A DNA stretch of 64,000 nt, taken from NCBI GenBank assembly GCA_963716725.1, contig CAVQUB010000001.1, positions 32,001 to 96,000 of the forward strand. Reading direction: 5' to 3'. Origin of the DNA: an uncultured delta proteobacterium. Lineage in GTDB: Bacteria; Myxococcota_A; Polyangia; Polyangiales; Polyangiaceae. Made by a program: the position numbers and the translations under genes. The stretch's first letter is position 1, and each line of letters opens with the position of its first letter. This document shows positions 1-64,000 of this stretch, piece after piece. Below the pieces are notes generated by a model that saw only the letters and a program-made list of their open reading frames with translations, did not search any database and was not told the origin of the DNA.

Positions 1-1133
1 AATCGCAGGCCGGAGTCCCAGATGATCGCGCCGAGGAGCGCGCTGCCGCCGAAGCTGGCGATCAAGAGCAAGCGGACCGAGGGCACCGTGCCCACCAGCG
101 GCAGCATCGCGAGCAACATGCCCAGTCCCGCGGTGCCCAGGAGGCGGCGACCATCGGCATCACTGCGGCGCCAGCTGTCGACCACCAGCGCGATCAGCAC
201 CACGATCGGGATCAGACCGACGAAGATCTTCGGCGATCGCAGGAGGATCATGGCGTACACCTCCTCGCCGGGCTCGAGCACGAACTCGGTGGCGATCATG
301 GCCGGGATCCGCAGCAACGCTTCGGCGGCGAAGTGCCCTGGATTGTCGAAGGGGCCGATGTACACCACCGAACCCTTGGCGCCGTAGCCCAGCGTGACGT
401 GGGCGCCGAGGTAGAGCGCCGCCGGCGCCGCCGCGAGCGCCAGCCCTCGGAGTCGCGCGGACCAGGCCTCGCCCTTGCTGAACAGCTCGTAGGCGGCGAC
501 GTAGCCGAGCGCGCAGATCGCGTACTCGCCGCCCGCAAGCGCCAAGGTGAAGAAGAGCAGCGCGAGCCAGGGCCCGGCGCGCCAGCGATCTTGCCGGTAG
601 CGCAGGTACGCCCACAGGCCCAGGGCGCCGAAGGTCGCGCTGATCAGCGCGGTGCGGTTGCAGATCCAAGCGATGGGGGCGACCAGCGACGAGTCGAAGG
701 CGAGGATGGCCGTGGCGATCAGGGCGGCGCCGTCCGCGAGCAGGCGCCGCGCCAGCAAGAAGTAGCTGCAGATCAGCGCGACGGCCCAGAGCATCGAGTG
801 GATGTGCTGCCCTCGGGGTGAGAGATCGAGCCCGCGTTGATCGACCCAGAGCAGGGCGCTCGAGAGCGGCCGGAGCAGGCTCAGCTTGAGGTCGGGGTGG
901 CTCCACCAGGGCACCACGCCGCCGTCCATCAGCGGCGCGAGCTCACTTTGGCGGTGCAGGAAGGCGTACAGGTCGAGGGGTGAGCGGGGGACGGGGTATC
1001 GTCCCTCGAGCATGGCTCGGTTCAAGAAGTCGTCGGCCGCGAGACCCGCATCGAGCGACGGAAAGTGGAGCCAGAGCGCCACCGCGGCGATCAGCGCCAC
1101 GATGACGACGCTCCGCTGCGCCGCGCTCGACAT
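1..1133 (-). CDS. Multi-pass membrane protein, GT-C/TMTC-like glycosyltransferase fold (3' end runs off the window; not in the ORF track)
   Basis: Manual translation from ATG at 1133: MSSAAQRSVVIVALIAAVALWLHFPSLDAGLAADDF...LLRPLSS...WICNRTAL...GGEYA...GYGAKGS. Open to the window edge, many hydrophobic helices, clear paralog of 4206-5915. Confidence 0.75.
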   Translation of the reverse strand, partial: MSSAAQRSVVIVALIAAVALWLHFPSLDAGLAADDFLNRAMLEGRYPVPRSPLDLYAFLHRQSELAPLMDGGVVPWWSHPDLKLSLLRPLSSALLWVDQRGLDLSPRGQHIHSMLWAVALICSYFLLARRLLADGAALIATAILAFDSSLVAPIAWICNRTALISATFGALGLWAYLRYRQDRWRAGPWLALLFFTLALAGGEYAICALGYVAAYELFSKGEAWSARLRGLALAAAPAALYLGAHVTLGYGAKGSVVYIGPFDNPGHFAAEALLRIPAMIATEFVLEPGEEVYAMILLRSPKIFVGLIPIVVLIALVVDSWRRSDADGRRLLGTAGLGMLLAMLPLVGTVPSVRLLLIASFGGSALLGAIIWDSGLR

Positions 1134-1207
1134 CGGCTGCGACAATGGCGGATTTCCAATACCGCGCAAGGTCCATTAGACTGCCCCGGAGGTTTTCTTT
1201 CGTTCCG

Positions 1208-2041
1208 ATGCTGAGCGCGCTGCGCATCCTGTTCGACGTCGTCGTCTTTAGGTTGCGTCGGCTCGAAATGGCCAACCTCGCCGGCGCGGTCTCGGTGATG
1301 CTGGCTCTGCGACTGCCCGTCAGCGACGTCGTGCTGCGCACGGGCTTCGCGTTGTTGCTCAACGTGCTGGCCTACCTCACCAACGACTACTGTGATCTCG
1401 AGCGCGACTTGAAGGCTGGGCGCGCTGAAGGAAAGACGCGGTTCTTGGCCGAGCACCGTCGGGCTGCCCTGGGCGCACAAATCGCGCTCGGCGCCATCTT
1501 GGCCGCCATCGCCCTCGGTCTGAGCCCGGGACTCTTGGTCGCGCTCGTGTTCGGCGAAGGGCTGTGCTGGCTCTACTCGGTGAAGGTCAAGCGCATGCCC
1601 TTCGCAGACGTGATCGTCATGGCGGTGTGTGGCGGCGCCATGGCCCTCGTCGCGGTGCCGCTCGACCGCGGCCTCGGCTGGCTGCTGGTTGCCCAGCTCG
1701 CGCTGTTCTCCGGCGCCTTCGAGCTGATCCAGGTGATGCGCGATCGAGTGGAAGACGCCGAGAGCGGAGTCGTGACCACCGCGGTGAAGCTGGGCGAGAG
1801 CTCCACCTTGCTCGTGCTTCGGTTCTGGATGGCGTTGACCGCCGCCTTCGCCACCCTGACCCTTCACCGATTCGTCGGCCCCGCGCTCGCGATCGCCATC
1901 TTCCTGCCCTACGCACAGGGTGGCGCCAAGAGTTACTGGAACCAGGTTCGCCTGGTATTTGGCCTGGTTTGGCTCGGCATTGTCGTAGCGACGGCGCTGG
2001 CAGGTCGAAGCCACGGGCTCTGGCTCAAGCTGGGCGACTAG
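1208..2041 (+). CDS. UbiA-family prenyltransferase
   Basis: Asp-rich motifs NDYCDLERD and RDRVEDAESGVVT, the LYS motif and multiple TM segments. Start could also be 1145. Confidence 0.8.
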   Translation: MLSALRILFDVVVFRLRRLEMANLAGAVSVMLALRLPVSDVVLRTGFALLLNVLAYLTNDYCDLERDLKAGRAEGKTRFLAEHRRAALGAQIALGAILAAIALGLSPGLLVALVFGEGLCWLYSVKVKRMPFADVIVMAVCGGAMALVAVPLDRGLGWLLVAQLALFSGAFELIQVMRDRVEDAESGVVTTAVKLGESSTLLVLRFWMALTAAFATLTLHRFVGPALAIAIFLPYAQGGAKSYWNQVRLVFGLVWLGIVVATALAGRSHGLWLKLGD

Positions 2042-2119
2042 TGAGTTTTCTGCTGGCGGCTCGGGGCCACGGACGGTACGTCAGCAGCAGGTGAACCGTT
2101 TGCCGCGACGAGCAACGAG

Positions 2120-3490
2120 ATGACCGCGCTTCCGGCCGCCGGCGACACTTTCGCGGATCGCTACCGCGTCCACGATCGACTGGGGCAGGGGGGACACGGG
2201 GCGGTGTTTCGCGCGACCGACACCTTTCTCGATACCGACGTGGCGCTCAAGATCCTGCTTCCGGAACAGCTTGACGGGGTGGGTCGTGACCGCTTCCGTC
2301 GCGAGGCCGAGCTGGGCGAGCGCCTGACCAGCCCGCACAGCGTTCGGATCTACGGCCACGGCGAAGACGGAAACGGAGTGCCGTATATCGCCTTCGAGTT
2401 GCTCGAAGGCAGCGCGCTCTCTCGGCACTTGGCCGACCATGGGCCTCTGCCCTTGGAGCTGGTGACGCAGATCGCTCGCGCGACGCTCGATGCGCTGGCG
2501 GAAGCCCACGACCTGGGCATGGTTCACCGGGACATCAAGCCGGCGAACATCTACTTGTGCGAATACCGGGGCAGCGCGGACTTCGTCAAGGTTCTCGACT
2601 TCGGCATCGCCAAGCGATCTGACCGCAACGCAACCCAGTTGACGGCCGCGGACGTGGTCGTGGGCACGGCCCGTTACATGGCACCCGAACAGATCCGCGG
2701 CGACGAGATCTCGGCGGCGACCGACCTCTACTCGCTGGGTTTGGTGATGGCCGAGCTGCTGATGGCGGAGCCTGTGTTCCGCGGCGCCATCATCGACATG
2801 TGCATCGAGCAGGTTTCGGCGCGCGGCGTGCCGCTGCCCCAAGCCGTGCTGGCTTCTCCGCTGGGAGCGATCATCGCGCGGGCCACGGACAAACACCCCC
2901 CCGCGCGGTATCGGACTGCGCGCGAGATGCTCGCGGCGCTGCCGTCGTCGGGGCCCCGGACGGCCTTCTACGACGACGAAGGGCCCACCCAGGTCGTCGT
3001 GGCGCCAGCGCCGATGCCCCAGGTCCCACCGCGGCCGGGTGCAACGCTGATCTACGGAGACGACTCGGCTGTCGCGCCCACTCCAGCCCCCGCGCCCGCG
3101 GCGGCCACTACCTTGGTCTTCGGCGTGGTGCCCGGCTCGGACGCGCCGATCTCCGTGACCGCGATTCACTCCCCCGCCGCGTCGCTGCTCGCCCTCCCGG
3201 AGGTCCCGACCTCGAACCCCGTGATTGCTGCGGTGCCCACGTCGACTCCGCCTTTTTCTGCGGCCTCGCTGTCGATCCCCCCATCACACCCGGCGTTTTC
3301 GCCGCGGACGTCCCACTCGCATCCCTCACCCGGGCCGACGGACCTCGCGCGACCCGTCACGAGCACGACCTGGGTGCTGGGGATTCTGACGGCGTTCGTA
3401 CTGCTCGCGGCGTTGCTCGCCGCCGGCGCGTTGCTCGCGACTTCGCCCCAGTCGGCGGAGGCGCCTCCACCGATGCCGTCGTCGCGCTGA
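2120..3490 (+). CDS. Ser/Thr protein kinase with Pro-rich linker and C-terminal TM helix
   Basis: GQGGHG, VALK, HRDIKPAN, DFG, YMAPE motifs. Confidence 0.92.
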   Translation: MTALPAAGDTFADRYRVHDRLGQGGHGAVFRATDTFLDTDVALKILLPEQLDGVGRDRFRREAELGERLTSPHSVRIYGHGEDGNGVPYIAFELLEGSALSRHLADHGPLPLELVTQIARATLDALAEAHDLGMVHRDIKPANIYLCEYRGSADFVKVLDFGIAKRSDRNATQLTAADVVVGTARYMAPEQIRGDEISAATDLYSLGLVMAELLMAEPVFRGAIIDMCIEQVSARGVPLPQAVLASPLGAIIARATDKHPPARYRTAREMLAALPSSGPRTAFYDDEGPTQVVVAPAPMPQVPPRPGATLIYGDDSAVAPTPAPAPAAATTLVFGVVPGSDAPISVTAIHSPAASLLALPEVPTSNPVIAAVPTSTPPFSAASLSIPPSHPAFSPRTSHSHPSPGPTDLARPVTSTTWVLGILTAFVLLAALLAAGALLATSPQSAEAPPPMPSSR

Positions 3491-3634
3491 TCAACTTCGA
3501 CTAGTACCGCGCGGCAGAAGTTTCGCTGGCTTCTTTTCCGTGTGCGTGTCGTCGGCGTAGTGGGGCATGATCGACTACAGCGCGTTCGCGGGCCGAGCGC
3601 ACGGTGGTCGTCCGACGGTTCCGCTCGCACGGGG

Positions 3635-4078
3635 ATGGCACAGGAAGGGCGAAAGCTCGGAAGATTTGGGGATGGGACGGACGAGGTGATCGGTGCGCTG
3701 ATCGAGGTGCATCGGCATCTCGGTCCAGGGCAGATGGAATCCGCATACGAGGCCTGTCTATCTGCCGAGCTGTCCGAACGACGGCTCAGGTTCGAGCGGC
3801 AGCGACCGCTACCAATCCGCTACCAATCCGCCAAAAAGGCGTGCACCTTGACTGCGCCTATCGCCTCGACCTGGTCGCTTCCAGATCATATCCTCCTGGA
3901 GCTCGGGGCGGTCGAGCGGCTGCTCCCGATTCACGAAGCGCAGGTCATCACCTATCTGCGCCTTTCGCAGTTGCCTGTCGGCCTGCTCGTCAACTTCAAC
4001 GTGACCGCGCTCAGAAATGGCCTGCGGGGGCTCACGCCTGACCCCCCCAATCCTTCCGCTCTTCCGCCCTTCCTGTGA
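3635..4078 (+). pseudogene. GxxExxY (PD-(D/E)xK-like) protein, degenerate or with compensating frameshifts
   Basis: GQMESAY motif and HEAQVITYLRL...GLLVNFN are in frame. The conserved KGVHLDCAYRLDLV segment lies in another frame, and ELK reads ELG. Confidence 0.65.
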
Positions 4079-4205
4079 GAGCCCAAATGAGCGCGGGTCT
4101 CAGGCGCGAATCCACTCGAACTTCAGCCGCGCGGCACTAGCGAGCAGAGCGCTGCGGCGTCGCCGCCTTCGAGCGCGCGCAAGTCGAGGCGATCCAGTTT
4201 CGAGC

Positions 4206-5915
4206 TCATCGGGTGGGCTCCAACACGCGCCTTTCGCCCGCGCGCGGCGGCGTCGTCGGCACGAAGCTGGTGCCGTTCCAGTCCACGAACCGAAGTCGTT
4301 CGCTAGCCAAGGGCCAGTTGAAGCGGAATGTGACCGCCACGGGTTCGCCCGCCGGAGTGCTCTCGGTGACCAGCGCTTCCAGCGTGCCGATGTACACGCG
4401 GTCGCCCGCGCGCAGGGGGCTGGCACGGCTGCGAAATATCCGATTGAAAGGCTCCTCGAGGTAACCCGCGGGTGCCCTCAGCGACAGCGCGTTGTCGTCC
4501 ACGCGTGCTATCTCGACGCTGCCTCGACCCGCGTATAGGCAGACCATCGCGGGAGCCGGCCTGCGAACCGCGAGGTGGTGCAGGGCGCGCATGAGCGAGC
4601 AGAAATAGTAGTCCGGGGCGCCGAAGGCGACCACGAGGTCGTCGCCGGACGTTACGTTTGCGTAGGCACTGGCGCTCGCTGCCAGCGCGTGGTCGTGGAA
4701 GCGCTTCATTGTCAGCGACCGCCAGGGCAGGAGCGCGGGCGCTGCGATCAAATGCAGGACTGCCGCCGACAGGGCCAGCGTCTTCAGCGCGAGCGACGCG
4801 CGCTCGAGCGCCAACGAGATCAGCGTCGCGAGGCCGATGGCGGCTCCCAGGCCCGCGAACAGCAGGGTCCGGTCGCTGGGAGCGGTCGCCGCTGCGGGAA
4901 CCAGCGACAGCAGCATGCCGGCGAGACCGAAGCGAAGGGCTCCGCGAGATCTGCCCGCCGAACGTGTCGCAACGACGAGCGCGCCAAACGCCGCTGCACC
5001 CGGGAGTGCAAGCCAGAGCTGGGAGCCGTCGCCCAACCCGACCCAGGCGTCGGAGGGAGGGTAGCCGAGCTGTCCCAGGAGGAGCGCCCCCATGCGCGAC
5101 GGGAGCGCCGAGGCGAAGGTGAGGGGTGCTCCGATGGGGTCGAGGTAGATCCCGGAACCGCTGCTCCCGTATCCGAGCGCGCGGTAGAGCAGGGCCCAGC
5201 CGACTACCACCGAGAGCGCCGGCAGCAGTGCGAGCCAGCGTCGTGGGCCGCCGTCGAGGAAGAGCGTGTAGGTCACGAAATATGCCAGGGCCGCCAGGCC
5301 GAGCTCGCTCGAGCCGAGGCACAGCCCGAGCAGGGCGGGCGCGAGCCAGGCGTGAACGCGGGAGCCATCGCGCCGCCAGCGATCGTGGCTGAGGAGCGCG
5401 CCGAATCCGAAGGCCGCCGCGAGCACGGCGTTGCGGTTCGCGAGCCAACCCACCGCGTGCCCGTGCACGTCGTCGACGGCGTAGATCAGCCCGGCGAGCC
5501 CTGCCAGCCAGGCTTCGGGGACGATGCGCCGGAGCAGGGTTGCCACCAGACCCACGAGGGAGGCGAAGAGCACGATGCTCTCGACGTGCATGAGCCAGAC
5601 CGCGTCTCCCAACACCCGGTAGTCGAAGACGGTCCACAGACTCGACACCGGTCGGAAGAACGAGATGCGCAGCTCCGGCGAGGTGAGCCAGGGCAGGAGA
5701 CCGTCGCGTTGCCCCGCTTGCACGTCGACCGCCGTTCGCAGCGCGGAGTACAGGTTGACGCTCTCGCTGAGCGGGCGAGCCGCGTTTGCGCGGAGGGCGA
5801 AGTCTTCGGTGGCCAGCCCCGCGACGAGCGACGGGCTGGCGAGCACCAGCGCGATGAGCGCGAACGCGACGGGTGCGCGCGGGCTCGCGAGCCAGCCGCG
5901 CCACCCGGGCCCCAT
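4206..5915 (-). CDS. Multi-pass membrane protein, GT-C/TMTC-like glycosyltransferase fold
   Basis: LATEDF, FFRPVSS, WLANRNA, SSELG, GYGSSGSG motifs shared with 1-1133; many TM helices plus a soluble C-terminal domain. Confidence 0.75.
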   Translation of the reverse strand: MGPGWRGWLASPRAPVAFALIALVLASPSLVAGLATEDFALRANAARPLSESVNLYSALRTAVDVQAGQRDGLLPWLTSPELRISFFRPVSSLWTVFDYRVLGDAVWLMHVESIVLFASLVGLVATLLRRIVPEAWLAGLAGLIYAVDDVHGHAVGWLANRNAVLAAAFGFGALLSHDRWRRDGSRVHAWLAPALLGLCLGSSELGLAALAYFVTYTLFLDGGPRRWLALLPALSVVVGWALLYRALGYGSSGSGIYLDPIGAPLTFASALPSRMGALLLGQLGYPPSDAWVGLGDGSQLWLALPGAAAFGALVVATRSAGRSRGALRFGLAGMLLSLVPAAATAPSDRTLLFAGLGAAIGLATLISLALERASLALKTLALSAAVLHLIAAPALLPWRSLTMKRFHDHALAASASAYANVTSGDDLVVAFGAPDYYFCSLMRALHHLAVRRPAPAMVCLYAGRGSVEIARVDDNALSLRAPAGYLEEPFNRIFRSRASPLRAGDRVYIGTLEALVTESTPAGEPVAVTFRFNWPLASERLRFVDWNGTSFVPTTPPRAGERRVLEPTR

Positions 5916-5925
5916 CACACCTGGC

Positions 5926-6255
5926 TCACTCCTCGTCTTTCGGGTCGACGGGTCCCACCGGTGGGGGCGGGTGCGAGTGCGAGACGCTGGACTGCCCGTG
6001 CTCGTACGCGCGGCTCGACGCCAGCTGAAACAGCGCCTTGCCACCGGCGACGTCCGGATGCTGTCGCATGAGCTGGATCAACTTCTGCATCGCGAGCGGA
6101 GGCGGCACCGAGTCGTCGTAGAGCGAGAGCTTGATGCGCAGCACTTCGCAGGCCGGACTCGAGGTGGCCTCGTCGAGCGCTTGCCGCGCCGCTTCGTACT
6201 CCCCAGCTTCGAGCATTTCATCGATGGCGCGGAGGTGGTCGGAGGTGTCTGACAT
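5926..6255 (-). CDS. Hypothetical helical protein (109 aa)
   Basis: MSDTSDHLRAIDEMLEAGEYEAARQAL...; natural composition, ends just upstream of the 5915 start. Confidence 0.65.
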   Translation of the reverse strand: MSDTSDHLRAIDEMLEAGEYEAARQALDEATSSPACEVLRIKLSLYDDSVPPPLAMQKLIQLMRQHPDVAGGKALFQLASSRAYEHGQSSVSHSHPPPPVGPVDPKDEE

Positions 6256-6421
6256 TGGACCGCTCGGGAGGCCCGCGGGTGGGGGCCGTCCGCAGTCTAC
6301 GGAAGCTCGGGGGAGTGAGCAAAGCTCTTGGTCCCGGCCCTTGGTAAGGGCGCCGGCGGCGTGGTACGGTTTGCCGCGTTCCGGGGCTGCCCGGGCTGGA
6401 TTCGCAGGTGAAGCCGAGGCG

Positions 6422-7276
6422 ATGGTGAGCGAGAAGAAAGGACGGAGGGGCGGGGCGAGCGATGCGCCGCCGGCCGACCTCAAGCGGGAGCGCGACGAGC
6501 TGTTGCACACCATCTCCAAGGGCACGCGCATCACCGAGGAGTTCGCTCGGGACCACGAGCGCCTCGAGACGAAGCTCCGGGAGCTCGAGACCGAGAACGC
6601 CAGCCTGCGCGCCAAGGTCGAAGCCGACTCCGCGGTGCGCGAACTCCTCGAGAAGATCGCGCAGCTCGAAACCGAGAAGACCGACCTGGTTTCCCGCTTC
6701 CACGCCGCCGAGGCGGCCTCGTCGGAGGTGAGTGCACGCGTCGAAGAGATCGAGACCGAGTTCGCGAATCTGGCGAACCTCTTCGTGGCCAGCAACCAGC
6801 TGCACGCGAGCCTGTCACCACGGGGCGTCATGCGCCGCATCAAGGAGGTTCTGGCTCAGCTCGTGGGCGCAGAACGCTATTGCCTGTACCTGGCCAACGC
6901 CGAACGGAACGAGCTCGTGCCCGTGGCCTTCGAGGGGGTGCCCGGTGATCGGGTCGCCGCCGTCAGCATCGAGCGACACGCCCTCGGCGAGGTCTTCCGG
7001 AGCGGTTCGGCCGTGGTGGACGAAGACCGAGACCCGAGTCAGGGCGACTTCGACGCCCCGGCCGCCGTCATCCCCTTGAAGGTCGACGACCAGAACGTGG
7101 GCGTCATCGCCATCTTCAGCACCTTGTCCCAGAAGAACCGATTCGACACCATAGACTTCGAGCTGTTCAAGCTCTTGGGCCAGCAGGCGGCTTCCGCGCT
7201 GGTCAGCGCCAGCCTCTTTGCTCGGGCGGAGCGCAAACTACCGGGACTCGAGTCCTTCATCGATCTCAGCGTGTGA
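6422..7276 (+). CDS. Coiled-coil plus GAF domain protein
   Basis: Glu/Lys/Leu heptad region followed by a GAF signature (LASL...AVIPLKVDDQNVGVIAIF...DFELFKLLGQQAASAL); stop overlaps the next gene. Confidence 0.85.
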   Translation: MVSEKKGRRGGASDAPPADLKRERDELLHTISKGTRITEEFARDHERLETKLRELETENASLRAKVEADSAVRELLEKIAQLETEKTDLVSRFHAAEAASSEVSARVEEIETEFANLANLFVASNQLHASLSPRGVMRRIKEVLAQLVGAERYCLYLANAERNELVPVAFEGVPGDRVAAVSIERHALGEVFRSGSAVVDEDRDPSQGDFDAPAAVIPLKVDDQNVGVIAIFSTLSQKNRFDTIDFELFKLLGQQAASALVSASLFARAERKLPGLESFIDLSV

Positions 7277-7656
7277 ACATGGCCGAATACTCCTGCTTGA
7301 TTGTCGAAGACTCGCCGATGATGCGGCAGCTTCTGGTCTTCGCGCTTGCGCGAGTCAAGAACTTGCGCGTGACGGAGGCGGACGATGGAGTGGATGGACT
7401 GCGCAAGCTCGCGTCCGCTCGCTTCGACATCATCGTCACCGACATCAACATGCCCATCATGGATGGGCTCAAACTGGTCAAGCGGGTGCGCGGCGATCCG
7501 GTGCACAAAGACACGCCCATCGTGATCATCACCACCGAGGGATCACACGAAGATCGTCAGCGCGCCCTGCAGCTCGGCGCCAATGCCTACATCACCAAGC
7601 CCATCCAGGCGCCCCAGGTGATCGCGACGGTCAAAGAGCTGCTGAAGATCGAGTAG
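7273..7656 (+). CDS. Single-domain CheY-like response regulator
   Basis: LIVEDS, TDINMPIMDG (phospho-Asp), IIT, YITKP. Start GTG 7273 or ATG 7279. Confidence 0.92.
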   Translation: MNMAEYSCLIVEDSPMMRQLLVFALARVKNLRVTEADDGVDGLRKLASARFDIIVTDINMPIMDGLKLVKRVRGDPVHKDTPIVIITTEGSHEDRQRALQLGANAYITKPIQAPQVIATVKELLKIE

Positions 7657-7670
7657 TCCGCCTGACCTGG

Positions 7671-8288
7671 GTGAAGATCTGTGGTGTCACCCGGGTGGAG
7701 GATGCGGAGCTCTGCGTCGCCGCGGGAGCGGACGCCCTCGGTCTGAACTTCATCCCAGGGTCGCTTCGCCGCGTCGATCTGATGGCTGCAAAACGTATCG
7801 CGGCGTGGTGCCGTGGACGCATCGAGATCGTGGGCGTCATCGCGGATCTCGCGCTGGACGCAGCCCGGGAGCTCCGCGACGAAATCAGTCTGGACGCGCT
7901 GCAGCTGCACGGCCACGAGCCGCCGGAGGTACTCGTGGGGTTGCTTCCGCATGCGTTCAAGGCCCTGCGGATCGGCAGCGCTTCGGATCTGGCCGAGGCC
8001 GCTCACTTCGGCGGGGATCGCATCCTGATTGACGCCAAGGTCGGCGACTCGCTCGGTGGTACCGGCCAGCGCGTCGAGCTGGACCTCGCGCGATCCATCG
8101 CGGCGAGTCGTCGTGTGATCCTCGCTGGCGGGCTTCGAGCGCCAGACGTGGCGGAGGTCATCCGAGTGGTCATGCCCTGGGGTGTCGACGTCGCCAGCGG
8201 CGTCGAAGTCCCTGGACGTCCGGGCCTGAAGTCCGAATCTGCCGTCCGCGCGTTCGTGCGAGAAGCGCGTCGCTTCGAGACGATCTAG
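7671..8288 (+). CDS. trpF: Phosphoribosylanthranilate isomerase
   Basis: VKICGVT, QLHGHE, GGTG, LAGGL, GVDVASGVE...K motifs. Start GTG 7671, or possibly CTG 7662 giving MTWVKICG. Confidence 0.92.
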   Translation: MKICGVTRVEDAELCVAAGADALGLNFIPGSLRRVDLMAAKRIAAWCRGRIEIVGVIADLALDAARELRDEISLDALQLHGHEPPEVLVGLLPHAFKALRIGSASDLAEAAHFGGDRILIDAKVGDSLGGTGQRVELDLARSIAASRRVILAGGLRAPDVAEVIRVVMPWGVDVASGVEVPGRPGLKSESAVRAFVREARRFETI

Positions 8289-8299
8289 GCTGCGGACTC

Positions 8300-8776
8300 A
8301 TGCTTCGACTCTCGGTGTTCGGCCTGATCGCGAGCCTCGGCTGCTCCGCGGCGGGGGTCCGCGGCGGCGAGACCGTCCGTCCGGGTCAGGAGCCGGCGGG
8401 CCGTGCCATCGCCAGCTTCACGGCCGTCGAGTGCGTGGACGCCGAAGGTGGTGCACTGGCGCACCCGGCTCGAGCGCTGTTGGTGGAGGAGGAGCCCAAG
8501 CGGAGCCTGCTCGTGATTACCAGGCCCAGTTACGACTCGCTCGCGCTGCGTGAGCCACGGATCGAAGGACGGGAACTGGTCTTTCAGGCCACCCTCCAGG
8601 ACGAGAGCGGCGCTCGCGTGCTGCATGACTACCGGCTTCCGGAGGGTGGCGGCGACGGGCGAATGGCCGTCGCGACGGAGTTTGTCGAGGCACCGGCGGC
8701 GCCGGGCCACGTTTCGGCCAAAGTGGCGCGCATCGTCTTTGCGTGCCGATTGGTGAAAGAGCGGGGCGCGCAGTGA
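8300..8776 (+). CDS. Hypothetical lipoprotein inside the trp cluster
   Basis: Signal peptide with lipobox LGC; sits between trpF and trpB, and its stop overlaps a GTG. Confidence 0.7.
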   Translation: MLRLSVFGLIASLGCSAAGVRGGETVRPGQEPAGRAIASFTAVECVDAEGGALAHPARALLVEEEPKRSLLVITRPSYDSLALREPRIEGRELVFQATLQDESGARVLHDYRLPEGGGDGRMAVATEFVEAPAAPGHVSAKVARIVFACRLVKERGAQ

Positions 8777-9981
8777 CGGATTGAGAGCTCCGCGCGGGAT
8801 ACTTCGGCGAGTTCGGAGGACGCTTCGTCGCCGAGACCCTCGTGCCCGCGCTGGTCGAGCTCGAGAGCGCGCTGCACGAGGTGGTGCTCACCGAGCCGTT
8901 TCAGGGCGAGTGGCGCGCGCTCCTCTCTTCCTACGTCGGTCGTCCGACCCCGCTCTGGCGCGCAGACCGTCTCGCGAGGGCCGTTGACCCATCCGGGCGC
9001 GATCTCGGAGAGCTCTGGCTCAAGCGCGAGGATCTCTGTCACACGGGCGCTCACAAGATCAACAACGCGCTCGGGCAAGTGCTCCTGGCGAAGAAGCTCG
9101 GAAAGCGCCGTATCATCGCCGAGACGGGCGCGGGCCAACACGGGGTCGCGACCGCGACCGCGGCCGCGGTCATGCAGCTGCCCTGCGACGTGTACATGGG
9201 CGCCGTGGACGTCGCCCGGCAAGCGCCCAACGTCGAGCGCATGAAGATGCTGGGGGCTCGCGTCATCGCCGTGGAGAGCGGCTCGCGCACGCTGAAGGAC
9301 GCCATGAACGAGGCCCTGCGCGACTGGGTCACGAACGTGGCTGGAACCCACTATTGCGTGGGATCCGCGGCGGGGCCCCATCCGTACCCCACGCTGGTCG
9401 CCGAGTTGCAGCGCGTGATCGGCGACGAGACCAGGGCGCAGTGGGCGGGGGGGCCGGGCGGACTGCCCGATGCGGTGGTCGCTTGCATCGGTGGGGGCTC
9501 GAACGCCATCGGCATGTTCCGCGCCTTCATCGACGATGACGTCGCGCTGCACGGCGTCGAGGCCGCGGGCGAGGGAGTGCAGACCTCCCGCCATGCGGCC
9601 ACGCTGACTCGGGGTCGTGTCGGGGTGTTGCATGGGGCGCGCACCTTGGTGCTCTCGGACGACGACGGGCAGATCCTCGAGGCGCACTCGGTGAGCGCGG
9701 GCCTCGATTACCCCGGTGTCGGTCCCGAGCACGCGGCGTTGATGCGTTCCGGGCGTGCGCGATACACGACGGCGACCGACGCGGCCGCCATTGCCGCCGC
9801 GCACCTGGTCGCACGAAGCGAGGGCATCGTGGTTGCGCTGGAGACCGCCCATGCCTTCGCTGCCCTGGGCGAGATCGCGGGCGTCGAGCGAGAGCGGCTC
9901 GGTCGACCGGTGCGCATTGCGCTGTGCCTCTCGGGGCGAGGCGACAAGGATTTGGCCACGCTGTCGGAGCGTTTGCCATGA
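8773..9981 (+). CDS. trpB: Tryptophan synthase beta chain (5' lesion: in-frame TGA at 8782-8784 or a 1-nt indel)
   Basis: GYFGEFGGRFV, KREDLCHTGAHKINN, ETGAGQHG, GGGSNA, SAGLDYPGVGPEH, LSGRGDKD. Confidence 0.93.
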
Positions 9982-10781
9982 CGGTGGCGCGCATCGACGG
10001 GTGCTTTGCCGCGTGCAAAGCGGCCGAGCGCCCGGCGCTGGTCATCTACCTCACCATTGGCGACCCCAGTGTCGAGGACTCGCTGGCGTGCGCGCTGGCC
10101 GCGCTCGCAGCGGGTGCCGACGTGCTCGAGCTCGGAGTGCCGTTCAGCGATCCCAGCGCCGATGGCCCAGTGATCGCCGCCGCGAGCCAGCGGGCGATCC
10201 GCGCCGGGGGCTCGCTGCGCGCTGCGCTCGAGACGGCGCGGCGCATTCGCGAGCAGAGCGCAGCACCGCTGGTGCTCTTCAGCTACCTGAACCCGCTGCT
10301 TGCTTTCGGCGAAGACCGATTGCCGCGGTCCCTCGAGGAGGCTGGCATCGACGCTGTGCTCGTGGTCGACCTGCCGCCGGAAGAAGGCGCGCCGCTTCGC
10401 GCGAGCCTGGAGAGCCGAGACATCGTGGTCATTCCGCTGATCGCGCCCACCACCGACGAGGAGCGTGAAGCGATGGTGCTGCGCGGAGCCCGGGGCTTCG
10501 CCTACTACGTGTCCGCGACCGGCGTCACTGGGCTCGGGGACGCGCCGCTGGCGGCGGCCGCGGCGCGAGCCCGGGCGCTGGCGGATCGCCGCGGGCTGCC
10601 GGTCGTGGTCGGATTTGGCGTCGACACACCCGACAAAGCCCGGCTCCTGGCCAGGGCCGGGGTGGACGGGGTCGTGGTGGGCAGCGCCGTCGTGAAGGCC
10701 ATCAGCGGCGCAGAAGACCGCGGGGCGAGGGTTCGTGTGGTCTCGGAGCTGATCGCCGATCTGCGGCGCGCGCTCGTGTAG
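9978..10781 (+). CDS. trpA: Tryptophan synthase alpha chain
   Basis: LELGVPFSDPSADGPVI, YYVSATGVTG, VGFGV, GVVVGSA; ATGA overlap with trpB. Confidence 0.95.
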   Translation: MTVARIDGCFAACKAAERPALVIYLTIGDPSVEDSLACALAALAAGADVLELGVPFSDPSADGPVIAAASQRAIRAGGSLRAALETARRIREQSAAPLVLFSYLNPLLAFGEDRLPRSLEEAGIDAVLVVDLPPEEGAPLRASLESRDIVVIPLIAPTTDEEREAMVLRGARGFAYYVSATGVTGLGDAPLAAAAARARALADRRGLPVVVGFGVDTPDKARLLARAGVDGVVVGSAVVKAISGAEDRGARVRVVSELIADLRRALV

Positions 10782-10840
10782 GGCGGGGTGCGCCTGAGGT
10801 CAGCTTTGCGTCAGGGCAGGCTCTGGGTTGAAATGGGTGC

Positions 10841-12388
10841 ATGAACCGAGTCGCCTGGGCGCTCGCTGGTCTGTCGCTCGGATGTGGGCTGGCCGTAGCG
10901 GCCTGCGCGGGCAGCACCGACGACGGGGGCGCGGTTTCGAGTGGCGGCACCGGCGGCGCGGCAGGAGACAGTGGCGGTGCGACGGGCGGCAGCGGCGGCT
11001 CCCAGGTGTTTCCGAGTTGTAACGACGGAGCCAAGGGCGACAACGAGACCGACGTCGACTGCGGCGGTGCGTGCCCGCCCTGCGCCGACAAGAAGACCTG
11101 CAAGGCTGTCGACGACTGCTTGTCCAAGATCTGCACCGACACGGTGTGCGGAGGCTGTTCGCCGACGTCGCCCTGCCCGAACGCCCTGGCCTGTGTCGCG
11201 GGGATCTGTCAGCCCTGCGCGAGCAACGCCGAGTGCGGGACAGGGCAAGCGTGCACGGCAGGCAAGTGTGGTGCGTGCGGAGGAGCCGGCGCCTGCGCGG
11301 CGGGGCAGGCCTGCGTGGCTGGCAAGTGCGGTCCGTGTCAGAACAGCGCCGACTGCGGCGGCGGTCAGGTGTGTGAGAGCGGCGCGTGCAAGCCCTGCGC
11401 GAGCGCCGGGCAATGTGCGCCTGGGCAGATCTGTCAGAGCGGCGCCTGCGGCGCTTGCGCGAAGACCGGTGACTGCCCCAAGGGGCAAGCCTGCGTCAGC
11501 GGTGCTTGCGGCAATTGCACGGGCAACTCCGACTGCGATCCGGGCCAGGCCTGCGTGGGCGGTGTCTGTGGACCCTGCACGGGCGCAGCGCAGTGCACGG
11601 CGGGCCAAGCCTGCGTCGGCGGCAAGTGCGGAGCGTGCGGCAGCACTGACGATTGTCCCAAAGGGCAGGCCTGCGTCGCCGGCGTGTGCGGTTCCTGCAC
11701 GCTCGCCAGCCAGTGCGGTGGCACCGACGCTTGTGTCAGCGGTGCCTGCACGCCTTGCACGGTGTCCTCGCAGTGCGGCAGCGGCAAGGTGTGTGACTTC
11801 GGACGCTGCCTGGCCGGCACGGAGGTGCAGATGTACCAATGTCCGCCTTCGCAGAGTCTCGGTGGCGGAGCTTGGGGCTTTTACGGGTGCCAGAACCACG
11901 TGGCCAGCACGCCGACTTGCACCATCATCGAGGCTCCGACCACCAAGACCCTCGACTGCACGCCCATCGGCAAGCTCGCGGTGGTGACGGCGAGCGCGGC
12001 GGCGGCGCCGGGCACCACTCAGGTCGCGATGTACCAGTGCCCGCCGGCCCAGAGTCTGGGCGGCGGCGCCTGGGGCTTCTACGGTTGCCAGGGCCAGCTC
12101 GCCAGCACGCCGACCTGCACGATCACCGAGTATCCGACGTCGCAGACCTTCAATTGCACTTCGGTGGGCAAGATCTCCCTCGGCAGCTCGGCGCCGACCG
12201 CGCCCCCGGGTGGCAAGGTTGTGCCCATGTACCAGTGCCCGCCGGCCCAGAGTCTGGGTGGCGGGGCCTGGGCCTACTACGGATGTCAGGCTCAGCTCGC
12301 CAGCACGCCGACCTGCAGCGTCATCGAGTACCCAGCCTCGCAGAGTTTCAACTGCACTGCGGCAGGCTCGATGGTTCTCGGGCCGTAG
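10841..12388 (+). CDS. Cys-rich repeat lipoprotein with three C-terminal 66-aa repeats
   Basis: Signal peptide/lipobox, Gly linker, CNDGAKGDNETDVDCGG myxobacterial Cys motif, then 20-aa repeats and a triple MYQCPP domain. Confidence 0.85.
   Translation: MNRVAWALAGLSLGCGLAVAACAGSTDDGGAVSSGGTGGAAGDSGGATGGSGGSQVFPSCNDGAKGDNETDVDCGGACPPCADKKTCKAVDDCLSKICTDTVCGGCSPTSPCPNALACVAGICQPCASNAECGTGQACTAGKCGACGGAGACAAGQACVAGKCGPCQNSADCGGGQVCESGACKPCASAGQCAPGQICQSGACGACAKTGDCPKGQACVSGACGNCTGNSDCDPGQACVGGVCGPCTGAAQCTAGQACVGGKCGACGSTDDCPKGQACVAGVCGSCTLASQCGGTDACVSGACTPCTVSSQCGSGKVCDFGRCLAGTEVQMYQCPPSQSLGGGAWGFYGCQNHVASTPTCTIIEAPTTKTLDCTPIGKLAVVTASAAAAPGTTQVAMYQCPPAQSLGGGAWGFYGCQGQLASTPTCTITEYPTSQTFNCTSVGKISLGSSAPTAPPGGKVVPMYQCPPAQSLGGGAWAYYGCQAQLASTPTCSVIEYPASQSFNCTAAGSMVLGP
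11156..11815 (+). repeat. 11 x 60-bp coding repeat (20 aa, 4 Cys: Cx5Cx5Cx4C)
   Basis: Units such as CAKTGDCPKGQACVSGACGN and CTGAAQCTAGQACVGGKCGA, counted by hand. Confidence 0.85.
11831..12385 (+). repeat. 3 x 198-bp coding repeat (MYQCPPxQSLGGGAW...)
   Basis: ATGTACCA starts at 11831, 12029 and 12227, an exact 198-bp period. Confidence 0.9.
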
Positions 12389-12447
12389 CCCAGAGCCAGT
12401 GCTGCGCGGAGGTTCCATCGGCTCGACAAACGCCGTAGCTTTCCCCC

Positions 12448-13590
12448 ATGGACCTCCGTCAAGCGGACCTCGAATCGAAGCTCGCGTCGCTCCTGAAGCG
12501 AGTCGCTGGCGCGAAATCCCCCAAGTCGATCTTCGACGCCGCGGAGGCGCTGGCGCTGGCCCTCGAGTTCCGCGACACGGACGCGATGATCGGGCTGCCA
12601 GCGGTGCCTGAGGCGCTGATCGACCGAGCTCGCGTGGCGGTGATTCGGGCGCGCGAGCTGGCGGTGGAGGCAGGCGTGAGTGACGCCTGCCTGCAAGCAG
12701 CCGAATCGATTTGGCTCGCGCAAGACCGCAGAAATGCCAAGCGCGCCGCGGAGCTGGCCCGGCGGACCGAGAGCGAACCGCGCGCCCAGTACTTGCTCGG
12801 GCTGTTTGCCTTCAATGGATTCGGTCAGAAGAAGGATTTGAAGCAGAGCCTCACTCGACAGCGCCAGGCCGCCGACGGCGGACACGCTGACGCCATGTTT
12901 GAAGTCTACGCGATGACGTCGCAGGGCCTGGGTTGCAAGGCGGATCCGACTGGCGCGGCCCAGTGGTGCGAGCGGGCGGCGAAGGCCGGCAACGTGCGCG
13001 CCATGTCGAACTTGGGAGGCTTCTACGCAACCGGGGGAGGGGGGCTTCGACACGACGCCGACCTGTCCATCTACTGGTACGACCGCGCGGCGCAGGCCGG
13101 GCACGGTCGCGCCGCGGCCACCCTCGGCGTGATGTACGCGCTCGGCTCCGGGGCCCCTCGGTCCGTGGCTGATGCCACCCGGTACTTCGCCATGGCTGAA
13201 GAAATGGGCTTCGATTGGAGGGGCTTTGCCGAGAGCGCTGGGGTCGACCTCGCCGAACTCTTGAGGGTGACGCTCGCGCCGCCCCCGAAGCAGGCGGGCG
13301 GGACGGGCAAGCTGCCGCCGATACCCCAGCTGCCGCCGCCGCCACGCACGCCGCGCTTCGACGCTGACGAGCCGGCGGCGACGCAACGGGCCCCAGCGAA
13401 GAAGGCTGTGCCGAAGAAGAAGGCCGCGCCGAAGAAGAAGGCCGCGCCGAAGAAGAAGGCCGCGCCGAAGAAGAAGGCCGTGCCGAAGAAGAAGGCTGCG
13501 CCGAAGAAGAAGGCTGCGCCGAAGAAGAAGGCCGCGCCGAAGAAGAAGGCCGCGCCCAAGAAGAAGGCCGCGCCCAAGAAGCTGCGCTGA
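12448..13590 (+). CDS. Sel1-like repeat protein with histone H1-like Lys-rich tail
   Basis: Sel1 motifs (AMSNLGGFYATG...WYDRAAQAGH; AATLGVMYALGSG) and C-terminal PKKKAA repeats. Confidence 0.88.
   Translation: MDLRQADLESKLASLLKRVAGAKSPKSIFDAAEALALALEFRDTDAMIGLPAVPEALIDRARVAVIRARELAVEAGVSDACLQAAESIWLAQDRRNAKRAAELARRTESEPRAQYLLGLFAFNGFGQKKDLKQSLTRQRQAADGGHADAMFEVYAMTSQGLGCKADPTGAAQWCERAAKAGNVRAMSNLGGFYATGGGGLRHDADLSIYWYDRAAQAGHGRAAATLGVMYALGSGAPRSVADATRYFAMAEEMGFDWRGFAESAGVDLAELLRVTLAPPPKQAGGTGKLPPIPQLPPPPRTPRFDADEPAATQRAPAKKAVPKKKAAPKKKAAPKKKAAPKKKAVPKKKAAPKKKAAPKKKAAPKKKAAPKKKAAPKKLR
13393..13581 (+). repeat. 18-bp tandem repeat encoding PKKKA(A/V): 9 full copies plus flanking variants
   Basis: ccgaagaagaaggccgcg repeated. 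Confidence 0.92.
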
Positions 13591-13595
13591 GCGCC

Positions 13596-13633
13596 AAAGA
13601 GAAACGGGGCCGACCGAAGTCGACCCCGCTTTC
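13596..13633 (-). terminator. Rho-independent terminator downstream of hppA (possibly bidirectional)
   Basis: Minus strand GAAAGCGGGGTCGAC-TTCG-GTCGGCCCCGTTTCTCTTT: GC stem, cUUCGg loop and U-rich tail, between convergent genes. Confidence 0.8.
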
Positions 13634-13651
13634 AACCGGACGCCGGTTTCG

Positions 13652-16144
13652 TCACTCGGCGGGTTCGGGTTCCGGCTTCTTGGTCGGTGTCGGCTCTTCG
13701 CCCGAGTGGATGCGCATGCCGTAGAAGCTGCGGTAGATGAAGAACACCATGATGGAGAAGAACACCACGGCGAGCACCGCGCTGGTCTGACGGCTGAACT
13801 GCAGCGCCATCTCGACGGCCAAGAGGCCGAAGAGCGTGGTGAACTTGATGATGGGGTTCATCGCGACGCTGGAGGTGTCCTTGAAGGGATCGCCCACGGT
13901 GTCGCCCACCACGCAGGCGTCGTGCAGGGCCGTGCCCTTCTCCTTCAGGTCGACCTCGACCACCTTCTTGGCGTTGTCCCAAGCGCCGCCGGCATTGGCC
14001 AGGAAGAGCGCCTGGTGCAGGCCGAAGAGGGCGATGCTGATCAGGTAGCCGATGAAGAAGAACGGCTCGACGCAGGCGTAGGCCAAGGTCGCGAAGAACA
14101 CGACCAAGAAGATGTTGAACATGCCCTTCTGCGCGTAGGTCGTGCAGATCTCGACGACCTTCTTGCTGTCGGCGATGCTCGCCTTGACCACGCCGTCGAG
14201 CTTGATGTTCGCCTTGATGAACTCGACGGCTCGGTAGGCGCCGGTGCTCACGGCCTGGGTCGAGGCGCCGGTGAACCAATAGATGATGCCGCCGCCGGCG
14301 ATCAGGCCGAGCAGGAAGGGGGGATGCAGGATCGAGAGCTTCTCGACGTTCTCTTTCAACCCGTTGGTGAGCATCACGACGATCGAGAAGATCATGGTCG
14401 TGGCTCCGACGACCGCGGTCCCGATCAGCACCGGCTTGGCCGTAGCCTTGAAGGTGTTGCCAGCGCCGTCGTTCTCCTCGAGCAGGTGCTTGGCCCTCTC
14501 GAAGTTGACCTTGAACTTGAAGTCCCTCTGCAGCTCGTCCTCGATGCCTTCGATGCTCTCGATGGTCGAGAGTTCGTAGACGCTCTGCGCGTTGTCCGTG
14601 ACCGGCCCGTAGCTGTCGACGGCGATGGTCACCGGGCCCATGCCGAGGAAGCCAAAGGCCACCAGGCCGAAGGCGAACACGGCGGGAGCCATCATGATGG
14701 TCTCGAGCCCGAGCGAAGACACGTAGTAGCTCGCTCCCATCAGCACCATCAGCACGATGCCCATCCAGAAGGCGCTGAAGTTGCCGGCGGTCAGGCCCGA
14801 GAGGATGTTGAGCGACGCGCCGCCCTCGCGGCTGGCCGTCACCACCTCGTCGACGTGGCGGCTCGAGGTGCTCGTGAAGACCTTGATCAGCTCGGGGATG
14901 ATCGCGCCGGCCAGGGTGCCGCAGCTGATGATGATGCTGAGCTTCCACCACAGCGTGGGGTCGCCACCCAGGGTCGGGATCAAGAGGTACGAGACCAAGA
15001 AGGTCAGGGCGACGCTGACGATGGAGGTCAGCCACACCAGCACGGTGAGCGGGTGCTCGAAGTTGAACTTGTCTTTCGGGCCCAGCGTCGCCTTCTGATA
15101 GGCCTCGTTGACCAGGTAGGAGGCGCCGCTGGCGACCACCATCATCACGCGCATCGCGAAGATCCAGACCAAGAGCTGGACCTGAAGCAGTTCCTGCGGC
15201 ACCGCCAAGATGATGAAGGTGATGAGCGCGACGCCCGTCACTCCGTAGGTCTCGAAGCCGTCTGCCGAAGGACCCACCGAGTCGCCGGCGTTGTCGCCGG
15301 TACAATCGGCGATGACGCCCGGGTTACGCGCGTCGTCTTCCTTGATCTTGAACACGATCTTCATCAAGTCGGAGCCAATGTCCGCGATCTTGGTGAAGAT
15401 GCCGCCCGCAATGCGCAGGGCAGACGCACCGAGGGACTCGCCGATGGCGAAGCCGATGAAGCAGGGGCCCGCGTACTCGCGGGGAATGAACAGAAGAATC
15501 GCGAGCATGATCATGAGCTCGACGCTGATCAGCGCCATGCCGATGCTCATGCCTGCCTTGAGGGGGATGGCGTAGAGCGGGAAGGGCTTGCCACTGAGGC
15601 TCGCGAAGGCCGTTCGGCTGTTGGCGTAGGTGTTGATCCGGATCCCGTACCAGGCCACTCCGTAGCTGCCGGCGATGCCGACCAGGCTGAAGAACAGGAT
15701 GATCGCCACGCGCTCGACCGGGTACTGCTGCAGCACGCCGAAGTAGACGACGATGATCGCGCCGATGAAGATCTCGAGGATCAGGATGAACTTGCCCTGA
15801 GTGATCAGGTAGGTCTTGCAGGTCTCCCAGATCAGGTCGCTGATCTCGGCCATCGACTTGTGGACCGGCAGCTTCTCCACCTGCTTCAAGGTGATGAAGG
15901 CAAAAATCAAACCGAGGGCGCAAATCCCGAGGCCGCCGAAGAGCAAATGCTTGCCGCTCATGCCGAGCATTTGGACCTTGTCGAGATCGGGCAGCACCAG
16001 GTTGGCTTCGCCGCCGCCTTTGTGACCCGTGCCCTCGCTAGCCAGGGCCAGGCCGTTGACGAGAAGGGTCGCCAGCAACGTCGTGATTGTGGTGAGTGCA
16101 AGTGTGGCTTGGCGCACTGCGCCACGCGCGGACCAATTAGACAT
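13652..16144 (-). CDS. hppA: Membrane-bound ion-translocating pyrophosphatase, K+-independent signature
   Basis: GGIFTKIADIGSDL, EDDARNPGVIADCTGDNAGDSVG, YGPVTDNA, GNTFKA, GGAWDNAKK, GDTVGDPFKDTS. GGAGG lies 9 nt before ATG 16144. Confidence 0.95.
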   Translation of the reverse strand: MSNWSARGAVRQATLALTTITTLLATLLVNGLALASEGTGHKGGGEANLVLPDLDKVQMLGMSGKHLLFGGLGICALGLIFAFITLKQVEKLPVHKSMAEISDLIWETCKTYLITQGKFILILEIFIGAIIVVYFGVLQQYPVERVAIILFFSLVGIAGSYGVAWYGIRINTYANSRTAFASLSGKPFPLYAIPLKAGMSIGMALISVELMIMLAILLFIPREYAGPCFIGFAIGESLGASALRIAGGIFTKIADIGSDLMKIVFKIKEDDARNPGVIADCTGDNAGDSVGPSADGFETYGVTGVALITFIILAVPQELLQVQLLVWIFAMRVMMVVASGASYLVNEAYQKATLGPKDKFNFEHPLTVLVWLTSIVSVALTFLVSYLLIPTLGGDPTLWWKLSIIISCGTLAGAIIPELIKVFTSTSSRHVDEVVTASREGGASLNILSGLTAGNFSAFWMGIVLMVLMGASYYVSSLGLETIMMAPAVFAFGLVAFGFLGMGPVTIAVDSYGPVTDNAQSVYELSTIESIEGIEDELQRDFKFKVNFERAKHLLEENDGAGNTFKATAKPVLIGTAVVGATTMIFSIVVMLTNGLKENVEKLSILHPPFLLGLIAGGGIIYWFTGASTQAVSTGAYRAVEFIKANIKLDGVVKASIADSKKVVEICTTYAQKGMFNIFLVVFFATLAYACVEPFFFIGYLISIALFGLHQALFLANAGGAWDNAKKVVEVDLKEKGTALHDACVVGDTVGDPFKDTSSVAMNPIIKFTTLFGLLAVEMALQFSRQTSAVLAVVFFSIMVFFIYRSFYGMRIHSGEEPTPTKKPEPEPAE

Positions 16145-16439
16145 CTCGTTCATCCTCCGCTTTCGCGGAGGCGAGCTTCCACACCCGGGCGACGGATCGA
16201 GCACCAGTTTGGGCAGCTCGGGTCGTCGTTCGAAGCGCTTGGCCTCGCCTCGCCCCCCCTACAGCAGGGGGAGAAACTGGGCGCGCTTTAGCAGAGTCGA
16301 GTCCGGTCGCCAATGGCGGTGACTCGTCACAGGCCCCGGGGTCGAGAGCGCAGGCCCGCAGGTCCGCGAATTCGTTCCGAGATGCGCTGCCGGGGGGCCC
16401 GGATCCCGGCTGCTCGGCCGCCATGGACCCGCCCCTGCC

Positions 16440-17381
16440 TCAGCGCGTGACGGCCAGCGCCAGTAGGAAGACGGAATACACGATGACCAGGCCCGCGCCC
16501 TCGTAGCGTCGGATGCGCCGCTCCGTGTGCATGGCGATCACCGTGAGGACGGTGAGCACACCCATGAAGATCAGGTCGAGTCGCACGCCGCGGAGGGAGC
16601 CCTCCACCGGATGAGCGAGCGCTGTGACGCCCAGGATCAGAAGCACATTGAAGATATTTGAGCCGAGCACGTTGCCGACCGCGAGCTCCGAGTGCCCGCG
16701 GAGCGCCGCGACGAGCGAGGCCGCGAGCTCGGGCAGACTCGTACCGATCGCGACCACGGTGAGTCCCACCACGCGTTCGCTCATTCCCACTCGCAGGGCG
16801 ATCCCCACCGCCCCATCGACAAAGAGCTTGCCGCCTCCGAGCAGCACCGCCAACCCGACCACGACAAAGCCCATCAGCACCAACCTGCCCTGCTGCGGTG
16901 GCGGCGCTGATTCGCTGTGCCTCGGCGCGTCCTTGGGCGTCACCGCCCGGAGCGCGATGCGCGTGAACCAAGCGGCCCCGAGCAAGAGCAGCGCACCGTC
17001 GAGCCGCCCGATGACCCCGTCCCGGAGCAGCAGTGGCAGCGCCGCCGCCGAGAGCATCACCGCGGGTAGTTCACGCCTCATCAATCCGCCCTGGACGTTC
17101 GGCGGAGAAATGATCGCGGTGATGCCCAGGATCAGGCCCATGTTGGCAATGTTCGAGCCGACCACGTTGCCGAGGGCCAGCGCGCTCTTGCCCTCGAAGG
17201 CCGCGACCAGACTCACCATCAGCTCGGGCATGCTGGTCCCGTAGGCCACGACCGTGAGGCCGACCGCGAGCGGCGAGACGCCCATCGCTCGGGCCAGGCC
17301 CGAGGCCCCCTTCACGAGCCACTCGGCCCCGAAGTACAGGCCGGCCCCGCCGAGGGCCAGAAAGAGCAGGTGCAGCGTCAC
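16440..17381 (-). CDS. Ca2+/Na+ (cation:Ca2+) antiporter, YrbG-like
   Basis: Two alpha repeats: GTSMPE...GNVVGSNI and GTSLPE...GNVLGSNI. Confidence 0.93.
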   Translation of the reverse strand: MTLHLLFLALGGAGLYFGAEWLVKGASGLARAMGVSPLAVGLTVVAYGTSMPELMVSLVAAFEGKSALALGNVVGSNIANMGLILGITAIISPPNVQGGLMRRELPAVMLSAAALPLLLRDGVIGRLDGALLLLGAAWFTRIALRAVTPKDAPRHSESAPPPQQGRLVLMGFVVVGLAVLLGGGKLFVDGAVGIALRVGMSERVVGLTVVAIGTSLPELAASLVAALRGHSELAVGNVLGSNIFNVLLILGVTALAHPVEGSLRGVRLDLIFMGVLTVLTVIAMHTERRIRRYEGAGLVIVYSVFLLALAVTR

Positions 17382-17479
17382 CGGGCCATCAAAACTCGCG
17401 CCGCGAGTCCTGCGCAAGCGATACCGGCTCACCTGGGCCGGAGCTGAGATAGCTATACTTCCTGCTGCTGAGGGCAGGG

Positions 17480-18856
17480 ATGACGACCAGACTGAAGTGT
17501 GGAGTTGTCGGCGCCCTGCTCGTCTTCGGGTGTGCGCGGTGGCCGAGCGCTCCGGTCGGTGTCGGCGCCAATGTGCCCAAGGCCCAGGGGCCGGCGGCGG
17601 AGGTCCCGGCTGCGCCTGCCGAGCAAACCTGCTTCGAGCCCGCTGCCAAGGGTGAACGGTCCGGCGTCGGCGGCGTCGTGCATTGCGAAGTGGCGGCGTC
17701 CCGCAGCTACTGCGTCGCCGAGAGCGCGCTTCGAAAGCCCGTGATCGTGCAACTCGGTGCGACCGGAGCCCTGGTCGAGACGTCGATTCCAGCGCGCACG
17801 GAGCACGTCGCCCAAGAGAGCGCGTCGAGCCTGCGTTTCTTGACGGACGGCAAGCCGCCGCGCTGGTTCACCGTCGACCTCTCGAATCCCGATCTGCCAG
17901 AAGTCAGCGCTGCGGTGGAGGTTCCGGGGCTCGAGCATGCGGGTGCGCTCAAGGCGTTTGCGTCCGACGGCGCTCGTGCCTTGGTTGGTCGGTACCTCAT
18001 CGACTACGCCACGAAGCCCACGAGGTACTACGGAGAGACGGCGCTCTACTCCGTCCACGACGGCAAGCGCACCGGCGCGGTAGTTCCCCTCACTGCGTGG
18101 AGCGGGGTGTGTCGCCGCGGGACCTGCCTGGCCGTAGCCAGTGGGGAAGGCGTGGCGGCGCCCTTCGAGGTCTTGAAGATCGACGACGCGGGCTCCGAAC
18201 GCCTCGGGCAGCTAGACCGCAACTGCGGCGGATTTGCGCAATGGGTGGACGGCGAGCGGTGGATCATCGCGAGGCCGTTGAAGGCCGGTATCGAGCTCGT
18301 TGCCGTCGATTTCGGGTCGCCTCGGCTCGTCAGGAAGCGCGTCTCCCTCACCGCCGAGTGCCCGGAGATCCGTCACGCGGTCTTCGCCGGGCGATCGGGG
18401 GTCGTGTTGCGCACTGCCGACCGCGGGAGCGTCTTCGTGCCCGTGTCGAGCCAGCTCGCTGCAGGCGCGCCTGAAGCGCTGCCGCGCAGCGACAGCAGCG
18501 AGCGATCGTTCGCTCCCCTCGTGCATGGCGCCCTGATGGTCGAGCAGACCATCGGCGGCGGAATGCGGCACTCGCCCACCGACAGCCGGGGGATCCGCCG
18601 CTACTACCGGACCTGGAGCTTCGATGGTCGAGCTGAGCTGCTGCGAGCAGGCGCCGGCGCCCGGAGCTGGAAGAGCGCCGGATCCATCGGCCTGCCCCAC
18701 AGCGGTGAAGACGGAGAGTTCAGCTACGGATTTCGCGCACACCCGCTGGTGCGGCCCGGCTTCGCCGCGGTATTCGTGGACGATCGACCTGGCGGCGAGA
18801 GCGAAGTCTTGGTGGTGGGGCGTCCCTGCCGTCGATCAGTCCAGAGCGACCGATAG
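17480..18856 (+). CDS. Hypothetical lipoprotein
   Basis: Signal peptide with VFGC lipobox; long ORF filling the gap between known genes. Confidence 0.7.
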   Translation: MTTRLKCGVVGALLVFGCARWPSAPVGVGANVPKAQGPAAEVPAAPAEQTCFEPAAKGERSGVGGVVHCEVAASRSYCVAESALRKPVIVQLGATGALVETSIPARTEHVAQESASSLRFLTDGKPPRWFTVDLSNPDLPEVSAAVEVPGLEHAGALKAFASDGARALVGRYLIDYATKPTRYYGETALYSVHDGKRTGAVVPLTAWSGVCRRGTCLAVASGEGVAAPFEVLKIDDAGSERLGQLDRNCGGFAQWVDGERWIIARPLKAGIELVAVDFGSPRLVRKRVSLTAECPEIRHAVFAGRSGVVLRTADRGSVFVPVSSQLAAGAPEALPRSDSSERSFAPLVHGALMVEQTIGGGMRHSPTDSRGIRRYYRTWSFDGRAELLRAGAGARSWKSAGSIGLPHSGEDGEFSYGFRAHPLVRPGFAAVFVDDRPGGESEVLVVGRPCRRSVQSDR

Positions 18857-19471
18857 CAGCGTGACCTGATGACCGATGGAGCTGGTCTCGATCAACGCGG
18901 CGCTGGCGACGGCGCCCGAGGGATTCTCGCCGACGCTGCCGACGCCCACGATGTGCACGTCAGGAAGCATTCGCTCGAAGGGCACGTGGCAGCCACCGCA
19001 GACGACGATGTCAGCCATGTCTTCCCCGACCAGCGCGTTCATCTCTTCGTCGGTCAGCTCCGGTGAGAACGGTTCGGTCGGATCGGTGGGGCAGCCGTGG
19101 ACCACCAGCAGCTCGTCGTCGTTCTCCAGCGGGATACGCGCCATGGCTGGCAGTTTCGAGACGCGCGCGATGATCAACTCGCCCACCTCACGGTGCACGG
19201 CCCGGAGGCGCGCGATGCGCTGGCGCTCGTCGCTGGTGGTCGCGGAGAGCTTGTCCGGATCGACGCGCACGAGCGCCCGATCGCCGAGGCCCTGGACGCA
19301 CACGGCCTTGTGCTCGGTGAGCAGCTTCCAGACCTCGAGGGGCTCCGGACCGGGAAAGAGGTGGTCGCCACAGGCCACGAGCTGATCGAAGCCGAGCCCG
19401 CTCGCGTACTCGAGCACGCTCTGAAGGGCCTTGGCATGACCGTGGATATCGGAGACACACAGGAAGCGCAT
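18836..19471 (-). CDS. YfcE-like metallophosphoesterase with degenerate motifs
   Basis: SDIHG, CGD and VHG are present; GNH reads GLGD and GHTH reads GGCH. Confidence 0.85.
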   Translation of the reverse strand: MRFLCVSDIHGHAKALQSVLEYASGLGFDQLVACGDHLFPGPEPLEVWKLLTEHKAVCVQGLGDRALVRVDPDKLSATTSDERQRIARLRAVHREVGELIIARVSKLPAMARIPLENDDELLVVHGCPTDPTEPFSPELTDEEMNALVGEDMADIVVCGGCHVPFERMLPDVHIVGVGSVGENPSGAVASAALIETSSIGHQVTLLSVALD

Positions 19472-19531
19472 GGTGAGACTCACGCTCTAGCAGAGCCCGT
19501 CTCCCCTGGCGATCCGTGCTAGTCCGCCTCG

Positions 19532-22417
19532 GTGTCGTCCGAGAGTCTCCTGGCCCGCGCGCGCACCATCGATCCGGCTCGCGCCAAGAGCCGTGAGCGA
19601 GAGCTGGGCGGCTCCCGCGCGGTCGCGGTGCTGTTGTCGACCGCGTTTTCGCCGCTGCGCCCCGCCTTCGGCTGGCAGATCGACGCGCTCGACGAGATCG
19701 GTCGGGCGGGCTGGCGAGGGCGGCGCCAGCGCTCCGATCTGCTGGCACGCCTCTGGGCGACTGTCGGAGCGCTCGAGGACCCCGATGCCGTTCAGGCGCG
19801 CCTGCGGCGTGCGGTCTGGACCGAGCGCGCACGCATCGCGCTGCGCGAGCTGCTGCCGCCGCGGCTCGGCGGAGCCAGCATCGACGTCACCGCCGCGGAG
19901 CTGAGCGATCTGGCCGAGGCGGCCCTCGAGGTGGCGCTGGCCGAGGCCCACCAGCACGTGAGCGCGCGCTTTGGCGAGCCTCGACTCGACTCGGGTGAGC
20001 GCTCAGCCGTGGTGTGTCTCGGGATGGGCAAGCTCGGCGGCAGCGAGCTCAATGCCGGATCCGACGTCGACTTGATCTTCGTCTACGACAGCGATGAAGG
20101 TGCGGCGGGGGAGATCACGCTGCACGACTACTGGACCCGAGTGGTGCGTCGCGCCGTCGGCACCATCGAGACGCCGACCGCCGATGGTTTTGTCTGGCGC
20201 GTCGACTTGCGGCTCAGGCCCGAGGGGTCCCAAGGGCCCATCGTCAACAGCGTAGCGGCCACGGAGCGCTACTACGAGACTTGGGGTCGTTTGTGGGAGC
20301 GGGCCGCGCTCCTGCGTGCGCGGCCGGTCGCGGGCAGCGTCGAGCTCGGCAAGCTGCTCGAGCGGGAGATCATCGGTCCCTTCGTATTTCGGAGAGAGCT
20401 CGACCCCGCCATCGCCGGAGCCCTGTCTTCATTGGTGGAGCAGTCGCGGGCTGAGCTGTCGACGGATCCCGCGCGCGACGTGAAGCTGGGGCCGGGTGGG
20501 ATCCGCGAGGCGGAGTTCTTCGTGCAGAGTCTGCAGCTCTTCTGGGGCGGAAGAGAGCCGAGCCTGCGGGTCACCGGCACCCTGCCGGCGCTCAACCGCC
20601 TCCGTGCACGCGGCCTGGTCACCGATCGCGAGGTGCGCGGGATCGCTTCGGCGTATCGCCTCTTGCGCCGGGTCGAGCACCGGATCCAGTGGATGACCGG
20701 GGTCCAGACCCACAATCTGCCCAAGGACGAGCACGAGCTCGAGTTGCTCGCCCGCACCTTCGAGTATCCCGACGGCGCGGCGCTCATGGACGAACTCGGC
20801 GCTGCGCGCGCGCGTGTGCATCGCCTGTTCCGGTCGCTCACCCCAGACGGCCCGCCGCCGCTCGCGCGCCACCACGTCCTGATCCAGCGGCTCGACGCCG
20901 GCGATTCGTCTCTGGGTGAGATCGTGGAGCAGACCTTTGGCAGTCCGGAGGTCGCAGAACATCTGCGTGCTCTGGCGCGACGCCCCGACGAACTCCTGGG
21001 TGCGCTCACCCGCGAGCGTCATCCGGAGCTTGCGGACCAGGTGCTCGACGGAATTGCCGAGTCACCCGATCCCGAGCAGGCCGCGCGCACGTTGCGCTCC
21101 TTGCTCGGGCGTTTCACCCACTCCGGCGCGTACGTCACGCTCTTGGCGGAGGATCCTCGGGCGCTGGCCCGACTGCTCTGGGTCGTCGGAGCCAGCGCCT
21201 TCGTGAGTGACGCCGTCGTCAGCCGGCCCGAGCTCGCGGACATCGTGCTCTTCGGACGCGACGGTCTGCCGGATCCTCGTCAAATCGTCGCTGCAGAAGT
21301 GGCGGCTGCCGAGAGCGCGGGGCGCGACGATCCCTTCGAGCGGCGCGACGAGTTCGTGCAAGCCACTCGGCGCGCCAAACGCCGGGTCATGGTCGAGGTC
21401 GCGGTGGCGGACCTCGCCGGTATCCTCTCGACGCGCGACGCCACGCGCCTGCTCTCTCAGCTCGCCGACGAGACGCTGGAGCACGCCGTGCGTTTCGAAA
21501 TGGGCGGCGAGCCACGCGGCCTCGCCGTCATCGCCGTCGGCAAGCTTGGCGGACGCGAGATCGGCTACGGCTCCGACCTCGACGTGCTCTTCGTCTACGA
21601 ACCCTCCGCGGCTCCCCCGGACAAGGATCCCGGAGAGCACTTCGTACGTGTCGCGCAGCGCATCATTCGGCTGATCAGCGAAGCGCACCCGGCCGGCCCT
21701 GGCTACGAGCTGGACACGCGCCTCAGGCCGTCGGGCTCCCATGGCATGCTCGTCACGTCGCTCGCCTCGTTTGCGCGGTACCACGGAGTTTCTCTCTCGT
21801 CCGACGACGCCGGCCCGGCCGTGCAGTCTTCGGGCGCGGCCTGGGAACGGCAAGCGCTGATCCGCGCACGCGGCTCTGCCGGCGATCCAGCGCTGGTTCA
21901 AGCGGTGATGCGTGCGGCGGCGCAAGCGGCCTACGAAGCAGGCCCGCCACCCATCGAAGACATGCACCGTCTTCGGCTGCGAATGGAGGTCGAGCTCGGG
22001 CGCGAACGCGAAGGCCGCTACGATTTGAAGACCGGCCGCGGCGGGCTGCTGGACATCGAGTTCATGACTCAGTGGCTTCAGATGAGTCACGGCAAGGACA
22101 CGCGCGTGCGTTCGCCGGACACCGGGGAAGCGCTCGAGGCCCTAGCCACCTGCGGATACTTGCCCCGATCCGAGTACGAGACGCTCCGCGAAGCCTACGC
22201 GTTCTTGCGGCGTTTGGAGCAGCGCATTCACATTTTGCACGCAACGGGGGCCACGGTGCTCGACGTGCGTGCGCCGGGCCTCACACAGCTGGCGCGTCGC
22301 ATGGGAATGCACGACACCGCGCGCAGGGGCGGCGTCGACGAGCTGCTGGAGCGCTATCGTGACGTTGCCGAAGCCGTACGCGGCGCCTACGAACGAACGC
22401 TCGGCATCGCGCCCTGA
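19532..22417 (+). CDS. glnE: Bifunctional glutamine synthetase adenylyltransferase/adenylyl-removing enzyme
   Basis: Two nucleotidyltransferase domains: MGKLGGSELNAGSDVDLIF/DLRLRPEG/WERAA/KLGPGGIRE and VGKLGGREIGYGSDLD/DTRLRPSG/WERQAL/KTGRGGLLDIEF. Confidence 0.95.
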   Translation: MSSESLLARARTIDPARAKSRERELGGSRAVAVLLSTAFSPLRPAFGWQIDALDEIGRAGWRGRRQRSDLLARLWATVGALEDPDAVQARLRRAVWTERARIALRELLPPRLGGASIDVTAAELSDLAEAALEVALAEAHQHVSARFGEPRLDSGERSAVVCLGMGKLGGSELNAGSDVDLIFVYDSDEGAAGEITLHDYWTRVVRRAVGTIETPTADGFVWRVDLRLRPEGSQGPIVNSVAATERYYETWGRLWERAALLRARPVAGSVELGKLLEREIIGPFVFRRELDPAIAGALSSLVEQSRAELSTDPARDVKLGPGGIREAEFFVQSLQLFWGGREPSLRVTGTLPALNRLRARGLVTDREVRGIASAYRLLRRVEHRIQWMTGVQTHNLPKDEHELELLARTFEYPDGAALMDELGAARARVHRLFRSLTPDGPPPLARHHVLIQRLDAGDSSLGEIVEQTFGSPEVAEHLRALARRPDELLGALTRERHPELADQVLDGIAESPDPEQAARTLRSLLGRFTHSGAYVTLLAEDPRALARLLWVVGASAFVSDAVVSRPELADIVLFGRDGLPDPRQIVAAEVAAAESAGRDDPFERRDEFVQATRRAKRRVMVEVAVADLAGILSTRDATRLLSQLADETLEHAVRFEMGGEPRGLAVIAVGKLGGREIGYGSDLDVLFVYEPSAAPPDKDPGEHFVRVAQRIIRLISEAHPAGPGYELDTRLRPSGSHGMLVTSLASFARYHGVSLSSDDAGPAVQSSGAAWERQALIRARGSAGDPALVQAVMRAAAQAAYEAGPPPIEDMHRLRLRMEVELGREREGRYDLKTGRGGLLDIEFMTQWLQMSHGKDTRVRSPDTGEALEALATCGYLPRSEYETLREAYAFLRRLEQRIHILHATGATVLDVRAPGLTQLARRMGMHDTARRGGVDELLERYRDVAEAVRGAYERTLGIAP

Positions 22418-22531
22418 CGCTCCAAGCGAAGGGATCCGAAGGGCCGTCCGCCGGCAGCGCGAGGCTCTTGCTCTCCCGACCGGCGGGCGGCTCTTGCACG
22501 ACCCGCGGACCCGGCGCAACCTTGGGCGCTG

Positions 22532-24376
22532 GTGACCACCCCTCGCGCTCAGAACGCTCCGCGCGCGCTTTCGCTGGAGATCCTGTGTCGCGTGCTCGAG
22601 AACGCACGCCTGCTCACGCCGGAGCAGCACCGCGAAGCCGTCGTGCGGCAGGACAAGGAACGGGCCAAGGTGCTGCGCGCCAAGACCGGCGTCGCCCGGA
22701 CCAGGCGCCGCGGCGCCGAGGAGCCGGTGCACCCGGCCGAGGTGCTGGTGGCCATGGGCTTTGGCGCGGGAGGCGACCCACGCTTCCCACTCACCGAGCG
22801 CACCATCATGCAAGCCCTCGCGGCCGATGTCGGCTTGCCCTTCATCGATCTGGATCCGCTCGAGCTCGACGCCAAGTTGGCGCCCCAGTATCTGTCGCGC
22901 CCCTTCGCCAAGAAACACGGCGCGCTGGTGATCGCGGCCGATCCCACCACGGTCACCGTGGCGGTCAGCGATCCGCTGGACGCACAGCTCGCGGACGACA
23001 TCCGCACCTACGTGAAGCGCGAACCCAAGACGGTGCTCGCGACGCCCAGCGACGTGGGTCGGCTGATCGCGGAGTTCTACGGGTTCCGCGGCGCCGTGAC
23101 CGCGGCGGCGGAGGAGATCGCATCGCCGGGCGTGGACATCGGAAACCTCGAACGTTACGTGCAGCTCAAGCGCGTCGAGGAAATCGACGCCGCGGACAGC
23201 CACGTGGTCTCGGCGGTCGAGTACCTACTGAACTACGCCCTCGATCAGCGGGCCAGCGACGTGCACTTCGAGCCTCGACGCGACCAGAGCATGGTGCGCA
23301 TGCGCATCGACGGCGTACTGCACCGCGTGCATTCACTGCCCAAGGTCGTGCATCCGGCAGTGATCAGCCGGATCAAAACCCTGGCGCGGCTCGACATCGC
23401 CGAAAAGCGTCGCGCCCAGGACGGGCGCATCAAGATGGCGCGCGGCGACCGCGAGGTCGAGTTGCGCGTGTCGACGGTGAGCGTGGCCTTCGGGGAGAAG
23501 CTCGTGCTTCGCGTATTCGACCCGGAGGTGATGGTGCGCGACCTCGCCGACATCGGCCTGCTCCCGGAGCAGCTCGTGCCCATCGAGCGAGCCATCGCGC
23601 GCACCAGCGGTTTGGTTCTGGTCACCGGCCCCACCGGCAGCGGCAAGACGTCCACGCTGTATGCGACGCTGCGCGCGGTCGCGAGCCCGGAAATCAACGT
23701 CGTCACCATCGAAGACCCGATCGAGATCGTTCTCGAAGAGCTCAACCAGATCGCGGTGCAGCCCAAGATCGGACTCACCTTCCCCGAAGCGCTGCGGACG
23801 GTTCTCCGACAAGATCCTGATGTGATCATGGTGGGCGAGATCCGGGACTCGGAGACCGCGACCATCGCTGCCCAAGCCGCGCTCACCGGGCACCTGGTGA
23901 TCGCCACCCTGCACACGAACGATGCGCCGACCGGGGTGACGCGTTTGCTCGAACTCGGGGTGGACCCGTTCGTGCTCGCTTCGACGCTGGTGTGTGTGGC
24001 GGCGCAGCGTCTGCTGCGCTTGGTTTGTCCCGACTGTCGCGTCGAGACCTTCCTGCTCCGAGATCAGATGGCGATGTTGGGGGTGGACGTGGACGCCCTC
24101 GACGCGGGGGGCGACTTCCGCGAGCTGATGGTTCCAGAAGGCGAGGGCTGCGTGCGCTGCCGAAACACGGGGCTCTACGGCCGCACCGGCGTGTTCGAGG
24201 TGATGGAAGTGGATGACAAGATCCGGAGGATGATTTCTGTGGGCGCCAGCGCCAAAGAGATGATGCGCCAGGCGCGCGACGACGGGCTGATGACCTTGCG
24301 CGAGGGCGCGATCAAGAAGCTCGCCCGGGGACTCACGACCTTCTCGGAGGTGCTGCGGGTGACGACGGAGGCATGA
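22532..24376 (+). CDS. GspE/PilB-family secretion ATPase (orphan in this window)
   Basis: ASDVHFEP, GPTGSGKT, TIEDPIE, LRQDPDVIMVGEIRD, TGHLVIATLHTND, tetra-Cys CPDC...CVRC. Confidence 0.93.
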   Translation: MTTPRAQNAPRALSLEILCRVLENARLLTPEQHREAVVRQDKERAKVLRAKTGVARTRRRGAEEPVHPAEVLVAMGFGAGGDPRFPLTERTIMQALAADVGLPFIDLDPLELDAKLAPQYLSRPFAKKHGALVIAADPTTVTVAVSDPLDAQLADDIRTYVKREPKTVLATPSDVGRLIAEFYGFRGAVTAAAEEIASPGVDIGNLERYVQLKRVEEIDAADSHVVSAVEYLLNYALDQRASDVHFEPRRDQSMVRMRIDGVLHRVHSLPKVVHPAVISRIKTLARLDIAEKRRAQDGRIKMARGDREVELRVSTVSVAFGEKLVLRVFDPEVMVRDLADIGLLPEQLVPIERAIARTSGLVLVTGPTGSGKTSTLYATLRAVASPEINVVTIEDPIEIVLEELNQIAVQPKIGLTFPEALRTVLRQDPDVIMVGEIRDSETATIAAQAALTGHLVIATLHTNDAPTGVTRLLELGVDPFVLASTLVCVAAQRLLRLVCPDCRVETFLLRDQMAMLGVDVDALDAGGDFRELMVPEGEGCVRCRNTGLYGRTGVFEVMEVDDKIRRMISVGASAKEMMRQARDDGLMTLREGAIKKLARGLTTFSEVLRVTTEA

Positions 24377-25827
24377 GCGTGGGCGCTCTGGCGGACATCG
24401 AGGACCTGCTCCGGCGCCGGGTCGGCGCAGGGTTCCCCATCGTGGCCATCGAGACCCGCGAAGAGGAGCGGGCGCTCGGGCTCGTTCGTAGTGTTCTGAG
24501 CGGGCGCGTCGTCGAGCGATGGACGGCGACTCGCGGCGGCGCCGCGGCGGTGGACGATTTGGTGCGGAGCATCCTCGAAGCTGGGGAAGACCCGGCTCGG
24601 GTGCTGGTGGCGCTCGACGTTCATCGCTGGCTTTCCGACGCCAGGGTCGCGCGCGCCTTGCGGGACTTCGTGGCGGGCTTCGCCTCACCCGCTCCTCCCG
24701 TCGTGCTGGTGGCGCCGGCCTTCGAGTTGCCCACGGAACTCGAGCGAGACGTCGCCGTGGTGCCGCTGCCCCTGCCGAGGGAACCCGAGCTCCAGGCCGC
24801 CCTGGACGCCGTGATTCAAGAGCAACCGGCGCCCGTGCTCGGGGAGCGGGAGCCTTTGCTTCGCGCCGCGCGGGGCATGACCCTGCTCGAAGCCGAGCGG
24901 GCGTTTCGCGACGCGGCCCAGGCGAGTTCGTCCGCCGAGGCGGCGGCGCGGGTGGGCAGCGAGAAGCAACGGGTGCTGCGCAGCCGAGCCACGCTCGAGC
25001 TCGTCGAGGCGCAGATCCAACTCGAACAGGTGGGCGGCCTCGGGGTCCTGAAGGCGTGGCTCAGGCAGCGGGTGTTGGCGTTTTCGGATCGCGCGCGGGC
25101 CTTCGGGCTCGACGAGCCTCGCGGCATGCTCGTTTGCGGCGTCCAAGGTTGTGGCAAGTCTTTGGTGAGCAAGGCTGCGGCGGCGGCCTTGGGCTTGCCG
25201 CTCGTGCGCCTCGACTTCGCCGCGGTGTTCGCGGCCGTCTCGCCCGAGCTCGCGCTGCGCGACGGCCTGTTGGCGGTGGAGGCCGTCGCCCCCGTCGTCC
25301 TCTGGGTCGACGAGATCGAGAAAGGTCTCGGAGGCGATCCGGGCGACGCGCGGCTCGGGCGTACCTTCGGCGCATTCCTGACCTGGCTCCAAGAGCGTCG
25401 TGCGCCAGTTTTTGTCGCAGCTACCGCCAACGAAGTCGACCGGCTGCCGCCCGAGCTCGCCCGGCGAGGTCGCTTCGACGAGATCTTCTTCGTGGATCTG
25501 CCGTCCGCGAAGGACCGCGAGGAGGTCTTACGCGTTCACCTGTCGCGCCATGGGCGGGACCCGGGCGCTTATGCGTTGATCGAGGTGGCACGGCGACTCG
25601 ACCGCTTCTCCGGCGCCGAGATCGAGCAGGTCGTCTCGAGCGCGTTGTTCCGGGCCTTTTCGGCCGAACGGGAGCTCGCGCAGGCCGATCTCGACGCGGC
25701 GGCCGGTGAGATCATCCCGCTCGCGGTGCTCTACGAGGAACGCGTTCAGGCTCTGCGCAGGTGGGCCGAGACGCGGGCGCGAAGGGCCTCGGCCGACCGG
25801 CGGACCATCGAGCTCTTCGAGCCCTGA
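24373..25827 (+). CDS. AAA+ ATPase, Ycf46-like
   Basis: [63 protein letters not shown] overlap with the gspE-like gene. Confidence 0.9.
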
Positions 25828-25894
25828 GCGGCGGATCCCTGCCAAGGACCAAGTAGCGCTGTCCGAGCGCCGACTTCGGGCTAGAATGCGGGCG

Positions 25895-27415
25895 ATGGGG
25901 CAGGGGACAGAGAGCGTCGAGCTCGCGGAAGCTCGGAGCAAGCTCGCCGAGCAACGGCATCAGCTCGCATTTGCCCTCGACGCAACGGGGGTCGGCCTCT
26001 GGAGCTGGAGCGCGGATACCGACCGGATCGACTGGGACGAAGTCACGTGTGGGATCTTCGGACGCGTGGTGCCCAAGAGTCTGGACGAGTACCTGGGCTT
26101 CATTCACCCGGAGGACCGCTCCCGCTCCGCCGAACACATCAGCAAAGCAGTTCGGAGCGGGCACTTCGACGACTTCGAGTTGCGCATCGTACGACCGGAC
26201 GGGGCCATCCGGTGGGTCTCTGGCAAGGGGCGCGCTCAGCTCGCTGAGAACGGCGAAGCCCAGCGGCTGGTCGGCGGCATTCTGGACGTGACCGACCAGC
26301 ATCGCCTACGTGAAGAGCTGCACATGTCGCGCAAGCTCGAAGCGGTCGGACAGCTCGCCGAGGGAGTCGCACATCACTTCAACAACCTGTTCACGGTAGC
26401 CCTGGCGAACATCGAGCTCTCCCTGGCGCAGTGCCCAGCCGAGGCCCAAGAGTCGCTCCGCGAGAGCAGCGACGCAGTCCTGCGCGCGGCAGATCTGGTT
26501 CGCCAGTTGACGCTCTTCGCGGGAAGGCATCCCCAGGGAAGCCGCGACAATATGGCCTTCGCAGCCCTCGTCGAGCGGACGGTGGGCGTGTGCCGCGCGA
26601 CCTTTCAGAACGAGGTGCGCATCGAACTCGCCCTCGACCCCGATCTGGGTGCGGTCGCCGGCGACGCGAGCCAGATCGAGCAGTTGATTCTCAACTTGAT
26701 GGTCAATGCCCGTGATGCATTCGAGGGCTCGGAGGTCGTCGATCGCTATATCGAGGTGCGTGCGAATCGGTATCTGCGCCCTACGGGCCAGAGCATGCTC
26801 GAACTTCGGATCATCGACAACGGAGCGGGCATGTCCGACGAGGTGCGGGCCCGGGCAACTGAGCCTTTTTTCACGACCAAGCCCGTCGGGCGCGGCACTG
26901 GCTTGGGGCTGTCAAGCGCGCACGCCATCGTGCAGGAGCATGCAGGTCGCCTGAGCATCGAGTCTCAGGTCGGGGTCGGGACCACCGTGATCGTCGAGCT
27001 TCCGAGCGCCGAACCATCGCGGGTCGAGCCAGCGAGGCCGGTCGAGCGCCCCGAATTCAGTGGCGGTGGGCAGCTCATCCTGGTCGTCGATGATGAGCCG
27101 GCGGTTCGCCGAGTGCTCGGCGCGGTCCTGTCGAGCGCCGGTTTTCAGGTGGAGCAAGCCGGGGACGGCGCCGAGGCTCTCGATTTCGTCGCGCGGGACC
27201 CGCGCCAGGTGGCGTTGGTGGTGCTCGATCAATCCATGCCCGGCATGTCCGGAGGCAGCGTGTTGACGGAGCTCCGACGGATTGCGCCAGCGATCCCCGT
27301 GCTGGGCGTGACGGGTTCCACGACACCCTTCGCCGACTCGGACGGTACCCTGCAAAAGCCCATGACGGCCGACGCGCTCTTGGCTGCCGTTGCTGACCTG
27401 ATCCAGCGAGGCTGA
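25895..27415 (+). CDS. Hybrid sensor histidine kinase (PAS-HisKA-HATPase-receiver)
   Basis: PAS_3 (IHPEDR...RPDG), AHHFNN H-box, NARDA, DNGAGM, PFFTTK, GTGLGL, receiver VDDE/LDQSMP. Start 25886 or 25895. Confidence 0.92.
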   Translation: MGQGTESVELAEARSKLAEQRHQLAFALDATGVGLWSWSADTDRIDWDEVTCGIFGRVVPKSLDEYLGFIHPEDRSRSAEHISKAVRSGHFDDFELRIVRPDGAIRWVSGKGRAQLAENGEAQRLVGGILDVTDQHRLREELHMSRKLEAVGQLAEGVAHHFNNLFTVALANIELSLAQCPAEAQESLRESSDAVLRAADLVRQLTLFAGRHPQGSRDNMAFAALVERTVGVCRATFQNEVRIELALDPDLGAVAGDASQIEQLILNLMVNARDAFEGSEVVDRYIEVRANRYLRPTGQSMLELRIIDNGAGMSDEVRARATEPFFTTKPVGRGTGLGLSSAHAIVQEHAGRLSIESQVGVGTTVIVELPSAEPSRVEPARPVERPEFSGGGQLILVVDDEPAVRRVLGAVLSSAGFQVEQAGDGAEALDFVARDPRQVALVVLDQSMPGMSGGSVLTELRRIAPAIPVLGVTGSTTPFADSDGTLQKPMTADALLAAVADLIQRG

Positions 27416-27481
27416 GCTCGAAGGGCGGAGGCTTGGCGGCTACCTGGCCCGGTCCTACACTGCCTCGAGCGGGGGAGGGAA

Positions 27482-28957
27482 ATGAGGGAACAGCGAGTCG
27501 ACCCGAGCGGTGACGCGATCTGCGCGGGGGACCCGAGTTCGAGCGAGGCCTTTCAGAGCACGCTCGTCGCGCCCGGTTCGAGTCCGCGCTCGCGGCCCTT
27601 GGTCGATGCCGAAGGCGTTAGCCCGATAGCCCTCGCCGACTTCGTGCTGGCGTTGCCCACCCTGGGAAAGGCCAACCTGGTGAGCATCGGCCCGCACACG
27701 TCCGAGGGTGCCATTCTGGAAGTCAGGCGCGGAGGCAATACCGTCTTCGCGTGTCGACTCACCTCCGACCAAGCAGCCGCGGCGGTGACTCGGATCGCGT
27801 TGCTCGCCGCTCTCGACCCGCTCGAGGAGCACGGGTCGCTGGCTTCGCTAGCGAACGTGGCACGCTTGCGCGTTCGGGCGGGAGACCGCGCGGCGGACGT
27901 ACTGGTGTCCGTCGGCGCGACTGCGGACGGTCTGGACGCCGAAGTCCGAGCGCTGTCCGGCTCCGACGCTCCGCCCTCCTCGCGCAGCGCTTCGCTCCGC
28001 CGCTGCCCCCGCTGCGGAGAGTGGTCGTCGCCCTCGTTCACCACTTGCCCGCGTGATGAAACCCCGCTGCTCGATGTGCACGACGACCCACGTCCGGGGG
28101 GGACCATCGGGGTCTATAGAGTGCTCGGCCACCTGGGCGCTGGCGGCATGGGAGTCGTTTTGTCCGGCGAGCACGTGTTCCTGGCCCGCCCGGTGGCCAT
28201 CAAGCTCATGCGAGACTCCATCGCCCAGAGTTCGGCAATGGTGCGCCGATTCTTGGCCGAGGCGCGCGCGGCATCTCGGATCGTTCATCCGAACGTCGTC
28301 GAGGTCACTGACTACGGCGTGCTGGCCGATGGTCGCCCGTACTTGGTCATGGAGTGGGTGGGTGGGCAGCCGCTCGATCGAATGCTCGCGGATCGCGGGG
28401 CGTTGCCGCCGGGGCCTGCCATGCGAGTTGCGCGGGCGGTAGCCGAAGGCCTGGCCGCGGCTCACGCCCGAGGCGTGGTGCACAACGACTTGAAGCCCGC
28501 CAACATCGTCCTGCTCGAGGGCTCGTCCGACCAACATCCCGCGCTAAAAATCGTCGATTTCGGCGCCGCATCCTTCCCGAGCGGGGCTGCGAGCGTCGAG
28601 CTCGATGAGCACATCGGCACACCGGCCTACATGTCGCCCGAGCAGGTGCGCGGCGAGCCGACGGATGGTCGATCCGACGTGTACGCGCTCGGCGCGGTGC
28701 TCTACGAGATGTTGACTGGTGCTCCTCCCTTCGCGGGCAACATCCGGAGCGTCCTCCGCGCGCACCTGACCAGTGAGCCGGCTCCGCCTTCGTCGCCCTT
28801 CGGGGCCATGCCGAGTCCGGTGACTCGGGTTGTGGTGCGGGCACTGGCCAAGCGCCTGGAGCAGCGGCCTCAATCCGCGGTCGAGTTCATGCTGGACCTC
28901 GACCGCGCCCTGTCGGTGCTCGAGCGTCCGAGCTGGAGGAAGTGGCTGCCCGCATGA
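27482..28957 (+). CDS. Ser/Thr kinase (HND, non-RD) with N-terminal GspE-N2-like domain and Cys knuckle
   Basis: GAGGMG, VAIK, HNDLKPAN, DFG, YMSPE; CPRC...CPRD precedes the kinase domain. Confidence 0.9.
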   Translation: MREQRVDPSGDAICAGDPSSSEAFQSTLVAPGSSPRSRPLVDAEGVSPIALADFVLALPTLGKANLVSIGPHTSEGAILEVRRGGNTVFACRLTSDQAAAAVTRIALLAALDPLEEHGSLASLANVARLRVRAGDRAADVLVSVGATADGLDAEVRALSGSDAPPSSRSASLRRCPRCGEWSSPSFTTCPRDETPLLDVHDDPRPGGTIGVYRVLGHLGAGGMGVVLSGEHVFLARPVAIKLMRDSIAQSSAMVRRFLAEARAASRIVHPNVVEVTDYGVLADGRPYLVMEWVGGQPLDRMLADRGALPPGPAMRVARAVAEGLAAAHARGVVHNDLKPANIVLLEGSSDQHPALKIVDFGAASFPSGAASVELDEHIGTPAYMSPEQVRGEPTDGRSDVYALGAVLYEMLTGAPPFAGNIRSVLRAHLTSEPAPPSSPFGAMPSPVTRVVVRALAKRLEQRPQSAVEFMLDLDRALSVLERPSWRKWLPA

Positions 28958-29523
28958 ATCGAGAAGCCTCCATGAGCGTGCTCTTCGTAGACGATGAGCC
29001 GATGCTACTTCGGAGCATCGCGCATTTGCTCGAGCAAGCACCCTTGGAAGTGCTGACTGCGGCCAGTGGCGCTGATGCGTTGCGAATCCTCGAGGAGCGT
29101 CCCGTGGACGTGCTCGTGGCCGATTTCGATATGCCCAAGATGAGCGGTCTCGAATTGCTTGCCATCGTTCGACAGCAGTATCCGAGCGTGCTCAGGATGG
29201 TGCTCACGGGCAATGCGACTCTCGAACGTGCGATGACCGCCATCAACGAGGGAGAAGTTCTGAGGCTCTTCAGCAAGCCTTTCGACGGCGAGACTTTCAG
29301 GCAGACGCTGGGAGCCTTTGCCGAGCGAATCGCGAGGCAGCGCCGAGAAGGGGCGGAGGCGACGCGGCAGGCGCGCCGTCGCGAGTTGCTCGAGTGGGCC
29401 GAGGCTCAGGTGCCGGGTCTCACCTGCGATCTTCCCGAACGTGGTGCAGAATTGCGCATCGACGTTGCCCGCTTGCGCGCCGGTCTGGCGCCGGCGCTCG
29501 CAGGACTTTTGGACGCGGAGTGA
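28954..29523 (+). CDS. Response regulator (receiver plus short C-terminal extension)
   Basis: FVDDE, ADFDMPKMSG, LTG, KPF; start overlaps the kinase stop. Confidence 0.9.
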   Translation: MNREASMSVLFVDDEPMLLRSIAHLLEQAPLEVLTAASGADALRILEERPVDVLVADFDMPKMSGLELLAIVRQQYPSVLRMVLTGNATLERAMTAINEGEVLRLFSKPFDGETFRQTLGAFAERIARQRREGAEATRQARRRELLEWAEAQVPGLTCDLPERGAELRIDVARLRAGLAPALAGLLDAE

Positions 29524-29559
29524 GCGCTCTCGATCGCTGACGACCCCAGAGCCAGAGCC

Positions 29560-29970
29560 ATGACGCCAACACCGGCCGCCAACTACGGGTTGGCGGGCGC
29601 GCCGGGCCACTCGACGTTTTGGCAGGATCTCGTCGGGCTCAGGTCGACCTCGACCATTGCGCCGGACCTTGCCCTGCCAGGTTGGGAAGCCGCGTTGCCC
29701 GCGTGGGGCGGCAGCGGACTGGCCAGCGGCTGCATCCCCGCCGAGTTCACGGACTGGTTCAGTCTGCTCCTGCGCGGCAAACGCTTCCCCCTCGAGCCGC
29801 TCGCTCGCGAGGTCTTCGGCGACATGGAGATCGGGAGTTGGCGTGACAGCACACTGTGCGCCGTCCTCGCCGCGCACAGCGCGCGCGCCCATCTGTTCGA
29901 GGTGGACGCGAGCGTCCTGCGCGCGCATTGCTTCTCGTCCCGCGCGCCCGCCGTGGCGCGGGTGGCGTGA
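29560..29970 (+). CDS. Hypothetical protein
   Basis: 136-aa ORF with protein-like composition between the regulator and a convergent gene; no motif recognised. Confidence 0.5.
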   Translation: MTPTPAANYGLAGAPGHSTFWQDLVGLRSTSTIAPDLALPGWEAALPAWGGSGLASGCIPAEFTDWFSLLLRGKRFPLEPLAREVFGDMEIGSWRDSTLCAVLAAHSARAHLFEVDASVLRAHCFSSRAPAVARVA

Positions 29971-29985
29971 GCGAAGGCCGCGCTC

Positions 29986-31290
29986 TCAGCCGAAGCGCCG
30001 ACGTCGAACGACCAGCGAGAGCGCACCAAGGGCGACCAGCCAGAGACCGCGCGACGCTGGCGCTTCGCCAGTGCGGCAGCCACAACCACCGTCATCGCCG
30101 CTGTCATCGGCCTTGCCTTTTCCGCCTCCCGCGTCGACGGGTCCGCCGCCGAGACCTGCGTCGGTCGCGCCGGTGCCGCCCGCGCCCCCGCCGCCCACCG
30201 CGCCTGCGCCCGCGCTGCCGGCCGCGCCCGCTGCGCCCGCTGCGCCCGCCGCTCCACCCGCTCCACCAGCGTCCGGACAGCCCGGCTCACAAGCGCCGAG
30301 CACGCCATTCTCGCACTTCTGGGTTCCGCTTCCGCACGAGGTCTGGCAGCTCACGCTGGTTGGTGCGTCACACCCGGACCAGCCCGCCGCGGTGCAGGTG
30401 CGCGAGCCGTCGATACCGCAGTCACCTTTGCACTTCTCGGTGACCACCGCTTGCACGATCGTCGCCAGCGCGTTGGTGAGCTCCTTGGGTGACGTCGCCT
30501 GCAGGTAGCAGCTTGGAGTCGTGGCGTTGGGATTGCAGCCCGTGAGCGCGGTGCCGCCAGCCACCGCCGCTTTGTTCAAGGTAGAGATGTCGGTCTCCTT
30601 GCCGAATCCGACCACGTAGGTCGGCACGCCGGCAGCCTTCAACGCCTCCACGCCCTTGGTCGGCCAGCTGCGCACGCAGTAACAGCCATCGGAGTTCTTG
30701 CCGCTGCATGCGGGGTCGCTGCTCGATGTTTGGCACGAGTTGCAGGTCGGGCACGGCGACACGCTCATGGCCGAGCAGTCCGCGGAAGTTGCGCACTGCG
30801 GGGCGCCGCTGCTCTGAGGGATGGAACAGTACTGCCAACCATCGGTCATGAAGATGACGTAGTTGGCGTTGGCGGGATTGGTGATGCCCGCGTACTGGGA
30901 CGCCGCGACCAAGCTCTGACCCGCTGGCGTCTGGTTGTTCGGCGGAATCGCCAGATTCGTGATGGTGGTCTGGATGGTCGCAGCGGTGCCCGGACCCACC
31001 GGCACGGTCACCGTCCCGGTCGAACACTGCCCGGCGGGCCCGGGGAAGGTCATCAAGCCGTACTGCGCGGCATCGGGGTAGGTCTTGAACACCTCGGCCG
31101 CGGCCGCCTGCAGCGCCTTCCACTTCGTCGTGGGCGTTCCCGCGTCGTCGATCTGAGCCAGCATCGACGTGGATGAATCGAGCACGAAGAGAATGCGCGG
31201 CGGGTTGCAGCTCTCGGCCCGGAGCTCTGCTGTCGTGCTGAGCACGGTGAATCCGAGGGCGGCCGCGGCGAAGGCTCGAAGGTAAATCAT
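29986..31290 (-). CDS. Secreted vWA-domain protein with MYXO-CTERM-type anchor
   Basis: Signal peptide, MIDAS LDSSTSM...TP...MTDG, Cys-rich segments, Gly/Ala linker, C-terminal GGCGC...hydrophobic...RRRR. Confidence 0.88.
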   Translation of the reverse strand: MIYLRAFAAAALGFTVLSTTAELRAESCNPPRILFVLDSSTSMLAQIDDAGTPTTKWKALQAAAAEVFKTYPDAAQYGLMTFPGPAGQCSTGTVTVPVGPGTAATIQTTITNLAIPPNNQTPAGQSLVAASQYAGITNPANANYVIFMTDGWQYCSIPQSSGAPQCATSADCSAMSVSPCPTCNSCQTSSSDPACSGKNSDGCYCVRSWPTKGVEALKAAGVPTYVVGFGKETDISTLNKAAVAGGTALTGCNPNATTPSCYLQATSPKELTNALATIVQAVVTEKCKGDCGIDGSRTCTAAGWSGCDAPTSVSCQTSCGSGTQKCENGVLGACEPGCPDAGGAGGAAGAAGAAGAAGSAGAGAVGGGGAGGTGATDAGLGGGPVDAGGGKGKADDSGDDGGCGCRTGEAPASRGLWLVALGALSLVVRRRRFG

Positions 31291-31361
31291 GGGGCGCATC
31301 TTAGCACCGGAGCGCCCGGATCCGGGCGCTGATCCGCGGCGACGAGGCGCGATGGGCAGTG

Positions 31362-32210
31362 TCAGCAATTCGGGCAGCTGCAGCTGACACCCTTTTGACC
31401 CGAGAAATCCGAGCAGGTCGCGTAGGGCGGAGTGCACACGCTGGGACCGGCGCAGGCGCAGGAGGCGTCGCTGCCGCAGACCTTGGGCACGTCGGCGCAA
31501 TGGTTCTGCACGCCCAGCTGCGTCACGACACTCGCGCAGAAGAGCGCGCCGGTACAGTCAGAGCATTTGGTAACGGTCTTGCACTCGTCCGCGGGAACGC
31601 AGCTGCCCTGCCAGCAGGTTCCGTCGGAGGTGATCAGCGGCACCTGCCCTGGATCGCAATTGGGCGTCGCCGCCTTGCAGGTCACCTTCGACGAATCGCA
31701 GGAGAAGCCCGTCACGCAACGCCCGGCCACACAAGAGGCCTTGGTCGGAGCGCCGAGCTCGCCGCACTTGTCTTGGGCGCAGACCGCCGGACACCCCGCC
31801 GGGTTCTCGGTGGTCGGGACGCCAATGCAGTTGCAGCAGTCCGCGAAGAGCTTGCAGTCGGAGTCCGCCTTGCACTCGGGCTGGCCGGGGCCTCCGCCGC
31901 CGGAGCCACCGGTCGCGCCGCCACTGCCGCCACTGCCGCCGCCCGTCCCTGCCATTCCGCCGGTCGCGCCGCCACTGCCACCGGTCGCGCCGCCGGAGCC
32001 GCCGGTGCTGCCGCCGGAGCCGCCGGTCGCGCCGCCGGAGCCGCCGGTCGCGCCGCCGGAGCCGCCGGTCGCGCCGCCGGAGCCGCCGGTCGCGCCGCCG
32101 CTGCCGCCGGTGCTGCCGCCGGACCCACCGCTGCCGCCACCTTCGTCGGACTCTCCGCCGCAACCGACCAAGACCAATGTCACCGCAAGCAAAGCCGTCG
32201 TCCTGAGCAT
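31362..32210 (-). CDS. Cys-rich lipoprotein with Gly/Ser/Thr linker
   Basis: GGAGG RBS, MLRTTALLAVTLVLVGC lipobox, (GGSGGAT)n linker, Cys-rich C-terminal domain. Confidence 0.85.
   Translation of the reverse strand: MLRTTALLAVTLVLVGCGGESDEGGGSGGSGGSTGGSGGATGGSGGATGGSGGATGGSGGATGGSGGSTGGSGGATGGSGGATGGMAGTGGGSGGSGGATGGSGGGGPGQPECKADSDCKLFADCCNCIGVPTTENPAGCPAVCAQDKCGELGAPTKASCVAGRCVTGFSCDSSKVTCKAATPNCDPGQVPLITSDGTCWQGSCVPADECKTVTKCSDCTGALFCASVVTQLGVQNHCADVPKVCGSDASCACAGPSVCTPPYATCSDFSGQKGVSCSCPNC
31890..32140 (-). repeat. 21-bp coding repeat (GGSGG[A/S]T)
   Basis: ccgccggagccgccggtcgcg repeated on the + strand; boundaries approximate. Confidence 0.85.
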
Positions 32211-32305
32211 CCAGACCTCCGTGCGTTCAGCATACCGCGCCGAGACTGAGGGGCCAGCCCCGTGGGTGGCGAGAGCCCAAACTCGGGCGGCAAGCGCTCC
32301 GCCGT

Positions 32306-32971
32306 TCAACGGGCACGCACGGCGTCGAGGACATGAGGCCACTTCTCGCCGGCCTCCTCGGGGGCGTGCGGCTCTCCGGGGCCGCTCGCCGAGAGCGATG
32401 CGCCGACGCGCTTCACGATCGCCCTGAAATCCCTGACGGGGTGGTCGGAGGGGAGCTTGCCGAGATTTGCCTCCCACACCCCCGCGGTGGCGAGCTGCTT
32501 TCCTCCCGTGCGATAGATGACCGTGACGCTCACCTCATCCGGGATCCCGTCGCGGACGGGAAGCGGCGGCCACGCCTCGGCCAGTCGATCGGCGATGCTC
32601 AGAAGCTCGGCCCGGGCGCTCGCGTCGAGTGTGGTTGTCCAGCGCAGCAGTCCGCGGCCGCGGTCGAGACGTTCGTAGAGCACACGGCCATCGCGCGCAA
32701 AGGCGAGTCTCTCGCCGTCACCATGAAACACGCTCATGTCCTGGAGCGCGATATCGGCCTCGGGTGACAGCGCGAAGGGCGCTCCGATTTGGGTCGGCGT
32801 GCTCGGCCTCTTCGGGGCTTCGTGCGGTCCGAGTCCGCCACGCGCCTGGCATGCGGAGACAGCGAGCACGATGCCGAACCATTGCGCTCGAGCGCTCCGC
32901 TTCGAGGCCAAGCGAGGCCGAGGCCTACGCGCGGGCGCCTCGTCGCGGTGCTGCTCCGCTGGATTCCGCAT
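32306..32971 (-). CDS. Hypothetical protein, possible lipoprotein
   Basis: Hydrophobic stretch ending VSAC followed by a globular-looking region; start uncertain. Confidence 0.55.
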   Translation of the reverse strand: MRNPAEQHRDEAPARRPRPRLASKRSARAQWFGIVLAVSACQARGGLGPHEAPKRPSTPTQIGAPFALSPEADIALQDMSVFHGDGERLAFARDGRVLYERLDRGRGLLRWTTTLDASARAELLSIADRLAEAWPPLPVRDGIPDEVSVTVIYRTGGKQLATAGVWEANLGKLPSDHPVRDFRAIVKRVGASLSASGPGEPHAPEEAGEKWPHVLDAVRAR

Positions 32972-33381
32972 CAAGCCTTCGACGTGTCTGAGCGGACCAA
33001 AGCGTCTCTGCTGAGCCCGGGGTGCGAGGCGGCATGGCGTTGCGTTCGCAGAGTCCAGAATTCCGTCCGCGGACGCTCCAAAACGTCGCATAGCGTGTGA
33101 TCCGTCGACTTCTTCCACTCGCCCAGCTTCGCCCAGCCGCTTTGGTTTGGCTAGCCTCCGGCGAGAAGCGCCGCGTCGACGACAACTGCGACGCCGACAG
33201 GCGCTGCAACTCGACGGGCATCGAACGCCGCCCAGGCATGCGTTTGCCTGCCCCGAGCGTCCGCTGCGGCTACGGCACTGGCACATCGCCTAAGGTGAAT
33301 TCCACGCCAAAGCGTCGTCCTCGATACGGACGGCGCAGCCCACGTTTTGCGGCTTTTTCTACCGATGGGTCGCCGTCGTGA

Positions 33382-35718
33382 TCACCGCGCGCTGGTGCTT
33401 CCCGGACGCGCGATCGAGCCGATGAGGCCGGTCGTCAGAAGCTCGTCCTCGCAGAGCTCGAGCGGGTGTACGACGGCTCCGACGAGACAACCGAGGGCGT
33501 CGCGGGCCGTCGGATCGAGGAGCTCGACGTTGCCGTTCGGAGCGCGGGCGATCAGCGCGCCGCTGGGGGTCATGGCCTCCAGAGTCACGTACCGATCTCG
33601 ATCTCGCTCGTCCAGCACGGTGAAGCTGCTGCCGGTCCGGGTCAACACCAGTCCGAGGTCGTTTGCCTGCACCTCTTCTGCGCCGACCTGGAGGTGGTGT
33701 ACCTGCTTGTCGGGTTCGATGAAGCGCAAGAGACCACCCGCGGCGACGGCGAGCGCGTGGGAAGGCAACACCGCGAGCCCAGCCGGCTCGCCGTACCAGA
33801 CCAGGCGCGGCGGGTGACGCCCGGCGACGTCGTACTCGCGGAGCGCGCGGAACCCTCCGACGAAGACGCGGCGCGAATCACGCGAGAACGCGAGGTGCAC
33901 GTCCCCGCCCGCCTGCTCGAGCTTGGCCGCACCGCCTCGAGGCTCGCCACTGCGGGCGTCGGCCAGCCGAAATCCCTTTCCTTCGAGCCCGTGAGCCACC
34001 AAGTTCGAGTCCCGACTGAACGCCAGCCCCTGCCCACCCTCGAGCCTCGCGATCAGCCTGCCGGTCGTTGCTTCGATCAGGTGCGCGGCTTCTCCTGTGA
34101 ACGCGGCCAGCGCCGCTCCGTCGGGTCGAAAGCGAACGGCGACCTCCTCATTCGGGTCGCTCGTGTCCGGCTTCGAGATCGCGTACAGCAGGCGACCGTC
34201 GCGCGCGTCGCGTAGCTCTGCTCCATCCCTCCCACCCAGCGCGATCCGGCTGCCGTCGACAGAGAGCGCGACACTGGTCGCTCGGCCGACGCGCGTGTCG
34301 AGCAGCGACTTCGAGTTCTCGAGATCCAGCACTCGCAACCGCGCGCCGTGTTCATCGCCGTGCAGCACCGCCGCGCGGGGAGAGCCGGCGGCGAGCGCGC
34401 CAGCGGCGACCGAGGGCAGCCTGCGCTCGAGTACGCGTCGCTCGCGACCCATCGAGTCGACGAGCAGGAGCGCGCCGTCTCGTCGACACAGCACCTGGCC
34501 GCTGGCGGAATGAAGAGCGATCTTCTCGCACCGGATCTCGAGCACCCGTGCTTTGCGCGTTCGGAGATCCCACACCTCGAGCCCTTGGCGGTCGGTCCGA
34601 ATGAGAGCCGGCGGAGTCGTGTGCGTGAAGAGGAACTCGCCTGTGGCGGCGGCCAGCGTGATGGTCTTCCCGGTACGAGTGTCGTGCACCCGTAGCCAAG
34701 GCTCGACCTCGGTGTACGGCCCCGCCCGAACAATCATCACGTTCATGGCAACGAGCGTTCCGTCGGGACTGAGCGCCAGCCCCCTCTCGGACAAGTCGCC
34801 GCCGGGATCGATGAAGGCGATGGGCTTCTGTTGATCCAGGTCGTGGACGGTGATCACCCGGGCCCAGCCCCGGTACGCGATCCGCCGCCCGTCGCTGGTG
34901 AAGGCGATCTCGTGCCTCCCCTTGAGCTCCAACAGGCGGCGACCACTGGGCAAGTCCCAGACCACGAGGGCGTCTCCGGAGACGACCAATCGTTCTCCTT
35001 TCACGTCGGCTGTCAAGGTGCCGGGAAGCGTGTCGACTCCGACGAGGGTCCGCTCGGTCGCACCGGTCCGGAGGTCGATGAGCGCGACGGACCCGGCGGC
35101 GCCAGCTGTTGCGATCGATCGTCCTCCTCGGACGAGCACGGCGCCGAACGAGCCGAGCGACGGAACGCGGGCGCGCAGCTGACCGGTGCCGGTGTCGAGC
35201 ACGTCCGTCTCGTACTGCATCCGAGGGGTTGCCAAGAGAAAGGCACCGTCTGGACTGAGCGCGAGCTCGCCGTGGCTCACGTCGGGCGGGACCAGGATGC
35301 GAACCTTCTCGCCCGTCGTCCGCTCCAGTGCGCTGAGTGCCCGGTCCAGCAGTCGCTGGCCTTCGATCCGCCGCCCCGCCTTCTTCTCGGACACGCCGCT
35401 GGCCAGAAGAGCGAGCGGGTCCGGGGTCGGCCGCGAGAGCTCGCTTTCGGCCTCCTTCAGCGCAGCGCTCGCCGGGCCCACTCGATCGGGGCAGAGCGTG
35501 CGCGCGCGCGCAAACGCCCGTGACGCCTGGCGCAAGCGACCCTCGGCGACGAGCGCGTCGGCGCGCGCTACCAGGTCGCGCGCGACCGCGCACGCCGGGT
35601 TCACTCGCGCCGACCCCGACGGCGGGGCCGCAGGTCGGGGGGCCTCCTGCACTGGTCCTGCCGTGGCGCAGGCCACGGCCAAAGCGCCAAAGAAAGTGAC
35701 GCCGCGCACCGAGCTCAT
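33382..35718 (-). CDS. Lipoprotein with TPR-like and WD40/beta-propeller repeats
   Basis: LAVAC lipobox; repeated ALSPDG, AFTSDG, FRPDG, AFSRD and VWDL motifs; ATGA overlap with the upstream paralog. Confidence 0.85.
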   Translation of the reverse strand: MSSVRGVTFFGALAVACATAGPVQEAPRPAAPPSGSARVNPACAVARDLVARADALVAEGRLRQASRAFARARTLCPDRVGPASAALKEAESELSRPTPDPLALLASGVSEKKAGRRIEGQRLLDRALSALERTTGEKVRILVPPDVSHGELALSPDGAFLLATPRMQYETDVLDTGTGQLRARVPSLGSFGAVLVRGGRSIATAGAAGSVALIDLRTGATERTLVGVDTLPGTLTADVKGERLVVSGDALVVWDLPSGRRLLELKGRHEIAFTSDGRRIAYRGWARVITVHDLDQQKPIAFIDPGGDLSERGLALSPDGTLVAMNVMIVRAGPYTEVEPWLRVHDTRTGKTITLAAATGEFLFTHTTPPALIRTDRQGLEVWDLRTRKARVLEIRCEKIALHSASGQVLCRRDGALLLVDSMGRERRVLERRLPSVAAGALAAGSPRAAVLHGDEHGARLRVLDLENSKSLLDTRVGRATSVALSVDGSRIALGGRDGAELRDARDGRLLYAISKPDTSDPNEEVAVRFRPDGAALAAFTGEAAHLIEATTGRLIARLEGGQGLAFSRDSNLVAHGLEGKGFRLADARSGEPRGGAAKLEQAGGDVHLAFSRDSRRVFVGGFRALREYDVAGRHPPRLVWYGEPAGLAVLPSHALAVAAGGLLRFIEPDKQVHHLQVGAEEVQANDLGLVLTRTGSSFTVLDERDRDRYVTLEAMTPSGALIARAPNGNVELLDPTARDALGCLVGAVVHPLELCEDELLTTGLIGSIARPGSTSAR

Positions 35719-38159
35719 GGCTGCGCTGCCGGTCGGATCGCAGCCGAGATGAGCTGCGGGTCGTGGGCGCACGCCTCCACGGGCAGCACGAAAGGCCCGA
35801 TCCGGCACACGGCGCAGGCGGGGACTCCGCTGCCCACCACTTGCACGCGTCCGTCGGGGGAAACGGCGCAGAGCGCGTCGCCATTCTGCGTGACCGAGAG
35901 CTCGGCGATGAGCTGCCGTTCCCGGGTGCGCCAGACCCAGACGTGTCCCTTTGCCGTCGCGTAGACCAAGGAACCATCCGAGCTGAACGCGAGGTTGGTG
36001 GCGCCGGCCGGAGCGCCATCGAGCGCGCCGACTAGCCGCATCTCCAGCGAGTCCCACAGCGTGATCCGATCCCACTCCTCGGCCAGCGCGATGAATCTGC
36101 CGTCCAGGCTCGTGGACATGCCCGTCGGACCGTGTATTGCCGGTAGGCCGCGGAGATGCCGGGGCTGCGCCGCCGGGTCCGGAGACCAAATCAGGAACCC
36201 CGAACTCGCGCCGGGGAGCCTCGTAGCCACGATGTCCCCCGTGCGACTGAGGGCGCTCGAGCCGAAACTGAAGGTCGCGAAGCCGAGCGTGTGCTCTGTA
36301 CGCCCCGAACCTAGATCGACGATCTGCCAGCGCTTCCCTTCTCCGTCAGCGACCGAGAGGTAGGCGAGGCGTTTGCCGTCGGCGCTGACCGCGGGCAAGG
36401 TCAGGCCCGCGGTGGTCCAGCGCCGAATCTCGGCTCCCGTGGTGGCATTTCTCACCACCAGCTCGGCCTCGGGGGTCGCGTGCCCGCGCCTGGATCCGGC
36501 CTGGGAGATCACCTGCGTCCCGGACGCCCCGAAGGCGACGAAATCCACCGAGGCGGTGTGCTTTCCCAGCGTTCGGCGGCTCCCCGGCTCGGCGAGCGAA
36601 CCCGTGCGGAGGGATCCGTCTTCGAGCCCCACCACCCACCGCGAACCGTGCGTGTCGAGCGCAGTCACTCGTTCTCCCAGAGCCGCGAGGCGCCGGACTC
36701 GTGCGGCCTCCGGTTGCCACTCGATCAGCTCCCCGCTCGTGGTGCCGAAGAACATCGCGCGGCCTTGGTCCGAGACATCAACCACCGAAATCGAAGCGCT
36801 GAGGGCCGGGCGCCGAGTGGTCTTCCCCGCGCATTGCACCGCGCCGAAAGCGTCCATGTACCAGAGCGATCCGTCCCTTCCGAATTGCACGCTCTTGCCG
36901 CGCGCTGGCCGCGGGCCCACGGCTTTCGGCGAGGAATTGTCCAAATCCCAGAGCAAAACTCTCTCCGCAGCGATCGCGACCCGTTTGGCATCCGAGTCGA
37001 AGGAAAGTGCCGTCGCGGGATGGCCCAGTGAAAGCGAGTGCTTGGGCTGGCGCGAACGCGGCGCGGAGACCACCACGGCGGCCGTCTCGGAGAGCGCACG
37101 CGCCGCGAGGCTACAGTTCGAGGCGATGGCAAAAACGTCCGCGAGGTCCGTGGGAGCCGTCGTCGCATCGACGCGGTCGCCGGCCGGCCAGATCCGCGAG
37201 AATCCGTCGGTTTCCCAGACTCGCTCCCCGGACGCGAGGCAGCCGCTGCCTCGACTGAACTCGAGACCCGCTGCCTCGCCGGGGAGCTTCTGAAGCCGCC
37301 CGTCCGCCACGCTGATCACTGCCGCGAAATCTCGCTCTAGCGACGCGATGTGAGCACCGTCGTCGCTCCACACCAGCCCGGGATTCCAATCGTACTCGCT
37401 GGGATGGGCGAACGGGTTGGTTTGCCCCGGGGGAAGTCCGCTCGGGTACTGGCCCACGCTGCGCCCGCTCTCCACGTCCCACACGTAGAGCATCAGGTCG
37501 GCGGCCTTGGTCACGAGGCGACGCCCATCCGGCGAGAGCGCGGCGGCGATCCCGGGCACCGCGAGGTGCGGCGAGGAGGTCTGACGATCGAGGACGACCA
37601 CTTCCTCGAAGGCCTGCGCGGCGATTCGAGTCAGATCGGCGGACCACGAGAGCGTGGAGCTCCAGGGCCCGGGCGCCGAAGCCGCGCGGGCGCGCTTGCC
37701 GGTGTGCCGCTCGAGCTCGCCGAGCCCTCGCTTGATGAGCGCGTCGGCCTCCGCCGCGCGACCGAGCCTGCGCGCCACGACCCCAGCCCAGACGCGCGCG
37801 CGCGCGTCGTCAGGCCAGAGCGCCAGCGCCTCGCGGAACTCGCGCCGCGCCGGCTCGAGCGCGCCTTGGCCGAGATGTTCGAGCCCTGCCTCGTAGCGCG
37901 CCCGCGCCGCCTCGCGATTGGGCTCGCTGACCGACGCTGTTCGGGAGCCGCTCCGCGTGGGCGTGGAAGTGGGAGGCCAGTCCTTCGCGCAGGCCGAGGT
38001 TGCGGCGGCGAGGGCCATGAGGCAGCTCGCCCCGAGGGAGACTCGGACCCAGGAGCGCGGCACGCCCGACGGGCGCCGCGCGGAGCTCGCGCGAGCGGGA
38101 CGTCGCCCAGTCTTGCTGACGGCCAGGTTGGTCCTCTCCACTTCGCCCCGCCCTCGCAT
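35715..38159 (-). CDS. TPR plus WD40 repeat protein, possible lipoprotein
   Basis: TPR-like helix pair, then ALSPDG, VWD, AFSSDG repeats; start uncertain (38159 or 38018). Confidence 0.83.
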   Translation of the reverse strand: MRGRGEVERTNLAVSKTGRRPARASSARRPSGVPRSWVRVSLGASCLMALAAATSACAKDWPPTSTPTRSGSRTASVSEPNREAARARYEAGLEHLGQGALEPARREFREALALWPDDARARVWAGVVARRLGRAAEADALIKRGLGELERHTGKRARAASAPGPWSSTLSWSADLTRIAAQAFEEVVVLDRQTSSPHLAVPGIAAALSPDGRRLVTKAADLMLYVWDVESGRSVGQYPSGLPPGQTNPFAHPSEYDWNPGLVWSDDGAHIASLERDFAAVISVADGRLQKLPGEAAGLEFSRGSGCLASGERVWETDGFSRIWPAGDRVDATTAPTDLADVFAIASNCSLAARALSETAAVVVSAPRSRQPKHSLSLGHPATALSFDSDAKRVAIAAERVLLWDLDNSSPKAVGPRPARGKSVQFGRDGSLWYMDAFGAVQCAGKTTRRPALSASISVVDVSDQGRAMFFGTTSGELIEWQPEAARVRRLAALGERVTALDTHGSRWVVGLEDGSLRTGSLAEPGSRRTLGKHTASVDFVAFGASGTQVISQAGSRRGHATPEAELVVRNATTGAEIRRWTTAGLTLPAVSADGKRLAYLSVADGEGKRWQIVDLGSGRTEHTLGFATFSFGSSALSRTGDIVATRLPGASSGFLIWSPDPAAQPRHLRGLPAIHGPTGMSTSLDGRFIALAEEWDRITLWDSLEMRLVGALDGAPAGATNLAFSSDGSLVYATAKGHVWVWRTRERQLIAELSVTQNGDALCAVSPDGRVQVVGSGVPACAVCRIGPFVLPVEACAHDPQLISAAIRPAAQP

Positions 38160-38304
38160 CCTGCCCAGAACGGGGGTTCTGGGCAACCACCGATGGCCGT
38201 AGCTGACGAATCCCAAGTTCGCTCTCGTCGTGACCTGGGCTCGACCACGAGTCGCGGCGCCACCCTCGACCCGAACACCGCTGGGGCGAGCGCGTCGGAA
38301 AGAA

Positions 38305-39537
38305 ATGACCACAGCTCGAGTTCTTCTTCGGATCGCTTACAGACAGGACCTGGGTGCTACTCTGGCCTCCGTGGGGAAGACGCAGTTCGCACTACGGGCG
38401 CGATGGGTGACGCTTTTGGAAGCGCTGTACGCGCCGACGCCCGACGACCGTGAATGGGCCAGCGCGGTCGCGAACGCCGGCGACGCGATCTTCGGCGTGA
38501 CCGGGCGCTGCGGCGTCTGGCTGGTGTCGCATCCAGCGCCGTCGCAATCCGTTCAGATTCAGATCGCGGTCGGCACGGCCGCGGAACACGCGCTCATCTC
38601 CGGGAACCAGCACCTCGGCGTCGAGAACATCCGGCGCTTCTTGTATCCGGCGGGGCTGGTGACGACGCACCAAACGTTGGCGCGTGACATGAACGCCGAA
38701 GTGCGCGAGGCCCTCCGCATCGCGCACGAGAGCTTCGATTCCGTCGATGCGCTGGGGCTGCTGGTGCAGCCGAAGCCGGGTGCGGTGGCGGTCCTGTTCC
38801 ACCTCACTCGCCAGCCCATCGAGCTAACGCCCCAGCAGAAGCGCCTGTTGACCCAAGTGGCGCTGCACTTCGAAGTCGCTTGGCGTCTGCGGCTGAACCC
38901 GGACACCGTGCGCGGCGAGATCCTACCGGACGGACGGATCGCCGATCTGGCGGCAGGACAGGTCGACGCAGCGTCCCTCTCGACGCGGGTGCGCGCGATC
39001 GAGCGTGTTCGTACACGGCGTCACCGGAACGAACTCGACGCCATTGACCTGTGGACGGCGCTCGTGGACGGGCGCTTCAGTCTCGTCGAACGCTCCCAGG
39101 GCGGGCGCCGCCGCTACTGGGTCATCGAGAACCCGTCGGAACGTGTGCCGCTGCGGGCCCTGACGCCCGGCGAGGTCGAGGTGATCGCCCAGGCCGCGCG
39201 GGGACTTTCCGCCAAGCTCATCGCCTACTCGCTGGGGATCTCCGAGTCGGCCGTGTCGTCGCGACTGGCGGACGCGGCGAGCAAGGTTGGGACCGGGACC
39301 CGCACCGAGCTGGTGCGCATCGCTGCGCTCCTCGCCCGCGATCCTCGAGCCGGCTTCGCGCTGGAGCTGACGGACGCCGAGCGCAGCGTGCTTGACTTGG
39401 TGGTCCGGGGGTTGAGCAATCGGGAGATCGCGCATATTCGCAATCGCTCCGCGCGCACCATTGCAAATCAAGTCGCGTCGCTCTTGAGCAAAGCGCAAAG
39501 CCCGTCACGGCGTGCCTTGGCGACCCGACTCCTTTGA
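38305..39537 (+). CDS. Transcriptional regulator with two tandem LuxR-type HTH domains
   Basis: LTPGEVEVIAQAARGLSAKLIAYSLGIS and LTDAERSVLDLVVRGLSNREIA...RSARTIANQ; start uncertain. Confidence 0.85.
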   Translation: MTTARVLLRIAYRQDLGATLASVGKTQFALRARWVTLLEALYAPTPDDREWASAVANAGDAIFGVTGRCGVWLVSHPAPSQSVQIQIAVGTAAEHALISGNQHLGVENIRRFLYPAGLVTTHQTLARDMNAEVREALRIAHESFDSVDALGLLVQPKPGAVAVLFHLTRQPIELTPQQKRLLTQVALHFEVAWRLRLNPDTVRGEILPDGRIADLAAGQVDAASLSTRVRAIERVRTRRHRNELDAIDLWTALVDGRFSLVERSQGGRRRYWVIENPSERVPLRALTPGEVEVIAQAARGLSAKLIAYSLGISESAVSSRLADAASKVGTGTRTELVRIAALLARDPRAGFALELTDAERSVLDLVVRGLSNREIAHIRNRSARTIANQVASLLSKAQSPSRRALATRLL

Positions 39538-39710
39538 TCACCTCGCGCGGCTTCGGCGCGTCAAAACTGCGGGTTCCGAGCGATGAGCCGCGCCCCCGCC
39601 GCTTGCCGCAAGCCCCTCCGCTCCCGCCGCTTGCCGCTCTCGACCTCGAACCGCGACGCGCGTACCCTGAGACCGATGCTATCGCGTGTCGGAATGACAG
39701 CGGCGGGCTA

Positions 39711-40166
39711 ATGGCGTCGGTGGGCGACGAGTCGGAGCAAGGCCAACCTGGGGTCGGGCGGCTGTTCATTATCGGCGCTTTGGCCTGCATCGTCGCCGGC
39801 AGCGTGGGGCTGGGCTACGGGTGCCAGTACACCGGCGGCAAGCGGGCGGCGATTGACGACTACGCCGCCGCGCGCCGGGCTGGTCAGGACACAGCCGCGC
39901 CCCTGTTTGCCGACGACGACACTCGCGCGACCGACGCGTGGGTCGCCAAGAGCACGCGTCACAGCGTCTACAACTATCACTCGCGATTCGTCGGCGGTCA
40001 GTCCCGAGCCTGCTTCAGTACGGTGTTCTTCACGCCGGACGGGCTCCGGTGGATCGACGTTCTGCTGCTCGAAGTTCCGGACGGCTGGCGTGTGGCGTCG
40101 CTGAGTGAAGAGCGCGACTGCGAGTGCAAGCCCAAAACGAATCAGCCCTGCGCCATGGTGCCCTGA
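39711..40166 (+). CDS. Hypothetical single-TM protein
   Basis: One hydrophobic segment and a Cys-containing C-terminus. Confidence 0.55.
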   Translation: MASVGDESEQGQPGVGRLFIIGALACIVAGSVGLGYGCQYTGGKRAAIDDYAAARRAGQDTAAPLFADDDTRATDAWVAKSTRHSVYNYHSRFVGGQSRACFSTVFFTPDGLRWIDVLLLEVPDGWRVASLSEERDCECKPKTNQPCAMVP

Positions 40167-40347
40167 TGACGGACGTCCCGGCCCTGTCGCGTGCTGACTT
40201 CTCTACTGCCGTGCGCTGCTCGATGCGGCCTGCCTTCCCTCGACGAGCCGTGCGCATGACCATGATTCGGCCTGAATTGCGCCGCGACGCCCCGAGCACC
40301 CGAGAAACTAGCGCCCCTCCTGCGGCGTATACTCCAGACGAACTCCC

Positions 40348-40911
40348 ATGCGACCGCCGCGCAACAGCCTCGTCGGGCGTCCAGCGCTCCCGTTCGAGCT
40401 GCACGACTCGCACGGCAGCGTCCATCGTCTGTCCAACTACACCGGCAGGTGGCTCCTGCTGGTCTTCCATCGGCACCTGGCCTGACTTCCGTGCCGGGAG
40501 CATGTGGGGCAGTTGTTCCACGAGAAGCCGATGCTCGACAGCCTCGACATCGCGGTGCTGATCGTTTCGTTCGAGAGCCGCGCTTCGGTGGTTCGCTACG
40601 CATCAGATCCGGGGCTGCCGGGCGCGGTCGTGGCCGACACCCAGCGGGAACTCTTCGCTGGTTACGCCATGGGTCGAGCAAGCGTCTACGACGTCTGGGG
40701 CCCGAAGACGTGGTGGGCCTACGCGCGATCCCTGCTCGGAGGCGCGAAGCTTCGGAGCAGTACGGGTGACACCTCGCAGCGTGGCGGAAACGTGCTGATC
40801 GATCCCGAGGGCATCGTGCAAATGCACCACGTCGGACGAGGCCCGTCAGATCGACCGAGCGTGAGTGCGATTTCGGAGGTCGTACTCGCCGCCACCCAGA
40901 GGGGGCCATGA
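40348..40911 (+). CDS. Selenoprotein, peroxiredoxin-like/SelL-related redoxin (UxxC), 187 aa with UGA readthrough
   Basis: MRPPRNSLVGRPALPFELHDSHGSVHRLSNYTGRWLLLVFHRHLA-TGA(40483-40485)-LPCREHV continues in frame into ORF 40504-40911 (QRGGNVLIDPEG...DRP). Thioredoxin-fold sequence on both sides of the TGA. Confidence 0.88.
40490..40522 (+). promoter_or_regulatory. Candidate bacterial SECIS element
   Basis: GGAGCA (40497-40502) pairs with TGTTCC (40514-40519) around a G-rich apical loop, starting 11 nt after the UGA; CGT/ACG can extend the base. Confidence 0.6.
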
Positions 40912-42254
40912 AACCCCTCACGGTCTGCGTGTTTGCCAAACCTCCTCGAGCCGGCCGCGTGAAGACCCGCCTGATCGCCGGCGTCGGTGAGGGAGGCGCT
41001 GCGCAGCTTGCAGAAGCGTTTCTGCTGGACACGCTGGAGTCGCTGCGGAGGCTGCCCGACGTTCGCGTGATCGTCGCAACCACCGGTGACCTCGGTCTCG
41101 ATGTCGGTCCCGTCGAGGTCTGGGATCAAGGTGGTGGCACTCTCGGCCAGCGACTCGAGCGGGTCCTCGGGCGCGCAATCGGGGGCGGCACCCCAGCTTT
41201 GGCCATCGGCGCCGACACACCAGGGCTGCCGTTGGACCTCGTGACTCGGGCCGGGCTAGCGCTCGAGGCCCACCCGGCAGCCCTGGGCGCCTGCGATGAC
41301 GGCGGCTTTTGGGGCCTCGGGCTGACCTCGATTTCCGATGGGCTGCTCGCGGACATCGATTGGAGCACCGAACGGACCTGCGAACAGACGTGCGCTCGGT
41401 TGGTCGGCGCGGGGCTCGTGCCGCAGCTGCTTCCCGGATGGTTCGATCTGGACACGCCGGGTGATCTCGTGCGCCTCCGCCGGTTGCTCGACCGTCAGGT
41501 CGTGCAGGCGCCACGCACACGCGCCTTGCTCGACTCGTTGCTGCCTGCGCCCGCGATGAAAGTCTCGGTCGTGATCCCCGTCCTCGACGAAGAACGGCGG
41601 ATTGGAAGACTCCTGCGAGACCTGTCACGAACGGACGGGATTTCCGAGATCATCGTGGTGGACGGCGGCAGCCGCGATGGCACTCCCGACATCGTCCGCG
41701 CTTTTCCGGACGCACTGTTGCTGGACAGCACCCCGGGCCGGGGACCCCAACAGAATGCCGGCGCGCGCGTGGCCACCGGCGACGTTCTACTCTTCTTGCA
41801 TGCCGACACTCGCCTTCCGGAGGACGCGATGGCTCACATCCGTTCGGCGCTCGCCGATCCAAGGGTCGTGGCCGGCGCTTTTCGTACTTGGACGGTACGA
41901 GATGAGCCATTCGCCCGGGACGTTGCGCTTCCCGCGGCGCTGCTCCACTTGGCCGACCTGCGTTCGCGCTACACGAGCTTGCCCTACGGCGACCAAGGGA
42001 TCTTCGTGCGGCGCGAGGTGTTCGACCGTGTCGGAGGGTTTCCTCCGCAACCGCTCTTCGAAGATGTCGAGCTGTCACGCAGGCTGCGCCGCCAGGGCCG
42101 CATCGAAACGGTGCGCGCTTCGGTAGAGGTGTCAGGGAGGAGATTCTTCCGCCGCCCGGTCCGAGAGACCCTCCTGGTCAACTTGTTGCCGCTGGCTTAC
42201 CGGCTCGGCGTCTCGCCGACGCGGCTCTCCCGCGTATACCGGAACTTCCGCTGA
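40908..42254 (+). CDS. Fused TIGR04282 (DUF2064) plus TIGR04283 (GT2) arsenosugar-associated glycosyltransferase
   Basis: N-half FAKPPRAGRVKTRL, QGGGTLGQRL, IGADTP, DGGFW, DLDTPGDL. C-half VSVVIPVLDEE, VDGGSRD, GRGPQQNAGA, FLHADT, YGDQGIF, EDVEL, SGRRF. Confidence 0.88.
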   Translation: MKPLTVCVFAKPPRAGRVKTRLIAGVGEGGAAQLAEAFLLDTLESLRRLPDVRVIVATTGDLGLDVGPVEVWDQGGGTLGQRLERVLGRAIGGGTPALAIGADTPGLPLDLVTRAGLALEAHPAALGACDDGGFWGLGLTSISDGLLADIDWSTERTCEQTCARLVGAGLVPQLLPGWFDLDTPGDLVRLRRLLDRQVVQAPRTRALLDSLLPAPAMKVSVVIPVLDEERRIGRLLRDLSRTDGISEIIVVDGGSRDGTPDIVRAFPDALLLDSTPGRGPQQNAGARVATGDVLLFLHADTRLPEDAMAHIRSALADPRVVAGAFRTWTVRDEPFARDVALPAALLHLADLRSRYTSLPYGDQGIFVRREVFDRVGGFPPQPLFEDVELSRRLRRQGRIETVRASVEVSGRRFFRRPVRETLLVNLLPLAYRLGVSPTRLSRVYRNFR

Positions 42255-42261
42255 GGCATGA

Positions 42262-43263
42262 ATGACGATCGCCGAACGCCACCACTTGCCAGTTGCCTCG
42301 CATCGCTTTCCTACGATGCTGCGTGCGCACGGGCGGAAACTGCCGTCGCGCGATGTCGTGACCACCTTGCAGGTCAACGTGGGCAAACGTTGCAATCAAG
42401 CCTGCAGACATTGCCACGTGGACGCTGGTCCGAACCGAAGCGAGAGCATGTCGGCAGAGGTCGCGAATAGGGTGATCCAGCTGTTGGCGGCGAGCCCTAG
42501 CGTCGCCACTCTGGACATTACCGGCGGTGCGCCAGAGCTGAACCCGAGCTTTCGCACCTTGGTCATGAAGGCCCGTGCACGCGGCGTCGAGGTCATCGAC
42601 CGGTGCAACCTCACGGTGCTCTTCGAACCCGAGATGGAAGGGCTTGCAGGGTTCTTGGCGGAGCAAGGCGTGCACGTCGTGGCGAGCCTGCCTTGCTACA
42701 CCGAGGAGAATGTCGATCGGCAGCGCGGTCGCGGCACGTTCGAAAAGAGCGTGCACGCCCTTCGGTTACTCAACTCGCTCGGCTATGCCGCCCGCGATGA
42801 GCTCCGGCTCGACTTGGTCTACAACCCTCTCGGCCCGTCGCTACCGCCACCGCAGGCGCCGCTCGAGCAGGACTACCGCGAGCGCCTCGCCGCGGACTTC
42901 GGCGTCGCGTTTTCCCGACTGCTCACCTTGACGAACATGCCGATCCACCGATTCGCGAACGACCTGGCGCGAACGGGTCGACAAGACGCCTACTGGGCCT
43001 TGCTCGAAGAGAGCTTCAACGCCGCGACGCTGCCGGGGCTGATGTGCCGCTCACTGGTCAGCGTCGACTATCGCGGCCAGCTCTTCGACTGCGATTTCAA
43101 CCAGGTGGTCGGGCTGCGCGCGGGGTCGGGGTCGGACTCGCCCTCGACGATCTGGGAGATCGACTGCCTCGATCAGCTGACTGGCTCGTCGATCGCCGTC
43201 GCCGACCACTGCCTGGGGTGTACCGCCGGGGCGGGTTCGAGCTGTTCGGGTTCACTCGCCTGA
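42262..43263 (+). CDS. arsS: Arsenosugar-biosynthesis radical SAM protein (DUF3641-containing)
   Basis: LQVNVGKRCNQACRHCHVDAGP, DITGGAPELNP, IDRCNLT, ASLPCY, LMCR, DCDFNQ, HCLGCTAGAGSSC. Confidence 0.9.
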   Translation: MTIAERHHLPVASHRFPTMLRAHGRKLPSRDVVTTLQVNVGKRCNQACRHCHVDAGPNRSESMSAEVANRVIQLLAASPSVATLDITGGAPELNPSFRTLVMKARARGVEVIDRCNLTVLFEPEMEGLAGFLAEQGVHVVASLPCYTEENVDRQRGRGTFEKSVHALRLLNSLGYAARDELRLDLVYNPLGPSLPPPQAPLEQDYRERLAADFGVAFSRLLTLTNMPIHRFANDLARTGRQDAYWALLEESFNAATLPGLMCRSLVSVDYRGQLFDCDFNQVVGLRAGSGSDSPSTIWEIDCLDQLTGSSIAVADHCLGCTAGAGSSCSGSLA

Positions 43264-43304
43264 AGATTTCGACGCGCCCGCGACCGAAACTCCGAAGCGA
43301 GGCG

Positions 43305-43517
43305 TCAGCGCCGGCTGGCGCGCCACGCATAGAGCGCGCCGAGAGCCGCAGCCGCCATGATCAGCCATCCCGAGATGAAGATCGGCTCGGACCTGGCGCC
43401 GAGCACGCTGACCAGACCGACGAGCGAAGCGGCGAAGGCCGCGGCGTACCAGGCCCTCGGTGAGGCGGGCCGCGGTGGCGTGAGCCGAAGGCGGCGCCGA
43501 AACTCTCGGTCACTCAT
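43305..43517 (-). CDS. Small two-TM membrane protein (70 aa)
   Basis: MSDREFRRR... with two hydrophobic helices; GAGG RBS and ATGA overlap with the reductase. Confidence 0.65.
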   Translation of the reverse strand: MSDREFRRRLRLTPPRPASPRAWYAAAFAASLVGLVSVLGARSEPIFISGWLIMAAAALGALYAWRASRR

Positions 43518-45670
43518 TGAGACCTCGCGGCGCCTCGGCGCCAAGCGTGGAAGCGTTCCAACCACCCGAGCAGCCTTTCGGGGGCATGCGCCTTCTTCCA
43601 CGCCCCCGCGGCGTAGCGGTTTGCTTCGACGAGGGTCGGATAGATGTGGATCGTCCCGAGCAGTTTGTTCAGCCCGATGCGATGCCGCATCGCGAGCACG
43701 AATTCGGCGATGAGGTCGCCGGCGTGCTCGCCCACGATAGTGACGCCGAGGATGCGATCCTTGCCCGGCACGGTCAGCACCTTGACGAAGCCGTGGGCTT
43801 CTTCGTCAGCGATCGCTCGGTCCAAGTCGTCGATGTCGTAACGGGTCACTTCGTAGGCGATGGCCTTCTCCTGGGCCTCCTGTTCGCTCAGACCGACCCG
43901 CGCCACCTCGGGATCCACGAACGTGGCCCACGGAATGACGGAGTAGTCGGCGCGGAACTTCTTGAGAGGATCGAAGAGCGCGTTGACGGAGGCGTACCAA
44001 GCCTGGTGCGCGGCTGTGTGGGTGAACTGGAACGGGCCAGCGACGTCCCCAGCGGCATAGATGTTCGGGAAGCGCGTCTGGAGAAACTCGTTGACCTCGA
44101 CGGTGCGGGCCACCGGAACGCCCAGCTCCTCGAGACCGTAGCCCTTCACGTTTGCCGCTCGGCCCACGGCTACGAGCATTCGGTCGAACGGGATGCGCAC
44201 CTCGCGACCGGCGTGTTCGGCGACCAACTCGTTCTGTCCCTTCGCGACCTCGACACGCGTCGCGACGTGCTCGACCCGGACATCGATCCCCTCTTGCACG
44301 AAGCGGGCTCGGACGACCTCGGACACCTCGGGATCCTCCCGGGGCAACAGTCGCGGCAGCATCTCGACCTGCGTCACCCTCGACCCGAGGCGTGCGAAGG
44401 CTTGGGTCAGCTCCGAGCCGATGGGGCCTCCTCCGAGCACGACCAGGCGCGGGGGCAGCTCCCGGAGGTCCCACAGGTTGTCCGATGTCAGAACGTCGAT
44501 CTCGTCGAGGCCGGGGATCGGCGGAACGAACGGCCGCGCGCCGGCCGCGATCACGATGGAGCGTGTCGTGAGAGTGCGCTTGCCCGCGGGCAGTGTTACC
44601 TCGACGCTCCAGGGCGTCGTGATTTTGGCGCTGCCTTCGAGCACCTCGACCCCAAGCTCCGTGTACCGCTCGACCGAGTCGTGGGGCTCGATGGCTTTCA
44701 CGACGCGCTGGACGCGATCCATCACTTCACCGAAGTCGACCTCGGCGCTGGCGCTCTTGATGCCAAACTGCTTCGCGCGCGCGATGTGGGACAGGAACTT
44801 GGCGGATCGCAGCAGCGCCTTCGATGGCACGCAGCCCGTGTTCAGACAGTCTCCGCCCATCTTGTGCTTCTCGACGAGCGTGACTTTGGCTCTGAGAACC
44901 GCCGCGATGTACGCGGTCACCAGACCCGCACTCCCCGCGCCGATCACGACCATGTTGCGGTCGAAGCGCTTGGGCTTCTTCCATCCGGAATAGATCCGCC
45001 GCGCCGCGAGCCAGCTCGAGAGTTTCTTGGCGGCGAGGGGCAAGACGCCGAGCAACGCCAGGGAGCCCAACACGCCCGCCGACAGCACGTCTCCAATCGA
45101 CCCGAGCTCGGCCAGGCGCGTCCCCGCGTTCACGAAGACCACCGTGCCAGCGAGCATTCCGGCCTGGCTGACCCAAAAGAAGGTCCGGGTGCGGATCGAC
45201 GTGAGTCCCATCAGCAGGTTCACCACGAAGAAAGGAAACGCCGGCACCAGCCGGAGAGTGAACAAGTAGAACGCACCGTCTCGCTCGATGCCCCGATCGA
45301 CGGCCTCGAGTTGGTTCGCGAAGCGCTCCGCAACCCAGTCGCGGAGCACGAAGCGGGAGATCAAGAAAGCGAGCGTGGCCCCGATAGTCGACGCGATCGA
45401 CACGAGCAACGTACCCCACACGACACCGAACAGCGCTCCAGCACCGAGCGTCATGACCGCGGCCCCGGGGAGCGATAGCGCCGTCACGGCGATGTAGACG
45501 GCGACGAAGAGCGCGCCCGCCCGCACCGGGCTTGCGCTCGCAAGCTCCGCAAGACGAACGCGGTTCGCCTTCAAAACGTCGAAGTCGAGGCTGCGGCCCA
45601 GGTCGAACACGAAAAAGATCGCGACGGCGCAAACCAACGCCAGAGCGATCAGTACCCTCTTGGTGCTCAT
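43514..45670 (-). CDS. TVP38/DedA (VTT) domain fused to class I pyridine nucleotide-disulfide oxidoreductase (MerA/LPD-like)
   Basis: N-terminal SLPGAAVMTLGAGALFG...LRLVPAFPFFVVN; GAGSAG, GGDCLNTGCVPSK redox CxxxxC, GGGPIG, YAAGD, HIYPTLVE. Confidence 0.93.
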   Translation of the reverse strand: MSTKRVLIALALVCAVAIFFVFDLGRSLDFDVLKANRVRLAELASASPVRAGALFVAVYIAVTALSLPGAAVMTLGAGALFGVVWGTLLVSIASTIGATLAFLISRFVLRDWVAERFANQLEAVDRGIERDGAFYLFTLRLVPAFPFFVVNLLMGLTSIRTRTFFWVSQAGMLAGTVVFVNAGTRLAELGSIGDVLSAGVLGSLALLGVLPLAAKKLSSWLAARRIYSGWKKPKRFDRNMVVIGAGSAGLVTAYIAAVLRAKVTLVEKHKMGGDCLNTGCVPSKALLRSAKFLSHIARAKQFGIKSASAEVDFGEVMDRVQRVVKAIEPHDSVERYTELGVEVLEGSAKITTPWSVEVTLPAGKRTLTTRSIVIAAGARPFVPPIPGLDEIDVLTSDNLWDLRELPPRLVVLGGGPIGSELTQAFARLGSRVTQVEMLPRLLPREDPEVSEVVRARFVQEGIDVRVEHVATRVEVAKGQNELVAEHAGREVRIPFDRMLVAVGRAANVKGYGLEELGVPVARTVEVNEFLQTRFPNIYAAGDVAGPFQFTHTAAHQAWYASVNALFDPLKKFRADYSVIPWATFVDPEVARVGLSEQEAQEKAIAYEVTRYDIDDLDRAIADEEAHGFVKVLTVPGKDRILGVTIVGEHAGDLIAEFVLAMRHRIGLNKLLGTIHIYPTLVEANRYAAGAWKKAHAPERLLGWLERFHAWRRGAARSQ

Positions 45671-46316
45671 TCCTTCGACCCCACCGGACTCATACGGCTG
45701 AAACCGAGCGGCCGTTTCGCCTTTTCTGCACGGATGGACAAGCCGGGCGGGTTGGTGTTTGAGTGGCGATGCCCAGCATCAGCGCCACGGAAACCACCAG
45801 CACGACCAGCACCTGTTGCTGTTTGCCCTGTTGCTTCTTGCCCCGGCGCGTCGGGGCGGGGGCAGCTGCGCGTTGGCGCTCGCGGTTCTGGCGTTTCTGG
45901 GCTCCCTGGGACGCCAACGCGGGCGTGGCCGTTGTGATTGGCAATGGGCAGCTCTGGGTTCGGAAAGCGCCCCTCGGCGTCTGGGCCCGAACGGTCGGCT
46001 ACGCCATGCGCGTGCTTGAGAGCACGCGTCCAGCCGCGCGACTTGAACGCCTGGTCGACGCCGCACGCTACGCAAAGCACCGAGCCCCCGCAGCCCACCG
46101 AGCCGCCCGTGTGGCAGACGCGCCCACGCGTTCATGCGACCTCTCAGATGGGAGGTGCGGCTGGATCCTGCATCCCGCTAGGCTGGGGGAGGAGCCATTC
46201 CAACTTGGGGTCGGTCCCGACGGAGTGGAAACTCTACTTCACCCACCCCATCCACTTGGCCCCCGACCGAACCGCGGGGGGCGCGCCCCCAAAGGGGCTG
46301 AAAGCAGAGCTTCGTC

Positions 46317-47483
46317 ATGTACAAGGTCCTCACGGGATTGCTGACCCTGGCGCTCGCGCTCGGGCTAGTCGGCTGTGGCTCGGACTCGGAGGGCAACCCA
46401 GCAGCTGGCGGCGCGGCGGGAGCCGGCGGCACGGGTGGGAGCAGCGGAGCGCTGACGTTTGCCCTCACGCGCGTCGAACTCAACCAGTCCGTTCCCAAGC
46501 CGCTGTTCGACAAGGGGCAGCCGGTGACCAGTACGGTGCCGGCGTTGGCGGACCGGCCCGGCCTGCTGCGGATCTTCTACGACGCCCAAGGCGACGTCAG
46601 CCAGAAGCTCGAGATCACGGTAGCCATCGGCAGCCAGACGGTGACTCAGATGAGGCAGGCCAAAGCGGGCAACTCCCTCGCGGCGGATCTAACCACGACG
46701 CTGAACGTCGATCTGCTTGGCGTCCACCTGCCGGCTGGCGAGCAGCCCTTTTCGGTGGACGTGAAGATCGCGGGCAGCGACGCCACGCTGGCGCGCTTCC
46801 CGGCCACCGGAACTACGCCACTGAAACTCGAAAAGACCGGAACCATGGATCTGGTGCTGCTGTTGTTTCAGTACGACGCAGACGGCTCGGGTCGCACCCC
46901 GAACCTGGACGCCGCCGCCAGGATGAAAATTGGGGCGGCCCAGCAGGCGCTGTTTCCGGTCGCAGCCGTCAACGTCTCGGTGGCGGGGCCGATTCCGTGG
47001 GCCCAAACCGTGAGTGCAACCGGTCAGGGCTGGTCCGGGCTGATGACGGAAGTACAGCAGGCCCGCAGCGCCGCGGCGGTTCCGGACAACACCTTCTACC
47101 TGGGGCTGGTCCAACCCGCGGCGGACCACGAAGCGTGGTGCGCAAACGGCTGCATCCGGTCAATGGCCTCGCAGCCCAAGAACTTCGACCCGGGTTCTCA
47201 ATTCGGAGTCGGCGTCTACGCTCCGGGCGCCGACGTGAACTACTCGTGGGTCCTGGGCAGCGCCCACGGACGCATGACTGCGGGCTGCGCATCGGGCTCC
47301 GCCGACCCCGCCTTTCCTCACAAGAACGGCCAAATTGGCGGTTACGGCTACGACTCCGTCGGCCAGGTGCTTTACCCGTCGACCACCTCCGACTTCATGA
47401 CCGAGTGTGCGACGCCACACTGGGTCAGTGACTACACCTTCACCGCGCTCTACGATCGGTGGCGCTTGATTCTGGGGAGCTAG
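46317..47483 (+). CDS. Lipoprotein resembling M66-like metalloproteases but lacking the zinc motif
   Basis: LVGC lipobox; C-terminal DPAFPH...IGGYGYD...DFM..C...WVSDYTF typical of this family, with WVLGSAHGRMT where HExxHxxGxxH is expected. Confidence 0.7.
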   Translation: MYKVLTGLLTLALALGLVGCGSDSEGNPAAGGAAGAGGTGGSSGALTFALTRVELNQSVPKPLFDKGQPVTSTVPALADRPGLLRIFYDAQGDVSQKLEITVAIGSQTVTQMRQAKAGNSLAADLTTTLNVDLLGVHLPAGEQPFSVDVKIAGSDATLARFPATGTTPLKLEKTGTMDLVLLLFQYDADGSGRTPNLDAAARMKIGAAQQALFPVAAVNVSVAGPIPWAQTVSATGQGWSGLMTEVQQARSAAAVPDNTFYLGLVQPAADHEAWCANGCIRSMASQPKNFDPGSQFGVGVYAPGADVNYSWVLGSAHGRMTAGCASGSADPAFPHKNGQIGGYGYDSVGQVLYPSTTSDFMTECATPHWVSDYTFTALYDRWRLILGS

Positions 47484-47668
47484 CATGGGCCGCCAGGCCC
47501 GCCCCGAGAAACGCTCGGGCGCTCTGGCCCCGTCCGCTACGGTCAGCTTTTTGACGAGCCCAATGCGACCAGAGCCGTTCGCGCGAAAACACGGCGAGAG
47601 GGAAGCCAGCGGCAACGTGACCCATCAGCGACGCCGGGATGCGGGTCGCGAAGAATCGTGCGTGGGGA

Positions 47669-48413
47669 TCAGCCCAGCGTTTTCTTGAAGTCCGCAGGCG
47701 TCATGGCCTCGAGCGGCAGCGCAAAGATGTCGCGGTGGGTACCGAGGTGCTCGAGGGCCCTGGCGAGATACGCCCGCGCGGGGACGCGCTGCGCGCGGCA
47801 GGTGGCGATGAAGCCGAGGAGCACGCAGGCGCGGTGGGCCCCTTCGGTGCTACCGGCGAAGAGCGTGTCGAGGCGGAGCTTGGCGACGTTCTGGAACTCG
47901 CGCTCGGTGGGAGAGTTGTCGATGGGGACCAGGGGGTCGTCGACGAAACGGAAGGGCGCGTCCCGGTGGTTCTTGTAGTACCGAATTGCCGCCCCCAGCG
48001 GGTCGGAGGGCAAGAGCGTCGGTTCCACCGCGTCGCGCCAGCTCTCGAAGTCCTGGATAGTGGGGCGAAGATGCCGCTGCCGCTGTTCGCGGAGCGCATC
48101 GCCGACGAGGCCGAGCTTCTGCGCCTTCTCCTCCTCGCCGTAGATCGCCCCGAGCACGCGGCTCGAGGTGAAGACGTCGTTGAAGCGATGCTCGGCGTCG
48201 GCAGTGAGGGTGCCGCGGAAGGCCTGAGCTTCGCGGCGACGACGTCGCCGCTTTTGTCGGGCTCGTACTGGAAGACGGCGACGTCGTTGTTTCGATAGAG
48301 CTCCACGTAGCCGTTGTGCGCGGCGCCGGACGGCGACGGCGAGGGCGTCGAACGAACCGCGCATGTCGAGCGGGGCCACCGCCACGAACACGCGCCGGAT
48401 GCAGGCTCAGCAC
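47669..48413 (-). pseudogene. IS66 TnpB N-terminus joined to frameshifted TnpC fragments
   Basis: VFVAVAPLDMRGSFDAL (TnpB) followed by TnpC motifs PLGAAIRYY, PIDNSPTEREF, LFAGSTEGA. Confidence 0.85.
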
Positions 48414-48766
48414 GAGCGCACAGCCTCGAGCACCCGGCGCAGCGCCGCGACTGAGACCTCGTCACCGAACTCGATGCGCGCTCCGGCGACCTCGACGACG
48501 TACCGGCCCGCGGTGGACCCGCCGACGCCGCGCGCAGCGGGAACGAGCTCGACCAGCCCGCGCGCTGTCGGGGTGGCCCGCGGCGTTCGCCGTCGCGGAC
48601 CAGCGGGCGACCCTCGCCGTCCGAGGTTGGTCTGCCACGCGCGGAGCGAGCGCCCGTCGATGTCGTGCGCCCGGGCCCACTCTCCGGCGCTCAGGCCCCG
48701 ACGCTTCGCCGCGAGAAGGCACCGCCGCGCCTCCGCCTCGTCCTCGATCTTTCGTCCGTTTGCCAC
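48407..48766 (-). CDS. IS66 accessory protein, TnpA-like
   Basis: HTH-like GLSAGEWARAHDIDGRSLRAW, LVELV, and C-terminal RIEF...LRRVLEAVRSC overlapping tnpB. Confidence 0.75.
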   Translation of the reverse strand: MANGRKIEDEAEARRCLLAAKRRGLSAGEWARAHDIDGRSLRAWQTNLGRRGSPAGPRRRTPRATPTARGLVELVPAARGVGGSTAGRYVVEVAGARIEFGDEVSVAALRRVLEAVRSC

Positions 48767-48954
48767 TGATGACCTCCGCTCCGCAGCCGCGCCTCGCGGC
48801 CGAGGCGACGGAAGTCATCCCGGCGTCGCTGATGGGTCACTCAGCGACGCGCACTCCGATCGCACGAGCCCGGTGCGTGTCCCGAGCGGGCTGCACCCGG
48901 GGAGCGATCCCTTGACGGCTCCCGCGCTGCCGACGATCGCCGAGTCATACCCAC

Positions 48955-49773
48955 CTACCGGCTCGGCAGTTCGCGTGGCTTGCGACCCAGCAACGAGGCG
49001 AGCGTCGGCGGGCTGTCAACCATGATGGCGTGAGCGCGCCCGTCCAAGGCTCGTACGAATTCTTCGAGCGTAACGACCTGATAAACGGCCAACTGCCTGC
49101 TGAGGCCAACCACGATGTCACCAACCCAGGGCTCAACCGTGCGGATGGGCATGAGCACCCAAGGCATTTCGTGACGACTCGCGTTGCTGATGCTCTCCGT
49201 CGAAGAATCGTCCCATCCGCCGATGATGCCGTCGACCTGCCGCGTCGCAATTCGACGTAGCGCCGTGTCGCTGTAGCTGATGATGACAATCTTGTCGGCA
49301 AACCCTGACGCGAGCACCGCGTCGACGGCATCGTCCACCTGCGCCACGATCTCGTCTTCCGGGGGAGTGGAGTCCTCGGGCACTTTGATTTCCAGGAAAA
49401 CGATCTTGAAGAGCCCGTCGATCGACCCGAGCATCTCGCCCAGCGTCACGACGCTTTCGCCGTTGCTCAGTGAGCATGAACGGATCTCTTCGAGCGTATA
49501 GTCCTGCACGCGACCGGCACAGTTGGTCATTCGGTCCACAGTTTCGTCATGCATGACTACATTGCGACCGTCCCGCGTCTGCTGAACGTCGAACTCAATG
49601 CCGTCTGCACCCTGTTCATACGCCAACTCGAAACCTGCCAGTGAGTTCTCGGGTGCCTGCAGCGGACTGCCGCGATGTCCGATGAGTAGAACATCGTCGT
49701 AGAACTCTGGGCCGCAGCCGATGGCCAGCATTGCGAAGACCGCGGTGAGTCCGAAGCGGAAGCGTCCTGTCAT
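48955..49773 (-). CDS. Glycerophosphodiester phosphodiesterase, lipoprotein
   Basis: LAIGC lipobox; IGHRG, PENSL, GIEFDV, VMHD, LEIK. Confidence 0.9.
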   Translation of the reverse strand: MTGRFRFGLTAVFAMLAIGCGPEFYDDVLLIGHRGSPLQAPENSLAGFELAYEQGADGIEFDVQQTRDGRNVVMHDETVDRMTNCAGRVQDYTLEEIRSCSLSNGESVVTLGEMLGSIDGLFKIVFLEIKVPEDSTPPEDEIVAQVDDAVDAVLASGFADKIVIISYSDTALRRIATRQVDGIIGGWDDSSTESISNASRHEMPWVLMPIRTVEPWVGDIVVGLSRQLAVYQVVTLEEFVRALDGRAHAIMVDSPPTLASLLGRKPRELPSR

Positions 49774-50438
49774 GGAAGGTATACCCCCAGGTGAAATCCT
49801 CCCTGGACGGTCAGCGGCACGCCGGGTCGCAGGACATGGCTCTCTGTCTTCTCCTGCAAGGTCTGCCGGAAGATCCAGTTGCCCGTCATTTCAGCTCCGA
49901 GCACGTAGCGATCCAACACTCGAGCCTCAAACCCAAGCCCTGTCACGAGCTGGTGGCTGAAAAGATGAATGCCCTGCGGCAATGCGGCGACGGCGAGAGC
50001 ATACCCGGCGGTCGCGTAGGGCGTCAGCGCCGCTCGAGGGAAGATGGGGACCGATAGCGCGCCGGCCATCGAATGCTGTGTTCTGTAACCGTAGGTCACG
50101 GTTGCTCGGAGGTACTCCCACGGAACCAGGGTCAGGCTCGGTCCGAGACCATCGCGATGAACCGAGCCGACGTGCAACCCCACGCGAAATGGGCCTGGCC
50201 CGTCGTCGTAGGCTGTCGCGAATGGGTTTTCGAACTTCCATGCTTCCCGGGGACCGGGTCGTGCCCCACCTGATGCTGGCGTCGACGCAGTCGCTGCAGA
50301 CGACCCCTCGGGACGATCATTGCCTGCCGCTAGCGACGGACGTAGCTCCAGCGTGGAGCTGGCGATGACGACCGCGCCGGCCAAAAGCGCCATCGGGCGC
50401 CTGCGCGTTTCGCGCGTGCAACTAGAGCGCGCCTTCAT
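49770..50438 (-). CDS. Secreted protein, possible small outer-membrane beta-barrel
   Basis: Signal-like N-terminus, amphipathic beta-strand patterns (LTPYATAGYA, TGLGFEA), C-terminal GFHLGVYLP; start uncertain. Confidence 0.55.
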   Translation of the reverse strand: MKARSSCTRETRRRPMALLAGAVVIASSTLELRPSLAAGNDRPEGSSAATASTPASGGARPGPREAWKFENPFATAYDDGPGPFRVGLHVGSVHRDGLGPSLTLVPWEYLRATVTYGYRTQHSMAGALSVPIFPRAALTPYATAGYALAVAALPQGIHLFSHQLVTGLGFEARVLDRYVLGAEMTGNWIFRQTLQEKTESHVLRPGVPLTVQGGFHLGVYLP

Positions 50439-50456
50439 GTCTTCCATACGTGGGCT

Positions 50457-51149
50457 CTAGCCCAGGTGGTCGTCCTTTGCGCTCAAGGCGCGTCGGGCAG
50501 CGGACAGAGCTGCAATCACGCCGATTGCGTTCATGACTCCGAGGATGCCGACACCTGCAAGCAGCAAAGCGTGGGGCACCACCGGGCTGAAGTCCACAGT
50601 TCCGAGTGCCAAACAACACAGCAGCAGGATGGTGCGCTCAGGACGCCGCATGAACAGTGCCGGCAGCTGAGTGCCCAGCGCCTCGGCGCGGGCGCGCACG
50701 TAGCTCACGCCGAAACCGAATACGAGCGCGCCAACGGGAATCAATGCCAAGCGATCGTACACGAGATAGAGCGATGCGACGCCGATCAGCGGAAAGGCGT
50801 CCGCGAAGCGATCGACGGTGGAGTCGAGCAGTGCGCCCCAGCGCGACGAGGTGCCCGTTGCCCGCGCCACGACGCCGTCAAGGGCGTCGAACACGCCGCC
50901 GACCAAGACCAGGGTGGTGGCGCCCCACAGGTGTCCCGTGGCTACGGCGACGCCTGCCGCGGCGGACAGCGCCAGCGCCAGGATGGTGAGCGCGTTGGCG
51001 CTGATGCCCGCGCGCGCGAGAGCGCGCCCCAAAGCGCTGATCAGAGAGTAGCCGACGTGCGCCAGCTGCACGTCTTGCCACACCGTGCCGCGCAACCGCT
51101 GCGCGGTTGGATCGTTCGGCAGGATGTCAGAGTCTGTTAGAATTTGCAT
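50457..51149 (-). CDS. CDP-alcohol phosphatidyltransferase (PgsA/PIS-like)
   Basis: DALDGVVARATG-SSRWGALLDSTVDR signature; SYVRARAE; RPER. Confidence 0.92.
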   Translation of the reverse strand: MQILTDSDILPNDPTAQRLRGTVWQDVQLAHVGYSLISALGRALARAGISANALTILALALSAAAGVAVATGHLWGATTLVLVGGVFDALDGVVARATGTSSRWGALLDSTVDRFADAFPLIGVASLYLVYDRLALIPVGALVFGFGVSYVRARAEALGTQLPALFMRRPERTILLLCCLALGTVDFSPVVPHALLLAGVGILGVMNAIGVIAALSAARRALSAKDDHLG

Positions 51150-51174
51150 ATTCGATCCGGGTTGCCGTCGAACC

Positions 51175-51190
51175 TGCACATGCCGTTCCA
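51175..51190 (-). promoter_or_regulatory. Sigma-54 (-24/-12)-like promoter for the CDP-alcohol transferase operon
   Basis: TGGAACGGCATGTGCA (GG-N10-GC) just upstream of ATG 51149. Confidence 0.6.
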
Positions 51191-51277
51191 CAGAACCCCT
51201 TGAGCTTCTCTGACCCCGCGGAGCTTCGGGGCCAAGCCGACCGATGCGTAAGCTTTCATGCCACGTGGCGGTTTCAC

Positions 51278-51311
51278 TGCGGATTGCGCACTACGCGCTG
51301 CGAGATCCGCA
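51278..51311 (+). promoter_or_regulatory. Tandem palindromic enhancer-like sites
   Basis: TGCGGATTGCGCA (51278) and TGCGAGATCCGCA (51299): TGCG-N5-CGCA, 21 bp apart. Confidence 0.65.
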
Positions 51312-51385
51312 GTACCTGGCTGCGAGCAGAGGGAGAAGGACCTACGTGGCTGCGCCCGGCGTTCTCCCTGTGCGCAGATAGCCAC

Positions 51386-51401
51386 CGGCATGGAGCGTGC
51401 A
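51386..51401 (+). promoter_or_regulatory. Sigma-54-like promoter for the CBS gene
   Basis: CGGCATGGAGCGTGCA (GG-N10-GC), upstream of AGGAG and ATG 51435. Confidence 0.6.
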
Positions 51402-51434
51402 TTGACACCTCCTGAAAAGCACAGGAGTCAAGAG

Positions 51435-51908
51435 ATGAAACACGCCAAAACCGCCGCAGACTTGATGACGCGCAACGTGGTCGTGGTCTATCCGGAGGAC
51501 AGCCTAAATCAGATCGCCGAAGGCATGGCCCTCTTCGGGTTGCGGCAGATCCCAGTTGTCGATGATGGCGTGCTGGTTGGCGTGGTGGATGAAAGGAGTG
51601 TGATTGGGATGAGGTCGTCGCCAAAGGAAACGCTTCTTTCGAATCTCCTGCGCGGGCTGCGAGCCGAGCGGAGCTTCGTCGCGGAGGTCATGGCTGCCCC
51701 CGCGAGCACCGTGACCACCAGCGCATCGATGAAGGAAGTCATGGAAACCTTCGAGCGCATCGGCGGCAACTCACTGCCGGTTGTGGACGATGTCGGACGC
51801 CTGGTGGGCTTGATCATGCCGGAGCAAGTGGCCCGCTTCGCAGGAAGTCTGATCAAGGAAGCTCCACCCTCCCGGCGCGGCCCCGCCCTTATCCTGCGGG
51901 CAGCGTGA
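51435..51908 (+). CDS. CBS domain pair protein
   Basis: ADLMTRNVVVV...IPVVDDGVLVGVV and VAEVM...LPVVDDVGRLVGLI. Confidence 0.9.
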   Translation: MKHAKTAADLMTRNVVVVYPEDSLNQIAEGMALFGLRQIPVVDDGVLVGVVDERSVIGMRSSPKETLLSNLLRGLRAERSFVAEVMAAPASTVTTSASMKEVMETFERIGGNSLPVVDDVGRLVGLIMPEQVARFAGSLIKEAPPSRRGPALILRAA

Positions 51909-51922
51909 GCACGTGAGTTCGG

Positions 51923-53260
51923 TCACTCGATTTCGTAGCGTTTGAGCTTTTCGTAGAGCGTCCTGAGCCCGATGCCCAACTGCTCTGCCGCTTTTCGCCG
52001 ATTGCCGTCGACACCAGAGAGCGCGGCTTCGATGGTCGCTCGCTCGACGCCTGCTAGCGTTGTGCCCGCGGCTGGCTCCGAGGCCTGCGAGCGCGTGCGG
52101 CGCCGCCGCACCGGTTCGAGGTCCTCGGCGAGAATTTGGTTAGTCTCGCTCACGATAGCAGCGCGCTCCAGCGCATTGGCCAACTCGCGCACGTTGCCGC
52201 GCCATTCGCCAGCCAGAATGGCCTGCTCAGCGTCTTCACTCAGCTCGAGCGGCGGGCGGCCCAAGCTTGCACAAATCCGACCCAGCAGGCTTCTCGCCAG
52301 AGGCAAGATATCGAGCTTCCGCTCGCGCAGGGGCGGAAGCTCGACGGGGAAGACGGCAATTCTGTGGAACAGGTCGCCGCGGAAGGAGCCGTCTTCCACC
52401 ATCAGATTGAGGTCACGATTGGTCGCGGTGACCCAGCGGACGTCAGCAGCCACAGTGCGCGTGCCACCCACGCGCTCGAACTCGCGTTCCTGAAGTACGC
52501 GCAACAGTTTCGCCTGCAGCGCTGGTTTGAGCTCGCCGACTTCGTCGAGAAAAAAGGTGCCACCCGCGGCGAGCTCTATGCGCCCGCGACGCGCGGCAAC
52601 AGCCCCAGTAAAGGCGCCCTTCTCGTGACCAAAGAACTCGCTTTCGAGCAACTCCTCAGAGAGCGACGCGCAGTTGACTGCAACGAAGGGGCCATCCGCA
52701 CGCCGGCTCCAACGATGAAGAGCGCGAGCGGCCACTTCCTTCCCAGTTCCGCTTTCTCCCATCAACAGCACCGTCGCTTCGGTCGGGGCTACCTTCTTCA
52801 GTGCTTTGACTACGGGCGCCATCGCCTCATCTCCGTAGGTCAATACCGGATCATCACCGCCATCGCGCGTGACGCGCTCCTTGAGCGCAAGAAGGGAGCG
52901 CCGCTCGAGGGCGCGGGCAGCCAATAGTCGGAGCTCGGCCAGGCTCTCGATCGGTTTCTCGAGGAAATCGAAGGCGCCGAGTTTCATCGCTTCAACAGCG
53001 GCGTCGATAGACCCATGTGCCGAGAGCACCACGACCTCGAGATCTGGTTGCAGTGTTCGGGCCCTGCGCAGAAGCTCCAAACCGTCCATGCCGGGCATGC
53101 GCAGATCCGTAAACATCAGGTCGAATGTACGGCGCGCGAGAGCGGCGAGCGCCTGTTCGCCACCCTCAGCGCCGACGGCTTCGTGTTCGTTCCCCCCGAG
53201 CGCTTCCATGACGAACTCGCGAATCCCCTCCTCATCGTCCACGACTAAGATACGCGCCAT
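51923..53260 (-). CDS. Sigma-54-dependent response regulator (NtrC/AtoC/ZraR type)
   Basis: Receiver (VVDDE, TDLRMP), [32 protein letters not shown], Fis-type HTH. Confidence 0.95.
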
Positions 53261-53265
53261 GTCCA

Positions 53266-54549
53266 CTACCTCGGGATTCGTACTCGAAACTCGGCACCGC
53301 CACCGGCGTGGTTGATGGCGCTGATACTACCACCATGCAACTCAACGATGCGGCGCGCCACGGCAAGGCCCAGACCCACGCCCTGCGCGCGCGTCGTCCG
53401 AAACGGCTCGAAGATGTGTTCCCGCTCGCCATCGGGAATTCCGTCACCGTGGTCGCGGACCGACAAGAACAGAATGTTGCCATCGCCCGTGAGCTGGACC
53501 TCGACCTTGGCGCCATCCGGCGAGGCTTCCAGGGCGTTGTCGATCAAATTGCGAAAAACCTGCTGGATACGCGGCGGGTCGAGTGCAAAGGAGCCTGGCG
53601 CCGTGTCGTCGCTGATCTCGATGCGCGTTGGGTCGGTGGATTCCACCGTCTGCCGCAACAACTCGCCTGGGTTGACGTCGCGGCGTTGGATGCTGCCGGA
53701 GCGGATGAAGTCGAGCAGCGTTCGGCTCAAGTCCTCGAGTCGACGCGCCTCGACCACGATGCGATCCGCCTTCCTTCGCTGACGACTGTCTTCCGGGAGC
53801 TGTTCACTGAGCAGCTCCGCGTGCCCCTTCAGCGAAGTCAGAGGGTTTCGAATCTCGTGTGCAAGCACGGCAGACATTTCCCCCAGAAGCTTGAGACGGT
53901 GTTCTCGTTGGCGTTGCTCCTCCTCGAACTCGCGCCGACGGAGCACCCAAGATAGCGCCACCGCCAGCAGCATAAAGACTCCCGCGATTCCCGAACTGAG
54001 CAGGAATGCTGTACTTGCTTCTCGCTCCAAGCGGTTCGCAACCAGGGGCTCGAACTCCAGTACCAGGATGCGTCTCGCGGGCGGCGAACGCGGTTCCGAA
54101 GGCGTCGCGCCCGTGCTCGGCGCAGGCGAGTCCGTGATCGCCGCAACTGCAGTCAGGTGGGCTCGCTCGCCTATGCGACGGAGTTCAAAAGGTCGAGCAC
54201 TGGCGACCGTGACCTTTTCACGCAGGACAGCATCCCCAACCTCCACCACGTGCTCTGCGCCAGACTGGTACACGGCGACATAGCGCAGCCCGGCGTCGTA
54301 GTTCTTCGAAAGCACTTGTTGGGCGACGCCCGGATCCGGTCGAGAACCGCCTTGGGCGACGTGGGTTTCGAACAGCTGTTTGCGAAACAGGTCTGCTTGG
54401 CCGCGGATCAACAGCTCGGAAGCCTCTTCGATGCGGCGCTTGCTGGACCACGCAGTGGCCACGAGCGCGGCCGCTAAACCGAGCGCAACTACGAGCAAGG
54501 ACCAGCGCGCCCAACGTGAACGTTTTGTGCGTGTCGTTTTCTGAAGCAT
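53266..54549 (-). CDS. Membrane sensor histidine kinase
   Basis: Two TM segments, [29 protein letters not shown]. Confidence 0.93.
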
Positions 54550-54611
54550 GCGTCACACTCGGACAATAGCGCGCGGGCGCAACTCCGCGTTGGGTTCTTG
54601 GTCAAGACTGT

Positions 54612-54627
54612 TACAAGTGTCGTGCCA
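54612..54627 (-). promoter_or_regulatory. Sigma-54-like promoter for the HK-RR operon
   Basis: TGGCACGACACTTGTA, one mismatch to TGGCACG-N4-TTGC(A/T). Confidence 0.65.
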
Positions 54628-54824
54628 ACGTTCGGGGCTCCTCACCCGCATGATGCCGGTATTGCCGTCTCGTGCCCGATCTGGGCTTGACAGCAGACCG
54701 ATGTGACCGCCTTGGGTGCCGTCGCGCCCGCGTGTGGCTCTGTTGCTTGCGCGCTGCCCGCGCTTGGACACACGGGCAAGGCCGACACCGCACACCCCAG
54801 CCAGCTGGTGGTTCCGGCGTGCAC

Positions 54825-54858
54825 TGCCGATGTGGCAGTTCCGGGTGCGGGTTCCGCA
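54825..54858 (+). promoter_or_regulatory. Second tandem palindromic enhancer-like pair
   Basis: TGCCGATGTGGCA (54825) and TGCGGGTTCCGCA (54846), again 21 bp apart. Confidence 0.6.
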
Positions 54859-54922
54859 TGATGCGCGCGACAGTCTGTCGGATGGCCGTCCAGTTTGTCG
54901 GCACTTATGGCCCAAAGCCACG

Positions 54923-54938
54923 TGGTACGCCGGGTGCA
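54923..54938 (+). promoter_or_regulatory. Sigma-54-like promoter for the small lipoprotein/kinase unit
   Basis: TGGTACGCCGGGTGCA (GG-N10-GC). Confidence 0.55.
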
Positions 54939-54951
54939 AGGTGCAAGGTGC

Positions 54952-55191
54952 ATGATCCTTTGCAGCAAAGCAGCACGAGCCTGTTCGATCTGGATCGCGC
55001 CGCTTGCGCTTGCATTTGCGGTCACGACCGCCTGCGCGAACGACGCGACTTCCAGCGGCGACCAACGTTGCGACGCGACGCAGAACTGTGGTGCGGGCGA
55101 TGACGACGGCGAGCCCGAGCTATCCTGGCAAGAGCTCAACGAGCTGCTGGACAAGCTGGAAAAGCAGATTGAGGACCCGAGCGATGAATAG
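54952..55191 (+). CDS. Small lipoprotein-like protein (79 aa)
   Basis: Hydrophobic signal ending TTAC, a Cys pair and an acidic helical tail (ELNELLDKLEKQIE). Confidence 0.6.
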   Translation: MILCSKAARACSIWIAPLALAFAVTTACANDATSSGDQRCDATQNCGAGDDDGEPELSWQELNELLDKLEKQIEDPSDE

Positions 55192-56299
55192 ACCGCCGGA
55201 GGCCGTTTCAAGTATCGCGAGGACTGATGCCCCAAGCAACTTGAGCACACCGACGACCCAAGGGCCCGTCAAGGACGTCGTGCTGCAGGAAGCGACCACT
55301 CGCCCGACCGTCTCGCCCGCTGGACGGGAACCGGCGCGGGCACTCCGACGGGAGCGCATCATGCAGGGAGTTCACGAATCAACGACGCCGGCGACCCCGG
55401 AACTGACCGAGGCGGAAGAACCGCTCATCGGCAGAGTGGTCAGCGGCCGCTATCGGGTGCTCGAGCGCATTGGTCGCGGTGGCATGGGCGTCGTGTACAG
55501 GGTGGAACACGTGGAGTTGGGCAAAGTTCTGGCGATGAAGGTTCTTTCGGGCGCCGCCGGCCGCGACCCGACCGTCGCCGCACGTTTCCAGCGAGAGGCC
55601 CGGCTGGTGAGCAAGCTGTTCGATCCTCATACGGTTCAAGTCTCCGACTACGGAGTATCCGACGGCGTGACGTGGATAGTGATGCAGCTGATTTCCGGCA
55701 AGGACTTGTCCCGCGTGCTTGCCGAGGAGGGCAGGCTCCGCGCCTCGCGCGTGGCAATGATCGTCGACGGTGTGTGCCGCTCCCTCAGCGAGGCGCACGC
55801 TTTGGGGATCGTGCATCGCGACATCAAGCCGAGCAACATCATGTTGACCGACGCAGGCGGGGTGATGGTGCTGGACTTTGGCCTGGCCAAGATGCGGGAT
55901 TGCCATGACCTGATCACGCTCTCGGCAGCCGGAGTTGTAGTCGGCACACCCGGCTACATGTCTCCGGATCAAGCGATGGGTGACGACATGGACGGTCGTG
56001 CCGACATCTACGGCATCGGCGCCACAATGTTCCGCATGCTCGTCGGTTACCCGCCGTTCAGCGGAGGCTCGCCCGCAGAGCTTTGCGTTCGGCAGCTTTG
56101 TGAACCACCCCCCTGTCCACATCGCGCAGCTCCCGAGCTCGGCATCCCGCCAGCGCTGTCGGAAGTCGTTAGGCACGCTTTGGAGCCAAAGCGCGAGCGC
56201 CGCTACGCCAACGCAGAAGAACTGCGCGCGGCCGTGCACGCCGCCGTCTACGATCCCGAGGACAGCGTGGTGTTCCCCTTGGTGCGCCGCACGGGCTGA
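55184..56299 (+). CDS. Ser/Thr protein kinase, soluble
   Basis: GRGGMG, AMK, HRDIKPSN, DFG, GTPGYMSPD; start 55184 or 55361. Confidence 0.9.
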   Translation: MNRPPEAVSSIARTDAPSNLSTPTTQGPVKDVVLQEATTRPTVSPAGREPARALRRERIMQGVHESTTPATPELTEAEEPLIGRVVSGRYRVLERIGRGGMGVVYRVEHVELGKVLAMKVLSGAAGRDPTVAARFQREARLVSKLFDPHTVQVSDYGVSDGVTWIVMQLISGKDLSRVLAEEGRLRASRVAMIVDGVCRSLSEAHALGIVHRDIKPSNIMLTDAGGVMVLDFGLAKMRDCHDLITLSAAGVVVGTPGYMSPDQAMGDDMDGRADIYGIGATMFRMLVGYPPFSGGSPAELCVRQLCEPPPCPHRAAPELGIPPALSEVVRHALEPKRERRYANAEELRAAVHAAVYDPEDSVVFPLVRRTG

Positions 56300-56683
56300 C
56301 CCCGCGACCGCAGCCTCCCCATGTGCCAGCGTCGGATGAGAGAGCTCCCCCTCGAAACCCAAGTACCGATGGGCGGAGAATGGATCGCATGTCGCGCCGA
56401 ACACCGCGTGCGCCAGGACACGCTCGACGCGCGGCAAGCGCTGCACCCCGGTCGCTTTGCGGTGTGTCGTCGAGTGCGTTGCGTTGTTGCTGAGCAGGGC
56501 CTGAGCACGCGCAGATCCGCGCCACTGTCGTTCGTGAGCCCAAGCAAGATGACGGCGACGTCGCGCTGCGCGTCGACGCCAACCCGCCAATCGAGGCCGA
56601 CGCCCGAGTCCGTGCAGCACCAGTGATAGCCCTCGGACGTCGACGCAGCGTCGAGTCCCGAGCTCGGCAACGGCGATGGTGGG

Positions 56684-57226
56684 TTGTCCGAGCTGCCGGC
56701 TCCATTCGCCAAGCTTGGGAGCGCCTGCACACCCAGCGACGCAGGCGCCAGACCCACCGAGCTCTGCGGCGCCTCCGGTCACGTCGTCGGGCTCGAGGCG
56801 ATGGTCGACACCGTCGATGGCGTACCGCCTGCGGGCGCCCAGGTGATTCGCGTCGAGCCGGAGCGCGCAACGAACCCGGGGCGCTCGCTGGTCGTGGCCC
56901 TCGAAGGCGACCGGCTCTGGTTTCGCCTGGTCTCGTGTGGAGCCTGCCGTCGCATCATGGGCCGGGCCTTCGTTGCCGAGCTCTCGAAGCTCTCCGACGC
57001 CCAGCTGAAAGACATCCAGCTGCGCGTTGGGCTACCCGCGGACGTTCGCCCGCTGCACACGCCGGATGCGTGGCGTGCGGCGTACCGTGATCGACCGCTG
57101 CCCCCGCTACCAGACGCCTCGACGCCCCTCGGCAAGCCCCTCTCGGCGCCCCCGGGCGTCCCCGGCGAGTGCATGAATCGCCCGCCGAACGAGCCTTTGC
57201 CCGCGACGTGTCGCAAGCTGAAGTGA
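56684..57226 (+). CDS. Hypothetical protein (CxxC); 5' end uncertain
   Basis: Globular-looking ORF with CGAC; no family recognised. Confidence 0.5.
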   Translation: MSELPAPFAKLGSACTPSDAGARPTELCGASGHVVGLEAMVDTVDGVPPAGAQVIRVEPERATNPGRSLVVALEGDRLWFRLVSCGACRRIMGRAFVAELSKLSDAQLKDIQLRVGLPADVRPLHTPDAWRAAYRDRPLPPLPDASTPLGKPLSAPPGVPGECMNRPPNEPLPATCRKLK

Positions 57227-57314
57227 GCGGTCGGTCAACACTGGCGGCGGGTCCGGGCGGAACGTGCCTCGACAACCTGTGACGGCTAGCGGCCCCGCTG
57301 CCAAGGTGGCCGGG

Positions 57315-58514
57315 CTACAGCGAACACGTGAGCTCCATGGCTTGCGCGTCGCAAGGGGTGGAGAGCGTGAACTTCTTGCCGATGTTCTTGCCGCCGGTGC
57401 ACTCGCAGCTCTTGCCCCCAGCCTCGCATTTCGCTCCCCAATCGCCGCATCCCTCCCAGCAACTCCCGTCCCCGCTGCCGCCGCTGGTGCAAGCGATGAA
57501 GTCGCAGGAGTCCAAGATGGCCTCGCAAGTTGGGTCCATCACGGGGCTGCCCGTCGAGTCGCACTTGATGCCCTTGGCGAGATCGCACTCCATCTGCTTC
57601 CAGTGAGACTCACCGCAGCGAGAGAACGATGACATCTGCCGCATGCTGAGCTCACAATTGTCTTGGGTGAGCCCGAGCTTGCACGCAGCGATGGCCGCCT
57701 TGCAGTACTCGCGCACGACGTCGGTACCCGACGAGGAGCCGCCGCAGGCCGCCGGGCACGGGGTCGCGAGGCACGCCTGGAAGGCGTCCGCCGCCTTCCC
57801 CGCATCGGGGAACGCTGCCTTGCAGATCGCCAAGCAGTTCGAGACTGAGCATTCTTCGATACAATCCGCGAATCCGAGGCCATCCTTGGCCTGAACCATG
57901 GCCTTGCCCTCGGCGCAGCAGTTCTCTTTTCCGCAGTAGCTGCACAAGCTCTCGTTGCCTGTCTTGAGGCAAGTGGTGCACGTCAGAAGCGCCTTCCGCT
58001 CGGGATCACAACCGGACAACGCCAGTTGAAAGGCGGGGCACGACCAGCAGCCCGCCTTCGCCGCGCACTCGGTCACGGCCAGTGCTTCCTTCGCACAGGT
58101 CGGGTGCTGCGCCAGGGACTTCTCGCAGCGAAGCTTGCAGAGCGCGGGGTCGACTGCGTCGCAGAGCCCGTCCGTGACCGCGGCGCTCTTGGAGCACGAC
58201 TGCTCGCAGATCGTGCCCGTGCCAGGAGCGGGGCCGCACACGCCCCCGTCGCTACCGCCGGTTCCACCCGCGCCAGAGGCCCCACCGGTCGCGCCGGAAC
58301 CGCCCGCACCGGCCGCGGCGTCCATGCCAGCGGCGCCCCCCAGCGCTCCGCCGAGCCCGCCCGATCCGCCGGATCCACCCGATCCACTCGATCCACCCGA
58401 TCCACCCGGGGACGGGCTCCCCCCGTCGTCATCGCTCGAAGAGCATGCGAACGCGAGGGCTATCGCCACTAGCGCGGGCCCAAGCGCCGCGGGCAGAACA
58501 CGTTGAGCCAGCAT
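57315..58514 (-). CDS. Cys-rich lipoprotein with Gly/Ser linker
   Basis: LAFAC lipobox, GGSGG linker, dense Cys-rich helical modules. Confidence 0.82.
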   Translation of the reverse strand: MLAQRVLPAALGPALVAIALAFACSSSDDDGGSPSPGGSGGSSGSGGSGGSGGLGGALGGAAGMDAAAGAGGSGATGGASGAGGTGGSDGGVCGPAPGTGTICEQSCSKSAAVTDGLCDAVDPALCKLRCEKSLAQHPTCAKEALAVTECAAKAGCWSCPAFQLALSGCDPERKALLTCTTCLKTGNESLCSYCGKENCCAEGKAMVQAKDGLGFADCIEECSVSNCLAICKAAFPDAGKAADAFQACLATPCPAACGGSSSGTDVVREYCKAAIAACKLGLTQDNCELSMRQMSSFSRCGESHWKQMECDLAKGIKCDSTGSPVMDPTCEAILDSCDFIACTSGGSGDGSCWEGCGDWGAKCEAGGKSCECTGGKNIGKKFTLSTPCDAQAMELTCSL

Positions 58515-58619
58515 CCCGTCGAGGATTTGATACGCGCGCCCGGGCAGAGAGCTTCCCCGATCACCGGGTTCGGCCCGCCGGTGACCATCAACCTGCAGAC
58601 CCCGCCGAACAGGGTGCTG

Positions 58620-58830
58620 TTGACCTCGCAGCGTGAGTTCTGCGTCTCCTCGTCAGGCGTCGTGAATGGCGCCGACTTGCGAGGGCCTGGTGCGTTCGAG
58701 CCGCGTGGTAGTAGCTGAGAAATTCATCAAGCGTCTGTCGCAGGTGGGCCTCGTTCCAGACGATCACGTGGTCGAGACAGTCGCGACGAACCGTCCCGAT
58801 CCAGCGCTCGCAGTATGGAGTTTGCCGGTC
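58620..58830 (-). pseudogene. C-terminal remnant of an integrase-core (rve) transposase
   Basis: PYCERWIGTVRRDCLDHVIVWNEAHLRQTLDEFLSYYHAARTHQAL; boundaries approximate. Confidence 0.8.
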
Positions 58831-58933
58831 CCCGTGCCACGCGCACCCCCCCCCCCTCGGGTCGACCACGAGCATCACCGTGGATGCGCAGGTCCGATTG
58901 GCTGACGGGCGCAGGCGAGGTATCTTGCGTGGG

Positions 58934-59137
58934 GTGACGGACCTGGCACAGCGACTCGAAGACGCGCTCGAACTCGCGGAGCTGGCGGAAGAGATCGTCG
59001 AGCTGCGATTTCGGCGGCAATACCCAGACGCCGACGCGGCCAAGGTGGAGCGCTTGCTGCTCGCGTGGCCCCGCGAGCGACCGGGTGCGCCGCATGGTGA
59101 TGCCTTCGGGCGCCCGGTGACGTTGCCCCGATCATGA
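58934..59137 (+). CDS. Small antitoxin-like protein upstream of a nucleotidyltransferase remnant
   Basis: VTDLAQRLEDALEL...RRQYPDA...LLAW.RERPGAPHGD; TATCTT -10-like box at 58921; ATGA overlap with the next ORF. Confidence 0.6.
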   Translation: MTDLAQRLEDALELAELAEEIVELRFRRQYPDADAAKVERLLLAWPRERPGAPHGDAFGRPVTLPRS

Positions 59138-59253
59138 AATCCTTGCGAGCCACGCTGCGCAGGGCTGAACGGGATCTGCGCGAGTTGGGGCAGCGTTTCG
59201 CTCTCGCGGGCGGCTTCGCCGTGTCGGTCCGCGCGGAGCCTGATGGCGCGTAG
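59134..59253 (+). pseudogene. Truncated nucleotidyltransferase (AbiEii-like toxin) N-terminus
   Basis: MKSLRATLRRAERDLRELGQRFALAGGFAVSVRAEP, then stop after 3 further codons, before the expected RxTxDxD motif. Confidence 0.65.
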
Positions 59254-59296
59254 GCTGGGAGCCGGCGGGATCGGTCGTTCGATTCTCGCGAGCGCG

Positions 59297-61450
59297 ATGC
59301 AGCAACGCTCAGCCAGCTCGACCGCGCCGCGCCTCGTGCTCCGCCAGAGCGCGGCGCTCTGCGCCCTCGCGATGCTGATGTCCGGCGCGTGCCAACCCGG
59401 GCCTTCCCATGAGCCTCGGTCTGGCGCCGAGGCTCCCGTCCGAGAGCCCCGGGCCAAGAGCTGTCTCCCGGCACCGACCATGAGCTGTCCGCGCGACGCC
59501 CAGCGCGTGCGCGATCGGCCTACTCCCGCCTGGCCGTCGGCGTCGGATGTCTTCATCTTTCGGCAGCGCCCACCCTGGGCTGCGCCGACCTCGGACGCCG
59601 AGCTCGCGAAGCTCGTCCATCGCGACGAGCTGGCTCCGATCCTGGACGCGACTCGACGCGGCCTGCTCGAAACGGCCGACCGCGCCTACCGTGAGGCGCG
59701 AGGGGAACCGCGGCGGTGGAGCAACGCGCGAGCGGCCTACGCGCGGTTCGTCGCGGCGTCGACAGCCGGCGGTCCGCTGCGAGCGTACGCAGAGTACCGA
59801 CTCGCACAGACTCTGTGGAACTCGGGCAAGCACGCCGAAGCCATGGCCGCGCTCGCGCAGCTCTCGAAGCACGCCGTTGCCACGTCCTCCGAGCCCGGCG
59901 CCGCGGAGCTGATGGGTTTGGCAGAGCAAGATCGGGTCGTACTCCACGCCGAGGCCAGCGATGCCCCGACCGCGTACCGCGCGCTCTCGGGTCGCGCGCT
60001 GGACGCGCTGGGTCAGGCCTACTTGGATCGCGGTCGCTTCGGCGAAGCAGAGCGGCTGTACGAGCTGGTCTTGGCGGACGCGCCGGGGGAGCGGCGCTGC
60101 GAAATCCAGGCCCGACTCACCGAAGTGAAGATGGTCGTCGGAGCGCACTCGGCGTCGGCGCTGAAAGAAGCGGCGAGCGCGCAAATCAACGGGTACCGAG
60201 CCTTCCGGCAGGGTGCAGCATCGACGGCGGCCAAGCGGCAGTGCGCGCGCGTCACCGTCGGACAGCTCACGGAGCTGGCCGCCGCTTCTCAGGTGGAGGT
60301 CGTCGGGTCCGACGGCGTGAAAGGGACCGGTGATCGCCGCACCGCCGAGCTCGCTCGCACGCTCCAGCGCTGGCTCGGTGACGACTTCGAAGCGCGGGAG
60401 CTTGATGAACTCACGCCGCTGCCGAGCACCGAGCCGCCCCTGTCCTCGAGGCTCCGACTGGCTCGGGCGGACCTGCTCGCCTTTCTCCAAGAGTGGGAAG
60501 AGTGCGGCCCTCTGTACGACCGTGAGGCGGAGCTCGCGACCGGAGCGAGTGGGGTGTCGCGGGCCGCGCTCGGCGCTGCGCATTGCTACGCCGGGCTTGC
60601 CCATCAGGAGCGCCGTCATCGCGAGCCGGCGAAGAGCGGCGATGCGATCGAAGCGCTGACGTCCGCCGATCAGAGGTTGCTCGCGAGCACGTCGCGCTAT
60701 CTGTGCAGCACCGACCCGACGGACGCCGATCCCCTGGCGCGCTCCCGTCGGATCTTCGCGGAGCTCGCTCGGGCTCGGGTCTACTACGAGCGCCGCCAGC
60801 TCGGGCAAGCCGTCGTCGAGCTCGGCGATGCGGCCCTCGCAGGTCCCGGGTGGGATGACTCGACCCGCGCTGCCCAACTCGAGCTCGAGGCCCTCGCTGC
60901 GCTCCGCTCCAACGAGCTTCCCGATCCGTGCCGGCAGGAGCTGGACCGAATGCGCCCGCGCCTGCTCCAGCTTCACTGCTCGGGTGAACCGCGTGCTGCC
61001 GACTCCGCGTGCGAGAAGCTGCGCGCCGTAGGGGCCGCGCGCTTGGGTGGCCCCCGCGAAGGCGCGCGACGGGCCGTGCCGAGACCACCGACCTTGGACT
61101 ACACCTCGGTGAGCGGCTCGACGCTCCCCGCGACGACGCTCCGCATCGTTCGCCTGCACGCGGGCCAGCTCGACGCCTGTTACCAGGGCGCCTTGCGCCG
61201 GAACGAAGGGCTCGCCGGACAGATCGAAATCGACCTGGAGATCGGTCGCGACGGCAACGTCCGAAACGCTCGGGCACAGCCGTCGCCCTTGGGCGACCGC
61301 GCGCTGATCGCCTGCGTCGTGGGAGTGTTCTCCAGCATGAAATTCCACCAGCCCGAAGGCGGCGTGCCCCACGTCCGGTACGCGCTGGACCTCGGCCCTG
61401 CGCACGGAGTCACTGCTCCGACGCAAATCGACTTCCACATCGGAGAGTGA
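59297..61450 (+). CDS. TPR-like lipoprotein with C-terminal AgmX/PglI (TonB-C-like) domain
   Basis: Signal ending SGAC, helical TPR-like repeats, C-terminal ACYQGALRRNEGLAGQIEIDLEIGRDGNV...CVVGVFSSMKF.QP.GG..VRY. Confidence 0.8.
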   Translation: MQQRSASSTAPRLVLRQSAALCALAMLMSGACQPGPSHEPRSGAEAPVREPRAKSCLPAPTMSCPRDAQRVRDRPTPAWPSASDVFIFRQRPPWAAPTSDAELAKLVHRDELAPILDATRRGLLETADRAYREARGEPRRWSNARAAYARFVAASTAGGPLRAYAEYRLAQTLWNSGKHAEAMAALAQLSKHAVATSSEPGAAELMGLAEQDRVVLHAEASDAPTAYRALSGRALDALGQAYLDRGRFGEAERLYELVLADAPGERRCEIQARLTEVKMVVGAHSASALKEAASAQINGYRAFRQGAASTAAKRQCARVTVGQLTELAAASQVEVVGSDGVKGTGDRRTAELARTLQRWLGDDFEARELDELTPLPSTEPPLSSRLRLARADLLAFLQEWEECGPLYDREAELATGASGVSRAALGAAHCYAGLAHQERRHREPAKSGDAIEALTSADQRLLASTSRYLCSTDPTDADPLARSRRIFAELARARVYYERRQLGQAVVELGDAALAGPGWDDSTRAAQLELEALAALRSNELPDPCRQELDRMRPRLLQLHCSGEPRAADSACEKLRAVGAARLGGPREGARRAVPRPPTLDYTSVSGSTLPATTLRIVRLHAGQLDACYQGALRRNEGLAGQIEIDLEIGRDGNVRNARAQPSPLGDRALIACVVGVFSSMKFHQPEGGVPHVRYALDLGPAHGVTAPTQIDFHIGE

Positions 61451-61927
61451 CTCGCAGGCACGGACGTTCGAGCGTCGCAAGCCCGATGGCATCCACGCGA
61501 TCGGAGTCGATGAACTGGGCTGCTCGTGCGGCTGATCGCCAGGGCAGAACGATGGACGAGACGGCCTGTCGGGAGGGCGGTGGATCGCCGTTCCTCGCCG
61601 GTGTGGCGGAGAGAGACGATGTGTACACGAGCCATCCGATCCCGGCCGACGTCACCGCGGAGCTTCGCGCGCATGGCGCAGTCTACGGGGCGGACCAAAC
61701 GGGCATCGCACGCCGTTGGCTCGAGCTGGAGGCCGGAGGTGGTGCTGCTCCGAACGCAGGCGCGGCGCCGACGCACGGCGCTGTGGCTTGCCGACGACCT
61801 CGGCCTACAGCGCCTTTCGTTGAGATGGATCACTTTGTCGCGTAGCCCAGCTGCGGCGCCGAACCTTCTGGAGCTGACGCTGTGCAACTGCGCTCGCCAG
61901 AATTCCCGCGCGAAAGCAGCGTACGCT

Positions 61928-62884
61928 TCATGCGGCGACGTCCTCCTCGTGTTGACGGGAGCACCGGTCGCACGCTTGTTGACGATTGTGCTCCAGCCGC
62001 CGCTTGCGCGCCTCTTGCCGCCGAGCAGCGCGCTCGTCCCACTTCTGGGACTTACCCCTCCGGGTACTTCCCAGGGTCGTCCAAGGGTCGTCAGGCGCTC
62101 GAGCCCCGCGCCCGAAGTACATCTCGTCCGGGGTCTGCCCGTCGAACGCACTGTGGGGCATCCGCTGGTTGTGCTCAGTCACGTAGAAGTCCACGAGCTT
62201 CCTCACCGTGGCGATGTTGTCCAGCTGATGAAGGCACAGCCACTGGTGTTTCAGGGAATGCCACCACGACTCGAGCATCGAATTCGAGAGGCTCACGTCG
62301 ATCTGCGCGATGACGCGGCGAAGTGCTCCGTCGAGAAAGAGGTCGTCAACGCTGTCGTTGAGGTTCTCTGCGCCAGAATCCAGGTAGACCTCTGCGGTCA
62401 TCGGGCGCTCCAGGTTGCTGGCCGCCCTCACGAGCACATCGCGGGTGTTCATGGGCTCGAGTCGGTCGGCGATCGTCCAGGCGAGAATTCTCCGAGAGAA
62501 GTTGTCGATGACCGCGTGCAAGTGGGCCTTCGTACCGTCGAGCAGCTTGATAATCGTGACATCGACGTGCCACGCCACATTCGGCGCGACAGCGCGCACG
62601 CCGACCTTCGGTTTCGGCGGGTAGAGGCGCAGCCTCGGTCGCCGCCACCCGTAGCGTCGGATGAGCACCGCGGTCCGGCGCTCGAGCAGGACGATGCGAA
62701 ACCGAAGCGCGGCCTCCGCGCCAAGGTCCGGGTCCAGAGAGACGACGCTCCCCATGCCTCGCCGGATCCAGCTCCGCACTGTCGAGCGCGGGATCTCGAG
62801 CTCCGGAAACAGCTCCGGATTCCCGGCCTTGGCGATCTGCTGCTTGATGCGGTGGTCGTACGTGCGGCGGGAGCAGGTGCTCAT
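61928..62884 (-). mobile_element. DDE (rve) transposase, IS3/IS481-like, probably internally deleted
   Basis: WHVDVT, VIDNFSRRILAW, DSGAEN, SNSMLESWWHSLK, HNQRMPHSAFDGQTPDEMY. Confidence 0.85.
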
Positions 62885-62999
62885 GTCGTCAGCAGAGCAC
62901 GCTCGGGCGCGGCAGTATCGGCGCACGGAGAGCCGGAGGCGCGGCGGGCAGCCGCAGCACGCGCCAGCTTGGAGCCGTTACGAACGGAATTCGGGACTC

Positions 63000-63158
63000 C
63001 GTGGGCGTCCGGTCCGAGCGGATGTTCCGAGGCCGCTTCGCCCGTCGCTGGAGCACCGCGAGTTGGTGGCGGAGCGCGACAATCTCGAGCGCGACAGACT
63101 GGCGAGACCCCAAGAAGGACACGGCGGAGTGGACCAGCGCAAGGAGGACCGCGCGCAT
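63000..63158 (-). pseudogene. N-terminal remnant of an integrase-core transposase
   Basis: MRAVLLALVHSAVSFLGSRQSVALEIVALRHQLAVLQRRAKRPR, the usual N-terminus of the family whose C-terminus is at 58620-58830. Confidence 0.7.
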
Positions 63159-63180
63159 GGGGGGCCGAGTCTTGTCTCTT

Positions 63181-63338
63181 GCCGGGGAAGACCAAAGGCG
63201 AGGAAGCGTTCACTGAAGTTCGGGCCCGTGCCGGAAGCTACCGCGGATCGAATCCGGACCGCGCCTGGTGCCGACCTCGACCGCTGGGTCGAGCGCGTGA
63301 TCACTGCGACCTTCCTCGAGTCCGTGCTCGCCGACTGA
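63181..63338 (+). pseudogene. C-terminal fragment of an Rpn/DUF4351-type protein
   Basis: LKFGPVPEATADRIRTAPGADLDRWVERVITATFLESVLAD*, preceded by out-of-frame GKTKGE. Confidence 0.65.
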
Positions 63339-63569
63339 GCCGGTCGCCCCTCGCCGTGCGATGATGCTCCGCGTGAGCGGGAGCTTCACGGTGCCCGCGC
63401 ACCCAGCGCTGTCCGCAGCGCAGCGCTGACGCTGCTGCTGCCCTCTCTCCGGTCCGCGCAGCGCAACCAGTCTCGGATCAAGGCGCCCCCTCCAGGTCGC
63501 AAAGTGAGCGTCGCCCTCGGAATGGCCAGGGTTGTGTTCGGGTGCCGGCGACGCTCTCTTTGCGGCGTG

Positions 63570-64000
<431 letters not shown>

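Follow-up and report, generated by a model that had tools for sequence, protein, structure and literature searches.

A SelL-related redoxin gene with an in-frame UGA, very probably read as selenocysteine, in an uncultured delta proteobacterium

Among the described relatives of the redoxin considered here, eukaryotic SelL carries two selenocysteines (Sec, U) arranged in a UxxU diselenide motif. It is called 'a Prx-like protein' in the part of PMC2398784 that was available, which also lists "Prx-like 1, pfam00578, UxxC, 225 sequences", and a table in the available part of PMC13188914 includes a "Prx-like thiol:disulfide oxidoreductase, PF00578, UxxC/UxxU" among bacterial selenoproteins. As far as these portions of the two papers go, redoxins of the UxxC Prx-like type count among the predicted bacterial selenoproteins that have been known longest, and the Prx-like bacterial selenoproteins were predicted there by the same logic as the one applied below, i.e. 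a Cys/Sec pair combined with a bacterial SECIS (bSECIS) element. The best solved full-length relative is human prostamide/PGF synthase (PRXL2B; 9us9/9usa), in which Cys takes the place of Sec.

The gene described here lies on the forward strand of the window, i.e. the whole stretch of 64,000 nucleotides that was analysed (G+C of 67.6%), and runs from an ATG at 40348 to a TGA stop at 40909–40911. The CDS (40348–40911, stop included) gives 187 residues when its internal TGA is translated as U. As the preliminary description had stated, letters and translation display a frame that is open from this ATG save for just one TGA, at codon 46, in the context FHRHLA-TGA-LP-C, and the plain list of open reading frames presents the gene as 40504–40911 only. 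From the codon alignment of orthologues and paralogues, the UGA at 40483–40485 is assigned to U46, the first position of UxxC, and the second position is provided by the TGC codon of Cys49 (40492–40494), presumed to be the resolving residue. No Shine-Dalgarno-like motif was seen upstream of the ATG at 40348. The interval 40348–40911 is almost certainly one real, intact gene that annotation has missed, and its UGA is almost certainly decoded as selenocysteine. The whole reading, in which this intact SelL-related redoxin gene has its UGA decoded as Sec with the help of a downstream hairpin and yields a Sec46–Cys49 redox site, is held to be very probable.

On its sequence and structural model, the product is predicted to be a small cytoplasmic oxidoreductase of thioredoxin fold with an active site Sec46-Leu-Pro-Cys49. 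The NCBIfam model NF040769, "SelL-related redox protein", gives it 162.8 bits, for a cut-off of 120, when C is substituted for U, in agreement with its earlier label of 'SelL-related redoxin', and the alignment is nearly end to end (residues 12–178 on model positions 2–172 of 173). In a six-frame search of the genome the gene scored 154.1 bits against the same model, and its orthologues from the same taxonomic family likewise score above the cut-off. Pfam identifies AhpC-TSA (56.2 bits, cut-off 26, residues 9–158) and AhpC-TSA_2 (PF13911; 41.4 bits, cut-off 27, residues 56–163), and Pfam and NCBIfam matches extend across TGA codon 46. As PF13911 exceeds its gathering score and a CxxC-type motif stands where helix 1 of the thioredoxin fold begins, the protein falls within the Peroxiredoxin-like 2 group (PF13911, PRXL2B type). 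The AlphaFold2 model, computed from 76 aligned full-length relatives, has a mean pLDDT of 90.7 and a pTM of 0.88, and locates U46 between strand 35–41 and helix 47–58, where redoxins usually have their active site. In alignment A3 (76 sequences), residues F40, H41, R42, H43 and L44 ahead of the TGA are nearly invariant, and L47, P48 and C49, which come after it, vary little or not at all, C49 being the same in 76/76.

The canonical peroxiredoxin motif, PxxxT/SxxC(U), quoted as PxxxTxxC/U in the available part of PMC13188914, is absent from this protein, whose sequence reads V-F-H-R-H-L-A-U, with His43 in place of Thr/Ser and no Pro at −7. Because of this absence, the protein is read as a CxxC-type redoxin with Sec in the first position, and not as a classical peroxidase.

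How does this redoxin compare with the systems already described? It is a member of NF040769, a curated NCBI model of precisely this subfamily, from end to end, with no difference found; neither "SelL-related" nor the accession NF040769 was found in the literature searched. With the Prx-like thiol:disulfide oxidoreductase, or Prx-like 1, it has in common the Pfam domain and a UxxC motif with Sec first, and it is presumed to be of that same sub-family. The redoxin belongs to an already catalogued bacterial selenoprotein family, with relatives present in Geobacter and further Desulfobacterota (among the best 80 of 197 relatives), and the gene itself is an annotation miss. With eukaryotic SelL it shares a fold family of peroxiredoxin-like-2 type, as judged by the NCBIfam name, and a Sec placed first in the redox motif. 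It differs from SelL in having one Sec, in a UxxC motif whose second position is Cys in 76/76 sequences of A3, so that the UxxU of eukaryotic SelL proper is lacking, and in having a bacterial in-frame hairpin where eukaryotic SelL uses a 3'-UTR SECIS. PRXL2B aligns its CxxC to the UxxC of the redoxin, its second Cys facing C49 (full-length sequence profile, E of 1.5e-14), and Foldseek superposes the two folds with an E of 5.2e-11, an rmsd of 2.0 Å over 167 columns and TM scores of 0.73/0.83. It is nevertheless only 18% identical and has Cys for Sec, and a bacterium is not expected to have a prostaglandin as substrate.

Codon 46 was followed across homologues at three levels. In a collection of 5.8 billion proteins, a threshold of E ≤ 0.001 kept 22 homologues out of 201 candidates: 21 of these are pieces of 109–141 residues that start past the TGA position, and the lone full-length one (P0009) has CLPC at the motif. 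Such systematic cutting of homologues at the same position is characteristic of a recoded stop. Within the same taxonomic family, a scan of 101 genomes with NF040769 (a sample of 100 others plus this genome) gave matches at 28 places in 24 genomes, of which tblastn aligned 22 across residue 46, the other 6 being left out. Residue 46 corresponds to TGA at five of these 22 places (this gene, L023, L024, L039 and L047), L023 being a 47%-identical orthologue of the redoxin, and to Cys, encoded by TGC or TGT, in all 17 aligned paralogues. The third scan took one genome per species and started from three C-terminal peptide motifs, which made the choice of orthologues blind to the TGA. The best 80 of 197 relatives were kept; they are 41–53% identical to the redoxin and, judged by record titles, come from Desulfobacterota, Acidobacteriota, Myxococcota, Planctomycetota, Actinomycetota, Chloroflexota, Bacteroidota and others. 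Among these best 80 of 197, U46 is matched by TGA in 79 and by TGT in one (L113), and the stop codons of the orthologues are a mix of TAA, TAG and TGA. The column, at which C or U had been expected from the outset, contains Cys or Sec-type TGA, and Trp is present in no homologue. Conserved coding on both sides of the codon, a Cys/Sec pair and a TGA kept in orthologues, the features by which bacterial selenoproteins are tested, are all found here.

The same codon could be inspected in a related strain. Runs X5 and X12, wastewater metagenomes from two other studies, contain contigs that span 40300–40950 in one piece and show 25 differences from the window (~96% identity), and no difference falls at 40483–40485 in the contigs of runs X4, X5 and X12. 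The TGA, whose confirmation in reads had been proposed, is in this way retained in independent sequence, that of a 96%-identical strain sampled by two other studies. There are 19 differences within the CDS, 12 of them at third codon positions and 8 amino-acid-changing, a pattern that shows purifying selection on the frame on both sides of the TGA. The only match in an RNA library (run X20) was one contig of 151 nt, covering 40528–40675 and belonging to the related strain, for which DNA carry-over is possible; a claim of transcription was discarded, this single contig being insufficient to sustain it.

In E. coli fdhF, the upper stem-loop of the SECIS is situated 11 nt after the UGA. The preliminary description had drawn an analogy with this spacing from a hairpin made of GGAGCA (40497–40502) and TGTTCC (40514–40519). 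Its letters are indeed present, with an 11-nt loop and a start 11 nt after the TGA, but the pairing is not conserved: over 84 Sec-type sequences, 68.7% of positions are paired against 67.7% in shuffles, and the covariation score is 0.063 against 0.067 in shuffles, i.e. no covariation. This hairpin was consequently rejected as a functional element. The conserved stem and this hairpin overlap and have their 3' arm in common, but the former begins 18 nt past the UGA and has its loop 25 nt past it, so that the fdhF spacing is not applicable.

The conserved structure is a SECIS-type hairpin within the CDS, at 40504–40521 of the forward strand, with a 5' arm at 40504–40510, an AGUU loop at 40511–40514 and a 3' arm at 40515–40521. 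An eighth pair, U40503–G40522, is possible in this genome, and the minimum free energy (MFE) fold pairs 40503–40510 with 40515–40522. Covariation was assessed on a gap-free alignment of 84 Sec-type sequences covering 65 nt from the TGA, in which RNAalifold, unaided, proposed the same stem (columns 22–28 with 33–39, loop in columns 29–32). Pairing is kept in 95.7% of 588 cells, with double changes in six of the seven pairs, and the covariation score of 0.555 compares with 0.177 in shuffles and with at most 0.199 in slid registers; none of 500 shuffles scored as high, a count that overstates independence, as the 84 sequences are related to each other. All seven pairs are complete in 60 of the 84 sequences, six in 23 and five in one. 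The MFE is ≤ −7.5 kcal/mol in 78/84 hairpins and reaches −9.7 kcal/mol in this gene. Loop letters G30 and U32 are invariant and A29 and U31 at least 90% conserved, to be read with the fact that the hairpin is inside coding sequence and that the Gln-Leu codons of the loop are also conserved at the protein level in Sec forms. The 17 Cys paralogues provide a control for this protein-coding constraint: they mostly form three of the seven pairs, have an AGTT loop in 0/17 cases and a mean MFE of −4.5 kcal/mol. The lone TGT orthologue, L113 (codon at position 4109), has kept the AGUU loop with only five of the seven stem pairs, and on its sequence looks like a recent replacement of Sec by Cys with a decaying SECIS. 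In the related strain, two differences in the 3' arm (40517 T>C and 40518 C>T) convert a G·U into a G-C pair and a G-C into a G·U pair, maintaining the pairing while changing Phe57 to Ser, and a third (40521 C>A) opens the terminal pair only.

Taken singly, a 63-nt stretch of this gene folds no better than shuffles (z of 0.28; 122/200 shuffles fold as well), and the case for the hairpin therefore rests on comparison. The criteria published for bSECIS elements, as given in the available part of PMC13188914, comprise an apical loop of 3–9 nt, an upper stem of 4–16 bp, a G in the first two loop positions, a UGA-to-loop spacing of 16–37 nt and an MFE ≤ −7.5 kcal/mol. Applied by hand to the covarying hairpin, and as far as that part of the source describes them, these criteria find a loop of 4 nt with G second and U third, a stem of 7–8 bp, a spacing of 25 nt and an MFE of −9.7, all within the published ranges, which answers the call for a SECIS check on this locus. 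The hairpin has in common with the bSECIS model and fdhF a location inside the coding region, immediately after the UGA, and a small loop with G then U; it differs in a stem without a bulged U, in its four-base AGUU loop and in the 18 nt between UGA and stem. A scan of the whole window with Rfam at gathering thresholds returned 0 matches, so the hairpin is covered by no curated SECIS family.

Decoding of a UGA as Sec depends on dedicated genes, and a search for selA, selB, selC and selD, as suggested beforehand, recovered all four in the genome, each above its curated cut-off: selA with 467 bits, selB with 281, selD with 302 and the tRNA-Sec gene with 70, the latter having a tca anticodon according to ARAGORN. 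The selA, selB and tRNA-Sec genes are within ~12 kb on contig C32 (G000:C32:262008-273859; L001, L002, L014). The tRNA-Sec gene is found ~280 nt from the start of selB, on the opposite strand. The genome is a binned draft (84% completeness, 3.9% contamination), so that only binning links the machinery genes found on other contigs to this organism. The earlier inference that the TGA encodes Sec is upheld by the Cys/Sec column, the covarying hairpin, the sel genes and the contigs that keep the TGA.

Other in-frame TGA codons were noticed in the same genome. The selD gene (L010, G000:C6:225868-229791) has one at locus position 1531, in the motif GGGUARKLP, indicating that SelD is here itself a selenoprotein. 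A second redoxin-type selenoprotein candidate (L022, G000:C15:79399-82632) has a TGA at locus position 1540 in the motif HW-U-PYC; upstream, its frame contains an N-terminus similar to a lipoprotein signal peptide, and a GCAGCUC-GGG-GAGCUGC hairpin comes after the UGA. An arsM-like match recorded with '1 TGA' (L131, G000:C32:126962-130747) was rejected as a selenoprotein, its lone in-frame TGA being at the match end and looking like an ordinary stop.

On these grounds, a working scheme for the gene can be proposed. During translation, the UGA at 40483–40485 would be decoded as Sec rather than as a stop: SelB carrying Sec-tRNA(Sec) would, by analogy with known bacterial systems, bind the AGUU hairpin when the ribosome arrives at the UGA, delivering Sec, with SelA, SelB, tRNA-Sec and SelD being supplied by the genome. 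In the protein, following redoxin chemistry, U46 would attack the substrate and C49 would resolve the adduct as a U46–C49 selenenylsulfide, which an upstream reductase would then reduce, the protein cycling between a selenol/thiol and a selenenylsulfide state. Its role may be that of a reductase of disulfides or of other oxidised substrates, as for CxxC redoxins.

Could the TGA be read otherwise? A nonsense mutation of a Cys codon, TGC or TGT, to TGA would have left a pseudogene, from which the fragment 40504–40911 or nothing would be made, and this would agree with a plain ORF list that stops at the TGA and with a single-sequence fold that is not significant. This origin is nevertheless highly improbable, since the TGA is shared by 79/80 orthologues (the best 80 of 197) of many phyla and by the 96%-identical strain, both of its flanks are conserved in frame, a covarying hairpin follows it in TGA forms only, and a fragment starting at 40504 would be deprived of strands of the fold and of the active site. 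Reading of the UGA without selenium, as Trp, Cys or Arg through a near-cognate tRNA or in a code where TGA is a sense codon, would likewise give an open frame, with nothing specific to favour it. Against it, TGA terminates this very gene at 40909–40911, where the family model ends as well (172 of 173), orthologue stops are mixed between TAA, TAG and TGA, the column is Cys or TGA with Trp in no homologue, and a complete Sec machinery with a tRNA-Sec (tca) is present; we consider such a reading extremely unlikely.

A different question is whether a genuine selenoprotein could work as a peroxidase, with a peroxidatic Sec, rather than as a CxxC-type reductase of disulfides or other substrates. The 56.2 bits of Pfam AhpC-TSA, the many peroxiredoxins among the fold matches, and weak NCBIfam matches to PrxQ and PrxU, far below their cut-offs, point in this direction. 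The missing PxxxTxxC/U motif, with His43 three residues before U46 and no Thr/Ser, argues against it, as does the U-x-x-C arrangement, which is that of redoxins and of prostamide/PGF synthase, the best full-length match by both sequence and fold. Peroxidase function thus appears rather unlikely, and a Sec-decoded redoxin of CxxC type is the reading retained in what follows.

The genomic surroundings of the redoxin gene include genes of ArsS type. Downstream on the same strand, 40908–42254 encodes a fused TIGR04282 + TIGR04283 'arsenosugar biosynthesis glycosyltransferase' (DUF2064 + GT2), recognized by NCBIfam (TIGR04283 with 218.4 bits for a cut-off of 182, TIGR04282 with 134.3 for 134) and by Pfam (DUF2064, Glycos_transf_2), and its ATG at 40908 overlaps the redoxin stop as ATGA. 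Next comes an ArsS-type radical SAM protein (TIGR04167) in its Cys form (42262–43263, forward strand; 420.4 bits for a cut-off of 300; Radical_SAM + DUF3641), whose ORF has no in-frame TGA and a C-terminal end reading ...GCTAGAGSSCSGSLA. A convergent gene on the reverse strand (43514–45670) fuses a VTT/DedA-type membrane domain to a FAD pyridine-nucleotide-disulfide oxidoreductase (Pfam VTT_dom, Pyr_redox_2, Pyr_redox_dim), and scores 503 bits with NF004991, below the cut-off of 620. There is no arsM in the window, and arsM-like genes are located on contigs C15 and C32 of the genome. The redoxin is probably co-translated with the glycosyltransferase/ArsS gene set in this genome, and may be co-transcribed with its downstream genes. 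A scan of 39900–43600 retrieved 0 promoters and 0 terminators, so that an operon cannot be delimited on this basis. On the other side of the redoxin, between 35715 and 39537, an 865-aa WD40/PD40 beta-propeller ORF on the reverse strand shares ~80 nt with the beginning of a forward-strand ORF of 435 aa, the latter containing two GerE/LuxR HTH stretches, and a 210-aa ORF at 39534–40166 has no family match.

Is this neighbourhood shared by other redoxin loci? VTT/FAD-oxidoreductase genes are near the redoxin in 7 of 85 loci, i.e. this one and six from Desulfuromonadales/Geobacter. In these six, the VTT and FAD domains are directly upstream of the redoxin, the VTT gene has its stop overlapping the start of the redoxin gene, and four of the six have ArsS after it. 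The neighbours at 44 long redoxin loci are mixed, including heavy-metal P-type ATPases (5), rhodaneses (3), VTT proteins (3) and efflux parts (3). The nearest orthologue (in genome G047) has no glycosyltransferase, ArsS or VTT-FAD genes within ~6 kb, and a redoxin was found at 0/17 ArsS loci of other genomes of the same taxonomic family within the DNA examined. On these four observations, within the loci and DNA covered, the idea of the redoxin as a core part of the ArsS module is rejected. As the linkage is not general, the ArsS link is treated as an occasional, lineage-specific recruitment, and the arrangement in this genome suggests a local role of redox helper beside the glycosyltransferase/ArsS set. 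A more elaborate proposal is that the redoxin, instead of being a general housekeeping one, was recruited as the dedicated selenol/thiol redox partner of the ArsS/glycosyltransferase module, where it would keep an arsenic (or selenium) intermediate or the Cys-rich C-terminal domain of ArsS reduced. The VTT-FAD disulfide reductase, anchored in the membrane, would regenerate the oxidised redoxin, and there would have been at least two such recruitments, one in this genome and one in Desulfuromonadales/Geobacter; we regard this proposal as quite unlikely.

The practical value of the finding is one of annotation. Gene callers cut this gene at its TGA, as happened to 21/22 database homologues, and as a result of this shortening the active site is missing from most catalogues. 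For the organism, the gene represents one more Sec redoxin where Sec is already used in SelD and in a second redoxin, and its surroundings indicate an occasional link between such redoxins and organoarsenical gene sets of ArsS type. For the family as a whole, the comparison gives a sharply defined SECIS consensus, ...GC-AGUU-GC..., situated 25 nt past the UGA, whose loop is (nearly) invariant and whose stem covaries across many phyla. This consensus could be used as a search model for family members, and the hairpins could constitute a natural test set for SelB recognition outside Enterobacteria.

Follow-up and report, generated by a model that had tools for sequence, protein, structure and literature searches.

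An ArsS gene cluster with a SelL-related selenoprotein and a convergent DedA-fused flavoprotein reductase

In the 64,000-nucleotide stretch of DNA analysed here (the window), an operon encoding a putative selenocysteine (Sec) redoxin, a fused glycosyltransferase and the radical SAM enzyme ArsS converges on a gene for a DedA membrane domain fused to a flavin disulfide reductase. Its family profiles show the cluster to be a genuine one of the arsenosugar type (ArsS). DedA together with an HxYPT-type flavoprotein reductase is a recurrent neighbour of ArsS across phyla: of 120 loci sampled from many phyla (40 loci from the phylum and 80 cross-phylum; some tallies below cover 122 loci), 32 have such a pair adjoining ArsS. 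In the Sec-redoxin and the reductase we see what looks like a local form of a reducing module, carried by many ArsS clusters and apparently not studied before.

Organization of the ArsS cluster

The operon runs on the forward strand in the order Sec-redoxin, fused TIGR04282/TIGR04283 transferase, ArsS (TIGR04167), and the DedA/VTT::reductase fusion lies on the reverse strand. The features are as follows.

40348..40911, + strand: Sec-redoxin, SelL-related thioredoxin-fold selenoprotein, 187 aa (NF040769, PF00578, PF13911)
40505..40520, + strand: SECIS-like hairpin (consensus fold of 12 homologous sites)
40908..42254, + strand: fused TIGR04282 (DUF2064, nucleotidyl-transferase-like) and TIGR04283 (GT2) "arsenosugar biosynthesis glycosyltransferase", 448 aa (family profiles)
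42262..43263, + strand: ArsS, radical SAM enzyme, Cys form (TIGR04167, PF04055, DUF3641 (PF12345))
43305..43517, - strand: possible but doubtful gene, 70-aa two-helix membrane ORF, ATGA-coupled to the reductase stop
43514..45670, - strand: reductase fusion, 718 aa (PF09335, Pyr_redox_2 and Pyr_redox_dim)
44981..45670, - strand: DedA/VTT membrane domain of the fusion, aa 1-230 (PF09335, 79.9 bits)
43514..44980, - strand: class-I flavoprotein disulfide reductase domain of the fusion, aa 231-718 (family profiles, alignment)

The redoxin stop overlaps the transferase start (ATGA), and ArsS starts 7 bases past the transferase stop. Every gene was found where the original prediction had placed it, and both the coupling it described (ATGA overlap, 7-bp gap) and the Sec codon are real. 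It had also counted the 70-aa membrane protein; the ORF is present (GC3 0.82), but its being a real gene is doubtful, because profile searches gave no family match, neither 122 ArsS loci nor the surroundings of the closest reductase relatives contain a homologue, and its second-codon-position GC (0.66) is atypical. Both ArsS and the reductase are missing from the two same-genus genomes, and this host, whose genome is 84% complete, may therefore have gained the cluster recently.

ArsS scores 420.4 bits against TIGR04167 (arsenosugar biosynthesis radical SAM (seleno)protein), a curated equivalog model with a cut-off of 300. It contains the CxxxCxxC radical SAM motif (CNQACRHC; PF04055 match) and a C-terminal DUF3641 domain (PF12345 match) with the HCxGC...GSS[C/U] signature, here HCxGCTAGAGSSC, and it ends in ...HCLGCTAGAGSSCSGSLA. 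Residues C44, C48, C51, C317, C320 and C328 are invariant in alignment A1. The GSSC (Cys) ending, once taken as a distinguishing trait, is ordinary and the family norm: the motif does not vary in A1, and in the phylum 129 ArsS matches score above the cut-off, all of them free of in-frame stops. The adjacent transferase scores 218.4 against TIGR04283 (cut-off 182) and a borderline 134.3 against TIGR04282 (cut-off 134). Both domains adjoin ArsS in 6 of the 40 phylum loci, while among the 80 cross-phylum loci 19 have the TIGR04283-type half and 17 the TIGR04282-type half.

The Sec-redoxin

A single in-frame TGA interrupts the redoxin gene at codon 46 (40483-40485), within the motif HRHLA-U-LPC. 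Three kinds of evidence make this TGA credible as a Sec codon: in-frame TGAs are aligned at a matching RH[LF]xUxxC motif in 12 further loci; a conserved hairpin with a 6-bp stem and an AGUU loop starts 22 nt past the first base of the UGA, with compensatory both-side changes in 3 of 6 stem pairs (consensus fold of 12 homologous sites); and the host genome encodes selA, selB and tRNA-Sec, each above its cut-off. Folded as a single sequence, the hairpin is not significant alone (z 0.28). The protein scores 162.8 bits against NF040769 (SelL-related redox protein; cut-off 120), with additional matches to PF00578 and PF13911, and it shows the selenoprotein traits of NF040769, namely the score, a UGA that opens the xxC motif, the SECIS and the Sec machinery. 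A list of predicted selenoproteins in PMC13188914 includes a UxxC Prx-like family. The nearest relatives share just 47-51% identity. No signal peptide is evident, thus the Sec-redoxin is probably cytoplasmic.

The DedA-fused reductase

The VTT/DedA domain (PF09335) spans aa 71-184 of the fusion and scores 79.9 bits against a gathering score of 33.9. The reductase domain contains the redox disulfide GGDCLNTGCVPSK, an IHIYPT motif (IHIYPTLVE) in which Tyr precedes Pro, and a conserved W/R-rich tail which ends in ...HAWRRGAARSQ and has no Cys pair. In an alignment of 30 reductases (28 from ArsS loci), GGDCLxxGC is found in all 30 and HxYPT in 27 (His is replaced by Ala in three), while a C-terminal Cys pair is found in none.

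Among solved structures, those of MerA (5x1y; E 1.3e-74) and LpdA (2eq6) match best, and the Tyr aligns with the active-site Tyr of MerA. MerA is defined by a C-terminal Cys pair and NmerA, and LpdA and GR use a His-Glu catalytic dyad (HPT..E). Neither name was adopted for the reductase. As a mercuric reductase (TIGR02053) it scores 389.1, below the cut-off of 454.45, has no C-terminal Cys pair and carries DedA at the N-terminus with no metal-binding domain; as a dihydrolipoyl dehydrogenase (TIGR01350) it scores 391.7, below 408.8, and reads IHIYPTLVE, with Tyr before Pro.

Genes around ArsS in other genomes

The convergent DedA::reductase, which the original prediction proposed as a partner of ArsS, is a genuine and recurrent one, since the reductase is adjacent to ArsS in 10 of 40 phylum loci and 22 of 80 cross-phylum loci (>150 bits). 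At any score, 24 of the 80 cross-phylum loci have a reductase match, and 14 have reductase and DedA matches. The DedA genes beside ArsS-linked reductases in further loci are separate or fused. Coordinates compared by hand place a reductase homologue (E <= 1e-85) within ~3 kb of ArsS in 38 of 129 ArsS-positive phylum genomes. ArsS is present in 63 of 94 reductase-positive and 70 of 207 reductase-negative genomes (a hand tally in which kin are not independent), which leaves 31 reductase-positive genomes without ArsS. The nearest homologue of the reductase, in G300 with 70% identity, lies away from ArsS; the reductase of the L158 cluster is 67% identical to ours.

Small CxxC/UxxC proteins that are not homologous to each other adjoin the ArsS cluster in 26 of 120 loci. 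TIGR04169 (AhpD-like "arsenosugar biosynthesis-associated peroxidase-like protein") occurs in 17 of the 120, and AhpC/TSA-type WCPxC redoxins in 8 loci, most of them directly beside ArsS, one by the reductase and one ~0.8 kb from ArsS. PrdB-like VPV-U-Px-C selenoproteins lie inside the L042 and L158 clusters. L160, a locus without ArsS, has an AhpC/TSA redoxin beside a DedA::reductase, and a DsbD-like membrane protein is coupled to the latter. Of the 14 phylum loci with an ArsS 44-51% identical to ours, 12 have TIGR04169; the host cluster has none, and the best match in its own genome (84% complete) is 82.6 on contig C5, against a cut-off of 120. The earlier suggestion that a dithiol or selenol-thiol protein works with the cluster fits this recurrence. 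In 69 of 122 ArsS loci, neither the reductase nor a small redox gene is nearby. PHO4-type transporters (11 of 122), MTA-phosphorylase-like genes (9 of 122) and fatty-acid-hydroxylase-family genes (8 of 122) also recur.

The SelL-related redoxin itself fared differently. Its conservation near arsS, on which the original prediction had staked itself, strictly failed: among the 129 ArsS-bearing genomes of the phylum, only one other (G285) has it, within 4 kb of ArsS, and one such genome could be chance (~0.2 expected, a rough estimate). Around SelL-related redoxins, a true ArsS was found in 0 of 68 loci (20 genome, 48 metagenome), and ArsS, transferases, DedA or reductase within 7 kb in 0 of the 20 genome loci. 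These neighbourhoods are heterogeneous, and in 5 of 20 loci the redoxin is fused to a short-chain dehydrogenase. In 4 of 48 metagenome loci, representing two arrangements, the redoxin lies 1-3 kb from an HxYPT reductase with no ArsS. The 120 ArsS loci, each up to ~19 kb, contain 10 redoxin-profile matches, of which 8 are no further than ~1 kb from either ArsS or the reductase.

It was correctly predicted that no arsM lies in the window, where no ArsM-family match was found. To treat this as a system variant "without arsM" is not justified, because two ArsM-family genes above the NF008823 cut-off are located on other contigs of the host genome (C15:23342-24115, 351.4 bits; C32:128462-129247, 297.9 bits) and most ArsS loci have no adjacent arsM. 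Just 9 of 40 phylum and 27 of 80 cross-phylum loci have arsM at a distance of ~9 kb or less from ArsS. Overall, arsM is the commonest ArsS neighbour (36 of 122 loci).

Possible function and alternative explanations

ArsS is reported to adenosylate DMAs(III) in a redox-neutral reaction (PMC13598754), so what the pathway needs is a trivalent substrate, not a reductant for turnover. As the best reading, we tentatively suggest that NAD(P)H, the reductase and the Sec-redoxin could make or keep dimethylarsenic trivalent for ArsS, and we infer a relay from reductase to redoxin to arsenical. The DedA domain would hold the cytoplasmic flavoprotein domain at the membrane, and electrons would pass from NAD(P)H through FAD to the CxxxxC disulfide of the reductase, which would then reduce the Sec-redoxin or act directly on the substrate. 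The selenol-thiol pair would convert pentavalent dimethylarsenic to DMAs(III), or free DMAs(III) from an As-S/Se adduct. The arsenical may come from the ArsM enzymes encoded elsewhere or from uptake; DMAs(III) would be the sole form adenosylated by ArsS, the product would be 5'-deoxy-5'-dimethylarsinoyl-adenosine, and the fused transferases would act downstream. The SelL-related selenoprotein would thus take the place held elsewhere by TIGR04169, AhpC/TSA redoxins or PrdB-like selenoproteins. Several observations speak against this reading: the reductase gene is convergent here and not co-transcribed with the ArsS operon, the SelL-related family has mixed neighbours and just one other genome (G285) with the redoxin close to ArsS, 69 of 122 ArsS loci are without either kind of redox gene nearby, ArsS is missing from 31 reductase-positive genomes, and the G300 reductase is distant from ArsS.

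The redox module might instead serve ArsS itself: the redoxin (elsewhere the AhpD-like protein) would keep the C-terminal CxxC...GSSC, a putative disulfide, reduced, or hand over As-Se/S-bound arsenic, and the reductase would recycle the redoxin. This is consistent with the most conserved pairing, in which a small CxxC protein (TIGR04169, 12 of 14 loci) immediately precedes ArsS and no reductase is close by, with the invariant C-terminal Cys motif, and with TIGR04167 being named "(seleno)protein" in NCBIfam and appearing as a GxxU selenoprotein in a review table (PMC13188914). However, the ArsS reaction is reported in vitro without such partners (PMC13598754), and we consider this reading rather unlikely, though it is hard to tell apart from substrate reduction by sequence. 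Somewhat less probable still is a general antioxidant or thiol-disulfide role for the Sec-redoxin, which would then head the operon incidentally, with an ArsS pathway independent of it. The 20 genome loci and 48 metagenome loci around its relatives, where ArsS is missing, the heterogeneous neighbours of the family and the low identity to its closest relatives (47-51%) favour such independence, whereas the ATGA overlap with the transferase gene, the reductase near 4 of the 48 metagenome redoxins, the 8 of 10 profile matches close to ArsS or the reductase, and the unrelated CxxC/UxxC proteins in equivalent places of other ArsS clusters argue for a link.

We give little credence to a membrane or lipid step. 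In that case a lipid-linked intermediate, or an arsenolipid formed with the help of the GT2 transferase, would be flipped or scrambled by DedA, and the task of the flavoprotein would have nothing to do with the valence of arsenic. Flippase activity on lipids or undecaprenyl phosphate is ascribed to DedA proteins, and their fusion to PF07992/PF02852 is of unknown function (PMC10127716); the fatty-acid-hydroxylase-family genes and the DsbD-like partner in L160 point the same way. Yet an NAD(P)H disulfide reductase would be left without a role, the reductase also adjoins ArsS where no DedA is detectable (the 24 against 14 loci above), and no lipid product is known in bacteria of this group. It is equally improbable that the cluster is not arsenic-active here and that the ArsS-family enzyme adenosylates another soft nucleophile, such as a selenium or sulfur compound prepared by the selenoprotein and the reductase. 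The absence of arsM from the cluster and the recurrent selenoproteins in ArsS clusters would suit such a substrate, and the characterised ArsS enzymes in the available sources are cyanobacterial only. The score of 420 bits against an equivalog model (TIGR04167), arsM as the commonest neighbour and the two ArsM-family genes of the host speak for arsenic, as do the PHO4-type transporters and MTA-phosphorylase-like genes, which fit arsenate uptake and adenine removal from an adenosyl-arsenical, respectively.

Comparison with known systems

The cyanobacterial arsM-arsS arsenosugar pathway, as named in NCBIfam, has three things in common with this cluster: ArsS, the two transferase domains and, as a general theme, a small protein of dithiol type beside ArsS. 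Here, in contrast, arsM is on other contigs, the two transferases are fused, a UxxC thioredoxin-fold selenoprotein heads the operon in the absence of TIGR04169, and a DedA::flavoprotein reductase is attached. In Synechocystis, arsM is co-transcribed with arsS (bioRxiv 10.1101/2022.09.23.509062), an arrangement that differs from this window, which has no ArsM-family match.

The redoxin resembles SelL-related and Prx-like thiol:disulfide oxidoreductase selenoproteins (NF040769, PF00578) in its above-cut-off score, UxxC at the family position and SECIS-like hairpin. Members elsewhere are scattered or fused to short-chain dehydrogenases, and placement in an ArsS operon is rare, being seen in this window and loosely in G285. 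With MerA and LpdA, the reductase shares the fold and the CxxxxC redox disulfide; it differs from both in the N-terminal DedA membrane domain and the conserved W/R-rich tail, and from LpdA and GR in the Tyr that replaces their catalytic His. Among DedA proteins of the COG0398 subfamily, the most frequent fusion is to PF07992/PF02852 (PMC10127716), and the domain architecture here is identical, a likeness by architecture and not by subfamily assignment. While the available part of that source gives these fusions no function and no link to ArsS, the fused or two-gene pair is here tied to ArsS clusters by its neighbourhood.

Gene organization of the cluster

All genes placed in the cluster by the original prediction are present in the window (GC about 68%) at the positions claimed for them. 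The cluster begins with the following feature:

40348-40911, + strand: Sec-redoxin, 187-codon frame, open once the TGA at codon 46 is read as Sec; motif HRHLA-U-LPC

This protein scores 162.8 bits for NF040769, “SelL-related redox protein” (cut-off 120), and also matches AhpC-TSA and AhpC-TSA_2, while weak ResA matches (E 0.005) are all that was found among solved relatives. Its stop codon overlaps the start of the fused transferase (ATGA), a protein of 448 aa with 218.4 bits for TIGR04283 (cut-off 182) and a borderline 134.3 for TIGR04282 (cut-off 134). ArsS starts 7 bases further on (TIGR04167, 420.4; cut-off 300). The opposite strand carries a 70-aa ORF, 41 bases past the end of ArsS, and then a 718-aa protein made up of a VTT/DedA domain and, C-terminal to it, a class-I pyridine nucleotide-disulfide oxidoreductase. 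The 70-aa ORF was rejected as a conserved component, with zero homologues even at E 10 and zero beside the closest reductase homologues. In 39900-46300, the promoter scan returned no promoter, and five terminator-like sites were found against 3.6 expected, none of them between the convergent genes.

The surroundings of the cluster in the window contain:

35715-38312, - strand: 865-aa WD40-repeat protein, upstream of the cluster
38230-39537, + strand: 435-aa protein with two LuxR/GerE HTH stretches, upstream of the cluster
39534-40166: 210-aa ORF without family, 180 bases 5' of the redoxin
47613-48859: IS66-family transposase fragment (PF03050, C-terminal part only), with ORFs 47669-48391 and 48407-48766 (-)
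48955-49773, - strand: glycerophosphodiester phosphodiesterase (GDPD; PF03009), 3.3 kb off the cluster

Four flanking genes were rejected as cluster members. The GDPD is probably unrelated, with a homologue near ArsS in 1 of 121 other loci, and the 388-aa lipoprotein, the 210-aa ORF and the LuxR protein recur in none. The IS66 fragment, some 2 kb away from the reductase gene, shares 81–89% identity with 7 or more copies in a genome of the same genus (G275) and with copies in G125. In a DNA search of window 33000-52000 against two same-genus genomes, the sole match was a multi-copy IS-like element, and ArsS and the reductase are absent from both. The genome that holds the window is 84% complete with 3.9% contamination.

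Selenocysteine in the redoxin

As predicted, the redoxin is very likely a selenoprotein, judging from comparison with its homologues and from the gene content of the genome. The in-frame TGA is aligned at the same RH[LF]xUxxC position in 12 homologous loci, and most of the best NF040769 matches of the phylum survey carry one TGA. A conserved hairpin with a 6-bp stem and an AGUU loop lies 22 bases past the first base of the UGA, and both sides are changed in three of its pairs in the alignment of homologous sites. Folding of the window sequence alone gave no significant SECIS (z 0.28). The genome encodes selA (467 bits), selB (280.7; cut-off 242) and, adjoining selB, tRNA-Sec (70.3; cut-off 47).

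DedA and the reductase are recurrent neighbours of ArsS

The window's proteins were used as tblastn queries to find the reductase and DedA near ArsS, and neighbourhood counts rest on such single-query searches and a home-made profile in sampled genomes that are related to one another. A DedA gene and then the reductase directly adjoin ArsS in 10 of 40 phylum loci. Among 80 loci of other groups (Pseudomonadota, Planctomycetota, Verrucomicrobiota, Binatia, Cyanobacteria and others), 22 have a reductase above 150 bits. DedA and reductase are mostly two adjacent or overlapping genes, and they are fused in the window and in loci L019, L036, L075, L158 and L159.

At the genome level, 94 of 301 genomes of the phylum contain reductase homologues (protein search, E <= 1e-85). 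Two counts were compiled manually from the result tables. By comparison of coordinates, a homologue lies within about 3 kb of ArsS in at least 38 genomes, a minimum set by the fragmented state of many assemblies; and ArsS is found in 63 of 94 reductase-positive versus 70 of 207 reductase-negative genomes, leaving 31 reductase-positive genomes without ArsS. The closest homologue (70% identity, G300) is located away from ArsS, and the second-closest (67%, G104) belongs to a compact cluster of DedA::reductase, PrdB-like selenoprotein, two transferases and ArsS. On this neighbourhood evidence, the reductase is a recurrent ArsS partner.

The SelL-related redoxin is rarely an ArsS partner

The coordinates of NF040769 matches, which are above cut-off in 42 of 301 genomes, were compared with those of ArsS. 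Beyond the window, a redoxin was found near ArsS in one genome of the same taxonomic order, G285, at 3.6 kb, while G014 has a weak NF040769 match (60 bits) directly 3' of ArsS. The G285 redoxin (L023:14451-14524, - strand) has two in-frame TGA in the motif U-L-A-U and is possibly a UxxU double selenoprotein. At 20 loci centred on the best NF040769 members, no ArsS, transferase, DedA or reductase was found within 7 kb, and the neighbours are mutually unrelated. No true ArsS stands beside the closest redoxin relatives in 48 metagenome loci (up to 51% identity, full length). The SelL-related redoxin is thus rarely a strict-sense partner; of the predicted clustering with ArsS, the reductase holds as a recurrent neighbour, and the redoxin does not, G285 being its one other case.

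Five of the 20 redoxin-centred loci encode fusions of the Sec-redoxin with a short-chain dehydrogenase (L056:4216-5727, L057:6015-7499, L063:6047-7549, L064:6004-7503 and L066:7066-8565), of about 510–555 aa with the TGA read through. These adjoin MerR/B12-binding regulators in two loci and a glutathione peroxidase in one.

Other small redox proteins at ArsS clusters

A redoxin-family profile run on six-frame translations of 120 ArsS loci gave 10 matches. Eight of them map no more than about 1 kb from ArsS or the reductase and belong to the AhpC/TSA type with a WCPxC motif, some having a hydrophobic N-terminus. When neighbours still lacking a label were scanned with Pfam and NCBIfam, three further types emerged: TIGR04169, which is AhpD-like and named “arsenosugar biosynthesis-associated peroxidase-like protein”; a DUF1223 protein; and, at two loci (L042 and L158), a PrdB-like protein whose VPV-U-Px-C motif contains an in-frame TGA. 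By tblastn, TIGR04169 adjoins ArsS in 17 of 120 loci, and among the 14 phylum loci with an ArsS only 44–51% identical to that of the window, 12 have it; the window's own genome has none above cut-off. Leaving out the window and the post hoc locus L158, the tally over the 120 sampled loci is 26 with a small redox gene at the cluster, 32 with the reductase, 7 with both and 69 with neither.

The PrdB/GrdB-like proteins (L158:5175-5933, + strand; L042:4895-5671, - strand), both from ArsS clusters of the same phylum, share the motif VPV-U-P[MF]-C-HQ, score 134 bits on PrdB TIGR04483 (cut-off 300), and represent a second, unrelated UxxC selenoprotein in ArsS-type clusters.

Similar pairs occur outside ArsS clusters. 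In 4 of the 48 metagenome loci, a SelL-related redoxin lies 1–3 kb from a reductase with the HxYPT motif without ArsS, in two arrangements and once with DedA. G025, a genome with no ArsS match, carries in a row (L160:4309-9850) a DsbD-like protein, an AhpC/TSA redoxin and a fused DedA::HxYPT reductase, which hints at a wider membrane thiol-redox role of the DedA-reductase pair. The DsbD-like membrane protein has a thioredoxin domain, and the AhpC/TSA redoxin an N-terminal extension.

Absence of arsM and the GSSC ending

The lack of arsM in the window, put forward as a distinguishing feature, turned out to be ordinary. A search of the rest of the genome, as had been proposed, found two ArsM-family proteins, on contigs C15 and C32, that exceed the NF008823 cut-off and keep the conserved, presumably arsenic-binding cysteines; a Sec-containing ArsM was rejected, the TGA flagged in the second match being a stop codon. 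Most ArsS loci also have no nearby arsM, which lies within about 9 kb in 9 of 40 phylum loci and 27 of 80 loci of other phyla. The GSSC (Cys) ending, likewise noted as odd, is the family norm, because 14 aligned ArsS proteins all share HCxGCTAGAGSSC and none of the 129 above-cut-off ArsS matches (129 of 301 genomes) has in-frame stops.

Two ArsS groups are seen in the same alignment (loci L010–L049). One, with LPCY and TNMPIxRFA motifs, is found with the reductase, transferases and arsM; the other, with LPHY and NMPIsRYLEWL, nearly always has just the AhpD-like TIGR04169 gene upstream.

Possible role of the redox module

The trivalent dimethylarsenic, DMAs(III), that ArsS requires is quickly oxidised in air. 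To our knowledge, no known gene explains how cells keep or regenerate it, and we know of no gene assigned to a reductase of pentavalent methylated arsenicals. The adenosylation of DMAs(III) by ArsS is described as redox-neutral in the accessible part of one report (PMC13598754), and therefore any dedicated reductant would serve the substrate, not turnover; the substrate is given as a methylarsenite species from ArsM in the available portion of another (bioRxiv 10.1101/2022.09.23.509062).

In the proposed route, NAD(P)H would donate electrons to the reductase, where they would reach the CxxxxC disulfide by way of FAD before going on to the Sec-redoxin; the latter would then supply ArsS with DMAs(III) made from DMAs(V) or from a thiol adduct. 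We hold this route to be possible, at somewhat under an even chance, and every step beyond the membership of the genes is one that we infer. The wider proposal, that a DedA-anchored HxYPT flavoprotein with a small UxxC/CxxC protein is a bacterial reductase system for pentavalent methylated arsenicals and feeds DMAs(III) to ArsS, is speculative and on present evidence rather unlikely. Under it, the small protein of the window would be the SelL-related selenoprotein, and the recurrence of unrelated selenoproteins at ArsS clusters might reflect a selenol advantage in the attack on As(V).

Other readings were weighed against the same evidence. The module might instead maintain the cysteine motif of ArsS, which is invariant in the aligned proteins; this also appears fairly unlikely. 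The redoxin might be a hitch-hiker in the operon, and its single other occurrence near ArsS has to be set beside its overlap with the transferase gene; we regard this as unlikely. A lipid role of the DedA part is improbable. Recurrent neighbours in 122 loci (MTA-phosphorylase-like proteins in 9, PHO4 transporters in 11, fatty-acid-hydroxylase-family proteins in 8) are compatible with arsenosugar chemistry. An ArsS-family substrate other than arsenic seems improbable.

The reducing module in many ArsS clusters is the more general result and worth follow-up. The survey provides a testable candidate set, DedA plus the HxYPT flavoprotein reductase with interchangeable CxxC/UxxC proteins, and suggests a function for the commonest DedA fusion, unexplained in a published survey. 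If the reductive reading is true, the microbial arsenic cycle would gain a reductive branch, and the gathering of selenoproteins around ArsS clusters would be explained; if not, the window still presents a rare operon placement of a Sec-redoxin.

Comparison with known systems

NCBIfam already names the core of such clusters, i.e. ArsS, both transferases and the associated small CxxC protein. In the accessible parts of the sources, a selenoproteome review (PMC13188914) includes both TIGR04167 and UxxC Prx-like selenoproteins, and a DedA-oxidoreductase fusion is reported without function (PMC10127716). We found no literature joining “arsenosugar” and “DedA”, and no description of the reductase or DedA in ArsS clusters, on which the supplements of Xue 2019 and Cheng 2021 may bear.

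The best solved relatives of the reductase are MerA and LpdA, about equally, and it scores below both curated cut-offs. We aligned 30 reductases, 28 from ArsS loci and two (L159 and L160) from outside ArsS clusters. The redox disulfide GGDCLxxGC is kept in all 30 and HxYPT in 27, with Ala for His in the other three, and the C-terminal tail is W/R-rich without cysteines. By these motifs, set against those of the two families, the reductase is neither a true MerA nor a true LpdA. It shares with MerA the Tyr of HxYPT but differs from it in the cysteine-free tail and the score below cut-off, whereas in LpdA and glutathione reductase the position of this Tyr is that of the catalytic His.
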